Source: Oikopleura dioica (Eukaryota > Animalia > Chordata). From it: a DNA stretch of 64,000 bases. The stretch spans positions 2,232,001 to 2,296,000 of the forward strand of contig OU015566.1 in the NCBI GenBank assembly GCA_907165135.1, read 5' to 3'. The translations under genes and the position numbers were made by a program. Below the pieces are notes generated by a model, which saw only the letters and a program-made list of their open reading frames with translations, searched no databases and was not told where the DNA came from. Shown one piece after another: positions 1 to 64,000 of the stretch (position 1 is the stretch's first letter; every line of letters begins with the position of its first letter).

Positions 1-78
1 TTGGTTTTTTGCTGATTAATTCATTTCTAAGGAGAACCTTACTTGACCCACTGTAAATTACCTAAGAGTTAGAGTAAG

Positions 79-113
79 GCTCGGCGACCTGTGCGGGAAA
101 CCTGAGTCAGGGT
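79..113. repeat. Solo end of the AAAACCTGAGTCAGGGT repeat family
   Basis: GCTCGGCGACCTGTGCGGGAAACCTGAGTCAGGGT closely matches the reverse complement of about 14950-14984 and also resembles 22778-22812. Confidence 0.7.
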
Positions 114-1094
114 CAGGAAAAGGCTCTGACAAAAGTGAGATCTAGAAAAGATCTTTTATATGAGCCATTCTAGAGCCTTCAACAAATTCCCAATCCCGAG
201 TTATAAGCCACTGAAATTTGACAAATCGACGACTACACCCTTTAATAAAAACCGTTTAGCGGTTTCGCCAGAATTTCTAATTCATTTTCATAAAAATCAT
301 GCTTTTCTCTTGAAAAGTGTCACTCAGAGCTCAAGATCGGTGAACAATGTGAAGGCTTTCCCAAACCCACATTCTCGATCCCGGCTCAAGTCAGCGAACG
401 ACCCGAAATCGGATTTTCGCGTGGCGAAAAATTCATGTTCACATTTTCGCCTCTCCTTCTTTGGAACTTGAATTTATCAATTTTCTGATTCGGTAGAGAA
501 TCTCTTAGCTGTATGGAAAACAGTTACCAGCTCTTTGACACAAGTGCATTCCGAGGCGCCAACTCTTGAATAAACTCTCGAAAAGGTTCTTCTTTTCTGA
601 AGTAGGCGAGGCGAGATTTCATAAACGTGAAGTGGGCAGGAACATTCCCTTATTTCAGGGGCCGAGGAAATCAGTTTTTGTACAGTAAGATTTTTTGACA
701 AGAGTTTTAACATAAGAAATTACGATTCCCCTTTTCTTTCTTATCCAAAAATTGATTATTGATGGACGAAGAAGTCAAAGTAGTCAGAGAAAAAAAGAAT
801 GATTCTGGTGTCTAAAATCCGGCATAATCCGAGGACTGAGGCGCCTTATCAGCAATCGGAAATTCAGAATAACGTGTCAACACGCTCGAACACGACTTTT
901 CTTCCTGTTCAAGTCACGAATATTTTCATGTTCCAGCCGTCGATTTGTAGCGCCGAGAGATTTACAGTACAAACGAGACAGCTCATTCACAGCTCGATTT
1001 TTTTCCTGGATTTTTGGCTGTTTTTCTGGAAAGAAATTTTACAATGTATATTTTTTTTTGACCCAGACAAAAAATAAAGGTGCATTTTCGATTA

Positions 1095-1261
1095 ACCAAT
1101 AAGATTGCTGTATTTTATCTGCCGGCCAATCAAAACCCTGATCGCGAAAATCACTTCCATTTTTGGTTCTGCCCATTTTCGGGTCGAACCAAAATATGGA
1201 GATGATTTTATGGATCAGGCTTCTTATTGGCCGGTAGGAATAATATAGCAATCTTATTGGT
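1095..1261. mobile_element. MITE-like element with 15-bp inverted repeats (CCAAT-rich family)
   Basis: ACCAATAAGATTGCT (1095-1109) and AGCAATCTTATTGGT (1247-1261) are a perfect inverted repeat. The left part recurs at about 18692-18752. Related GATTGG/CCAATC inverted pairs occur near 7330-7495, 18100-18215 and 24460-24516. Confidence 0.6.
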
Positions 1262-2939
1262 CAAACGGAAATCATTCCAATTTCTGGTTCTGCCCATTTT
1301 TTCATCCCCGAATAGGCCAAATGAGAACAGAATTATGAAAGTCTGCCGAATCTGTTCTATTTCTGGATTCAAGAATTCCAACAATCCTCGAGGAAGGCAT
1401 GCCTTGTCCTTGCCCCTCCAAATGCAAAAGCCTCCATACAGTATGTCGCAAGAATTGGCCCGCTCTTTGTCGAAGTTCAATAAATTAAAGCAATTAGTTT
1501 CTCTTTCCCCGCAAGTATTATTTTCTGTTCCGGAACGCGCGGTACTATTTCACAACTTTGATAAACGCGTTGTTTGGTTAACGACCAGTTGTTTCTTCTA
1601 TTATTTTGTGGGGAAAAGACAATTTCTAATAATTCTTTATTTATTGACTTGACGGTTTTCTGTTTTTGCGTTTTTTTGCAAATAAGAGAGAGACACCCTT
1701 AAGGACTCTAAAAACCTGTTTTTGCCCTCGACCAATCATCGGGCTATTAAATTGGCAAAAAAATTTTCGAAAATCTTAAGGGGATCACTCCGAAATCGTT
1801 GTTTAAAAAAATCATTGCCTTTTTGGGGGGGGGTCCTTAAATTGAAACAAAACTGTTTGGTCAAGCCATTCTTGCGCGAAAAACATTTATTATGTGAATA
1901 TATGATTTATTAGTTTTCGCAACACGTGACCCACGTCCGCTGCCTTTCGGCTAAATCCGGCGTCAAGAAAACGATCCTACTTTGGATTTGGGTAACGTGG
2001 CTTCTTAACCGAACATTGTATGTTTTTTGTGCGCGATGGCTATCGCCCCCTTTTAAGCACTCCAGCGCTGAGCCGATTAACCGGAAATTCTTCCGTTATG
2101 ACGCCACAGTCCAAATCAACCTGCCACTTTGTCAGATAACGTTGCGCACAGTTTTTCGTTTTTTCGGGAAAGTTGAAATCGATCTGGCATCGGTTCAATT
2201 AGCCAAATTTTGTATAGCGAATTACAAGGGGAAAAAGGGTTTCTTTTGGTTAGTGAAATAAGGGTGTCACACTAAAAATCACAGTTTCTTTCAATCAAAA
2301 AATTCAGGTTGAGAGCCCCCAAAATTAAAAAACCTGATTGAACCAAAACCTTATCCACCAAAATGAATTGACGGATGAGTTAAATTTCTTCGCCTGAAAA
2401 AATATTCAAGAGGATATCGACTGTCGGCTCATTTTGCTTATCATTTCTCCCCTGTTTCCGAATAAAAATTCAATGATGTCATAAATCATCGCCGGTCAAT
2501 TTCTTTGATCGATTTTCTGATAAGAAAAAAAGTCTTCAAGAAATGGAGTATGCTGAGAAAGTAGACTTCGTTCGACATTTCGTTAATGGAATGTCAAGAA
2601 CATACACTTGGAAGCTATCATACTCGCTATCGTTAGATGGATCATCCATTAGATGGAGTAATAGACTCCCTTTTTTGTTTGCTCGTGGGCAATTTATTGA
2701 GCATCCTTCTAAAATTGAGAGTTTCCCCCGACTCATTTGACAAGAAAATAAACTCATTACAAACAGAAAGGACCGAAAAGACTCTCTAAAACTCTCGTTT
2801 ATAATCTAAGCCTTATGAAAAATATTTTAAGATTAAAATTTTTGGACATTTAGGAAAGAAAATTTCTCAAAGAAAATGACGAAAAATGCCCAGTTTCTAA
2901 AATGTTCCATTTGTCAAACTTTCAAATTTCCAACAGGGT

Positions 2940-3392
2940 CTATTCATGTCCAACACTGCTTACAATCATCTTTAGTAATTCAGTGTCAGGCTGAAAGGCT
3001 CCAATATTGCATTTGCGTAAAAAAGGCGCCGGAATGACCAGCGCGGTGAAATTGTACTTGCTCTCGTTCTGAGCCGATTGGAACCACAGGCACTTGATCT
3101 GGTTATGAAGAACAGGGGCATTTTTTTCATCGATTTGAATTTTGAATTTGAGTTTTTTCAGCTTGAAAAATTGATTTTTGATCTTGATTTTTCAAATCGC
3201 AAATTTTTGCTTCTATAATTTATTTTCTAAAAATCAACGCGGATTTTTTCAGTATTCTGACCGCCCAAGATATATACTTCGCAACCACGTAATCATCAAC
3301 AGTATTAAATGCGCTTGAAGTGGATGGATAATCCCTAACCACTCTCTTTGCATCTGCCCCAGAGAGAGGGTCCTCTCTCTTTGTGCGTGTCT
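2940..3392 (-). CDS. Putative exons of an unknown protein (5' end upstream, unresolved)
   Basis: Exons 3392-3262 and 3098-2940 join in frame via a GT-AG intron (3261-3099): ETRTKREDPLSGADAKRVV...YISWA|IKCLWFQSAQNESKYNFTALVIPAPFLRKC... No family recognised. Confidence 0.35.
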
Positions 3393-3618
3393 CTAGAATT
3401 ACGCTTATGCTGGTTTATATTGAGAGCTTTGAGCCGAAGGTGTTAGAGGAAAAGTGGCACCTTCTATTTTTTAATAGGCCCCTTGTTCGTAAGAGCGAAG
3501 GGCCTGGCACGTTGATTGGAAGTTGTACAAAGCACTATAAACACATGATTTTCGGGAAAATTAAGGAGCGATACATAAGTCTTATTCTTTTACATCAATA
3601 AGCTATTGTTCAGCGGTC

Positions 3619-3905
3619 ATATACTAACAATATAATAATTATAATATAATTATATAATAATATATTATTATAATATCATATTATATATTTAATTATATAA
3701 TTATATATATTATTATATTATATATATAATTATATAATTATAATTATATAATTATATAATAATATATTATTATAATATTATATTATATATATATTATAAT
3801 ATTATTATATAATTTTATTATAATAATTATAATATTATTAATATGACATATAATATTATAAAATATAATAAGATGATTCATATTATATTTAATAATATTA
3901 TTTAA
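3619..3905. repeat. AT-only low-complexity tract (TA/TAA/TAT degenerate microsatellite)
   Basis: About 290 bp almost devoid of G and C. Confidence 0.9.
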
Positions 3906-6900
3906 AGATTTTTTTTCTGGAATGCCCAAAGTACCTACTGAATAAACCGTTTCCCGGTTCCCCTCTATTATGTCCCAAACCCCCTTGGTCTGCGATAACA
4001 GTCCCCGACAACAATTAGTACTAAGTCGAAAAAGGAGATAGTCGGATAAAGAGACCAATATTCATATTCATATTTTGTGTTTTAGAATCTTCGACTCGGT
4101 GGGCTCCTTATCAGTTTCATTGATTACAGCCTTGCTGCATATTCATCCCTTCCAGCTTATCAAGATCAAAGACGAATCTTTGTTTTTCCCAAATTTTCTT
4201 AGGTTTTTTAGACTTTTTAAAGAATTGAGTTGATCCTGATTCATTTCCTCCCTTTCCCTATTGTCCTTTTTGCGAGTCTAACCTGATCCTGTTCGTGTTC
4301 ATTAGTGCGGTAGTAGCTGCCTAGGTCGCGCAGTAAGTGGCGATTATTGTGTTGCGTGCGTCTTTAGAGCTTGAGCCAGGTAAGCTACTAAATGGCTTTG
4401 GAAAAATTAAATTTTACTAAACGACTTGGGCAGGTCGAAATGTTAAACAGTAAACATTTTTGGAAGAGAGAGGGGAAATGAGTGAAACGGGCACGGTGAA
4501 AGGATAAACATGGGGAAAGGAAAATTGGCTAAATCGACGAGTATACCCTTAAGGATATTCTGGGCTGGGGTTCATTTTGTATCTAATCCAGCTCATGAAA
4601 AATGGAGCCCGATGATAAAAAGCAAAGGTGGTGAGATATCTTCTCAGCCAAGCTTTGAAAATTGGCGGCTGATAGGTTTATCGTTCCCGTAGAGCTTTCA
4701 CGAGGGAAAACAATGACAAGCGCTTTTTTCTTATTGAAGTACATCTCCCTTTCCTTTGGTTTCTTTCGAACAGAAATTTTATCTTCCGAAAAGTGAACTT
4801 AAGGGGAAGACGTCGATATATTCAAATATGAACTTAAATTATTCCGTTCCGTGAAGCTGAATTGCTTCATCTCTGGGCCGCTTATGCGAGTTTGATTTAT
4901 TTCTATTTTTCGAAAAGCTGTTGTTAGGTTTAGGAGGATTAGGGAGCGAAAGTCGTGAATAGTGCTCACTTTGGGCGACGCCTCAGATCAGCGCAGTTCA
5001 GCTCAATCAAAACGACAGACTTCAAATTCAGCAAAAGAAGAAATTGTTCAAAATATTTTTTAAAGGGAGGGGGCTCCTTAAGGTTCCGTTTGAAAGTTCG
5101 AAAAATTCTCTTTTTGTATGAGAAAAGAGGGTTTAAAAGAGGACGATATGGTATTGAAATCAACCCGCAGTGTCCTTATTTTCTTGTCACCAACTCTTGT
5201 GACATCGGCAATTTATGACTCGGTCTCTTGTGATGACAAAATCAGAGATGCTCCGTGCGGTTTCTCAGTGCGGCGCTGATTACAACTTTCCAAAACCAAT
5301 GCTTTGCGGGGGAGCTCTATTGAGAATCTATCCATTTTCGATTGATTACAGGGCCTTGCAGAAGAATTTCTTGCACAACTAAAACGATGCTTATTCGAGG
5401 ACTGGATTCAAATCGCAAACACAAAAATGGTGAAATGTTTGTTGACACCCTTAAATTGTTTCTCTGGAAATAAAATTATAACTGATCAAAAGTAAATGCC
5501 ATTTTTTTCTTTGTCAAAAAACATCAGAAAACATGTGTTCATTAAACAGGAAATTATCAACAGGATGCCAGAAAGACTGAGTCGATGGAAATAGCTATCG
5601 AAAAAGTTACCCTATCAAGTGGATAAACAAAGTGATGAGAAATAAAACGTAGTGCTCTTGAAATGCATAAACATTGTATTTCGACATTCCATCTCACCAA
5701 AATAGACACATAAAACAACCCTTCCCCTCGACCCGAAAAAAGGGTTTATTCGAGATTGTCTAGGAGACTGATTCATATGGATTATCGACAACATTTTTCA
5801 AATATTCATGCACCACAGAGAAGATACTGTATGAGATATTCGGTACAGCAGAATTTTAGTCGAGTAGACACTTGTTTTTTTAGGAAATAAAAAGTCGGCT
5901 ATCAAGTTTTTCCTGTTACTCAAAAAAAATTGAGAAAGTGAGAATCGCGAGAGATTCTCAAATCTATCTTTCCAATCACCCCAATCCGTAAAAACGCTAG
6001 AATCGCCGAAAAACGCTTGGAAAACGGCGCTGTTCGCCGCGCGCGATGATTCGCGATGAGGGCGCTCGCGAGCAAGCTTTCGCCGCCGCGAATCTTCACG
6101 AGCATCGCGCTCAGCGTCCTCGACGAAAAGGAACAACCGAGAGCACTGTCCATTTCGTTTTTACGCAAGTCGCCAATTGAGATATTAGCGGAGACTTCAT
6201 TTTTTTTTTACTTTTTTTTTAATTTTGAAACCAAGAAAATTCAAACTTCTGAAAATCAAAAAGAAACTTGAAAAAGCGATTTGATAAGAACAGGAAAAAT
6301 ACAGTTGATTGAACTTTTTGACGGAGCAAAGAGATCTCTACAGGACCAAAAATGATCAGGTACAGTTTCAGTACATGAAATATGTAGTCAATTTAACATA
6401 AACATAGCGAAAATAAGAATTTTTTTATTTACAAAAAAGGACTTTTATGTTATTTTTTACTTTGAAATTCATTAACAATTGGGCTGATTTTTAAGTTTTT
6501 TTTTCTCTAGACAAGAAAAATAACCACCAGAATAAGCTAATGAAACGAGTTTTTCAATAATTTTATGAAGGTACTTTAGGTTGATCTTTTTTGCAAAGAA
6601 TTTCACTTTTTGTAACAATTCATGAGGATTTTTTCGACAGAAAGAGACTTAATTTAGGTATTATCCCTTTTTTTTACCCAATAATGCTCTGAAAAATCAA
6701 AAAAGCAATAAAAAAGACATAATTGAAAAACGCCATTTCTATATGATAAAAAATCCACGACGAAACTTGATTTGAGGACTCGGTGAAATGCATAAAAGAA
6801 TCGTTACAAAATCGCTAAGGGAGGAAACCCAATCCATTTTAATGTCAGTCTGTCTTAATGTTTCGTAACGTGAGTGGATACTTGAGCGTATAAGAACATC

Positions 6901-8169
6901 TAAACGTGTAAGGGTGCCGCTGATAAGCGAATTCTTATCAATTCTTGCGCCGATTTTGATTTCCTCCCTTTCTCAATTTAGAAATCGCACTCTTAATTTG
7001 CTTATTTCATTTTTACAAAAATAGCTCCCTGAATTCACTTTTTCGTTAACTAGCCCCTTTTCGTGGGGGCCTTTGAATAAACAAAGTATTATCCGGAAAA
7101 AATAAGGCTCTAATCTATTTGCAGCAAAATAGGACACGAAATGTTTTCACTGAATTCAGGGTTCCGTAAGAATCTTATCCTTTTTGGAACACGTTTATTT
7201 TTTTTCGATAAAGCCTATTCTAGATTCTTCAAATTCTAGAATGGTTTCTAGAGAATCTAGAGGGATTTTTCGAAAGGAGGCAAAAATCGACAAGATATCC
7301 GACAAAATTTTGCGTTGGCGGCTACACAGCTTCTGATTGGCCGGTTGGTCGAATCAAGGCTTTTGATTGGTCTAAAATTTCGAGGCGAAATTTTCGGTCT
7401 AAGGAACCAACAGAAAATTCCGATTGATTTTGCGTGAAAATTTTAAACCAATCAGAAGCCAGGATTTTGCTTACCAACCAATCAGCAGCCGAGTAACCGC
7501 CCACGCAAAATTTGTCGAAGTTTTTTGTCGATTCTTGCTGCTGCCCCATTTTTTCTATAAAAATAGAAAATACACACCCATATTCCATCCGGTCAAGTCG
7601 AAGTTTCGGACTCTTCTTTGGTAGATTGGAATCTTCTTCTACCATCGTCTCAAACCTTGAGAAATTCGCACGTTTATTTGATCAAAAAGCCATTAGATAG
7701 ACCCTTTCCAGCAGTGCTGCGGATCTATTCGCATTACTGCGCCTAAACTCCCTTAAATCGCCGATCAAAATGCGCCGTGCCCGTTAAATTTCAACTTTTG
7801 TCGCTCTTGCAAAATCCAAAAAAAAAGAAAACCAAAAAGGCCGGCCTAAAAATTATCGCATTCACCTTTCTCGAATAATATTTTTCGAGCGGCGGGGGAT
7901 CAAAGAGGCGAAATCCCCCTCCTCCCGACTCAAAAGCGTAAGAAACAGAATAGAAATAGAGTTGTTCGATGGAGGGTTAGGGATCAGATTGGCTAAGCCG
8001 GAAAGCATGGGACGGCGACTCTTTTGGAGGAGGAAAAATAACGTGTACCAGAAAAAAAAGAGGGGGAATTCTGAGTCCACAATGAAAATAATGGAGATTA
8101 TGGAAAAAGGGGATTTTGCGATTCAACTACTTTGCGATTTTCAGGTGACCTGAGAATGGAATGAAAATT

Positions 8170-8405
8170 AGGAAGTTGAATTTTGATGAAAAAAATCTTA
8201 AGGGTATAGCGATCGTTTATCAAAATTTCAAAAAAATCAAAATAGCGAAGAGAGACCCTTATTATATTTTATTTTTTTTTTCGATAATATTTAATTTATT
8301 CCAGAAAAATTGAATTTTGATGAAGAAAAACTTAAGGGTATAGCAAGGGTTCAACAAAATTTTTTAAGAATCAAATAAGCGAAGAGAGACCCTTATTATA
8401 TTTTA
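8170..8405. repeat. Two-unit tandem duplication (about 135 bp period), each unit holding a TTAAGGG...CCCTTA module
   Basis: TTGAATTTTGATGAA...CTTAAGGGTATAGC...AGCGAAGAGAGACCCTTATTATATTTT appears twice. Confidence 0.75.
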
Positions 8406-10082
8406 CTAAAAAAAGAGTTGAGAATAAAAGGATGATTTTTATAAGATAAATGATCATAAAATGGGTCAAGATTGGTAGCGGAATAAATAAGGGTGTCGTT
8501 GTGTTATCTCAAGGACTAGAAAATAATTGAGTAAGAAAATTATCGTGATAACGATAACCTCTTTCCCCTCACTCACATCATTTTACATTAAAATCTAGTT
8601 CAATCGGTACAATCGGATAAGTCTGCTTCTCGCAGCTTTTTTCTCGAAAGAAAAAAATAGAAAGAAGATTCTCGGAAAAGCGAAGAGAGTGAACACCTTG
8701 TTGCCACCGCAATCGGGTTGCCCGAACACCTCCGTGAAGCCACCTTATTCACTTCTTTCTTCTTTTTTTCTTCGCTAGAAGATTATTCAAGAAGTCCATT
8801 TTTTCGCGTTTGTCGAAATGGCTTCCTACTTACTAAGAGCTTGAGCGAGTGAGGCCTAAAAGGATCTCTCAATTATTCGCATTTGTCCGTTGATTGCTCA
8901 GCGGGGATTTTCGCGCCTCGGAGATTATCCAACCTCTGCTGAGGAGAATATAATTCAAGTTCTTTTATGTTCGTTCTATTTCAAGCTGTGTTGTTGAATT
9001 TATACCGCCGGGAATTATAACGTCCCCCGTTACAAGAGAGCTACGTGGAATTACAAAGAAGGCAAAGATCTTAAGGAAACCCCTCACAGCAATCGAAAAG
9101 ATTGAATTTTAACTTGACATTGAAGCAAAATTAATCAATAAATTTGAAAAAAATTGCACATCCTTATTTTTATATCAAGAAAGAAAATCTTAACCAAATT
9201 GTTATTTTTAAGAAAAACTTAAGGGTATCATAAGTTATGATTCATAACGTAAATAACAAAATTGTGATTTTGTGAAGTAATTGCGCCTTTTAACTTATTT
9301 GTTGAATATTTCAAAGTTTGAAATTCAAACTAAAAAAATCTTGAAATTGAAGCAACATTATTTAACTGACAATTTCTCAAAAAAAAAACTAAGGCGGATA
9401 CCCTTATTTTTTCTTAAAAAAACGTTTTCGCTTAAGGTTCTCAAAATGCCACAAGAGAATAATGACAATGTACTTTTCATCCCTTATTCTTGCCTGATCT
9501 TTACCCTTACCCTAATGTTCATCTAAGAATAAGGGTACCCCTTCTTAATTTCTAGAAATCTGACTCATTTTCCCCAACGAACCAAGGCGATCGCTAATCA
9601 CCTTGAATCCAAATCAGATTCCGCCATTTTTCGCATTTCCACATCCGAATTTCACTCATCATTTTTCATCGCTCGAGAATTTTTGAATATTTCTTCTCTC
9701 CAAAACAGGGTGTTTCGCGGAATATTCAACGACGACAAAATTCTTTGAAGGAAAATTTCGAAAATCGCCCTCTTGAGAGAGAAAAAAAAGATCGACCGTG
9801 AGCTTGGAGTGGTTTCTGGGATAAGGTGCTCCCGTGCGTAACCGGTTTGAGTGTGAGCGCTCGAGCTATCTTAAGGGGGTACGGTAATAGGTACTCACGT
9901 GGTACTCGTTTTATATGAATGCGGATGATTATACTGATAGACTCTTAATCCGGTTATCATACGATTTGAGTGTTTTTAGAGAAAAATTTTTTGAATTAAG
10001 GGTGTTTCTCTGCAAAAAATTAATTAAGTTTAAGGGGATACGCTCAATATTAATCGTTTATATCAAGATTTTTTTCTCGATG

Positions 10083-10176
10083 TAACATAGTGACCCCCTT
10101 ATTTTCAATTTTTTCTTTAAAAATTTGAATCTTTGGTTGTGAAAAAAATTAATTTGATAAGGGGATCTCTTTGTTA
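10083..10176. mobile_element. MITE of the TAACATAGTGA(T/C)(A/C)CCCTTATTTT family (degenerate copy)
   Basis: Left end TAACATAGTGACCCCCTTATTTT, right end ATAAGGGGATCTCTTTGTTA. The ends match 20632-20795, and a similar pair occurs at about 10811-10903. Confidence 0.55.
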
Positions 10177-11593
10177 GAAATCGATTCTGCGAAAATGATC
10201 CAAGTTAAAACTCGATTTTCAACAACCCGGTATAACCTTAACCCTTTCGTTTGATCAGGTTCAAATCCGTCTATTGAAATTTGCTTAAGGATCTCCCCTT
10301 TCTTGCTCCAAGTTCTAGAGCGCGCGAAATCGGCACCTGATAAGCTTCAAAAAGTCGATTTTGTCTTGTGCGATAGTTGACGGGGCAGCGCCTTAATTGA
10401 ACTTATCAGCAAAAAAACGAGAACTTCTTGAAGCTCCTTGATCAAGGGCTCCTCTTTTAATTAGAACTTCTATCAAAAAGAGCATTTTCAAACGTCAGGA
10501 AATTTTCGCTCCGCCCCGATCTGGCTTCTAAAATTTTTTTCCATCTGTGTTCGAAAATTTGAATTACAAATTTTCGCGAAATTTCTGAAATCTTCATTTT
10601 TTCGCCAAAAAATTACAATTCTCGACCGCGTTTGTTAAGACGCACCGTCAAGGTAGTGTCAGTTTTGCTTTTTCTTATCACCCACAAATTTTCCCAAAAC
10701 GTGCGAAAAAAACTGAGATTTTTAGAAAAAGAAAACAAATCATCAAAAAAGTTTTGATACAGTTAAGGGCGTTGATATCCTTAACACGATTTTTTGTCAA
10801 ATACTTTATTTAGTGACACCCTTAATTTTTTCCGTCAAAACGAAAATAGCTCTTTATGAAATTTCTGCGTAAAGAAGACTAAGAAAAATAAGGGTGTCAC
10901 TTCACTATTTTTCTGAGGGAAAAAACATAAAAATTCAAATGATTTAGGGCTAACGGCTAACCCTAACTCTTACCCTAACTAAGTGAAAATAAATTCGTCA
11001 AATAAAAACCTTCCAAAGATTAAGGGTGTACCCCTTTGTAAATTAAAATTCTAACAAAACCATGTTTATTGTAAAAATTCTCAAGAATCAGTCAATTTCC
11101 CGCGCCAGGAAGTGCTCTGAGAAAACACGACCGAAGAACCGTTCAAGCGCGGAATTCGGGAATTTCTAAAGATAAATTTTCAAATTCGAGGGATCTTCTT
11201 TCCGCACTGGAACAAGCTGGATAATCAAGCTTTGTTCAATGCGTTGTCTTTGGCACTCTAATGAGCGCTCGTTAGGCAACTTGCGACTTACATTTGCGCT
11301 AGTGTCTCATTGTCGAGGTAGATTTTCGCCGTAAGTGAGCGTTTTTAGAAGTATTTTACAGGCGGATATCCTTAATTTTGTACTGTTTTTACAACTGATA
11401 GCAGTTAACAACAAAAAAAAAACACTAACAATTGTGAATTGAGACAGTTCAATAAGGAGCAAACTGGTATTATGACTTTTTCTTTAATGATTAGATATGC
11501 CACGTGATACCCTTAATTTTCATCCCTGTTCCTATGTTTTTCTTTGTAAAAGTTGCCTGAAATTAAGGGACTCATCATGAAAAATGATAAATA

Positions 11594-12271
11594 CAGTGAA
11601 ACCCCAACTTAAGGCCGAGCAACTTAAGGCCACTTTTTTGAAAAATCCCCGAAATCTGTCATCCGAAAGAAATCCACTTTTTTTTCAATTTTTATTCACA
11701 GTGAGTAAATCGCAGATTTACTTTTTAATAAAAAAACTCGTTATTTTCGGCTGCTTCTTTGGCGATTTTGAAGTCGATGGCTTTTCAGCGTCGGCATCTT
11801 CTCTCACTTGAGCTTGTGGTACTTCTTCAACCTCCATCCGCGTCGGAATGTCTTTTCCATCATGTTTCTTTCGAATCAGCCCATTGATAATCTTCTTAAA
11901 TCAAATTGCATCACTCTTCTTCGGCGTCTTCACTAGAATCTCTGCATATCTTTTTATCTCGGCCAATTTCATGTGGATTCTCTTTTCTTCTTGCGACATG
12001 TTTGCAGCAAATTTATTTTTGAGAGAATGAAAAAATAACCGAAGGTTTGATTCAAATGGCGCATTCAGTTTTTACAATTCATACTTGGTTCGTGCGAGAA
12101 ATTTCTGATAAGGTCCTCCGCCTTTCATTTTTGATTCCCATGATTCAGTCCCTTAATCCAGAAATATAAAAATTTTAGCGTCATCAAACTTAGTTGTAGA
12201 ATCACCCAACTTAAGGCCACTTTTCAAATTAGCTGTCATCCAAAAAGTGGCCTTAAGTTGGGGTTTCACTG
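11594..12271. mobile_element. Non-autonomous pogo/Tigger-like (Tc1/mariner superfamily) element, 678 bp
   Basis: Perfect 23-bp TIR CAGTGAAACCCCAACTTAAGGCC, TA on both flanks (11592-93, 12272-73), and subterminal CAACTTAAGGCCACTTTT repeats near both ends. Confidence 0.9.
11718..11999 (-). pseudogene. Transposase C-terminal remnant ending in a PIP box, with one in-frame TGA
   Basis: MSQEEKRIHMKLAEIKRYAEILVKTPKKSDAI*FKKIINGLIRKKH...KSPKKQPKITSFFIKK*. QPKITSFF fits Q-x-x-I-x-x-F-F. The internal TGA is at 11903-11901. Confidence 0.7.
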
Positions 12272-12335
12272 TAGTCGTTCCCCCAGCTAAGGGTATCTAT
12301 ACCCTTAGATACCCTTAGGTTAGACAAATGCTTAA

Positions 12336-12358
12336 CCTAACCCTAACCCTAACCCTAA
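12336..12358. repeat. Interstitial telomere-like tract cctaa(CCCTAA)3
   Basis: Read directly. Degenerate CCCTAA/CCCTTA runs also occur near 9500-9515, 10943-10980 and 35964-36035. Confidence 0.7.
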
Positions 12359-14775
12359 TTTAGCCTTTTTATTTCCGAAAATTTCAGAAATTTCAGCGCT
12401 CATCAAATCCCATTACTCTTCTTCGTCCAGATTTTGTTCCGTTAATTTTCCCAGTTTTGATAATTTTCGAATTCCAAAAAAGTCAGCCGTGGAATCCGGC
12501 CGCATCAAACGCTCGGTTATTTTTTCGATTCGAAAATTCAATTAAATTTTTTCAACCTTTTTGACACCAGCGCGCTCAATTCATTCTAGAATTTTAACCG
12601 TCGCTCTGATTTTGGGTACAATAAGGGCGTCGTGCCTAGGGAGGCGGTGAGTTGTGGGGTTAAGGGAGAGTGATCACGTTAAGAAATTTGTTAATTAGAG
12701 AAGGGGGAAATTGAGGTTTCGGGTCGAAATGTATGTTATCAATTTAGATCGGGAACTCGTAAGGGGATTTTAAGGGTATCTCTCTCAATATTGATATTTC
12801 TATTCTTTTCTTCTATGACTTCCTTAATATTCTTTTGTTTTAAGAGGATTTATATACACAAAAATAATCTTTCTTTTTTGATTGTGATACCCTTATTTTC
12901 CCATCGCAAAAGATAGATGAAGGCAACAGCTAAATTCTTGCAAAAGAAAATCTTGATGTACTCCCTTAACCTTTTTACTTTTAACCTGTTTATTGAGAAA
13001 GCCATTTTCTGTCCCCGAAAAGCCTCAGGTACCCCCTTATTGCGCGAAATTCTTTCATAAAATTTGCAACTCACAAACGAGCCTATTTTTAATTAACTCA
13101 TATCAACAACTTCTTTTAGAAGCAAGCTTAGTTTCAAGGCAAAAAATGAGCGATTCTAGCGTTTTTTCGGAAACAAAAACTTGCGGTTCAAAATTTCCAG
13201 CAGTAGTAACTCCGAAATACCAAAAATTTGGAACATCATCCCCATCCCTCTAGGGAAAGTTTAATGACAAACATGAGGCGTCGGCGATAATCGCATCTCA
13301 AATGAACCGCTGACGCTAGAATCCAATTCCAGCTCGTGTTTCTTTTATCATTTCTGTTTTTTTATTCAAACTTTCCTTCGAAATTTTTTTGTCTTCTTGT
13401 TATTATTGTTAACCATCGCGGTCCATTATGGCCCCTGCCGTGTCTCTGAAATGAGCAATAGTGAAAAATCCCGCGGTGGCGGAGTGAAAACCGCACCTGT
13501 GAAATCTCGGAGACGGAAATGCACAGCTCAAGAACTAATGACTAGACTATAAGGAGATGTTTCACTTTCTTGTAAGGATAAATTTCTAAGAAAAGAATGT
13601 CTCATGCCGTTAGTTTCGAGAGGTTTTTTCCGAAAGATTTTGTCTTTTTCTTCTTTTCACTCAGAATTGTTCCAGCAGAGTGAGTCCTCCGGGCGTAAGA
13701 GAAAACGAAATCTGCTCGCTTGGTGTCGCTTTTTCGGGTTTAGTTTTCAGGGCAATCATCAGAATTGATCGGTATTTTAATGTTTATTCAAAATCCTTTT
13801 TCTTAATCCTTTTTTTGAATTTCAATGACGTTTTTATTTAAATTTTATAAATTTAATGCTAAACTGAAAGATTAACCTGTTTGTTTAGGTAAGAAGAAGA
13901 AATCAACACCTGCTTGCTAAGATTCGATGAATCATCAAGTTTCAGGGCATCCTTTCTCTTTCGCAAGTGTCAAGTTTATATTGAATATATGCAGAATGTC
14001 AGATAACAGTCCAACCAACTCAGACTGATTGAATCACATTTTGCGCAGACTGTCATTTCCGGCCGTCGAAGATTCTCAAAATTACTTCAGATTCTAGTTT
14101 TTCGTGAAAACGACTGTTTTTGCAGGGCAAACTACAGCATGTCTATGTATATATTTTTTTCAGGGTACTTAAATAAGCCACTCAAATGGGATCGGTAATC
14201 CGTAAGTTGATCCATCCGGCGCATTCTAGAATCCAGCAACGTTGAGTCTATTTTCGCGAAATTCGTCTTACTGTATTCCTGCTCCATTCTAAGTGGTCGT
14301 CGGCGAGATGGAGCGTTTTGAGCAATACAGTAAAGAAAAACAATAGGTTCTTCTTATCAGTGCTTTTTTAAAAATGCAAATTATCAGCTCTCAAAAGTGG
14401 CAAAAACGTCATCATTGCCACTTTTGCGTTTTTCCACGCTTTCTTCAAAAAGAAGAAAAGAATGAAATCGCGCCGCTGTGGCTCATTTCGCTGGCGCAAG
14501 TGCCTCTGTGCTTCTGTGGCCGGCTAATCGAAGCCACAAAGCTCACTTGCTGGAGCTCAGCGCGGTCGAAACACGCGGCTATTGTCGAAACGAATCCAAC
14601 ATTATCGCCAACACGCGTGGTCGGCTCAATGAAGATTTGGGGAACTTATCACAGAGTCAACGCGAATTTTACGCAGAATATTACTGAATACATTTTCCAC
14701 GAGAAATTTTACAAAATAACCAAAATGCCTTTTTTATCAAAAAAAACAAAAATCTACGGGAATCGACCTTTGTTA

Positions 14776-14966
14776 AAAACCTGAGTCAGGGTTATTAAAA
14801 ATATGAGAAGCCGCAAGGCGGCTTTTTTACAAACGAAGCCGCAAGGCGGCTTCGAAAAAACTCCTTTTTTAATGAATTTAAGGGTGTCAATAACAATTAC
14901 GCCAAGCGCTGTTGACGCCCTTAATATTCTAGCTATTTTCGCCCTTTAGACCCTGACTCAGGTTTT
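14776..14966. mobile_element. Composite MITE-like element: 17-bp inverted ends, two AAGCCGC hairpins and one TTAAGGG...CCCTTAA module
   Basis: AAAACCTGAGTCAGGGT (14776-14792) and ACCCTGACTCAGGTTTT (14950-14966). Internal GAAGCCGCAAGGCGGCTT occurs twice. No TSD seen. Confidence 0.75.
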
Positions 14967-16161
14967 CTGCACAGGTTGCCAAGCGACCTCGAACTTTTTG
15001 AATATAAAGGGTGTCACTATCTTAATCGCAATTTTTCTATGAAAATTCTCCGAAATTCTCAATTGATGATTCATTTTTTACTTTGATCACTTGATCATTG
15101 CATTATTGAAAGAAAAGACAAATTATCGATGATGCATTAAATCCGGCTTCAGAATTTAAGGAAGGACTGAACGGAACCATTCTAATCCCTATCAACGTTT
15201 TATTTGTTTCTAATCCTAGTACCTATAAACTTTAGTCGTAATCGTTTCTAAGCGGGCTCTCGTGACGACCCCGGATGATCCTCTCTTAATCGAGTCCAGA
15301 TTTCAACATGCAACGACTTATATAAGCATTTTTATCGCTTTATGTAGCAATATTTTCAGTTCCCGTCTCTTTTTGTGGTGCAAAGAAAACATGCTCTTCC
15401 GAGTCAAGAACCGCATTTTTCACTGAGCTTCCGGAATTTCACTGATGCAATTTTCGACTTAGAAAAATTCGTTTTCTCTGATGCAACGTAAAATTAATTA
15501 CCTATTTTTAAAAGGATTTATTTATTATTTATAAAAAGAAATTTTGAGTTTATTTTTTTAAAATAATTCTTTTTAATAATAAATTCTTTGATAAAGTATT
15601 TTTTCCATCTTGAATTTAATAATTTTTCTTTATAATTTATTTTTAAATAAAAATTTTTTAATTTTTGAAAAAGCCTATTTTTCAACTCATATCAAATTGC
15701 TATTTTTGTCGATTAAGGATGTCACTCAGATAAATTTTGAAAAAAAAAATCTTTAACATTTTAATATTTTTAAGGTTTCTGAAGGCTCTATTTCTTCATA
15801 AAAAGAATGGTTCTTTGCGGTTCGTCTAAACTTGTCGAAAAACGTTTTGGTCCTGAATTTAGCGCTTTGTACTTCCCCCTGCCGCTGTGTCCCCATGTTC
15901 GGATGAGTTTCCAAGTCTGAGAAGCAAAGTGCTCCTTTATTAAAATTTCTTCGGAAGGATTTTCAACAACCGCGCCGTAAATTCGCGAGACGTGAATTTC
16001 CCCACCGATTGCACGTGTTCACAGAATTTTTCCAAAAGCTGAAATTAAGGAATTTTCGCGATGACAGGAGGAGATTTTTTTGGAATTCAAGAGTCGAAAT
16101 TTTCTAGGAAAAGAGAATGCTAAAAGTTACTTGGATTCTAATGATACCTCAGCCACCAGAT

Positions 16162-16419
16162 TTAAGGGTGTCAACATCGATTCAAAAAGTTTGCGCAAAT
16201 CGTTGTTGACACCCTTAAGACACCTCGATTTAAGGGTGTCAACATGATTTAAAAATTAGCACAGATCGTTTTTGACATCCTTAAGGCACCCAGATTTAAG
16301 GGTGTCCAAATCGATTCAAAAAATTGGCCAAAATCGACGTTGAAACCCTTAAGACACCCCGATTTAAGGGTGTCCAAATCGATTGAAAAATTGGCTAAAA
16401 TCGATGTTGACACCCTTAA
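16162..16419. repeat. Tandem array of four 55-57 bp palindromic TTAAGGGTGTC...GACACCCTTAA units
   Basis: Units at 16162-16218, 16230-16284, 16296-16352 and 16364-16419, separated by 11-nt linkers GACACCTCGAT, GGCACCCAGAT, GACACCCCGAT. Solo units occur at 16962-17021 and about 14878-14925. Confidence 0.9.
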
Positions 16420-19215
16420 TTAACTATTAATTAACACTCCATTTCGTTTGTATTGATTTATAAATATCGTCGTGTTCACCCTTAAATCATTTGAATTTCC
16501 AGAAATTTCCATTTTGATTCATCTTTTTCAGTTTAAAAATGCAAGAATGCTCTTTGTTTACCATTTTAAACTTGCAAATTCTAACTCCCGCGCGAAAAAG
16601 GCGAATTCTGAAGAGGTGTTCCATAACGCGGAAGGACGGGACTTCTGGAGCTTGGAATCCGACCGGGACATTCCACTTGCGTAAGCGCGCTCCATAACGA
16701 ACGTTTTTCCGCGTCAACCCATCTAAACAAACCGACCAACTATTTTTCGAAACATTTCGTACTTCGTCTTCATTTGTAATCAACGGCACCTCCTTTTTCC
16801 CGAATCGAGGTTCATGCTGATGAAAATTTTTGCGCACCTTAAACTGCGAAGCCGCTTGCGGCTTCGGGTGTTAACTTGAAATAGCCGCGCTAGCGCGGCT
16901 AATATTTTCGTGAGAAAAAGCCGCGGGCTAACCTCTGATCCCTTGAGTGGCTTTTTTTAATTTAAGGGTGTCAACAACGATTTTCCCAATTTTACTTTTT
17001 GATCGCTGTTGACACCCTTAAGAAGCGAAAAACCATCAATTGAAAACCTTTTTTCTTTTGAAAAATCTTGATAATTTGAACTTTTTCTTCGAAATCCAAC
17101 GAAATTCGTCGAAAAAAAGCAAAACTTCTTACGTGTGATCCGTAACTCACTTCCGTCTTGACAGTTTTAAAAATCTCGTCGGTAAGGCGATCCTGACGTA
17201 AGGGCCCAGCCGCGGCTTCTTGGCGACCGAGAACAATTGTACAGAATGAGCTTGCGGCCACGGAATCCAGTTAGAGCCAGGGCATCGGTTACGTGCAAAC
17301 TTTCGCACTTTTGGTTAACTGAAGGTGAACGCCGGTTACTGTGCCTTTTTAGAACAAGCGCAATCTCGACTCAAAAAGAGCTTGATCAAAAGAGCGTCGA
17401 TTCTAGCGCCTCGAACTTAGAACTTATCGGAAAGCCCGGGGTTCCTTATCAACGAGGGCTTACAAGAGGGCAAAAATTCAAGTGCGAATTTGGGAAAATT
17501 TTTGATGAAAAAAATTTTTTGGAAAAATTTTTATGAAAAATTTTTTCCTGAAAATCGTTTTTTTATCATTGCCATTGTCATTTGCTCCTTGAGCTCATTA
17601 ATGCAAAAATGAATCTGAAAAAGGTGAAGAGTGGTCGTGAAGAATCGTGGAGGGCGGACACTAATGACCAGAATTTCATGCGAAGGTGGTTTTGAGTTGA
17701 ACCTTCCAGTCATTTAGAGCGTTATCCGGTGACACCGGACACATTAGCCCTCTTTGATTCCTACTCACGCTTCTTGGAGTGGCCCTGAAAGTTCGAAAAG
17801 ATCAAACAAAAATTTGCCGCGAAATTTTTAAATTTAATTTTTGAGCTGTAATTGAACTGCGTAATCCTGTTTTGACAGACGGAGTCGTGGTTCTAAACAA
17901 CTACGCAAGGCTACTACCCTCTGTATGGGATTAGCTAAGAGCCGTTATTATCACGCTATGGATCAATCAAATATGATTTGCCGATTTGGCCGTGAAATTT
18001 ATTTTTCAGATTTTCAGTGCGCTGACTCGATTTTAGAAACACACTTATTTCAAAAATAGAATTTTTTAAACTCTGACGAACTACAACAAATACGCGATTT
18101 TGATTGGCCGATTTCATTTTTGAAGGTTTTTTGATTGGCTGAAGCCCTAAAATAGGCAAAATCTAATTCAGCCAACAAGAAAGTTTAATTTAGCATTTCA
18201 ACCAATCAGAAAGCTCAAAATATATTATGCTCCAATCAAAAACCTGAAATGTTTTGAAAGTTCTTTCAGGAAAGATGACAATAAATCATCTTTTTCGTTG
18301 GATTTTCAAATTTGATTTTCGAGTCGAAAATTGATTGTTCAGATGTAGAAGGAAATACCAAGTCTCAGAAAGTCAAATATTATTTTCAATTTAGAAGACG
18401 TAATAGAAATAGGGCGTATCTGTCAGTCCGCTTCCGATTTTATAAGCTGCTGGACGCGGCGGCGGTTGGAAGGATACCGCGATCATTCGAGCACCTGCTT
18501 GATCGAATAGCCGCACGCCAGGCACGTTGCAATTTATTTGTCACTTTTGAGCTGCCAACTTTTGATTTTTTGGAAAAAAAAAGAAAAGATAATGCGAACC
18601 AAGAAGTTTTTTTGGTTTAGGAAAGTCAAAATTGGCTCATCAAAAGTTCAATTTTAGGCGTAAACGAAGAATCGAACTGTGTTTTTGAAAGACCAATAAG
18701 ATTGCTGTATTTGGCCTACTGGCAAATCAAAACCCTGATCCAGAAAATCATTTTTATTTTTCGATATTGCCTCAATTTTATGAGTCATATTTTATAAAAA
18801 AAATGAAAATCAAGCCTTTCCATTTTTTCCTCTATGATTTTTTTCTATCGGACAATCAAGTTCATAATCAATCCACGTTTTTGTGAAACGCAACAGACAA
18901 AATCGAAAGTGTTTGTTAAATAAAGGTGCACTTGTATATTCAACTCTGGCACCTTGTTTTGGCGATACCGCACGTTTTCGCTAACAGTTGATAGTGAATA
19001 ACTCAGTTACTGTCGAGCCCTATTTTATTTCTATCATTACAGTCGTTTTACAGTTTTCCAATGTATTCTAGCGCCAAGCAATCCATCGCTAAATCGATGC
19101 ATTCGATCGCCGCATGAGCTCGCATATCTTCGTTTTTATAAGCGGGAATTTTCGATCTCGCCTGAAAATGGAAAAATTAAGGGTGTCATGAGGAAAGTGC
19201 ATCATACGGTATGAT

Positions 19216-20517
19216 TAGGTAAACTTGATGAAAAATGAGCTCTTTTTTGAGCTTTCAATATAGAGAGTTTAATACATTTTTAGAATCCCCAGAAGCTGGG
19301 GATCATTTTGACTATTGATACTTGGGGGTTTGGTTCATGCCCTGAGGCGTTTTAGGCCTTCCAAAGTCCAAAAAATCGGGCAATCTCGGTGAAATGGCCA
19401 TAACTTTTGTTCTCCCCACTTTCTGATGATGCTCAGCATCTCAACTTGTAGCTGGGGTTCTGACGGTTCAGAATCTGTGTAGAAAACTACCGGACACCCC
19501 CCATTCTAGCGCTCCTAGAACCTCTAGAAGTTAGGGAAGTCCACCGAAAATCGGTACTTTTTTTACTAAAATATGGTAAAACAGATACAGACAAAACGGA
19601 CAATTCCGGAAGTTTTTTTTTCGGGAAAAATCGCCAAATCTCCGGAATTGTCCGAATTCGACTTGAAATTTGTTTGGGTCAGAAGTGCCTTTTTTAAGGG
19701 TGTCAACCAGAAAATGGACTTTTTTAGTGCTGCGCAAGGCTTTTTTGACTCTTCGCTGATTTCTTTTCAGAAAATTTTTCCTAATTATTTCGAAAAAGGT
19801 GGCCCTGTATAGAGAATAGGCCTCTAAGTTGAATTTTATGTCTTAACTTTCAGGAATTGTGCGCTTACAAAATTTTTGAAATTTCCCTCAAATCTCCGGA
19901 ATTGCCCGTTCCGGAATTGTCCGTTTTGTCTGTATATTTCTGTACAAAAACGATCTAGGAATAATAAAATCGTTTTTTTGACCTCAAAAATATATTTTGG
20001 GTCATTATCGAGTACTTCGGGTGAGTTTTTACGAAATTTTTTTTTGCACATAATTTGACTTGAGGTGACTTTCGATGCCTTGTAACTATATTTTGGACAT
20101 CAGAAAGCGGATTTTATCGAGTTTTGATCGATTTCGGACAAAAATTTACACCTTTTACAACATTTCAGTTGAAAAGTACCGATTTTCGGTGGACTTCCCT
20201 AACTTCTAGAGGTTCTAGGAGCGCTAGAATGGGGGGTGTCCGGTAGTTTTCTACACAGATTCTGAACCGTCAGAACCCCAGCTACAAGTTGAGATGCTGA
20301 GCATCATCAGAAAGTGGGGAGAACAAAAGTTATGGCCATTTCACCGAGATTGCCCGATTTTTTGGACTTTGGAAGGCCTAAAACGCCTCAGGGCATGAAC
20401 CAAACCCCCAAGTATCAATAGTCAAAATGATCCCCAGCTTCTGGGGATTCTAAAAATGTATTAAACTCTCTATATTGAAATCTAAAAAAAGAGCTCATAT
20501 TTCATCAAGTTTACCTA
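19216..20517. mobile_element. Non-autonomous DNA transposon with about 346-bp TIRs and an 8-bp TSD (hAT-like; P-like not excluded), 1302 bp
   Basis: Arms 19216-19561 and 20172-20517 are near-identical inverted repeats (3 mismatches seen, all near the ends). Termini TAGG...CCTA, with GGTATGAT duplicated at 19208-19215 and 20518-20525. A nested internal inverted repeat lies at about 19583-19612 and 19909-19935. No transposase. Confidence 0.92.
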
Positions 20518-20631
20518 GGTATGATTCATACCTCGCAAGCAAGAGTTCTTTCCAAGCATTTGAGCTCTGCCGCAGAATAAGTCGAAAGAGCTTCGCCAAA
20601 GACAAGATCGCTTGAAAAAAAAATTAAGAGC

Positions 20632-20795
20632 TAACATAGTGATACCCTTATTTTGAAAATCAGCAATAAAACCAAACCGATTATCGATTGAAAACAGACA
20701 AAAAATATTAAAATTTACTGTAAATCTGCTTGTAAAGCGCAAGAAGAAGGTCTTTTTTCAAGAACAGCTTTGAAAATAAGGGTATCTCTATGTTA
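20632..20795. mobile_element. MITE with 23-bp TIR (one mismatch)
   Basis: TAACATAGTGATACCCTTATTTT and AAAATAAGGGTATCTCTATGTTA. The terminal TA may be the TSD. Confidence 0.75.
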
Positions 20796-20897
20796 AATAT
20801 AAAGAAATTACCTCAAAACAGCAGATATAAAGAAAGAAACACAGAAAATCTTCATCTCAGTTAATTATTTTTTGTTTATTTTTCTGAATACAAATTG

Positions 20898-23800
20898 ATG
20901 CTGATTTATATATTTGCATGCATATTGCCTAATCTGGCAGGACATCATCTGTTTGTAAACCAATTCGTCTCAATTTTTAATCCCAATTTAAGGTCCTTAA
21001 CATCAATCGCGATTTTGACGGAGAACATCGTTTTGGCGCAAAGACCCGGCTTGACAGGCGGCTCTGGGTCGCGTGGAAGCCTTCTCGAGCAGTTGCGATA
21101 TTACGCTCGGGATGCTGAAGGTTTGGCTGGAAGAGCCTTGAGTCCGATTGAGATGGGAAGGTGCGCCAATCGTGAATTTGGAAGTCAATGCTGCGCTGGA
21201 TCCAACTGGAATTGTCAAGCTCCTGGGAGCAAATGCTCATGTGATCAAGTAAGCATTGTTCACTGAAGAAAATTTTAAGGGTGTAGCCTTCGATATTCAA
21301 AATACATTTGAGAGGCATTTTGAAGCTTTCTTATGTGAAATAAGGGTGTCACTTTCTTAATTCTGCGAAAAAATCATCAATAGAAACCCTTAAAAAGGAC
21401 ACCCTTAATGTTTTCAAGGAAATTCTTAGAGAAACCAAAGAAATTTTCGATAGAAAGGGTTCGATAGGACTTATCAGCCCAGAAATGAAAATAGAGCGGT
21501 AAATCTAGAACAGGGTTTATCCACTTCCGCATTTCGAGATTTGAAGCCGCAACTTAAATTTTGGCAATATGGTCATTTGATAACTAAGCGACCAAAATAA
21601 GGGTGTATCTAGGAAAACGGTTCTAACAAGAGTTCGCTCATAAGAACTCAGATTAAAACCTTAGATACTTAGATAGATAGGAAAAGTTTTTTCTGATTTT
21701 CTAGAAATATATTTTTTAACTGAAAACCATAAGCCAGTATAAATTCCCTCCATTATTTATTTTAATTGTATTGATTATCCGAAGTCAAGTTCAATAAAAC
21801 ACTTCAGTGAAACCAAATAACGAACACAAATTAACTTAGAATTGTGGAAAATAATATTATGCGAAACTGCACTATCACTTGATATCGGACAAAAATTCCC
21901 TTTCAGATGTGCCGAGAATTCAACGACTGCTGCCCTGACTATGAAGATCTTTGCCTCGAAGCAGAAGAACGACTGGTTTCTTGCGATCTTCGAAATGGAG
22001 ACATCAATGTATGGACCTTTTGCCTTTTCTCAATTTTTTATCCTGATTTTTAGAACAATCCGCCAATGGCTTTTGAGCCAGCGAAAATTCCCGACGATGC
22101 AAAACTAGCGCGCGCCTCTGGAGATCCTCATTATCATACTTACGACGGGCGAACGATCCATTACCAGGGCGGCTGCACGTACAAATTATCAGGTTCGCTA
22201 AATTAACCATTCAATCAACCAATCATCTTTCAACCCTTTATCATTCACTTTTAGGACTTTGCTCTTACGCCGCTACATCTGTTGAAGGAAATATTCTCAG
22301 CGAGTTCAACATCTATGCCAAAAATCGTCAATCTTTCAGGAGTGGATTAAAAATACAGTCAAATGACTGAAAGCTACTGTAGCCAACAATCTACGACTGG
22401 ATAATGAACCGCTCTGATCCACAGAATTGCGTAACTAACCGCAAGAAATGCATATTTCAAGCCCCGTTTATTCGTTTTTGGCAGATATGCTAAGTGTTCC
22501 CTACTTCCCCCCTTTTTTGATTAGAAAAGTAAATGAATCCAAAAACAAGAAATTCTGCCAGGAACGAGCCACGACCCATGGCTTGGGTTGAAACGATGAT
22601 CGTGGAAATGCCTGTGAAAACAGGCGACGTTGAGATTGGATCAAAATTCGTCACCGTTGGACAGGACCTTGCTATTCAGCTTGCTTCTGTTTGGACAAAT
22701 GGAACCTCTGGTGAGTTAAAAATCAACAACATTTTTGATGAAAATTATCAGCTTGTTGATAAGGGGGTTCACTTCTGGACTCGGCAATTCGTAAAAAAAC
22801 CTGAGTCAGGGTCCTTAAAAATCGGTTTTAAGGACGTCTACCCCGCTAACCCGCATTATCCAATAAGATGATGAAGAATTGCCAATTGCTCACTTTTTCA
22901 TATCCCTCGGAAAATCTTAAGCCGCTCTAGAGCAGCTTATCCTCTTTGCCCCAACAACACTTATCCCCATTTTCCTTATCCCCGTTGACCTTCCTTTGGT
23001 TCCGCTCAACTCGATAAATAAACACTTTTGTTCAGAAATCCGCTCATTGGACGAAGCCGAACTTCCATTTGACATTAATGATGATGCTGGAGACCGAGTC
23101 GGTCATATTTATAAAAAGGGTAACTATGTTAGGGTTCAAGTTGGTATCGATGGATTGACGGCTGGATTCAACGGCAAGCAGAATATGAAGATCAACTTGC
23201 CTTGCCAGGTTTGCAAATACTTTTGACTCAATTTTTGAATCTGATTTTCAACAGTATATGGGCAATGTCTGCGGCCTTATGGGCAATGCCGACGCTGATC
23301 CCTCAAATGACGACCGTATGCCATCCGACATCAGCGCCGAAGACGACAATATCCTCGGTAAATCAACAACTGTTCTTTTCCATTTTCTAATTTTCCTCCA
23401 GGAGAATCTTGGGTTGCCACTAACTTGCCAGTAATTATCGGCGACGGAATCAACGAATGCTCCGATTCTCTTCCAGAAGGTGCACCAAGAGCACCAGAAG
23501 TCTGTGATGCCAACAATTTGAGAGAGGCTGCTACTCATTGCACTGCTATTCTGGACGCTGAAGGTATCATTTTTCTTCAAAAAACATTTCTTCAAAACAT
23601 TTTTCAGGTCCATTCGGAGGTTGCTTGGTTCACGATGTCGCTGGTAGCTTCTTTGAAGATTGCGTCTACGATTTGTGCCTCTACTTCGAAAACGACCTCG
23701 ATATCGAGTAAGCGCCCTCTTTCTTTTTCCAACTCCTCAATCCCCTTCTTTCAGACAAGCCAAATGCGACGTCCTTGAAGCGTATGCAAACGAATGCCGA

Positions 23801-24657
23801 GATATGGGAACGACGAACATTTTCTGGCGCGAGGAACTCGAGTGCCCAGTCCAATGCGGCAAGAACGAGCGATTCTTCGACGAGACCGACACTGAAATGT
23901 CTTGCGATGGACCAGTCGACATTTCTGTTGACAATCATGTTGTTGAAGGTTTCGAATCAACAATCCCCTTCTTGATTTTTCCTTTTGCATGATTTTTTGT
24001 TGCTGAAAACACTGTTTTTCAGGCTGCTTCTGCAAAGATGGCTACGTCCGAAATGGCGAAAAATGCCAACGAGAAGATCGATGCCCAACAAACAACCAAG
24101 ACAGCAACATTTGGAACGACCAATTCCCAAATATGCCTGGAATGAAGGTTTGAGATCCTTGATTTTGATTCGTTGAACTCGATTTTTAATTCGAATTTTT
24201 AGCTCGATGGTGACATTGAAGAATTTAACCCGATTGAATTCCTCGATGATTTGAGCTGCTTGACTGAGAATCCGATTGAGAGTAAGATTCAAGATGTTGA
24301 AAAAGGTTGGTTATGAGATTTTGTAGAAGAACGACCAGTCAGTGGGGGAAATGGACATCATGCTAGAAATGATTGGGTTGCTCCTGATGCCTGCTGCGAT
24401 GATAAGCCTTACAATACAGGCGTCAAGGTACTCTTAATGACAAATCTGATGATCCTACGTTTCTGATTGGCTGAGCCTCAGCCTAAGTAGTGTTCCTTGC
24501 CAGAGCCAATCAGAAAGCTCGATTAAAAGATTCGTTATCAAAGACCCTTTCTGTAAGAAAAATTCTCATCCTGATTTTCTAGAGCTGCTGTGGCGGTCTT
24601 CATGTATACGACCCAATTGAAAAATTCTGCATCGACGGACAAGTTGTCCATCTCTAA
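20898..24657 (+). CDS. Secreted cysteine-rich protein: somatomedin B, VWD, C8, TIL and C-terminal CC/galaxin-like repeats (mucin/zonadhesin-like)
   Basis: Multi-exon model: CSCDQ|MCREFNDCCPDYEDLC (SMB); ARASGDPHYHTYDGRTIHYQGGCTYKL...NVCGLMGNAD (VWD); FFEDCVYDLC...CDVLEAYANEC (C8); CPVQCGKNE...GCFCKDGYVRNGEKCQREDRC (TIL); CCDDKPYNTGVK|SCCGGLHVYDPIEKFCIDGQVVHL*. Stop TAA 24655-57. The start codon is uncertain. Confidence 0.88.
24460..24516. repeat. Intronic 13-bp inverted repeat of the CCAAT-rich family
   Basis: TTTCTGATTGGCT (24460-72) and AGCCAATCAGAAA (24504-16), in the last intron of the VWD gene. Confidence 0.6.
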
Positions 24658-25685
24658 AGACCGACCCTCGATCCATTCCCCAAAACGAGCTCCATCCAGC
24701 TCTTATTCAAGATTCTACTATTAATTTTAAGTTTTGCCCATTCCACTTTTAGTCGAACCAAAAGTGAGCTGATGGCCCCCTTGATTGATTTCCGGGCCTT
24801 TTGTGTAAATAACATTTTGTAAATTTCTTTCCTCGTCAATTCTAAAAATGCTTGTAAATAATTCATCCTTTTTGACAAAATTTCAATTTTGCAGTTTTAC
24901 GACACTCTTTTCGCACAATTTTCAACAAAAATAATGATAAAAAAATTTTTCGCAGTATAAAATTTAAAAAATAATTTGATCAAAAGCTGCCCTGTTAAAA
25001 GTCCCTGTAAAATAATTCTCTTCGACTCGCAAAATTCAAAATTTCAACCTTTTAAAAATTGTGAAATTACTCGACATCTTTTGATTTCGCCCTGTTTTCT
25101 GAAGAAATGGCTTTTGAAAACAAGGATGAAATCCTCCATTTGGAAAGGTATAAAAAATCAACGACACCCGATGAAATTGGCCAAAGACGACATTTGAGAA
25201 GAACAACTCGAAGATGCGAAATGGGTGAAGAAAATTATCAATGGAGAAGATGTTTTAAAATATTTCCTGCCTTTTTATGCTGTTCAAAAATAAACGACTT
25301 TACTGATTTAAAAATATTATTGACTGATTGCAAAATTTGTTGAAGAACCTTTGGTTGAGGGATTTCTAAAACGTACGTCATTGAATCAACGAATGCGTTT
25401 TGAAATTATATTAACACACTTTGAAGTCACTTCCCGGAGTCCTCAAGAGGGGCACGGCTTGAGCACAGTGGTAAACAACCGAAAGTACGGCTCAAGCAGC
25501 GCTGCTTTTTTAGAACATTAACGACCTCTACATTCTTCAAAAATTGACTGCCACATGTAGCAAACTTCAGAACTGATCAGACTTTGACCTCTCATACTTT
25601 GGTCTATTGGAATAAGGACGCTTATTTATTTGCTGATCTAAGTATCTTCAACAGGCTCTGAAAACTCCCGCAGTTTTTTCCTAAC

Positions 25686-27628
25686 ATGATACTTCTTCAT
25701 TTACTTTTTCTGAAAACTGGCTTTACATTCGACCTGCGCGAGTATCAAACTAATGATCAAGGTCTAAAGAGGGAGGAAGCAAATTCGTTTCTTCGATATC
25801 GAAGAGCTAATGATGGATATGAAGAGTATTGGAACAGAGGCAATTTTGAGCGAGAATGCGTTGAGGAAGTGTGTGATTCAAATGAATTTCATGAAGTTTA
25901 TGATAACTTTGAGAAGGCAGAACCACTTCTGGTAATTTCTTCATATCTAATTCTTCTTTAATTTATAAATCTCATGGTATAAGATACGATATATAACTTG
26001 TCGTCATTACGCAAAGCAGAAAAATATCACAGAACTGGAATTTTTGAGAATTTGTTTCCAGGGAGATAAAGAAATTAACCTTTGTGATGGGGATAATCCT
26101 GTGTCTGGTGAAGGAATTTCTTCTCAAGGAACATCAGAGGTATTTTCATTAATTTTCATAGAGAATAACACTTAACATAAGACCCAAAAAAGACTGGTAA
26201 GAAAATTTGAGCTTGATAAAGAACTAAAACGCCCGAATTTCATAGTCTGAAACTTTCATTCTTGTTATACCGAAGATGCTCATTGATTCTTATTTGATAT
26301 CTGGTGATGGAAAAACAAAAAGACTCCCTACAATTACCTCTCCAGATACTCAATATCAACAAAATTATGCTGAGAGCGCGTTATATGCTGTTTGGCAAAA
26401 TAGATTTTATATCTTTGGCGTTAAATCAGACAGACAAAAGGTATAAAAAGGGTTCTATTTAAAAAAAAAAGATAACTTTCAATCAATAGATTGCCTATCT
26501 AGAAGACTGTCATTTTACAGAGCTGTCAACAAAATTGCTCTTTAGAAAGAGCTCCGACAGTGCCGCTCTTTCGATTAATAACAATACTGAAGGTTTCTCT
26601 TGTTTTTTTCTTCTCGAGTAAAAATGTTAAGTTCTTCTTTGTTTTGCTTCTTCCTATCACCTAGCAAAAAATTGTGAGATTTTTTAACGGGACATCTTCA
26701 AAATACGCGAAGTCTTCAAACTCAATTCATGGAGGTGGAGGGCTCGGAATGTACAACGGACAACCTGTAACTGTTGGAAGCGGGAATAGAGCATCGTATG
26801 AGGCCAAGCCTACCGAGAAAATAGTTGAAACATTCAACTCAACTGGATGGTCTTTTCTTTCTGATCAGGGATCCGATTTTGTGTAGCAATGCTGACCAAT
26901 CAAATGGTTTTTAAGGGGGAGGTCGACGAAAATCGGGATTATACGGGGAATAACAAAACCACATATCGATTTTAGTCTTAAGCTTCCCAGAAAATCAGAT
27001 TTTTTGATGAAGATCAGACTTGCACACGGCGAAATCAAATTTATGGAAAGTATGGTACGTTTCGGACACGAATATATGATGGATTTTAATAACTAAAGAC
27101 CATCTCAACAGAGCTTTTGAAAAAACATTTAAGTAGACTTCATATTTGTGCCAAAATCGGACCCCTGGTATCGATCATCCAACGCAAGTTATCGTTCATT
27201 TTTCATAATTTCATGTAGAAATATTAGAGGATCATGGTATCATACTTTTGTTTCGATGAATGATGGGAGTCTTCTTTTGCTCGGCGGATCGCAAACAAAA
27301 TCTGCTTGGCGATTACAGAATAATGTTTGGACACAACTTGGGAAAATGAAATATGTAAGTGACGTCAATTTTATTTAAACATAAGAGAGCTTGTTTATTG
27401 ATCAAAATATAATTCTAGGACGTCTTTCAACAATCTAGCCTCCAAATCGATAATTATTTATACCTTTTTCCGAAAAAAGGTTATGACAAAATTCATCGGC
27501 TCACAATTGATGAAGAAAAAATATATGAGAACATAGAAGAAAATTTTGAAATAAAACCTATAGCGAAGGACTACTTCCTTGAAACAAACCCTGTTATTTT
27601 TCATGCCAATAAAAATTTTTGTGTCTAA
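25686..27628 (+). CDS. Secreted Gla-domain protein fused to a kelch-like beta-propeller region
   Basis: Signal peptide, then ANSFLRYRRANDGYEEYWNRGNFERECVEEVCDSNEFHEVYDN (propeptide + Gla). Spliced downstream exons give RFYIFGVKSDRQK|IAYLEDCHFTEL, HGGGGLGMYNGQPVTVG, VETFNSTGWSFL, SLLLLGG...WTQLG and PVIFHANKNFCV* (stop 27626-28). Confidence 0.85.
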
Positions 27629-27779
27629 TTCATCTTTAATAATAAACACAAAATATAAATGATCAGCTTCTTTTTTTCTTTATTACAATTTTCATAACAG
27701 GCTCATTCTCGAGCGGCGGAAGAGCTTTCGCCTTTTCGTGATTTATCATCATTTGTCTTGACTTTCGATTAATTTTCTT

Positions 27780-29170
27780 ATTCGTCGAAATCTTCGGAGT
27801 CAGATTTTTAGGAGGACCTTTTCTCGAATCTGGATCTCGAAGAGGAGATGAAGATAGGGTTTGATGAAGTTGATAGAGCCTTTTCGGCGGGCGATTTCTA
27901 AAGAAAAATAGGAAGAGGGATGATTTGGGAACTGAACCTGTGGCTTGATGGAAGTTGGTTTCGGAAAAATTGATGATTTGTTGAACGGGAAGAAAGACGG
28001 GAGTACTGGAAAAGGTCGGTGATTTTCGGGTCGGTAGATGATTCTTTATCTGCGCTCAGAGAAGCTTTTCGGGGTCAAAAGGCTTTTTTTTTTAATTTTT
28101 TCGGCCGAAAATGTCGATTATAGGTAGTTGAAGTTTATGTGTGGTTAGACTTTAAAACTAGTAAAATTAATTCCTCAAATAATTCTTATTGTAAAATTAT
28201 ATAAAGAGCTTTATTTGCATAAGTTTATGATTTCTTCATAAATATGACCCGTCATTATGATAAAAGGATCTTCTTGAAGCCTCGATCTCGAAATCACCAC
28301 CATCGGGCTTGTCGGCACTGCTTCAGGGGTCATCTTTCGTGGGAAAATTTCATCAGGCAAATTTGTTCTAGAATGAAATTCGTGATTTTTTCGAATATTT
28401 CGGGGCTACCTGAAAGGTTTGGAGACAACAACGAGTCTTTTTCTTTGCCTCGCTGAATCTGGCTTTTTCGGCGCCTTTTTCTAGAAAACGAATACTTTGA
28501 TGAGCTTGACTTCTTTTTACCCGCAAGCGGACGCGAAATTTTGTCTTTGTCGGATCTTTCTCTTTGTCCAGAAAGCTGGTTGATTTTGACACTGGATTTC
28601 CTGGTCGCTCGAGGCTTCGTTCTCTTACTAATCGAACATTTTGCTGCTCGATTTTTTCATCAAGCTCGGGAGATAAGTTTTCAGTACTCCAAAATTGCCT
28701 CGGCGGTTCTTGCTTTACTTTCAAATCGATATTCTTGGGAAAAACAGTTGAAGAACGAGGGCTTCTTTGAAGGAACTTACATATTTTTGAAACAATTCGC
28801 TTTTTCTACGGTTCATCATTCGGTTTACTTTTTCGGCTCAACAAGTGGCCCGAAAAGACCGATTTCTTTAATTTCTTGAGCCTTGCCTAAGTCACTGATG
28901 TTCGCATAGTTGTTGATCAGGTCTCTTTCGAATGAGTTTAAATAGAGTTCTTTTTGAACTCATCATTTTTGGTCATTTTCCTTGTTGTTCGCTGCGAATG
29001 CATCGTATCACTTCCTCTAAAAAGCAAAATATCAAATGAAAAGAAATAATTTGTACACAAATTGAAAGTTTCTTGTTTCCGAAGCTGAGTGTTTGCCTAC
29101 CTTTCAGCATTATTTTGACAGCGGCCTGTATCCTCTGCTCCGCGAGACCGCCGCTCTGGCTCTTTCAAGT
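27780..29170 (-). CDS. Possible unknown Lys/Ser/Pro-rich gene; exon structure unresolved
   Basis: Protein-like stretches (ELYLNSFERDLINNYANISDLGKAQEIKK; ORF 28368-28724) and splice-like sites, but I could not build a continuous frame. Confidence 0.3.
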
Positions 29171-29974
29171 ACTCCTCCTTGTCGCCCCAATTTCGCCGAA
29201 GTCGCCTCAATTTTTTTTTTGAGTTTTTTTTTAATCTTTATATTTTTTTAATATTATCAAATTATTTCAATAATCGCAAAAGTTAAAAATTCTTTATAAA
29301 AATCGAAAAAAAGCATTTTCTGGTGTTAACATTTTTTCCTGTATTTTTGTAGAGCTGAGATAGCTGAAATATAATACTGAAACCTTTACCTCCTCGAAGC
29401 AGGTCCAGATTCCGAAAAATTCTTTTTCCTGACTGATCGATTTGCATTTTCAACAAATTCTCTCCAAATTTCAAAGCTCATAATTTTCTCCCTCGACTAA
29501 AATTTCTCGCGAAGCTCTAACTCTTTCCCCGGCGGATTCTCAAGCATCCGTTTTATTGCCGATAACCCGGGCGCAGAATAAATTTCAAACTCGAGCTACT
29601 GTATCACGAAAATAGAGCGACTGTAGCTATTCTTTCGCCGTGGGAAAAAGCAGTGAAAGTCAGTTCCTCAGTTGAGGGGATCCATGATTGTGTAGGTGCT
29701 TTGTCTGCATCGCTGAATGAAAGAAATTTTGTTGTTTGAAAAAATCTCTTGAAAAAATTGAGAAACCTGGCTTCGAAAACTGGGAGTCTGAATAAACTGC
29801 TTCGGCGCATTTTGAACTTCTCTATTTTTTGCAAAAAATCCATGCGCTGCTGAAAATGCAAAAAAATGAGCGGGAGAACGGGCTCTTTGAAATTGAATAT
29901 CTGACAAAGAAAGCGACCATGTTCTGCAAGTGTTTTTTCATAAGAAGAGTTTTCTTGGGATTTTGGTGATTTAA

Positions 29975-32470
29975 TTAATGAAGTTTTAGGTCTTTTAAAT
30001 CGGCAGGTTTGATTGTTTGGCGTCGCATTTCGCTTTCGTAGAAGATGCAAGCTGAAAACATCGATAAAATTATTCGGTAAGATAAAATAAAAGATGTCAA
30101 ACGCGATTGAAAAATTGATTTCTAGGTTTGATTCGGTAATCAGCCAGAAAATTTTTATATTTTCCGGAACGCTTTAGCCATATAACGGAACAACTCATCT
30201 TATTTTCTAAGAACAACTAAAATGAGAAAACTATAAATATCGAAGATCTAAAGTCGCGAATATGGAAGATTCTGACAAATAATTCTAATAATTATTTTTT
30301 AAAAACCTACTTTTGTCAATTTTCAAGTTCGATTCGTAAATCTCGAAGTTGAAGGTAAACTTTTCATCCGATCCGAAAAATCCTTCAAAAAGCCGATCAT
30401 CAACGTCAGGAGGAGGTTTCAGCTCACGGATGGCAGTGAACGTCTCGCCAGCTTTCGCATAAAAACTCCCATCGTCTGTGCAGAACGGTGATCTCAGCGT
30501 AAAAAGCGGTCGATCTTGAAATGAAGAATAAATTTTGGAAAATTAAAAGAGGTTACTTTCGTCGAAGAACTTGACGGACACTTGTTTTGTCGGCTTCATC
30601 GGGAGGACTTTTAGCCATTGAGATTTATTGATATGCCATTGGATGTCAGATTTGTAGGGAGATTTGCAGTCGACTGGAGTAAATTTTATTCTTCTCGATT
30701 CACGCCATCTGTTTGTGGCTTTTTGTCGTGATTTAGATCAAAGACCAGAATTGTCTTTAAAACCAACAGATTCTGTATTTTCAAAAAAAAATAAAATACT
30801 GATAAAACAAAATTTTTCTTGTAAAAATTGGCTTCCAATCGAAGAGCCATTCCTATAATTTCCATCCGACTTATCTTCAATAAACCTCAAAAACACCAAG
30901 TCAATCTGCTCCTCATCTCCATCTTCCTCATTCTCCAGCACTTCTACCATACATCGATGAGTTTCAAAAAGCACCTTGAAGATCGACTTTTGAACCGAAT
31001 CTTTTTGCTTCATCTTTCCGAGAAAAATTCGATTCGACCAAACGCCCAGGCGGTACTTTTTATTCCTGATCAAAATGTCGCCAACTGCATGGACTCGCGG
31101 GAAGCGAGAGAAGTCGATTTGGCCGGAAGTTGATTGGAAGGGATGGCGGACGGTGGGGAGCTCCATTGTTCCCCAAGCTTCACTGGAGCAGACGTAGTCG
31201 CGCATGTCGGCATATGGCTTCTCGATTCTAGAGAAAGGGGATGAGATTTTACCGAGGGATCTATATTTAGGCTTACCGGACTAAATTTCGGGCGATTTTT
31301 CTAGCTTAGTAGGGGGGTCATATGACACATATTTAGAAAGCCCAGAAGCTGAGCTTTCATTTGAGCGTAAAATCAGGGGGTCTGGGTCATGCCCGCAAGG
31401 CAATTCATGGGACTTGAAGTCCCAAAATGGGCACTAGAATCCTTCAACCGATTTTTTGGAGGCCCGTCCGGCCTCCAAACCAATCAAGAGTCATATATTC
31501 AGAAAGCTCAGGCTTTGAGCTTTCAGATGAGGTCTAGAAATCTTAGTGCCAAGTGGTTTGTGTCCACCTGGAGGCGCTAGAAGTTGGCGGTTAATATCCG
31601 GAAATGCCGGAAAACTCGGTTTTTGAGTTCTAAACTCTACAATTATATGTATAAAACATATATAAACAATAATTAATGCATTAAAAAGTTGAACGGAGGT
31701 CAAACCGGGTGGTCAACCGGGTGGTTCATCGTGGGCCATATTTCCATGTTTTATTTCCTGTGTCATATGACCACCCAACTAAGCTAGAAATATGGGTCGA
31801 AATTTAGTCCGGTAAGCCTATCTATATTGGTACCTGTATTTGACGGTCCATTGATATTCGTCAAACATTCTTTTACACAAACCAGCATTTTCGAACTCAT
31901 GTTTGACCGCTTCTTTCTTGATTTTCTCCAAAATATTCATCAAGTTGAAAATTCTTGTGTATGGAAGATCAGAAATATTCATCAAATCCAATCCAAAGCT
32001 CTTCTGCGGTCCATTCTTTTCGAGAAATTTCGCGAATTCTTGAAAGAGTCGGGAGAAATGAGGTGATTCTTGAACTGGATCGAAGGCTTTTTCGTGAATG
32101 GTTTTTTCGAGGAGGTCAAAGAATTCCGGATCGTCAAGGTAAGTCGATCGGATGAGTTGAGGGATCTTAATTGGGTCGAGAAGATGTTCGAGATGATCTT
32201 CCTCAGAAGTGGAGTCGGTGGAGGAACGAGGAGTTGGGCTGTAGGGTTTGCCGTCTGTGACGCCGACTTTTGCAAGAAAACAGATGTGGATTCGGTAGAG
32301 CTCTGAAATGATAGTTTATGATTAAAATTGCCGTTCAATGAAAATTCACTGTAATTGAAAAGAAGAAAGGCCTTCTGAATATTTGCGAATCATTTGTCTG
32401 ATCCTTTCATGTGTGTCGTTCCGATGGGAGTAATCGCAAACAAAAGATAAAAGATTAATGAAATTCGTTT
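29975..32470 (-). CDS. Multi-exon gene of unknown function
   Basis: Phase-consistent junctions FNY|KLYRIHIC..., WTVKYR|IEKPYADMRDY..., KFFDE|NRPLFTL..., KIDK|TCIFYESEMRR...LKLH*. One junction near 30740-30830 and the start are unresolved. Confidence 0.7.
31268..31820. mobile_element. Non-autonomous TAGG-ended element with an 8-bp TSD, 553 bp, inside an intron
   Basis: Ends TAGGCTTACCGGACTAAATTTCG and CGAAATTTAGTCCGGTAAGCCTA, with imperfect inverted similarity extending about 60 bp. TCTATATT is duplicated at 31260-67 and 31821-28. It shares internal motifs with 19216-20517. Confidence 0.92.
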
Positions 32471-32751
32471 TGACTTTTGCTCTCAATATTCGAGTTTTTC
32501 AAAAAAAATTAACTAAATGGAAGAGAAAAATACGCAGATTATAAAAATTTGTAAATCTAAGAAAACCTTGGACGATACTCTTGATTCAGCATCCACATTG
32601 TCTGAGAGCCCACTTGGAGAGTACAAGGATGAAGATTTCCCAGAGCTGAAAGAAGTTCCGCAATACTCGAAAGATTCTGAAAAAAATAAGCGGAACGTAC
32701 TGTATTGTGCTGCCCTGTGCCACCCGCTCCGATCCAATCAAGCTCTCATAC

Positions 32752-33216
32752 CAGGGGTCTGGATTCGCTTTGCGAATTCGCTCATGAGCGAAGCGAAGCA
32801 GAGCGAAGCGAAGTCGCTTCGCTCACTGTGTGGCATTTATTCACATTGCCGTTTGCCCAAGATTTCGGTTCCCCCAAGTTGGGTAAACGGTGATTTGGGG
32901 AAACTGCATTTGGGCAAATGGAGATCACTCGAGCCACACATCCTCTTCAGCTGAGTTAGATCAGAAAATTCACGATTTCGCTCTTTCCAGAGAGGGAGTC
33001 CGAATGCCCGAAAACAAATAAAATTGAAAGCGAACTTAAAATGGACACTTTTTCGAAGGTCAAATATTATCGGAAAATTTTCGCTTTTTAGAAAAATTTT
33101 TCGCTTCGCTTCGCTTTCGCTTTCGAAAATTTGATTCGCTTCGCTTCGCTTTCGCTTTAAATTTTTGAAAAATTTTCGCTTTCGCTTTTCATTTTCGGCC
33201 AAAATCCAGACCCCTG
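32752..33216. mobile_element. CAGGG-ended MITE with a 14-bp TIR, a 7-bp TSD and internal GCGAAGC/GCTTCGC arrays
   Basis: CAGGGGTCTGGATT and AATCCAGACCCCTG. CTCATAC is duplicated at 32745-51 and 33217-23. Superfamily uncertain (hAT usually 8 bp, P 7-8 bp). Confidence 0.88.
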
Positions 33217-33549
33217 CTCATACGACGAATCAGTTATGAACGAGAGCGAGAATTGTGCCCCGGCAACTAATGAGTTCTCTATCAGAAAAGGCATACGTTA
33301 GGGGCCCTAACTTAGGGCTTCAGGCCCGTTTAAAAGTGCTGATTTAATGGAAATAGAAAATTTAATGAAAATTAATTTTTGACATCTTCAATTTTCTAAA
33401 TTCCCTTTTTATCGTCACTGTTTGCTAACACATACAGTAAAACTCAAAATTTGGCGGGTTTTGGTCGTCATTGACTGATTTTTGAATCTGATAAAGACTC
33501 AAAAATTGGCCGTTTTTTAAAAATAACGAAATAATTAGGTGACTTACAG

Positions 33550-34400
33550 AACTGGAATCGCTATCCTTTTAAGATCGAATATTTTCGGACGAGGCGAAAC
33601 GGGTGATGCTAGGCGGCACAATTAAGTGATTCCAAGATAAGCCGATTAAAGACTCAGCTCAAGTGGAAAAAATCGAAAATGGAATAGGCACCCTGAACAA
33701 CAACCTCCAGAAATTTCTCAAAATACAGAATAACGTCGCCCTCACGTCAGCTGAGCTTCAAGCTTTGGCAGATAAAACAATGCTCCAGAAATTGGATGGA
33801 ATTGACATGAGAGCGGCAAACACAGAATCAGATGCTTTTCTTTTCTTGAAAGCAATAGCTTCAGGACAAAGATACGCAAATATAAAAATTGATTATGGCG
33901 AGAAGGATACATGGGCATATGGTTATAAACAATCTTACAATGTCTTTGATCACCCTGTCTCATTCGATGGTTGGAGTGTCCAATTTACATGCAAAGTTAA
34001 AGAAAGGAAAGTGTTTATAATTTTGAGATTTGAATGTTGTTTCTTATTTTCTGATGTTTGTCCATGATCTTTGAATTCAAAGCACTTTATGAGGGTGTTA
34101 AATCCTGATATACCTACATGGAAGAGAATCCTCTTCGATGATTATAAGAAAATTGAATTCTCATTTTGCTATCAAATAGAATTCCAGTCTCCCGAAAATC
34201 GTGATTTCAAATTCTCTGCGCAATCGTCCGAACCTATTTCTCCCTATCCAAATCGAAAAACCGTATCGCTAAAACTAGCTCAAGATAGAAAAATCGACAC
34301 TAAAGAATCAGTTGTCGTTCATCATGGGTTTGCTGAAACAGAGCTTAAGACTCAAGTGCTTAAAGACTTACATGCCGTGCTTGAAGGAAGAGTTCAATAA
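33550..34400 (+). CDS. Unknown protein with a weak CBM2-like aromatic pattern; 5' end unresolved
   Basis: Exons join as GET|DSAQVEKIENG...DYGEKDTWAYGYKQSYNVFDHPVSFDGWSVQFTCKVKERK|HFMRVLNPDIPTWKRILFDDYKKIEFSFC...EGRVQ*. Confidence 0.6.
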
Positions 34401-34439
34401 AATAAATTTAAAAGCACATGTTCTTGTCAAAAACAAATA

Positions 34440-34600
34440 CAGTGGTGTGAGGAGTTTCCGCACCCTTTGTGAGTGCTGCGTTGCCGCACTCCAAGCCCGC
34501 TCTTTTTCTACTTATTTCTTCTAGAAGAAGCAAAAGTGAGTGTTGCGTTTCCGCACCCTTTACCCGCTCTTTAGGGGTGCGCAAACTCCTCACACCATTA
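34440..34600. mobile_element. Tc1/mariner-type MITE (about 160 bp)
   Basis: TA|CAGTGGTGTGAGGAGTTTCCGCACCC versus GGGTGCGCAAACTCCTCACACCATTA|TA: an imperfect TIR of about 25 bp flanked by TA. Confidence 0.7.
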
Positions 34601-34817
34601 TACGTTATTTTGTCAAAGTCAAGTTTTTCAACACGCTCCATAGGCAAGGCTTGTGTATTTTGAACTTTGTTGAAGATGCCCGTGGAAAGAGGCAAACAAT
34701 TACATGGACTGTTTCTCAATCCTCGGACCAATAAACGTAATTATTCTTGGAGCAATCACAATAAAAGCACTGTTATAAAACATTGATCTTAATTAAATTC
34801 GAATCTTACAAAGACAT

Positions 34818-36507
34818 TTATAGTATGATATCACAAATTATTGTGTCAGAAAGAAACAAACCTGGTAAAATCTGACGATGAATCCTCGGTAAGCTCTCAA
34901 TAATAGCACTGAATTCCGGGTTGTTTCCATATTGATGATAGAAACTATCGAGCAATCTGAGCGATTCTGATGTTCTCTCAATCGTTTCGAGAAATTCAGC
35001 GATTGCGAAGTGGTAGTCTTTTCGCTTGAGAAAGTCTTCTTTTGAGTAGAAAGAGTTGAGTCGTTGCTTGAGGATTTCTTTTCTCGTTTGTTCAGGAATC
35101 AGGTCAGGAGTCTGCTCGCGAGATTCGATGATGTCAAGGACGGGGGAGGTTTTTGGCGGAGTTGGAGCGATTCTTTTCGGTCTTTTTTGTGATGAATTTC
35201 TGGAAAAAAGGAGTCCATTTTGAAAAAATATTTTTTCCGCAAAATCATCCCTTTTCCTGATTGGCGGTCTTCGTTTATGTTTTCGATCATTTTTCTCCAT
35301 CAGCTGTTCGCTCAAATCCATCAGAACCACTTCTGGTCCATTATTGCAACTTCTCATAATTCTCTCGTACGTTTCATCAGACATTCGTCTCTCTAGAATT
35401 CTTCTCAAAATCGATTTTTCGCATGAATAATTCATCGCTCAGGTGAGAAGAGCCATTGTTGGCTCTTATTCAAGGGCAAGTTTTGTTACCTTTTCTGGGG
35501 GTCGAGGGAGAGTCTTGGGCTTCTTGAGGAATTTCTTGATAGGTTTCTGGCTGAAAAATTTCATCCTCAAAGATTTCCGGTGATGATTTTGGCGGAGGGT
35601 GGGGCTGAAACGAGGCAAATTCGGAACTTGTTGCTTCGAGAGACGAGCTTTCTGAAGATTCTAGAGCGCATTCGGTTTGAATCGACTCGATTGATTTGAG
35701 CGTCCCGTAGTCTTCGTGGATCGCAAGTTTTTGGAGCTGAGGAATGACTGGAGGTTGTTGTGGTGGAGTTATTCTTCGAGGAAGTGGTTGAGGGATGGAG
35801 TTTTCGTGTAATTGTGGTGTGATATTTCTTGGTTTTGAAGGAGGGATGAAATTTGGTCGAGGAGGTTTTGTTGGTTTTTTTCCAGGTCGAGGGGAGTTTG
35901 CTGGAGAAAATGATCTTTGCTCGTTCACGTCCTTAATTTTATCCGCTAAATACCTTATTATGGCCTTACCTTTACCCTTACCCTAACCGTTAGTGTTTTT
36001 AAACTTGAAGTCTTACGTTCACCCTAACCCTACCTCTTAATCTTGAAATATATTTCGAATTTTCTATCATTTGTATTCAATTAATTACCTCGAATTTTGC
36101 GAGCATATTTCTGACCCCAGTAAATCCTTCATCTTTTTCCCTCATGTTTTCCTTCCTATTCTTTTTTCTTTGCAGAGTGTCTCTATGGCGCGCAATAAGC
36201 CCCTCAAAATCACTTCTGATTTCTTTTGTTCCAATCTTTAAACAAATTTCTCTTTGCCGATCATAAAAAGAAAGCAAAGCTCTTACACATAAAATCCGAT
36301 GTTTACTATTGTTCTTTGAATTATGTTTCCAGCGTGAATTCGGGTGATTGAGAGGCCCTGGAGGCCGAGTCACTAAATCAATTTGACAAAGAAATGAGAA
36401 AATAAAAAGATGACTCTAACTCTGATACGCAAATAAAGAAACTGGCATGAGCCAAAATTCTTTTGATCACAAAACTCACCAAGATTTGTACTTAGTTTTT
36501 CATTCAT
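34818..36507 (-). CDS. Proline-rich, largely disordered protein with a helical C-terminus; unknown function
   Basis: Phase-consistent GT-AG joins MNEKLSTNL|VTRPPG...AKFE|DVNEQRSFSP...TPRK|AMNYSCEK..., ending LFLSDTIICDIIL*. Confidence 0.7.
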
Positions 36508-36925
36508 ATGGATAATTTCTCTTTAAGTTTTCGCTGAGTGGGCGTTTAGAGGAAATTTGATTGACCGGATGCAGAGTGATTCAGAAAACCTTAGCCATAA
36601 CATGATAAAAATCGCTCTGTACAATTTTCATCCCTTAAAATTTCCCCAAAAAAAATTCAAAAGACGAAAAGTAAAAATAGACAGGTTATGAAAAAGCTTT
36701 AAGAAAGCGTTTTCTCTCGTGGGATTCTTAACTCAAGCTAACCACATGGCATGAAGCTAACAATTTACATGTCAGCATGACAAGCATCGATCAAATTATT
36801 TGATCGCGATGTCCTTTGAAATTTAAGTACGGCGACGAGTGCTTGCTCTCTTACTCCATCTATCAAAAACGATATATAAGGAGTGCTGATGATTGTGGAA
36901 CTTATACTATTTCTAGTTGAAAAAA

Positions 36926-37510
36926 ATGAAATTTTCAAGTTTTTTCGCTGCTGCTGCTTCGGCTGCTGACTCCTGTATTCGTTTTGAAAAGGGACCAGGA
37001 ATGGTGATAACACTGAATTTGGATATAGTTTTAGAACTTACTTTTTGACCAAAAAGGGGGTATGAAGTGGAAAGATGCTCACGACTATTGCAGAAGACAA
37101 GGCGGCGCGCTTGCTTATTTCAATAATCAAGAAGAGTACGACTTGTTCACCAAAGATTTGGATTTCTCCGCCAATAACGGATGGAACGTTTGGTACAAGG
37201 AATGGCTTGGAATTAGACGAATGGGAACCGAATTCAGACAGAACGGAAGTTTGCGAAACATCGGCCCCTATGATTCATAGGCTATGAAGGCTGGGAGTCA
37301 ATAGGATACATCAACATTCGAAAGAAGGAGCAGCTCTTTTTCAAGTGGAAATCAGACGAGCCGAACAACTCACGAAACTACAAGTCCTACTCGGGAAGAT
37401 ACGGAAATCGTCAAGAATCTTGCGTGGAATTCGACATCAATGATTTGCAGTGGAATGATCTCAGATGCAACAAGCGCATGCGTTTCCACTGTAGATTTGA
37501 CGACTGCTAG
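36926..37510 (+). CDS. Secreted single-domain C-type lectin with EPN and WND motifs
   Basis: MKFSSFFAAAASAA signal; WKDAHDYCRRQGGALA...EWLGIRR...FFKWKSDEPNN...ESCVEF...WNDLRCNKRMRFHC. Needs a 44-nt GA-AG intron (37237-37280) and probably a GG-AG intron (37003-37034). Confidence 0.88.
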
Positions 37511-37626
37511 AAGAATAAAGAACAAAAACAATCATGATCTTTTTCAATGTTTTATTAAATATTATCAATTATCTTTTCCAATGAATGAAGCAGCAAAATG
37601 AAATAATTCTTCACTTCGACCAGTAT

Positions 37627-39988
37627 CTAAGTCGCAGTCGCATCAATGACAAGAGTATCTTCCGCTTCTTCCACATAGCAGGAATTGTTTTCCGCGTCGA
37701 TTTCACTTGGACTCCGCGGCTGAAAGGCGGCTTTTGAGAGCATCGAAGGCAGGGCCATCGCTTGAAGCTGGTATTCTTTTTCCGCTTCTTGGAAAGCCTC
37801 GTCGTCTTCGTACTGTCCTCCAGGAAGAACTGCATCAATTTCATGTCTGCGTACATGGCGGCGGAAAGAATCGACGCGCTGAAGAAAAGGTTGAGACTTT
37901 TGGTCATTTTGGGACTTGATTTACCGCAGTTCGGAAGTTGCACTGCTCGCATTTGTAGGTTGTTTCGGAGTGCGAGATCATGTGACTGGTGAGATGGTCT
38001 TTTCGGATGAAGGCATGATTGCAGATGTCACATTTGTAGGGCTTATGACCGGTGTGGATTCTTGAGTGTCGCTGGAGCTCAGCAGGTCTAAAATGAGTTA
38101 CTGCGATGATGATTTCTTAAAAGAATTCCGAAAAATTTAATTCGAATCTCAGCTTTCCAGGAATAGTTAAAATCAAACTCATTTTTAAAATGATAAAATT
38201 TTGGTGCTGGGTAAGTTTCTCTAGAAAAAAAAATTACAAAACACGGAAAAGTCGATGGTCTCGAATTAAATTACCTGACGAATTTTTTGGTGCAAATTTT
38301 GCACTCGTGCTTTGCCACGTAAGTTCTTCTCTTTTTTGGAGGAAAGCCTCTAAGATTGAATGGATCGAGATCCTCGCCATCAGAGTTGGTGTAAGGAGCT
38401 TCTTGTTCGGGGCAGTAAAAGTCGAAGCCATCATCGCGCTCAATTGGCTCGACGCCGGAAATATTTGCTGAAGTGTTTTCGTCTGTTTCCATGATTACTT
38501 CGTCTTCTGGCTCGTCTTTAACCATCACCTAGGAATAGGGAATGAGTCTTTTGATGGGAAAGGGGGGGTTTTACCTCGCATGTTTCAGAATTTGATGGAG
38601 ATTCTGGAGGCGATTGTGGCTGTACGACTGGAACTTCAGGACTTGGAGAGGTGGTGATTTTCGGAGGGGATGAAATTGTTGAAGAATGAATGATTGGCTT
38701 TCCAATTTTGGTCATTGCTTTTGCCTGAAAATCAAAATAAGGAGATGAGTTAGAAAAAAACTCATACTTGTTGAGAATCCTTGGGAAGAGTAAGAACCCT
38801 AGCAAGTTTTCCGTTGGCCAATCTGACTGTTGTCAACTTGCTGAAATCCCCACTGAACTTGATCGGCTTCCCAGGAGCTGATTGAACTGGCACCGGTTTG
38901 GGAAGATTCTTTGTTGGAGGAAGAATTTGAGAATTATTCGGAAGAGCGCGCATCACTTTCATCGGCTTCTGAATCATCTGCACTGGTTTTTGGCCGTTTT
39001 CTGAGCTCGGATTCGGCTGAATAAAAGTGAGATTGGGTTGAGAGATTCTTGCTACCTTTTGAACGAATTGGTTGACGGGAGGGCGGATAATCTTCAACCC
39101 CTGTCCGTTCATGATTTTTAGCGGCTGGCCATTTTGAGATCCTGGTCGACCAAGGACTTTGATCATCTTTCCGTTGATCATTTGGCCAGGGCGGATGATT
39201 TGGCCGGGCTTTAGCACTCGACCTGAAAATTATTATCAGAAGAAAGTTGAATTTTGAAGAGCTTTACCTGGTCGAATCATTTGTCCTCCTTTGATAATCT
39301 GTCCTGGCTTGACAATCCTCAGCGGTCCTTTCAAACCATTCAACGCCGACTGGTTCAAAATCTTGATCGGTCCGCCAACTTTCTGCCCGTTGATCGTCGT
39401 CAGGACTCGCGGAATTGTCTTCGGCGGGGAGGTTTGGTTTGGAATTTCTTCGATCACTTCGCTTTTGACTTCGACTGTGTTGATCGTTTCCGTCTCCTCA
39501 TCTTCTTCGGAATCGTTGATTTCGACCGTTTCAGCGGTAGAGCGGCGTTTGTTGGCTGGGACGGGTGATTCGGAATCTAAGGAAAGTCCGCGCTAGAAAA
39601 AGGGTTTATTCAAGAAAGAAGATCGAAAAACAGCCAGAAATGGGTATTGAATTCGAATTTCTAGACCATCTAGAGATTTTCTTCTATCATCTTGAAATCG
39701 AATTAATCAGTACCTTTCCCCGGATAAGAGCTTCAATCGGTTGATCATCATCATCTTCGTCCAGGTCGAGAGTCTCCTCCATGTCTCCACTGACGACGGA
39801 TCCTCCCAAACTCGAGACATTTCTCGATCTCTGCTCGGAATCTCCACTTGAGCTGGCGACACTTTCATCTGCTTTTTTCGGCTTCAAGTTGATGTTGAAA
39901 AATCGGCGCTCGTATTCTTCGAGATTATCGACCACGTTGCTTCGGCTCACGGCGATTTTACGGATGTCGATCAGGCGAACCATCTCTT
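37627..39988 (-). CDS. C2H2 zinc-finger protein (three C-terminal fingers, long low-complexity N-terminus)
   Basis: CKICTKKFVR|PAELQRHSRIH TGHKPY CDICNHAFIRKDHLTSHMISH ... CEQCNFRTA|RVDSFRRHVRRH. Stop at 37627-29. The 5' end may extend further upstream. Confidence 0.85.
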
Positions 39989-41232
39989 CTTGAAAAAATC
40001 TAAAGAAAAATTCTCTAGAAACAGTCATTACCAAATGGTCTCGAAAAGAATTTGCTAAACAGAAAGCTCAAAATATGCGGCTTTCGAGTCAAATGTAAAC
40101 TCTTTCAAAAAGAAAAAGCCGCTTGCGGCTTCTTTAGATTAACAAAATCGCTTAAGATTGAAGTTCTAGGGGCTAGAATTTTGCTCCGCAAAAGTCATTT
40201 TCAAGTATCTATTTAAAAATCTTCGACTCGAAAAATAAGATTATCCGTAAATTACCTGTCTTGTGCCTAAAGATAATCTCTTGTTATTCTTTCACTTCCT
40301 CTCTTTTTTCCTTTTTTCTTCTTTTTTGGTGTGCCTTTATCTCAAGCTAAAATGGGAAAACTGATTCTCCGAGAGTCGAAAAGTAAGTTTTCGGAGTTTT
40401 GTGAGTTGATTTGGAGTTGTGTGGCTTTTGAATTTCTGGCGCGTGAACGGCACCGCCGCGGGCGAGGTCGCCGCTCTCGCCAAGGCGGCGAACCGCTCCG
40501 GCCCGACGCGCTTGAACACGCAAAAGCCAACGATAGTTATCGGCCCCAAGGCGACTTTGCCAGACGACGACGCAGCTTTTGCACCGCCGAAGTAGCTACT
40601 CCGCGAGCTTCACACTTTACAACCAGCGTCAAATCAACTCAGTTGATATCGCTTTTTCGCATAAATTCGAAAAAATGTTTATGAAGACCTCGGTTTCACT
40701 TAATTGGGCGGGTTTATCGTCAGAAAGCAACGATAGTCGAAGAAAAATAGTCAAAAAATTTATAGAAATGAGAAAAAAAGCCGCAAGCGGCTTTGTTTGT
40801 CGAATATTATTAATTTGATTCAAACATATTCTTTATTTTAGTATTGAAAAATATTCATTTTCCTTGAATAAAAAAACGGGCGCAGCTGCAGTGCTAGAAT
40901 TAATCGCATAAGTATGTACCTGAAAATGCACCTGATGACCTTGATAAAATTTTGACCTCGAATTTTTATTTCAAGATTTCAATCTGCCGATTTTACGATT
41001 CTCTTTCGAAAAAACTGAGTGTGCCTAAATGCTCCCCTCGTTCGGGCCGATGCTTCGTTATCGAATTTGAATCATGATTCAGGAATTATCGTCCCGTTCT
41101 CCGCTCCCAGCCAAAAAAAATGATGACGAAGACGCATTTTTGCTAATCTTTTTTCTCATTTCGAAAATGGGAAATCCGATTAAATTGGAAAATTGAAAAT
41201 TGTAACTTTTTCGGATGATTCAAGGTTTGAAG

Positions 41233-41429
41233 AAAACCTGATTCAGATTCTAACGACCAAAAATGAAAAGCCGCGTAGCGGCTTTTATAAGAAGGAAGCC
41301 GCGAAGCGGCTTCGCCATTCAGCCACTCTTACCTGTCCCAAAATATTGGCGAAGCCGCTTCGCGGCTTCGGTTATAGAAAAAAGCCGCTACGCGGCTTTT
41401 CGTATGGGCTCATCAGTTCCTGTCTCAGG
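41233..41429. repeat. Symmetric hairpin module: four AAGCCGC-loop-GCGGCTT hairpins forming an about 53-bp inverted repeat, with degenerate CCTGA(G/T)TCAG-type ends
   Basis: Arms 41265-41317 and 41347-41401. Ends are AAAACCTGATTCAG (41233) and CCTGTCTCAGG (41419-29). Confidence 0.8.
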
Positions 41430-41569
41430 ACTGCTGGAAATAAAGGATAATTTGATTTTTGGGAGAGTAATTGATTTTTAATTTTAATAAATTCTCAAAG
41501 TACTCAGGAGCGTCAATTGTAGAAGAAACAATGCTGTGGTTGTCTGCTGGATCTGGAATTAATAATTTC

Positions 41570-42031
41570 GGAGGATTGAAGAGCAGCAACTTCAGAATAA
41601 AGCAGAAGAAATGGGGTCAATATGCAGCGGGAACAAAGGGCCAGAGAAACTTTTTATCAGCGGCGTTGATAAACGAGGAATAATCGGAGAGATGGCCAGG
41701 CAGAAATTTCTTATGAGCAGACCAAAGTAAAATTTCAGGCTCAAATTTTTAGTCATCAATTTCTTTTAAGAATTAAGGGTGTAACGATGCTAAAAGATCT
41801 CGAAGGAAATCAGCTCTTCGGTAGTTCCTCCTTGATTTCAATATTTTTGTTCTAAACTTTTTTTCAGATGAGCCAGTGAAACCAAAAGTCGACTCGGAAT
41901 ATGCTTCGAAGAAAATGTTCAATCGTTGGAAAAAGAAAGTTCTTGGTGAAAAGAAATCGAAGAAAAAGAAAAAGAAGAAGAAAAATAAAAATAAAACTGC
42001 CCCTGATGCTGCTGAGGAAGACAAAACATAA
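41570..42031 (+). CDS. 3' exons of an unknown protein with a poly-Lys tail
   Basis: Phase-consistent GT-AG joins ...FLMSRP|KIKGVTMLKDLEGNQLF|DEPVKPKVDSEYASKKMFNRWKKKVLGEKKSKKKKKKKK...DKT*. The 5' end is unresolved. Confidence 0.55.
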
Positions 42032-42127
42032 CAAAATGAATTTGAAAAATTTTCTTTTTATTTACAGTTTTGAATGAATGAAAAAGGTTTGAAGAAGCAG
42101 AAGAATGAAGGTTTTTGAAGGAGCAAA

Positions 42128-43359
42128 TTACTGGTATGGCTGGAAAAGGGGTGGGAAGGTCTGGGTCGGAGGCGCGTAAGGAGAAGGAAGAGGAGGTGGA
42201 TTGCCGAAGAGTGCCATGGGATTCATCGCCATCGGAAAGGGCATGTTGGGGAGATGGGAGCTGAAGTCATGAGTCTGCGGGAGCGAGTAGGGAGCGGCGA
42301 GGGCTCTTGGATCGGAGACTTGGCCTCGCTTTCGGGATCGAGCAGCTTTGTTTTTTCGATTTCGCGTCTGGATCGCGCCGTCTTTTTTCATCGTTAAAGG
42401 TCGAGGAGTCTAAATAATAGTGTTAGAAACTTGTTATAGAAAATCAACGAAGACAAAATTTGAAAAAATAGCTGGCTTACCCCGTGGAGCTTTTCATAAA
42501 GTCCGCAAGCGTTGCAAACTGCGATGCCAGCCGAGTTCTTTCTCCAAAGGGACGTTTCGGTGGTCTTGCAGTTGTCGCAAATTGTACCCTCTCGCTTGGA
42601 AGGGACTGTTCGTCGTTTTGGCTTGACGAGCGGGCGAGGCTTGCCGTTGACTTTGTAGTACAATCCGCAAGCGTTGCAGAGGTAGTTGCCGACTTCATCG
42701 CGTCGCCAGAGGGGAGTGACAGTGGCCTTGCAGTTCGAGCAGATTCGATTTTCGAGGGAGACGTCAGAGGGCTTGGATCGTTTTGCTGGCGGGATTTCTT
42801 GATCGGGAAGAGGTCTTTTGGCGACTTCTTGGTTGATGGCATGTGGCTGGGGGAGAAAGCTGGGGATGTTGGGGAAGTAGTCGTGGGGAAGAGATGATTC
42901 TTGCTGAAGAGCTGGTGGATTTTGAGGCGCGGGCTGATATTGGGGCTGCGGTTGGTAGAAATTCTCGTGGTAAAAGTTCATCTGGGGATTTTCGCTGGAG
43001 ACTTGAGGCTGTTGGTGCTCTTGGGAATGCTGATGAGGATGGTATTGGGGAGCGAAGTGGTCATTGTAGCCAGATGATGGAGAAATTGGCGGCTCTTGTT
43101 CGACGGAATTCGGTCGGGCGGGTTGAATAGCCTCTTCTGCAGATGATGTTTCGATAGTGGCGAGAGGAACTGCTTGGATCTTGGGAGATTCATCGTTGGT
43201 TGATTGGGGAGAGCCGATGGAGCCGTCGCTTGAACCGTTGGAAGCGATTCCTGAGTCGTGATGGTCATCTTGGTAGAAAGCGCTGGAGCTCATGTAGTTG
43301 ATGTTGAAGTTCATGTTTGGAGAGGAGTAGTCATGGTAGTGAGTTGTTTCGGTAGACAT
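42128..43359 (-). CDS. GATA1/2/3: GATA transcription factor with two C4 zinc fingers, most similar to GATA1/2/3
   Basis: Exon 43359-42481 encodes [25 protein letters not shown] and [29 protein letters not shown] intron 42480-42410. Exon 42409-42128 gives [29 protein letters not shown] and QTRNRK are GATA1/2/3-type. Confidence 0.93.
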
Positions 43360-44399
43360 TTTTTGATGCTTGTTTTTTAACTGTTGATTGTTTGTTTATG
43401 CTAGAATCGAAAACGAATGGAGATTATATTAGAGACGGCGGCGAGGAGGGGCGCTAGAGAAGACATCTGCTCCAGACGCGCGCCAGGAAGTTTACCGAGA
43501 ATGGGCCTATCAGTAGCAGCTGGTGGATGCTCCGGCTGTTATTGGAGAAATCCATTGAGAATGGAGAAATTTTTCGCTGTAATTTATTACCATAAATTCA
43601 TAAGAGAGTATCTTTTACATATAGTCATGCTAGAACTGGAGGTGAAAGTACATGCAGTTATCATTACAATAAATTTGTCAACATCGAGGGAAAAGAAAAA
43701 TCTTTATATCAAGTAAAAAATCATTAATTTGTGGTTTGGTTATCAAAGACCATTCAATCTCGAGAAATTCTCGAGAAAAATGTAAAAATAAAAGCCGTTT
43801 TTTATGGCAAACAAAAGATATCTATTCTTATCAGTGATACGGTATTTATATTGCTAGTATTACTACTGAATGATCAATCAAATAATATATGATATATTAT
43901 ATATTATATATCTTCTAATACTCCGAGAATTTCGTTTTCGGTTATTGAAAGAATAATTCTTTTCGGAAATAAGCCTTCAAAAAGTTCAAAAAGACGCTGC
44001 GGCGTTCAAAGACATCTGAGTTTCTATCACTTTCTGCGTATCTCGCTTTCCATTTCGCAGAAGCTGGAGCTGATTGAGCTCACCTGCTCAAAAAATTGCT
44101 TTGCGACTTGGCTTTTTTACATCACCTGCTTTTTCGCTGCAAGAACAGATTTTTTATTTGACATTCTGGTTTTATTAACAAAAATAAGTCGATCGAAATA
44201 TTTTGAAGCTAAAAGTAAAAATATAAGATCAAAAAATCTTTGTCAAAAACGGTCGTAAATCTTCGGAACAGCGGGTCTATGCAGGGCGAAACTGATACGG
44301 GTTTTCAATCAATTGAAATCAAAAAGCCGAATTCAAGATTATTGGAAAACCTTCCTTATTCTCGAGAAAACATCTTTAATTGGGGCACCATCACGAAGA

Positions 44400-45260
44400 G
44401 AAGGAACTTAAAAATATCTCAATATTGCGGAAAACAGAAGCTTACCAATTTGTTTTATCAATTTCTGCTTCAAAAAGCTTTGAAGCTATCGTAATGCAAT
44501 TTTGCTGAAAAACAACTTCGGCTCTTTTTTCTTACGTTGATTTTCGTCGAACGAGACAGTTTTTCGCAGCGAGAGTTCAATTGCGTCTTTCGAGTTTTTC
44601 TTTGATTTCGAAGCGATTTCGACGTTGCTGGTTGTCCTAAAATAGGCTTGGGCGACCCTTATTGTCAGGCAGTATTCTACCTGGGAAGACTGTTTCGACA
44701 TGATTTTGCAGGCATACTCAGACGGCCCTGTGGAATTTTCATTGGGAAGATTGGCAAAGATTCGTTTGAGAATTCTAGAGATTAAAAATTCATCACACTT
44801 TCCCACTGATACCTTTCTCTTCAGTCCCAAGAAGAAGGTCTTTCTCATAGCTCGTCTCGTAGACTTTTTCAATGTCATCATCGAAGAAATCTTTTCCGGT
44901 TTGAACCAATTTTTTTATTCTTATTTTTTATTCGGCTTCAAGACCGTTCCTTTTCTCCATTTCCAGGGCGAGAAGCAGTTCAATCTCTTTTATCAGCTAT
45001 TTTCTCGAAAAAAATATTCGAAAATTCTATTGAAAATAATAATTTTCGATATAAAAAATATTATTTTAGCCGGGTCCTTGACAACTCTTGGAGGCATAGA
45101 AGACTTCTCCTCTTATTTGGAAATGGGATGGTGTCTCTATTGAAAGTAAAAGACCCGATTTCAGTCTGAGAGTGACTTTTGAGCCGGTATGAAATAGTGT
45201 TGGTTTTGGATTACGCTGAAAACCGACCACTTGGTGGTAGTGACGAATCGAGCAAGTATA
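44400..45260 (-). CDS. Multi-exon gene of unknown function
   Basis: Phase-consistent GT-AG joins DFFDDDIEKVYETSYEKDLLLGTEEK|EFSNESLP...RNSLPR|TTSNVEIASK...FDENQ|PKLHYDSFKAFEAEIDKTN. Both ends unresolved. Confidence 0.5.
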
Positions 45261-45470
45261 CACGTTTGAGGCGCATTAGTTACGGCGGTCGCGAATGAAA
45301 TTTATTAAGCAACTACCGTTACTCTTTATTCATCTGATTCTAGAATCGCTTTACCAAATTCTAGTTGCGTGTTCGAATCAAAGATAATCTGTCGTAGCGA
45401 AAATCGAGGTGCTAATTCATCTTTGTAGCACCTGCAACAAAATAGAGCGAAAGTTTTTTTTGTGAAAAAG

Positions 45471-46034
45471 ATGAGTTTTAAAATTGATATCAAGAAAGAA
45501 AAACGCTCCCTGAACATCGCTCAATTCGGAGCGGCGAGGCAAAAAGCTAAGAATCAAGGAGAGAAGCTTGATATTCAAAATATCGCGAAGAAAACAAGCG
45601 TTCATGCCACTTTTACGGGGCAAGGAAACTCGCTGAAAGAAGAAACAACCGGAAGAATTGAAGAAGAAAGAAAAATTGACGAAGTTGAAGTCAAAATTGA
45701 TCGGGTAATTAGCGGCCTTCTGGGCCTGAGAGAATCTAGACTCTGGATTCTAGAGGTACTATAATATAAAAATTCTATATTTCGAAAGAAAATTTTCATC
45801 GAAATTAAGAGTTTGCCAACTACAAAGCTTCGATTCCGATTTCCTTCTGAACAACGAGAGCGAATCTTCAACACCAACACATCAATTTCCTCCCTTATAG
45901 ACTTTTGCTCTGGGATTCTTGGATATGAAGCCGCAGTTTTTGAAGGTTTTCCGCCGAAAGAATTGGGAAGAAGTGAAGACAGTTTGGAGAAATTGAAGAT
46001 TTTGAATACTGTTCTAAGCGTGAAAAAGAAATAA
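45471..46034 (+). CDS. Small UBX-domain protein with an SHP-box-like motif (p97/VCP cofactor-like)
   Basis: FTGQGNSL (F-x-G-x-G-x-x-L), then after one GT-AG intron SLPTTKLRFRFPSEQRERIFNTNTSISSLIDFC...FEGFPPKEL...LKILNTVL*. Confidence 0.75.
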
Positions 46035-46093
46035 ATTGATGGTTTATTTTCTACGAAATCACAAAAAGATTACTCTTCAAAGATTTTTCCCAG

Positions 46094-49000
46094 TCAAGCC
46101 ATTAGTTTACGATGAAGTTTGATTGTGTAAGCTTGTGGAAGAAGATGCCAAATTCCTGGTCTCATATTGAAATTCTCGTTGACCAATGTCAAAAACTCTT
46201 TGTTTTCCCCGTTATAAACATAACTTTGACCATTGAAAGATTCCATCATATTTTCTTCAGCGTAATACTCGCGATCAAGAGGAATTCTTATTTGAGAAGG
46301 AGAAAAACCCGTTTTTTCATCGTCGATCAAATTATTTTCGATAATATATTCGCCATTCTCGATCCGGTCAACTGTCATCTGATGATAAATGACACTAGAG
46401 TTAACTAAAGTATCCTCTCCGATCGAAGAAAGGTACGCTCCAGTAACAGTAAGTGGACGAGTGAAGATATATTTTTGATGAAGAAGAACTAAAATAATTT
46501 GAAAGATCTTTTAGCCTTATTTAAACAGTATAAATTATACCTCTTTCATAGTCAAAATTTGCAGAAATATGAAATTTGACTAACTCCCATCCGACGTCAT
46601 TTAAGAAGGTTTTATACTTGAGTCTTTGAAGTAGGCACTCAATACCATTTGTTTGATAGTCTTGCTCTTCTTTTTTTGGATTGAGGTTCAATCCAGCGAG
46701 GCTTCGGGGATACACAGAAGTTAAAGATTTTTCAAATTATTTGAGATTTATCTTATGTCAATTTTTTTATCTTAACTGGAAAAAACCAGTAAAGGGTACT
46801 ACCTTCGATTTCCAAAATGGGCTTTATCTTTTAAACTGATAAAAGTGGGTATAAAAAATAAATTCCTCAGAAAATCTTTTCTAACTTTTATGTTGATCCT
46901 AGTTTGAAATTCTTGATGGTTTCCGAGATGTAGCCTCTCGAAGTTTTTTCGAAAAAAATTTTTGGTCGTCGATTTTTTCGAATAAGGGCTTTTTTGAAAG
47001 CGTAGAGCAAGGAGATCATTTTTGTAGGCTTAGAAAGATGGTCAGAAGTACCCGTCAACAATTTTCGAAAAATTTTTTTTCGGAATTTGAGAATTTTGAC
47101 CCCGGAAATAGATTCTTCTTTGTAAAGAAAATATCCAACAAGAAACAGTAGACTTTGGCCTATAGTAAATTTATTTTCGCGGTTTTTCTTTTCTATCTCA
47201 AAATCAAGTTTGAAAATTGGCTTTTTTGCCCTCTGGTGTCTTAACTCAAAAAAATTAAGGTGTTGCCTCTAGAGACAATTCCTTTAAAAAAAATAACAAA
47301 TTTGCTAAGGAAAAATTTTAAAAGAGAAAAAAAATCTTGAACTTCTTGAATAAACCACCATCGTCAAAACAACGAAGATATTTTCGAAAGTAACGCGTTC
47401 TTCATCTAATTTCGATCGATCATAATTCAAGTCATGAATCATTGCCCAACGAATAAGAATACAGACGGAAATAGGAACGCAAAGATTTGTGTCCTTTTGA
47501 TCGATGATATTAGTTGTCAGATTCTCAAAATCTGGATTTGAATGTCTTGTTAATCTTTGTTTCAGATTAGCCATCGCGATCGATTTTGTGAAATTTGGAT
47601 CGCCAACACAAATATTTTCGGGAGATATTTGATTGCTATTGTAGCTTCTCAAAAAAATATTGTCCTTCAAACTCATTATTTGATCGTCGGTTGGGTCTTC
47701 CTTATTTGACAGCCACTCAGCATTCAATGCCTCAAAATTCTAATTTTGAATATGCATTTAGCTTACTTTGAGTTCTCGTTTGACCCTATTTTCCAGAATT
47801 TCAGCTTTAACATCTGGTATTGGAGTATAAAGAAGATTCCAAGCAGTTGACCAGTTGCAAAGAATGAAAACATAAATATTTGACCCAGTTATGTAGATCT
47901 CACCAGAAAGCTGAGAGATTTGGGAAAAACCTGCAGATCCCGCGCCTTAAATAGTCGTCAATGACCTTATTTTGTTCATTCAACTATTTAACAATGTCCA
48001 GAAATCAGATCTTGAGGCTTTTAAGGACCCCCACCCCCGGTCAACACTTTTCGAAAATTTTTTTTGCGGACTTTCAAAAATTTGACCCCGGAAATGGATT
48101 CTACGAGTCAAAAAACGATTTTGAGGCTGCATCTTTTGAGGCTCTATCTCGACTTTAACACCCTCAAAATCGCCTTTGAAAATTGGACTTTTTGACGAAG
48201 AATGAGGAAAAACTCCTAAATTTACTAAAATTAAAAATTTTTATTGGTCAAAAAGGGGCCCATAGAAGTTTTTATGATGAATTGAACTTTCAGGCACACT
48301 TAGAAGCCCAAAGATGGCTGTTTTGAAATTGACCTCTCTTGGATCATTACTTACGTAAAAGCTCTTCATCTTTGAACATGCTACCCCTCCTTGTATATCC
48401 CATTTCCCGGAAGCTTTTTCTTCCCGACGATTCAATTACAACTCCGAAGTCTGTCACTTTTGGTTGCCAATATTTGAGAAGAATGTTTTCTGGCTTTTTG
48501 TCAAAATGTCTTATACCAATACGTTCCAAATGAGAAAAGCCCTGTTTGACGCGACATGCAATCTTTTGTCTTTGCTCCCGATGTAAGTTGTTTATCTTAA
48601 GATACCGTCTCAAATTATACGTGTCACAGCGCTCCATAATTGTGATCCACCCAAGACAATCTTCTTTTCCCCAGTCGTTTTCCGAAAATATTTCAATATT
48701 GCAATAATTTCTGATCACATGTTGGTGATAAGGAATTATACGTCGACTTGTATCGTTAACAAGAAGCCGCTCAGGTGGAGCTTTGTAATCTTTAAAATTG
48801 CCTTTTAGTACATTATGATTGATAATATCGACCTTTTGAAAGATGAATATCAAATCCAAGCTCTTGATTTATGGAGGTAAAGAGCGCTGAATCAAAAACC
48901 TGAATACGAACAGCGGTTTCAAGATCTCCAAATTTTTCTTTAAAGACGATGGCTTCTCCTCCGACTATGACGAGATAATATCTGTGAAAAATTAACAAGT

Positions 49001-49626
49001 TATTTTTCTAATGATAAAAATTCATTCTGGTTAAGACTATCGACTCTCTAGATCAAATCCCAAACTGAGATTAGAGCATCTTCAGCAAAATGATCGATTA
49101 CCCATTCACCAGTTTCTTCCCTCAATTTCGATCGTTTGATTATTTTATTATTCAAATTTGGATATTCACGCAGAATATTCTTTTGAAAAAAGGTTGCCCG
49201 AAATGTTCCCTCAATCATCTTTCCATCCCTTTTGTATTTTGTTCTTCCCTTTCCATCTTCAAAAACAACTTCCTCCCAACGAGCATCATATGTATTTGGA
49301 AAGTCCATTCTCTCGATTGACAAAATAAGTCGGTCCAAATCATTTCTGCTAGTTGTTCTCTTTAATTTCTTTTTGAAGACGTCAAGCCATTTCAGAACAA
49401 CATATTCGGTAAGCTCTCTTGGATGATCGATAGTGTCATCATAAACTCTTAGCCGAGGAGGATGAGCTCTTTCAGCGAAATCATCAGAACTGTCTGAGGA
49501 TTGTCTTGTGAATATTGTTTTCAAACCTCTGTCCAAATTTTCTAAAATTGAAGGTTCAGAGTCCTCACTATCTCGTCTTCCCCTTCTCCCACCAATGTCG
49601 AAAATAGAAAAAGCCTCGCGAAACAT
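46094..49626 (-). CDS. Divergent protein kinase fused to a papain-like cysteine protease domain; possibly pseudogenised
   Basis: Kinase: IVGGEAIVF, TAVRI, WITIMERC, HFDKKPENILL, KVTDFG, RAGSAGF. C-terminus: IIDQKDTNLCVPIS ... YHQMTVDRIENGEYIIENN. Internal introns are in phase, but there is an apparent frameshift near 49050 and an unresolved junction between 47330 and 46720. Confidence 0.75.
47051..48107. repeat. Two copies of an about 70-bp dispersed repeat inside the kinase-protease gene
   Basis: CCCGTCAACAATTTTCGAAAAATTTT...TTTGACCCCGGAAATAGATTCT (about 47051-47117) versus CCCGGTCAACACTTTTCGAAAATTTT...TTTGACCCCGGAAATGGATTCT (about 48037-48103). Confidence 0.7.
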
Positions 49627-49848
49627 CTTATTTTCTCATTTAACAGCTCCCAGCATCGCTTGGAAAAGCAATTTTATTTTTACAATTGTTTAATCTCTTT
49701 GATTTTATCGTCTCTCGGAAAATTCCCTCCTGCATTCGTGAGATAACGACCCATTAAATTTCTGAGCAAAAATTTTATTCATGTCAAAAAGAAATAACCG
49801 TAGAAATGATATTAATTTTTTAGGTAAAGAATGAAATTGTGGAAAGTT

Positions 49849-50635
49849 TCAAATATCATCACAATTTGGGATTGTGCAGTAATCCCAATGAGTGTCTGGA
49901 TCTGTCGTGTAGCACCAAACTCCGCCGCTATAGTTATCCGGATTCCGACAATAATTTGTGTCTTAAAATCGTTCTCCATATTACGTAATAATTCTGTTCT
50001 TCTGATTATGCCAGTGAGGTGTTTGAGAGCTGCATTTTTGACATGTTTTGCCGGAGTCAGTGACTTATTTTTTTGCTAAATTTTTACTACTAAAAAGAAG
50101 GAAAAATTGTATATTTAGAAAAAATCCTGTACGATGTCCGGTGTAATATGCACCGATCGGATCAATTGAGGGCAAACAAGAGGACAGTCGAATTTCGCAT
50201 TGAAATTCCATCTTCATTTCCGAAGCCGTTGTTGAAAATCTCCTGAACTCTAATGTCGAGCTGCTTGGTTTTTGAACATTGAGCAACAGTCCCGTTGAAG
50301 TGACTGTTTCCGCTTCAAGGACTCGATAAGTTTTTTGGTTGATGGAAATATCGCAATCGATCAGGTTAGCAGTGTAGTTGGCAATATTCAGCTGAGCTTT
50401 CAAAGTCATTTTTTCGCCCAAATTCTCGCCGCCTTCACAAAAAAAACCTTTGGCAAATCAAATGAAATTTACCAGAAATCTCAAGAAAGATATCACTTTC
50501 AGTAGAGTTGCTCTCATCTGAGCTTCTTGGAACTCTAGAAAAAGTGGACTTGACGATTATTCTCTCTTCATCTTTAAAAGCTCTTTGAGCAGCAGCGGAA
50601 AAAATGTGAAGAAGAAAAAATAATTGAAATTTCAT
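49849..50635 (-). CDS. Secreted protein with a ZP-C-like domain and one kringle
   Basis: [16 protein letters not shown] signal; LIDCDIS...LEFRRFS...[12 protein letters not shown] (ZP-C-like); GAYYTGHRT|[19 protein letters not shown]...[32 protein letters not shown] (kringle). Needs GA-AG introns at 50126-50064 and 49994-49962. Confidence 0.85.
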
Positions 50636-51334
50636 GTTTCTTCAACTGCAGCTTTTTAAACGCATTGGAGCTCAGGGGTAATAATGTTGTAATTACATAC
50701 GCGTAAAAATCGTAATGTATGATTATTTTTAGTTTAAGCCTCGATCACTTATGTCATCATAAATTACAAACTATGTTTTTTTCATCAGGGTATAGTTGGT
50801 TGCAGATTCGTTAATATAAAATGTATTATATTGTTTATTTCTTAGTTCGAAAAAATTCGACCGGGAATAGCTCTCCCGGACTGACCGCGGGCACAAAGTC
50901 CCAACTGCGCTTGCAAACAACAATATGAACTTATTCCTTGATTATGAAATATCCTTCATGAAATCTACTATGATTAATTTCAATGCAAATTCAGTTGTTT
51001 TTTTCTTCAAAGAATCTACGGAAAACCACTTTTTTATTGAAATATTCTCGATGAAGAAATTTAAAGAAGAAAAAAAGAATACTGGTTTTTTGAAGATACA
51101 AAGAAAGATCGAATTCCGCACTTGTTTTTTCGTTTAAAAATCTTTATATACGATATTGTCCCAGAAACTAGGCCAAACTGACTTACGGGCATAACTTGAC
51201 CGTCAATGGAACGTCTATAGAGGCGCAAAAGAGCTGTCCAGCGACGTCCGTACCGTATTTTTCTGATAAAAATTGAAACTTTGAAAGAAACTTTCCATCA
51301 AGTAGCTTTTTTATTTGAAGAAGAAAGTGCCAAA

Positions 51335-54040
51335 ATGGCAAATTTCTCGCTTGAAGCGCTTGATGAGAGAATCAAGAAGTTAGAAGAGCTGCATGAAATT
51401 CAAGAAAGTAATGACAACAGTATCAATCAGGTAAATTAAAAGATTCAGAACTTCTTCTTTGTCCCAGGGCTTCATCAAAATGATGGGGAGTTGTTGAGGT
51501 CTCTAGTAAAAATATTACGAAATTCTAAAATAAGGTTGAATCGCGAGAGCCTCAAGCGGCATCAAGCACCACCACAGCTTGCATTACTCTTTTAAAAAAA
51601 GAGCTGACGCTTGAATTCTTGAGTGCTTTTTTGCAACATGGCAAATTTTTCTATAGAAGCATTAGAGGAAAGAATCAAAGCTCTGGAAGACTTGAAGGGT
51701 ATTCAAAAGAGTAATGATAACAGCCTCAATCAGGTATCGAATAAAATTTTTTTAAAACACCAAAAAGAGGTCTTTTATTAATAATTTTACCTTTTGAACC
51801 TGATAAATGATTTATAATTATCAAAAATTCTTGAGAAAAATAGCAAAAAATGAAATTTGTTTCATAAAAAATTGAATTTTTTATGATTAAAGAGAGATAA
51901 TCGATCATCATCGTCAAAAATTGAGTTATTACTTGATATACCCTTAATTCTTTCGTCCATGAACCCCTTAAAATCGAACCACGCAGTCTGCTGCATGATA
52001 TTAGTCTGCAGTTCTGAAAAATGTCCTCAGATAGGCTCGGGGTACCCTTAGGCGCTATCAAGGAGCGATGAACCCTCTAACCTCTTACTTTCAATTTTAG
52101 TTTTTTCTTATCGTCATGGGTGTTTTGGTGATGTTTATGCAGTCTGGATTCGCGTTTTTGGAAGCTGGATCGGTTCGACAAAAGAATGTGGTCAACATTT
52201 TGATTAAAAATATCCTTGATTGCTGTAAGTCAGAGCTCAATAAGTGACGCCCTTAGCAAGTTTCTAGTGAAGGGAGCGATCATCTGGTGGGCCTGTGGAT
52301 TTGCTTTTGCATATGGAGATCTAGACATCCCCAGCGCTGCGAACAAGTTTATCGGACACAAGTATTTCTTCACTCAAGGATGGGAAGACTTTGAAAACTT
52401 CCACGCGAACTGGTTCTTCCAGTATGTTTTTGCCGCCACTGCTGCGACGATTGTTTCTGGCGCCGTTGCCGAGAGAACTCAGGAAAAGGAACTCACAGCA
52501 GGAAGAATTAAAGACTCAAATCGAAAACAACTCGGCTGCTCTTTTTCGTAATTCATTGAGTTCTTTGTCATTATTGAAAAACAAAGTAGTCAAAAGAATT
52601 TGCTCTGGGAAGATTTTTCCGGGAATATCACCTCATTTTTAGGGCTTTTATCGTTCAAAAACTCTGAAAAGTTGATGATTCCTTGTGAAGTTCGGCTCTT
52701 ACGTCATCTACTCCACCTTCATCACCGGCTTCGTCTACCCCGTCGTCGCTCACTGGGCCTGGTCGGGCACAGGTTGGCTAACTTCCAGCCCCATCCCTTC
52801 TTTCCGTCGAAAGGTTTTCGACTGCGAATCATTGAGCTACAAGTTCGACGATGATGACGTCATCGCTTTTGCGGACTTCGCCGGCTCTGCGGTCGTTCAT
52901 TGCACTGGTGGAATCGCTGCTCTAATGGGCGCGTTTTTTCTTGGACCAAGAGTTGGAAAATACGAGCGAGTCGGGGGAAAACGAGTTTCAAAGCAACTTG
53001 CGGGGCATTCGGTTCCTTTGGCTGCTCTTGGAGGATTCATTCTTTTCGTCGGCTTCATGGCTTTCAATGGAGGATCGGCGCTGGCGATCGTCTCAAGTGG
53101 AGAAATTGTCGACAATGGGCAGGCAGTTGCGTCGGCAATTATGAACACGCTTGTTGGTGGCGCTTCTGGCGCGGTTTTTTGCTTAGGATTGAGCATTCTT
53201 GTTCCTGTCATCAAAGGTACATGTTTCAAAAACACATCGATCATCATTTTGTTGATGCTTTATGTCACGCTAATTTCAGGCGAGGATCATTACTGGTCTC
53301 TCCTGACAACAATCAACGGCGGTCTTGGCGGTATGGCCTCCCTCTGTGCTGGTTGTAATGACATGACAACTGGAGCCGCTTTCGGAATCGGTGGAATCGC
53401 TGGAATGACCGTTTACTGGGTCGGCAATGCTTTGGACCGAATCGGAATCGACGATCCTATCGATGCTTTTGCTGTTCACTTTGGCGGGGGAGTTTGTGGA
53501 ATTCTCCTCGCGCCGCTTTTTGCTAATTTTGGAATTGCAAGACAACCGAGTTGTGGGGTCCAGAAAGATGCTTTTGGAGAAGTTTGGGCTGCTTGCAATG
53601 TTGCTGAGCCGGTCGACATGGGTAAATCTGAGTACAAAATTAAACCAGTGAACAATCTTTGATTCTAGAGCTGTTTGAGTGCGATTACTATGCGTACAAA
53701 CAATTTGCATGGAATCTTATTGGCTTGATCGTGATCACTCTTTGGTCGGGCTCCCTTGTTGGCGGCGTTTTTGCCGTTTTGAAAGCAACCAAGCTTTTGA
53801 GGTGAGTCTTCCTTGTTTTCAATTTATCCAATTGCTCGTAGAGTTGAGGAAGAAATCGAAATCCGCGGCCTTGATATCAAGAAACACGGAGAGCCGGGTT
53901 ACCCTCTCGCTGCACAGGGCCATGGTTGGGAAGAAAGAAGCAGTTCTGAGGAAAAAACGAAAACTTATCAGAAAAATACTGTCATCCCCGAACCAACTCA
54001 TGTTCAACTGGAGCCGGCTCGGTTTGGGCCAGATAACTAG
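51335..54040 (+). CDS. Amt: Ammonium transporter (Amt family) with two alternative 32-codon first exons
   Basis: FMQSGFAFLEAGSVRQKN, WFFQYVFAATAATIVSGAVAER, YPVVAHWAW, DFAGSAVVH, FNGGS, DDPIDAFAVH, GLDIKKHGE; twin His present. First exons 51335-51430 and 51638-51733. GA-AG intron 52483-52690. Confidence 0.95.
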
Positions 54041-54544
54041 CAGTCCATTTCTTTACCTTATTAGCTCCAAAGAGCTAGAAGTCAAAAATTTCGAATGTGT
54101 TCAACTAACTAATACGCCTCTGTTCCCACTTATGATGCTAATAAATCTTCCCGAAGTTCAATGTGAAAAAAGGTCAATCCGAAAAAAGGTCGTTGACTTG
54201 AAAATTCTCATAGTTAGAGAAATTCTCATTTTAACCTCGGTTTTAATTGTATTCCGGTCCGAATTAACCTCGAAAACGTCAAACAGAGCGGGTGTAAATT
54301 CGATGTCAAAAGATTTAATGGATCGTATATTCTGGCGGTGCGGGTATAAGCTCAGACGATTTTCGAATTATCACCAAAGTTAAAAACTTTCGGTTCGAAT
54401 TTCGAACGACTAAGAGAAAGATTAAAAAATGGGGATTTACTACGAATCGTAAGTAAAAATTAACACTAAGAAAAAATTTATAAAATTCGATCGAAATTTT
54501 TCTGAAGAAAAATATATTTTCCTGAATCAAATCATAAATTACAG

Positions 54545-55944
54545 ATACCCAAACGTTTCGGAATGGTACGCAAGCTTCGTCGCCTTTAACGAGTCCCGGG
54601 ATGGAAAACTTCCACTAGCCGACCTTACAAACAGCGACATCAAATTATTAAACACAATCGCCAGCGTTCTGTTGATGTTCGCGATGGGTCTCGCCTCTGA
54701 CGTCAATGTTTTTCTGAAAGTGATCAAGAACATTCCGCTCTGCATAACCGGTGCATTGACGCAATTTATAATTATGCCGCTGATTGGAATCGCTTTTCTG
54801 CAGATTTTTCAATTTCATCAATTAGGTACAGAAAAAGAAAAGAATTTCTCTTTCATTTTTTTTGTTCTAGAGGCACTTGCGATTTTTCTATTCATGTCTT
54901 CCCCCGGCGGTGGAAACTCGAATTTGATGGCTTTCTACATGGACCTAAATCTCGAGCTTTCTTTGACTCTCACAACCCTAACGACTATCCTCGCTTTAGG
55001 AAAGGATCGCAAGACTTCATTTACTCTCCTAAAATAACAGATTGAAATCCATTAAAAAGGATTCATGCCGGCTTTCATGGAGCTTCTGCCATTCCTCGTT
55101 GATATTGGAGACAACGAAGACCTTCTCAAAATTCCATTCGATGCAATTGGCGAAAACCTCGGAATCTTGTGTGGCGCGCTCATCGGCGCCATGATCATAA
55201 GCTACTGGAAACAAGGTTTGAGGATTAAAATAGATCGGTCGTCAATTTTTCTTCCCCCTAGAATTGGCAGCGAAGGCGTCAAAAATCATCACTCCGATTG
55301 TATACCCTTATGTCATCTGCTGTTCTGTTATTTCTCTTTTGAAGGTTTCGAATTAATTTTCGGACTTGATCATCAAATTCCTTTTAGTTTTTCCCTTTCG
55401 GCGTCATGACGAAAAATATCCTCATCTTTGCATTCCTCAATGGCCCAATTGGCGGCCTCTTCTCCTACATCGTCTCCTACCCACTGGGTCTTGCTTCAAA
55501 CAAACTGCAGGCGAGGAAAAGCAAACTTGCCAAATGCTGCGGAAGTGACGAAAAAGTGACGTGGAGGGACTTTCACACGATCGCCATCGAAACTGGCAAT
55601 CAAAATGCCGTTGTTAGTCAGTTAATAATGCTCTCAGCGTATACTTCGGAGACTCCATCTCTAATGGAGGTGATTTAATCGCCGATTCGAACTTGCCTTG
55701 ACCAATTTTTAAGACTTATTATTTGGGCTTCATCGTTCCCTTCCCAATCTTCATGGTTCTCATCGGACAAGCTGAAACAATCTTCATTCTTCTGACCTTC
55801 TTCGTCACGAAGTTCTTCAAGAACCGCGGAAAAATCGAGAGCTCAGAAAAACTGAAGAAATTTGAAGACCTTGAATCACAAAAGAAGATGGAAGAAAAAG
55901 GACAAGATAATTTAGCATTTGACAATGACGAAACTCACTTTTAG
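54545..55944 (+). CDS. SLC10: SLC10 / bile acid:sodium symporter family transporter; first exon unresolved
   Basis: LMFAMGL...QFIIMPL...SSPGGGNSN...LELSLTLTTLTTILAL|GFMP...HTIAIETGNQNA...FDNDETHF*. GA-AG intron 55000-55059. Confidence 0.9.
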
Positions 55945-56572
55945 AGCCGTATGAAATTGCTATCAATTACTGTAAATATTTTTTCAATAAAAAATTGGCT
56001 TTATAAAAACGCATCTTTCCGTATATTTCTGCATAAAAATCGAGATAACAAGGAAAAAGTTGTTGAATCACCCTCCTATCTTCAGCAAATTTATCATGAC
56101 ATCTCATGTTCAGCAGCTTTTCAACTTGTCCATTCGAGAATCTCAACAGCCCCAGGCTCCCACAAGCTCAGCTTTTTTGGCGGCATTTTGCGTCATTTGG
56201 CTTCTGAAATTCAAGTTGTTTTAATAATCGCTTTTTTCTTGAAGATTCTCCCTTTTGACAAATTCTTTTAAAGAGACGCCAAGAGTCCTATTCATCATTC
56301 TTCAACTCAATGGTCAGCGAATTCATGTGCCCGTGGGGGGACACGTGCGGTCAGTACCTGACTCAGGCGCGCATAGTCATCGCTTTGGAAGGTCTAAGCT
56401 CGATGATTGCTCAGGAAAAATCCATGCGGCTTGGCACTGGTGGCACTCTCTCGATTATTCTCCAGCGCCACCTTCAGCTTCAATTTAAACACAGAGAAGT
56501 TAGAATTCAAACCAGACAGATTGAAAAATTGGTAGACAACAACTACCTCTGACTTTTTAATAGAAAAGAGAG

Positions 56573-57134
56573 ATGATGAACCGAAGCTTAGTTCTTATCC
56601 TTTCCTTTTTGAGCAAAGAAATTCTAGCGACGCCGTATGGGACCAGATCAAAATGCGAGATAGAAAAAATAAAAATTGTTGAGGCTCTGGAAATGAAGAA
56701 TAAAGAGGTGATTTTTGAGCTTCAAGAAAAGAAATTTTCGATGGAGATAGCAATATTGACAATCCAATTCTTTCTTTTATTGAAAAAAAATACTGAAAAT
56801 AATCAATTTCTTTAGATTTCCTCTCTCTTTCAACTCGACGAGCACGGCCATCCCGAGCGAATCTGCGAACCCGGATACAAGCTCACCTGGGACGTTAATT
56901 TCTGCATGCGAGTCTGTTTACTCCAAGTCGGCGACGAGTGCCACCCGAGCTCGAAATCCGGCATCGATCTTTGTCCACACAACCTTCGATGTCAACACGA
57001 CGAGTTCAGAACCGACATTCCTCCTTCTTGTCAACCTCTTTTGGATGTGTCATTTGATGGTAAATTTGATATCATTTTTTAATATTTCTAACTCTTTTTA
57101 AGATTCTTCAAGTCTGAGCTACTTCTACTACTAA
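56573..57134 (+). CDS. Small secreted protein with a single divergent IGFBP N-terminal (IB)-like domain
   Basis: Exons 56573-56707, 56816-57059 and 57103-57134: signal peptide; CEPGYKLTWDVNFCMRVCLLQVGDECHPSSKSGIDLCPHNLRC...PPSCQP; ends DDSSSLSYFYY*. Confidence 0.7.
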
Positions 57135-57555
57135 GAAAGTAAGAAGAAGAACTTGAGCATAATTATCTTTTGAACACTGCCAAGACTGATAGATTTTTGT
57201 ACTGTAATAAATGTCAATCAAACTATAGAATTAAAAAAATAAATGTCATATCATGAATTTTTTGAAAAAAAAGCATTAAAAACGCCCAAAGAGCGAAAAA
57301 TGCTCAAATCGATACGAATTATGACAATTTCGACTCAAAATTTTGGTCAAATTTTTGACCCAACCGCGTGTTGCCGGGAAATCGAATTATTGTCGCAATT
57401 TTTGTCTTTTCGAGCCAAAAGATTTTTTTTTCAAAATTATAAAGATGATTGCTTCATCGAATATTCCGTGGTAAAATCTAGTCATCAGAAAATTTTAAAA
57501 CGTTTGTAGACTCGTACCGGTCACGTCTGTCGACTTCAGTAGTTTTGAAATTGCT

Positions 57556-58377
57556 TCAAGGGTGGAAATTTTTGTGACTAGCTTGTGACGAGGAAGCAGA
57601 ATCTCTTCGGGAACTGATGAGATCAGGGATAATTTTAATCAAACTCGGATAAGCATTGTCTGGTTCTTTCTTCCCAGAAGCAAGCACGACGCAACCGTCT
57701 GAAATAATTTCTCAGGGAGGAGGGAAAATGAACCCAGTGAGCCGGTTCACACACATTCCGACCTATTTCAAATTGGCTAGTTCCTTCAAGCGACAATGCT
57801 GTAAACTCAACAATTATCTTCATTACGGCAGAAGACTTGTTTGTCTTGATCAGGGTTCTAAATCTGAGCTGAAAATCAAGAGTCGAGTCGAGTCGAGTCG
57901 TAAGGCTATATGAAAATCCCAAGTCAACACGAGTCGACTTAATCGACGTATTACTCGAAAAGTCAAAAAATTTGAAAAATATATAAATTTAGTCGCAAAA
58001 GTCGAAAATAAGTCGAAAAGTCGGAATTTACTTGAAAGTCGAAAGAGAAGTCGAAAAGACGAAAGAAAAATAGTGATTCTTTTCGACTTTTTCGACTGAA
58101 TTTTCGACTTTTTCGACTAGATTTTTCGACTATCTACTCATTATTGCTCTCGACTTTTTCGAATAGTATCTAGTTGACTCACAGGGTCAAGTCGAGTCGA
58201 TTTATTTCCACAATCAGTCTAGTCGAGTCGAGCGTGTCTTTTCGACTAAGACTCGACTCGACTTCGACTTTAGTCGAAACCCTACTAGTCGATTAAGAAC
58301 CCTGGTCTTGATGCTTGGAGCTCAGCAATTCTCTTCCTTGATTCCAACGTCAACATTTCATGGCGTGAAATAAACTT
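57556..58377 (-). pseudogene. Putative small gene interrupted by the hAT element
   Basis: With the element and one TSD removed, and using GT-AG introns 57836-57799 and 57762-57699, the frame reads KFISRHEMLTLESRKRIAELQASRQT|TLSLEGTSQFEI|DGCVVLASGKKEPDNAYPSLIKIIPDL...FHP*. A competing + strand frame is also open. Confidence 0.4.
57851..58304. mobile_element. Non-autonomous hAT element (454 bp) with dense GTCGA/TCGAC internal repeats
   Basis: TIR CAGGGTTCTAAATC and GATTAAGAACCCTG (13/14). 8-bp TSD GTCTTGAT at 57843-50 and 58305-12. Confidence 0.93.
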
Positions 58378-59083
58378 CTATTTCGAGATAAGAAAAGAAG
58401 CAAAGAATAACTGAAAATGATTCTTATAAGTCTTAAATCTCATACTTTGTAGTCTTCCTTTTTTCAGATTTTCAGGTGATGACAGTGGTCAAGAGAAAAA
58501 AACTGTTTTAGGCTTCAAAATCATTCTTATAGTGAACCTGCGATCTTTCGATTGAGAAAAAGAAGAATGATCAGTGGAGAAAACAAATTGTTATTTTATA
58601 TTAAGAATAATGAGTTTTCATATTTCCGAGAAGCAAGATTCAGCGTCGCGCTCCAGTGCGCCCTCGGAGGGATCGCGCATCAATATCGCGCACTGAAGCC
58701 TTTCTGCGCATTTCTTGAAAATCTCTTTTGTTGTTTATTTTTTGGGACCGCTTTTTTCAATTTTTTTTATTTTGATCATTTTTGATAAGAGTTGGAATTC
58801 AAAAGAGGAGTTTAAATAAAAAAAGAAGAGTTGGAAGAAAAAAAGAAGCATGCAAATCGGTACGTTTATTACAACTTTTTTCAAACAAATATTGACTTTT
58901 TGATCGTTAAACTCACATTTTTCGATTTTTAATGGATTCTGCCAAAAAAAATAGTTTTCTAACCAAAAACAAGCATTTTTTAAGCCAAATCGTTAATTTT
59001 AGATGTCAAATTTGGTCATTTTATGTCGATTATTGACAGAATATTCGAAAAACCGTATTTTCGATCACCTTATTCAGCAAAAA

Positions 59084-59386
59084 CTAGACCCCGTTTGCCC
59101 AGAGAAAAAGAGCGAGAATCCAGTATTCAAATCTTCTTCTGAACCGATCAAATTTTGAAAGGCTCAATCGCGTGAATTGACGTGTTACAAGTGTCGCATA
59201 ATTGCTTTCTGTCTTTTCGGAATTTCCGGCCATTAACTCCCTTTCTACCATTTTTTCTTCGAACTTCTTTGCTTCTTTTTTATCAATTTCGAATCTCCAA
59301 AGAAGTACTTTGTAAATACGCGATCGGAAGTCGAAGCAATTGATATCAAAACCGCTCTGAAAGACTCTAACGTGCTTGAGTCTCAA
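59084..59386 (-). CDS. Possible exon of an unknown protein
   Basis: 100-codon open frame with protein-like composition (RLKHVRVFQSGFDINCFDFRSRIYKVLLWRFE...FEYWILALFLWANGV*) after an acceptor-like TTTTGAG. Confidence 0.35.
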   Translation of the reverse strand: MRLKHVRVFQSGFDINCFDFRSRIYKVLLWRFEIDKKEAKKFEEKMVERELMAGNSEKTESNYATLVTRQFTRLSLSKFDRFRRRFEYWILALFLWANGV

Positions 59387-60574
59387 AATACAATAGCCTT
59401 TCTTTTTGCAATCCGTTACTGTTAGTTAGGGATTTCGAATCGAGTCAGGTTGATAATCAAATAATGTCAGAACAAAAAAAAAACTGCAAGAACAAGAACA
59501 TTTTTTGACACAAAATAAATTTTTGTGTTTATTCGATTTTTGTTGTTGTTGATGTCAAAAAAATGTTGAATTTTAAGCGAAAATAAATTTAATAAAATAA
59601 AAAAATAACAAAATTCATAAAGTTCGAGAGAATCAGATTTAATATAATTATGCTCCCAATCTTGTGCAACCTTTCGATCATAGAAAAAATTCAGCAGAGC
59701 TAGTCAGTGAAACCACAAAAACGATGAGTTTTGGTCAAAAAGGAGCTAGTCATTTGTTCTCCATTGACATGGATTTGACTCAAATTGAGGTTTTGCCTTG
59801 ACCGTCAGTCGAGTTTTCTGACATCATTTTAGGTTCATTTTTCATGTCAATTAATTTTAAGGGGGTACACATCGTTAAACTCTTTTTCGCTTATTTCGTC
59901 GTGATACCCTTATTTTCAAAAATTATTTTGCGACCAGTGGCAGTTTTTTTGTTCATCATTTTCGAGTCAAAAGTCGAGTTAACCCTTTTGACACGAGAAA
60001 TTAAGAAAGGGAGGTCCTTAATTCATCCCCACTGGAAATCATTATTACCCCGATAATGACAAGAAAACAACCACGATAAATAAAATTCTACGTGCTATTT
60101 TCCTACCCCCTCTTTACGGAAAAACATCATTGCGATAAGGTAATAACATCCTGAATTCAGTCGACGGGCTGTCACTTCCAGCCTTCATCAGATATCGAAA
60201 ACTCAGTGTCCCGAAGATGGGCATTCTTCAGACGAAAAAGGTAACTCGAGAATCTCTAGAAAACACGTAAAAACCCAGGGTAACGTGCTTGCATAATGAT
60301 ATACTGGCTTACAGTTTATCGCCCGGCCGCAGCTTGTTTAGATAAGTCCACGCTCGGCGTCCGAGGAAAAAAGGATTTCCACATTGGGTCACCTTATTGG
60401 TTTGGAAGTCGTTGGAAGATACCCATCCGCCACAAGGGTTATCGAACTTGGGGTTTTGTGGAAACGCGTTGGTTTTTTAGGGCACACGTTTTTTTTCTTA
60501 TCGAAACGAAAATAAAGGCTGAGGTCAGATTGTGATCACACGACACTTTTTTTCCTTCAGAGAACAAAAAGATC

Positions 60575-60598
60575 TGCCTTGACTGTGGATCGAACACA

Positions 60599-60642
<44 letters not shown>

Positions 60643-60647
60643 AAGGC
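60575..60647 (-). tRNA. tRNA-Phe(GAA): tRNA-Phe (GAA)
   Basis: GCCTTGATAGCTCAGTTGGGAGAGCGTCAGACTGAAGATCTGAAGGTCCTGTGTTCGATCCACAGTCAAGGCA folds into a complete 73-nt cloverleaf, with a T-run terminator downstream. Confidence 0.97.
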
Positions 60648-61189
60648 ACAACCCGTTTGAGTACATCATTCGATATATAAAACATCCTGTCTATTTTCGT
60701 ACGCCCTATTTCTAAAAGTACTTTTCTGCAAGTGAAAAAACATGAAATGAGCTGTCAAACAAAAAACAGAAATAAGCAAAAATAAGGAAGGGAGCTTTAG
60801 GACGGATAAGATACCGACTTTGGCTTTGGACTTTGACGGCAACAGTAAACATGACTGAATTATTCATAATTAGTCGCCACTTGCTAATCCGCTCCTCAGT
60901 TGCTTATTCAAAAACAAAGGCAGTGGTTGATAATTTTTGACGTTGCCCGTCCTTGTTTTAGAACAGCGAGAAAGACATCCATCATCACTTTCGTCAGTGT
61001 TTTTTTAGTTGAGCCATATTGATAAATGAGGGTTGAAACTTGATCGTACAATTGTCGCGACTTCTGAGAAGAGATAATGAGTTAATAAGAAGTGATTAAA
61101 GAGTTCATCATTTTCAAAAGAAAGATGTTCCGGTAATTGACTATTAATACGGGTGTGTTTTATCATCAATGAAAAAGGATGAAGTGCAT

Positions 61190-61194
61190 GCCTT

Positions 61195-61238
<44 letters not shown>

Positions 61239-61262
61239 TGTGTTCGATCCACAGTCAAGGCA
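61190..61262 (+). tRNA. tRNA-Phe(GAA): tRNA-Phe (GAA), identical second copy
   Basis: Same 73-nt sequence, followed by CATCTTTT. Confidence 0.97.
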
Positions 61263-63239
61263 CATCTTTTGGAAAAGGGAGATTTAGGGGGTACCCATTG
61301 ATAAGCCGAAAGTAAAAAAAATCGGTTCATCAACTTTTCTTTCAAAAAGAAAGTGTTGAAATTTTTGTTGTAAGCATTTTTCTGCGGTTCAGAGGCTTTG
61401 ATCTTCCCGCTCGTTTTAGAAAAAATGCTGAATGAAAAGCAAAACATCCATCTAACAAGTTGTTTCTCCCAATCGTGAATGCAACAATTTCTCCAGATGG
61501 AGTCCCTTATCTCCACTCCAAAAACTCGATGGATTAATTAACATCCATCCAAATGGCCATGATGCAACGAAAAATTTATTCATCTGTTTTTCTTGATTCA
61601 AAAACTTAAGGGTGGCAACTTTGTTAAACAACTTTCGCAACGACTTTCGTTTTTGAAAACCTGTGTTTTCGTAACTTGATGATTAGATTCGGCAATTTGC
61701 AAAGATACGCCCTTATTTTCGAAGTTTTGATCGTTCGAATTCGAGAGTTTGAATTTGAACTTGACGGAAGATTTATTCGAAAAATCGGATAACATGACCG
61801 GCTCGTGTTTAGAAAGAGAGAAGAAGATATCTAAGTGGAACTAATCCTGTTCCGCCGTAGCGGTAAATACAGCGGAAGGACGTTCCCTTCTTATAACCGA
61901 AAGAGGTCGGACACGTACCCTTTTCCTCCTCTTCCAGCAATTATCTTTTCACTGCTTTTTGGAATTTAGTTGAATGTTGGGGAATGTTGGGGAATTCTCG
62001 ATTATGTGGCTTTATTTGGTATAATCCGTGAGAAACGGATTCCGAAATATTATTGAAAATTCCTTTTTTTTTCAATTTTATTAACTGTCGACTCCACCCT
62101 TTCTGGGAATGAAGGGTCGCTTATTTGATAAATTATCAGTGACGGAAATTTTTCTTTCAATCAAATTTGATCCTCTCGCTTCTTGGTCCTTAATTTTGAC
62201 AAACGAGAGGTTCTGGAGGACTCACGTAAAGGTTTCGGTAGGGCTGATGGACCGCACTTGAGACTTGTGCGGCCACTTTTCACGAGGCTTTGAAGCTTTG
62301 ATCGAATGGAGTACCTATCAAAAACTTGATTCGAGAGCTGATAATTTTCTATCCCTCTTTTAAATTCAAACACTGGGTCTTTTTAGAATCGCGAAAATGA
62401 CAAAAAAAAAGAAGAAAAAGAAAAAAAAATTGAAAAAAAATGTCACGTGTGTTTTCTGCCAATTCTAGCGGCAAAATTATACAAAAGCGAGCCACGTGTT
62501 CGGAAGCAGAATAATTTCTAGATACGGTTTATCTCTCTGCGCGTTGCCCTCTCCCCCATCTGACGTGTTCTAATACCTCAGAGGTGATGTCACTTCAAAA
62601 TGTTTTTTCGCCGCTTTTTTACGTTGCAAGTGGCGCGAATTAGCAAAACCATAACATCACCGCCAATTTATAGAAGTCGCTCCTCACCTTTACGGGGATT
62701 TTTTCGAAGAACAAATTGATGATTTTATCGGACTGAAACCGAGAACTGTCGAAAATATCCTGTGGCAAAACTAAATAAGGGTGTCATTTAAAAAATCAAC
62801 AAATTTTTTTCACGATTTTTCGGCATTCTTCATTTTCTTACTCTCAGAAAATCTTGTTGAATGTAAAATTAACCTTTCAAAAAGTCCGATTGCGCGGTTA
62901 TGAGAACGGAAGTTGCGTTCTGATTTCTAATTATATTGTTTGGGAATGCGTGTTTAGAAAGAACCAAGAGCGCCGTGGCGTTCTTTCTCAAGCTAAGCTC
63001 CAAAGAGAAATGGGATCGCCACATTTTTTCCGGAGAAAAACGACGTGACGATGCTGTACGGGAAATGTAGCGTAACTGGGCTACTTTTACGCTCGGGCGA
63101 TTAGCAAAAGAGAGTTCATTAAAAAAAAAGTGAACGCGCCTTTTTTTCTAATTACTCGCTCGTGGCCAGCTCGAAGGATTGAAATTTCGCGCAGAATTTC
63201 TTGAAAAAAATCATCACTTTAAAATTTTAGATTCAAAAG

Positions 63240-63812
63240 ATGATGATCGTTCCTCTTCCGAGCCAAAAAATTGACGATTTTCTTTGCCTGGATGAATCAT
63301 CAATTTCAAGCAGCCCGATTTCAGAAAGGAGAGATGAAAAAAGGGTAAGCGCGGTTTTCTCGGTTTTCGGCTCAACCCAGAAAATGCTCATTTTGGTCGA
63401 CTGACTTTAACCTAGGGTTACCAGAACGTTTGATATTAGATAAGAAGATTAGGTCTTTTCCACGAAAGAAGGACTTTTATATTTTCACTTGTTATTATTT
63501 TCAAAAATGCCTGTTTGAGCATTTTCCCGAGAAAATACCGCGGCCGATCGGAGCTCAACTTAAAATTTCTTTCTTCAATCGTCGGTAAATTCAATTTCCC
63601 CGGCCGTTCGATCCATGACGAAAGGCGATTCAATTTTTTGAAAAAATCCTATTCCGTTCAAAATTGCTTTAACCTTCGCCTCCTCCCTCTTATACAGTGA
63701 TTCTAGCCAAGCAGCGGCAATGATGAGAGATGTCAATCCCCGAGTTTGTCGACCATGAGCAGCATGAGCGATTCAAATTCCAGCACGAGCACGACCTCCA
63801 CGCATTCGTCAG
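63240..63812 (+). CDS. 5' exons of a gene with a Ser-rich N-terminus, truncated by the window end
   Basis: Exon 63240-63344 (MMIVPLPSQK...DEKR) and exon 63707-63812 (PSSGNDERCQSPSLSTMSSMSDSNSSTSTTSTHSS) join at phase 0 via GT-AG. A TTTTAG acceptor-like site lies 9 nt before the ATG. Confidence 0.55.
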
Positions 63813-64000
63813 GTAAGCGAATTCTGTTCACTGTCCAATTGTAAATATATTTCCCTCAAATTTGTGTTTGAAATTTTTCTTGCTTTTTTGTCGAATAATA
63901 AAAGAGTCAAAATGTGCATTTTCGGAAGAAAAAAAGGTATTTTGAGAGTAGTTGGAGGGAGGGCTGGACCGGATGTTTTAGTTGTATTCCTCTGACAAGG

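Follow-up and report, generated by a model that had tools for sequence, protein, structure and literature searches.

A large Oikopleura dioica gene family joining an atypical kinase to a predicted papain-fold domain, and a copy of it interrupted by nested repeats

Here we describe a locus of Oikopleura dioica which encodes an N-terminal domain, an atypical kinase and a divergent peptidase-like domain, and which lies in a 64,000-nt stretch of contig OU015566.1 (the window, whose coordinates are used throughout). Our principal reading, to which we give a probability of about 0.6, is that the locus truly belongs to a family of more than 100 genes, in which the N-domain, the atypical kinase and a divergent clan-CA peptidase make up a single cytosolic chain, and that this particular copy has been recently disabled or compromised. 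The family has apparently not been described before: no paper on it was found in the literature searched, and our search for described proteins with a kinase and a papain-fold protease in one chain found none.

Frame reading revealed seven open exon segments at 49626-46094 on the minus strand, corresponding to 2,278,094-2,281,626 of scaffold C4, with no stop codon inside any of them (Table 1), and the kinase, Cys and His peptides quoted in a preliminary description of this DNA were all found on that strand. Exon 4, a segment of the kinase C-lobe, had been overlooked there. Intron 3 owes part of its length to an interspersed repeat, of which it holds a ~165-bp copy at 48037-48200. The best-case gene model remains open across 783 codons and uses six introns, five of them GT-AG and one GC-AG.

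Table 1. Features of the locus and positions of its diagnostic peptides
Feature	Positions	Strand	Content	Basis
Exon 1	49066-49626	-	start codon, Ser/Asp/Arg-rich leader, N-terminal domain (HPRELTEY...DLDRLILSIER...)	192-aa ORF
Intron 1	49008-49065	-	canonical GT-AG, 58 nt; ~14 residues added ahead of the Gly loop	in-frame splice-pair enumeration
Exon 2	48833-49007	-	kinase N-lobe; degenerate Gly loop VGGEAIV, TAVR	
VGGEAIV	48945-48965	-		
TAVRIQ	48900-48917	-		
GT-AG intron	48802-48832	-	31 nt, directly upstream of exon 3	
Exon 3	48355-48801	-	kinase core; HFDKKPEN (non-RD catalytic loop), DFG	Pfam Pkinase; 134 genomic matches
HFDKKPEN	48485-48508	-		
TDFGVV	48437-48454	-		
Intron 3	47946-48354	-	409 nt, GTAAGT...AG	
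Exon 4	47767-47945	-	kinase C-lobe segment (GSAGFS...CNWSTAWNLLYTP)	frame reading; W..AW.L...P recurs in paralogues
Intron after exon 4		-	GT-AG, very short: 27 or 36 nt; 45 nt with upstream donor	
Exon 5	47341-47739	-	helical lobe of papain-fold domain; oxyanion Gln and nucleophile Cys in DQKDTNLCVPIS	118 genomic matches
DQKDTNLCVPIS	47467-47502	-		
VVYSRS	47341-47358	-		
Insert	46716-47340		~625 bp, nested interspersed repeats	
Exon 6	46541-46715	-	(VY)PRSLAGLNLNP... to ...NFDYER; remainder of helical lobe	
VYPRSLAG	46692-46715	-		
GT-AG intron	46489-46540	-	52 nt, directly upstream of exon 7	
Exon 7	46094-46488	-	beta lobe; HQMTVDRIEN...IIENN (His; Asn at H+16), WHLLPQAY, stop codon	113 genomic matches
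HQMTVDRIENGEYIIENN	46331-46384	-		

Near 49050 the reading frame is offset by one on passing from the N-domain exon to the Gly-loop exon. This had been taken for a +1 frameshift; the change of frame is real, but it need not be a lesion, being removable as intron 1. If read through unspliced, exon 1 would meet a stop at 49048-49050. The interruption is most simply read as an intron specific to this copy, the site being uninterrupted in at least seven paralogues; splice-pair enumeration also returned two in-frame alternatives, GA-AG (49054-48982) and GG-AG (49061-48965). The possibility that the ~100-nt interruption is a repeat was ruled out, as it is single-copy in the genome.

The second irregularity lies between VVYSRS and VYPRS. 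Family-like sequence stops at VVYSRS, and the open frame of exon 5 continues to a stop codon at 47305-47307. On sequence evidence, the insert is transposon-derived repeat DNA inside an exon. It holds a 258-bp element (46793-47050), with copies on other scaffolds at 94, 82, 80 and 79% identity, and a ~180-bp element (47051-47230) with a highly repeated 66-bp core; querying the genome with the insert repeats gave 227 first-look candidates, and some 30 of the 40 scored matches represented the 66-bp core, at 91-95% identity. About 20 paralogues have an exon that is continuous across the site, without the repeats. Terminal inverted repeats were looked for in the insert and not found. The preliminary description had reported a 600-bp insert with a duplicated VY(S/P)RS junction, of which the insert stands and the duplication does not (p = 0.28 against shuffles); at the DNA level, 68% of intronic control windows score equally well. 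Likewise, neither a target-site duplication nor a long repeat of the exon tail on the two sides of the insert was significant against shuffles, and both were rejected.

None of the in-frame donor/acceptor pairs enumerated restores the family sequence across the insert. Only a GC-AG intron at 47305-46702 (604 nt) bridges it in frame without deleting the MVVYPRS region; this bridge adds 12 mostly hydrophobic residues and puts Ser at the near-invariant Pro position of Y-P-R-S. Other in-frame G*-AG bridges at acceptor 46702 remove the conserved MVVYPRS stretch wholly or in part, and those at the downstream acceptors 46670-46661 lose LAGLNLNPK too. By the sole usable AG acceptor, exon 6 would start at 46701. 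We consider that the copy is either recently disabled or unusually spliced: nested repeats of ~625 bp have landed within the exon for the helical lobe of the peptidase, and the product would most likely be truncated after the Cys lobe or depend on an mRNA from which the unusual 604-nt GC-AG intron is removed.

The strongest competitor, a real possibility though one we do not favor, is that this copy is fully functional, with the 604-nt GC-AG and the 58-nt GT-AG introns both removed to give a 783-residue protein bearing two small insertions relative to the paralogues. The uninterrupted best-case model is consistent with this, as are a donor (GCAAAT) near the usual GC-donor pattern, the retention of 33 of the 34 conserved C-domain positions and the finding that about 11% of introns in this O. 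dioica assembly are non-GT/AG (PMC8008620). However, chance alone should supply some in-frame bridge once four donor classes are admitted, and the one available places a Ser for a near-invariant Pro, together with its added residues, in the helical lobe. The 604-nt intron would also be very long in comparison with the median of 49 nt, and no near-identical database protein crossing either odd junction (near 49050 or at the insert) was found within the length range searched. Since 33/34 conserved positions are kept and stops are absent from the exons, long decay is not indicated; the insertion may nevertheless be too recent for decay to show, because the best repeat copy is 94% identical. The earlier suggestion that this gene may be a decaying member of a birth-and-death family holds for the existence of a large family with damaged copies but not for long decay of this copy. 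Within the family, Ser stands in for the Cys in paralogue L033 and in the annotated protein CBY13560.1, and Asp for the His in paralogue L002. A proposal that transposon-derived non-canonical introns are an Oikopleura hallmark was dropped; the paper concerned locates massive non-canonical splicing in Fritillaria borealis.

The C-terminal domain was assessed by conservation and by structure prediction, and both agree with the papain-like fold and the Gln, Cys, His and Asn residues originally proposed. Across the paralogues, Gln is conserved in 59/64 (92%), Cys in 62/64 (97%), His in 69/76 (91%) and Asn at H+16 in 66/74 (89%), with papain-like spacing (Q-x5-C and H-x15-N), and the P-R-S and Gly of exon 6 are conserved in ~63/71. 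The fold was modeled on the uninterrupted paralogue L047, rather than on this interrupted copy, using a 124-row alignment, and reached a pLDDT of 81.4 and a pTM of 0.76; an earlier fold from a 33-row alignment (pLDDT 60), which had given no usable match, was replaced by this one. In the L047 model, Cys63 stands at the N-terminus of helix 63-78, the His is in strand 180-192, and His and Asn occupy neighboring strands. With VIA-align, all 50 of the 50 top rows were clan-CA peptidases, covering residues 48-280, the best being xylellain (Z 9.5, rmsd 3.0, 153 aligned), Der p 1 (Z 9.3) and cathepsin B (Z 8.9), where a Z of 9.5 is only modestly above the stated noise level of 7-8. The Foldseek list was enriched in clan CA, although nothing reached E <= 0.001, either against the PDB or against viral models. 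Furthermore, protein-atlas features (protein-language-model neighbors) pointed to C39-like and Mac-1 peptidase clusters.

Sequence methods gave a different outcome. A Pfam search of the C-domain of this copy and of paralogue L034 returned no peptidase match at E <= 1, the C-domain profile had no match at E <= 10 among PDB sequences, and PF00112 run over the whole genome found genuine cathepsin-type genes only and no family loci. Alignment of the C-domain with the genome's own C1 peptidases by hhalign gave a probability of 0.1%, which is not significant. The domain is thus linked to peptidases by predicted structure and by no sequence method.

Among known peptidases, those of family C1 (xylellain, Der p 1/Der f 1, cathepsin B, caricain) are the best whole-domain matches, with Z of 8.5-9.5 and rmsd of 3.0-3.8 over ~150 residues. 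Shared with them are a Gln six residues ahead of the Cys that opens the central helix, and a beta-lobe His followed 16 residues later by Asn. In contrast to C1 peptidases, to which it has no detectable sequence similarity, the family has no signal peptide, pro-region, Cys-rich disulfide pattern or N-S-W motif after the Asn, carries its own invariants (L-C-V-P, Y-P-R-S-x-x-G, H-Q-M-x-x-D and W-Y-L-x-P), and has its peptidase-like domain behind a kinase, presumably in the cytosol. Other clan-CA families (C39, staphopain C47, IdeS/Mac-1 C66, UfSP C78, ATG4 C54 and ZUFSP) show the same fold, but with scores below those of C1 (Z 6.5-7.7) and no sequence motif in common; to our knowledge, none of them occurs as a kinase fusion.

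These comparisons also bear on the idea, which we judge unlikely, that the C-domain is papain-folded but not a protease, serving instead as another thiol enzyme (a deubiquitinase-like isopeptidase, a deamidase or an acyl-/transpeptidase) or as a non-catalytic binding module. The structural matches do include UfSP, ATG4, ZUFSP, C39, phytochelatin synthase and a CD lyase besides C1, and the missing signal peptide and pro-region, the fusion to a kinase, and the Cys or His losses noted above are in keeping with such a role. On the other hand, the top-scoring matches are C1 endopeptidases and the four residues are 89-97% conserved at papain-like spacing; moreover, isopeptidases too count as peptidases if the term is taken broadly.

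The kinase assignment is carried by sequence profiles: exon 3 matches Pfam Pkinase (PF00069) at 41.4 bits against a cut-off of 31.7 (E 1.4e-10), and paralogue L034 is also over threshold, at 44.9 bits. The best PDB sequence matches (CDK9, DAPK1 and JNK) are at E of about 1e-5 only, with KSR1/2 among the weak ones, and the kinase group is not assignable. It had been described as a non-RD kinase with Arg at the VAIK Lys, which is true throughout the family. In 24 loop variants the position before the catalytic Asp holds F, H, C, L, Q, E or Y but in no case R, and the beta-3 motif reads AVR in 15 of 15 variants, so that Arg takes the place of the ATP-anchoring Lys. The Gly loop is (S/V)GGEAIV family-wide and departs from the canonical GxGxxG. 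The catalytic Asp, the Asn and the DFG Asp are kept, and in this copy they stand in HFDKKPEN and TDFG. H-x-D-x-K-P-x-N is the pattern in most of the 24 loop variants (P is replaced in two), and paralogue variants have DFG or DFS. Replacement of the VAIK Lys by Arg classically leaves a kinase dead, and this one may therefore not transfer phosphate. Absence of Arg before the catalytic Asp, seen in every copy examined, is the trait held in common with non-RD kinases and pseudokinases such as KSR and the IRAK/receptor-like group; unlike these, the family combines Arg at VAIK and the GGEAIV loop with an intact catalytic Asp, Asn and DFG. IRAK/receptor-like non-RD kinases are linked to innate immunity, which for this family is an analogy.

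The initial proposal that a single chain holds both the kinase and the Cys/His domain is borne out by the family at large. A whole-genome search gave 134 matches for the kinase, 118 for the Cys segment, 113 for the His segment and 118 for the N-domain, the last always upstream of the kinase, so that the four parts recur at 113-134 places in the same order and orientation. In paralogue L034 a single 635-aa ORF covers the N-domain, kinase and Cys lobe; in L033 the N-domain, the kinase and the Q-x5-C segment are likewise read in one ORF without a break; L035, L043, L044 and L047 each have a single ORF over the whole C-domain, which in L047 is joined to the kinase C-lobe. Additionally, the independently annotated Bergen O. 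dioica protein CBY13560.1 (664 aa) aligns collinearly, extends over N-domain, kinase and Cys segment and, like CBY31701.1 (450 aa), carries both parts. Single ORFs in paralogues, an annotated protein and a constant order at more than 100 loci together argue for the one-chain architecture. That kinase and peptidase are instead separate adjacent genes, their fusion an artefact of reading over a gene boundary, is extremely improbable: this copy does lack a single ORF joining the two, but its kinase-peptidase gap is merely 27-45 nt, and the paralogue ORFs and both annotated proteins contradict separation. The N-terminal domain had no Pfam family, PDB lead or protein-atlas match. In a library of 1.84 billion sequences the family has 201 representatives; 20 were sampled, and all nine named clusters among them were O. 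dioica, so that, judging from the sequences with names, the family is seen only in this species.

In intact members, the peptidase would cleave peptide or isopeptide bonds in the cytosol, and the adjoining kinase-like module, by binding nucleotide or by phosphorylation, would regulate it or capture its substrates. That the family is large, clustered and rapidly diverging suggests, speculatively, a role in genetic conflict or defence. The sensor/effector or nucleotide-gated protease put forward in the preliminary description, and any immune role, are likewise hypotheses. A bolder version, which we regard as distinctly improbable as a whole, is that Oikopleura has evolved a large set of single-chain switches, each with a papain-fold protease of a new clan-CA family under the control of a kinase-like, nucleotide-binding module, and that these form a lineage-specific intracellular surveillance or conflict system; if true, the setting would be a chordate from which much of the conventional immune gene set has disappeared. 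The copy described here would illustrate how a mobile-element insertion removes family members or tests their splicing tolerance. The family would also add a peptidase family that lies beyond recognition by sequence methods. Both the kinase and the papain-fold protease rank among the best-known enzyme folds, and their union here in more than 100 copies, confined as far as named sequences show to one fast-evolving chordate and keeping the catalytic residues of either half, suggests that phosphorylation or nucleotide sensing may be coupled to proteolysis in an unexplored way.

Reading of the kinase-peptidase gene on the minus strand, from 49626 to 46094, in three frames over every junction resolved seven open exon segments (table). 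The peptides quoted for this copy in the preliminary description were all found at their given positions; it overlooked the exon for the kinase C-lobe. Exon 3 by itself exceeded the Pfam Pkinase threshold (41.4 bits vs 31.7), and this copy matched no other Pfam family. A best-case joined model, using a GC-AG bridge, has 783 codons, no stops and introns of 58, 31, 409, 27, 604 and 52 nt; the predicted 31- and 27-nt introns are far under the species median (49 bp in O. dioica OKI2018_I69, where 11% of introns are non-GT/AG; PMC8008620). The joined model served for the frame check alone, all searches and folds having taken single exons or uninterrupted paralogue ORFs as input. A convergent neighbour (45813-46034, plus strand), whose stop codon lies 60 bp from that of this copy, has a UBX-like C-terminal end (Pfam UBX 20.0 bits, below the cut-off of 21), and ORFs upstream of this copy (52216-53662, plus strand) resemble, by appearance, an ammonium transporter of the Amt/Rh type.

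Exon segments of this copy and repeat elements of its insert
Feature	Position	Strand	Content
Exon 1	49626-49066	minus	N-terminal domain
Exon 2	49007-48833	minus	VGGEAIV; TAVR
Exon 3	48801-48355	minus	HFDKKPEN; DFG
Exon 4	47945-47767	minus	kinase C-lobe
Exon 5	47739-47341	minus	DQKDTNLCVPIS; VVYSRS, end of family sequence
Exon 6	46715/46701-46541	minus	(VY)PRSLAGLNLNP...
Exon 7	46488-46094	minus	HQMTVDRIEN...IIENN; WHLLPQAY; stop
258-bp element	46793-47050		copies on other scaffolds at 94, 82, 80 and 79% identity
~180-bp element	47051-47230		abuts 258-bp element; has 66-bp core
66-bp core, in insert	47051-47116		same orientation as the core in intron 3
66-bp core, in intron 3	48037-48102		

That the kinase and the Cys/His domain belong to one chain, as had been proposed, is borne out independently of exon joining by uninterrupted paralogue ORFs and a database protein. 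At the paralogue L034 a single 635-aa ORF extends from the N-domain through the kinase to the Q-x5-C segment, as does one ORF in L033; the kinase C-lobe and the entire C-terminal domain (C-domain) share one ORF in L047, and L035, L043 and L044 each carry that domain whole within one ORF. CBY13560.1 (Bergen strain, 664 aa), whose kinase domain is matched by Pfam, is collinear with the L034 ORF, the gaps being short introns read through in L034. Searched separately, the four parts matched 113-134 places each in the genome, always on the same strand, with the N-domain first, followed by the kinase, the Cys segment and the His segment. The loci are clustered, on several scaffolds, with 40-60% identity between copies; stop codons occur in about a tenth of the genomic matches, some of which introns may explain. 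A profile of four full domains retrieved 201 representatives among 1.84 billion at E <= 0.001, the majority exon-sized fragments; among 20 sampled, all nine named clusters were from O. dioica, the remainder being ENA or JGI contigs. A literature search on the family found no paper.

Some members may be double units, since a 284-aa ORF (L045:1046-1900, minus strand) leads from one copy's His lobe, over a short Pro-rich linker, to the N-domain and Gly loop of the copy that follows it in tandem. Also, CBY07058.1 (O. dioica, 1493 aa) falls in the same 90% cluster as a 664-aa member, and in an annotated protein, P0123 (CAG5114306.1, OKI2018_I69.chr2.g8366), a DnaJ domain is found together with part of the family C-domain, owing either to an erroneous join in the gene model or to domain shuffling in a relative.

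The description of the kinase as non-RD, with Arg at the VAIK lysine, holds family-wide for the motif variants at the paralogue loci. Among the loci compared, the Gly loop is invariably GGEA(I/V/L)(I/V), all 15 variants of the VAIK position have Arg, and the catalytic loop usually reads H-x-D-x-K-P-x-N (Pro is substituted in two variants), in no case with Arg before the catalytic Asp; DFG is retained, with DFS in some. Judged by sequence, the family kinase is thus non-RD and without the canonical Lys but keeps the metal-binding and catalytic-base residues. Its best PDB sequence matches (CDK9, DAPK1, JNK and KSR) are weak (E ~1e-5), so that the kinase group is not assignable.

No sequence-based method tried connects the C-domain to a peptidase. 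It matched no Pfam family, and its profile found no PDB sequence up to E 10; the Peptidase_C1 model, run over the genome, hit none of the family loci, vs ~10 genuine cathepsin-type genes. Comparison with an alignment of those genes by hhalign was not significant; in its sole alignment (probability 0.1%) the family Q-x5-C falls on the columns of the oxyanion Gln and the catalytic Cys of C1.

The predicted structure, in contrast to these searches, points to a papain-like fold. The alignment was deepened with ~100 diverse relatives retrieved in the library search before refolding the 280-aa domain of the uninterrupted paralogue L047, giving a model of that paralogue, not of this copy, with pLDDT 81.4, pTM 0.76 and a core mainly >90. 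It superseded an initial AlphaFold model built on 33 paralogue rows, which had low confidence (pLDDT 60) and no structural matches. Foldseek returned nothing at E <= 0.001, clan-CA peptidases dominating its weaker matches. Against 48,161 representative chains, all of the top 50 VIA-align rows were clan CA, each covering residues ~48-280. Xylellain ranked first (Z 9.5, rmsd 3.0, 153 aligned; modestly higher than the stated background of Z 7-8), followed by Der p 1 (9.3), Der f 1 (9.2), calotropain (8.9), cathepsin B (8.9 and 8.5) and caricain (8.5); C39, staphopain, IdeS, UfSP, ATG4 and ZUFSP ranked lower than the C1-type rows. We accept the fold because the list is uniform and the whole domain is covered, rather than for the Z value. 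Protein-atlas features pointed independently to C39-like and Mac-1 clusters.

In the L047 model a long helix (63-78) begins at the conserved Cys and a strand (180-192) contains the conserved His, which is the papain arrangement as modelled. Counted over 64-77 diverse family members, conservation is 59/64 for Gln, 62/64 for Cys (two Ser), 69/76 for His and 66/74 for the Asn at His+16; further family-specific conserved motifs are L-C-V-P, Y-P-R-S-x-x-G, H-Q-M-x-x-D and W-Y-L-x-P. Non-catalytic or dead copies are probable in the family, because Cys is replaced by Ser in L033 (2771-4672, plus) and CBY13560.1, and His by Asp in L002 (930-1274, minus).

This copy departs from its relatives at two places. 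At the first, near 49050, at least 7 paralogues run from ...IS directly into GGEAIV without interruption, whereas here ~100 extra bases, stops included and single-copy in the genome, precede it. The frame does change, as had been noted; the +1 frameshift appears when GT 49065 is joined to the strong CACAG acceptor (48982), a pairing that breaks the frame. Paired instead with a CATTAG acceptor (49008), the same donor gives a canonical, in-frame 58-nt intron, adding ~14 residues that end in LVIVGGEAIV; GA-AG and GG-AG solutions also exist. We read the change as a probable copy-specific intron, not damage.

The second is the peptidase exon, where ~20 paralogues have ...LTM(V/I)(V/I)YPRSLAG... unbroken, whereas in this copy VVYSRS and VYPRS stand ~625 bp apart. 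The 600-bp insert is real and, by its sequence, is nested interspersed repeat DNA, but the junction duplication claimed with it is no stronger than chance in the DNA sequence (p = 0.28): the flanks repeat at most a 6-nt GTKTAT, and no terminal inverted repeats of the insert were found. The 66-bp core, present in both long introns, makes up ~30 of 40 scored genomic matches (91-95% identity); the query as a whole raised 227 first-look candidates. The 258-bp element begins with AAGGGTAC, with TA just before, and looks like the (A/T)TAAGGGT(G/A)TC motif reported to saturate 8170-21610, with which it may form one repeat family. Since its best copy is 94% identical, the insertion may be recent.

We estimate a probability of roughly 0.6 that this copy is disabled, or its chain truncated after the Cys lobe. 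Rescue by unusual splicing is a serious but lesser prospect. Just one AG acceptor precedes the conserved LAG (46703-46702, the intron's last base being 46702). Several GA-AG or GG-AG donors are in frame with it, each losing part or all of MVVYPRS, and in-frame pairs at downstream acceptors (46670-46661) lose LAGLNLNPK as well; a single GC-AG pair (47305-46702, 604 nt) retains VVYSRS, adds 12 residues and yields the stop-free 783-codon model. A word search of the databases, limited in length, gave no near-identical protein spanning either junction. As to the suggestion of a decaying member, long decay is contradicted by the absence of stops inside exon segments and by the 33/34 family-conserved C-domain positions retained, more than in 73% of other family rows (counting Pro104 from the downstream VYPRS; 32/34 under the GC-AG model with VVYSRS). 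Intact exons are not proof of function.

Established features of the family are a single chain, a kinase fold keeping Asp, Asn and DFG with Arg for Lys, and a papain fold in which Gln, Cys, His and Asn are conserved. The chain has no N-terminal signal peptide, since it begins with the kinase-linked domain, and the C-domain would act in the cytosol as a thiol peptidase or isopeptidase, whose activity or targeting may be tied to the neighbouring kinase module through nucleotide binding or phosphorylation. Family size, clustering, divergence (40-60% identity) and turnover fit a role in conflict or defence, which we suggest the family may have; this copy is a transposon-interrupted member.
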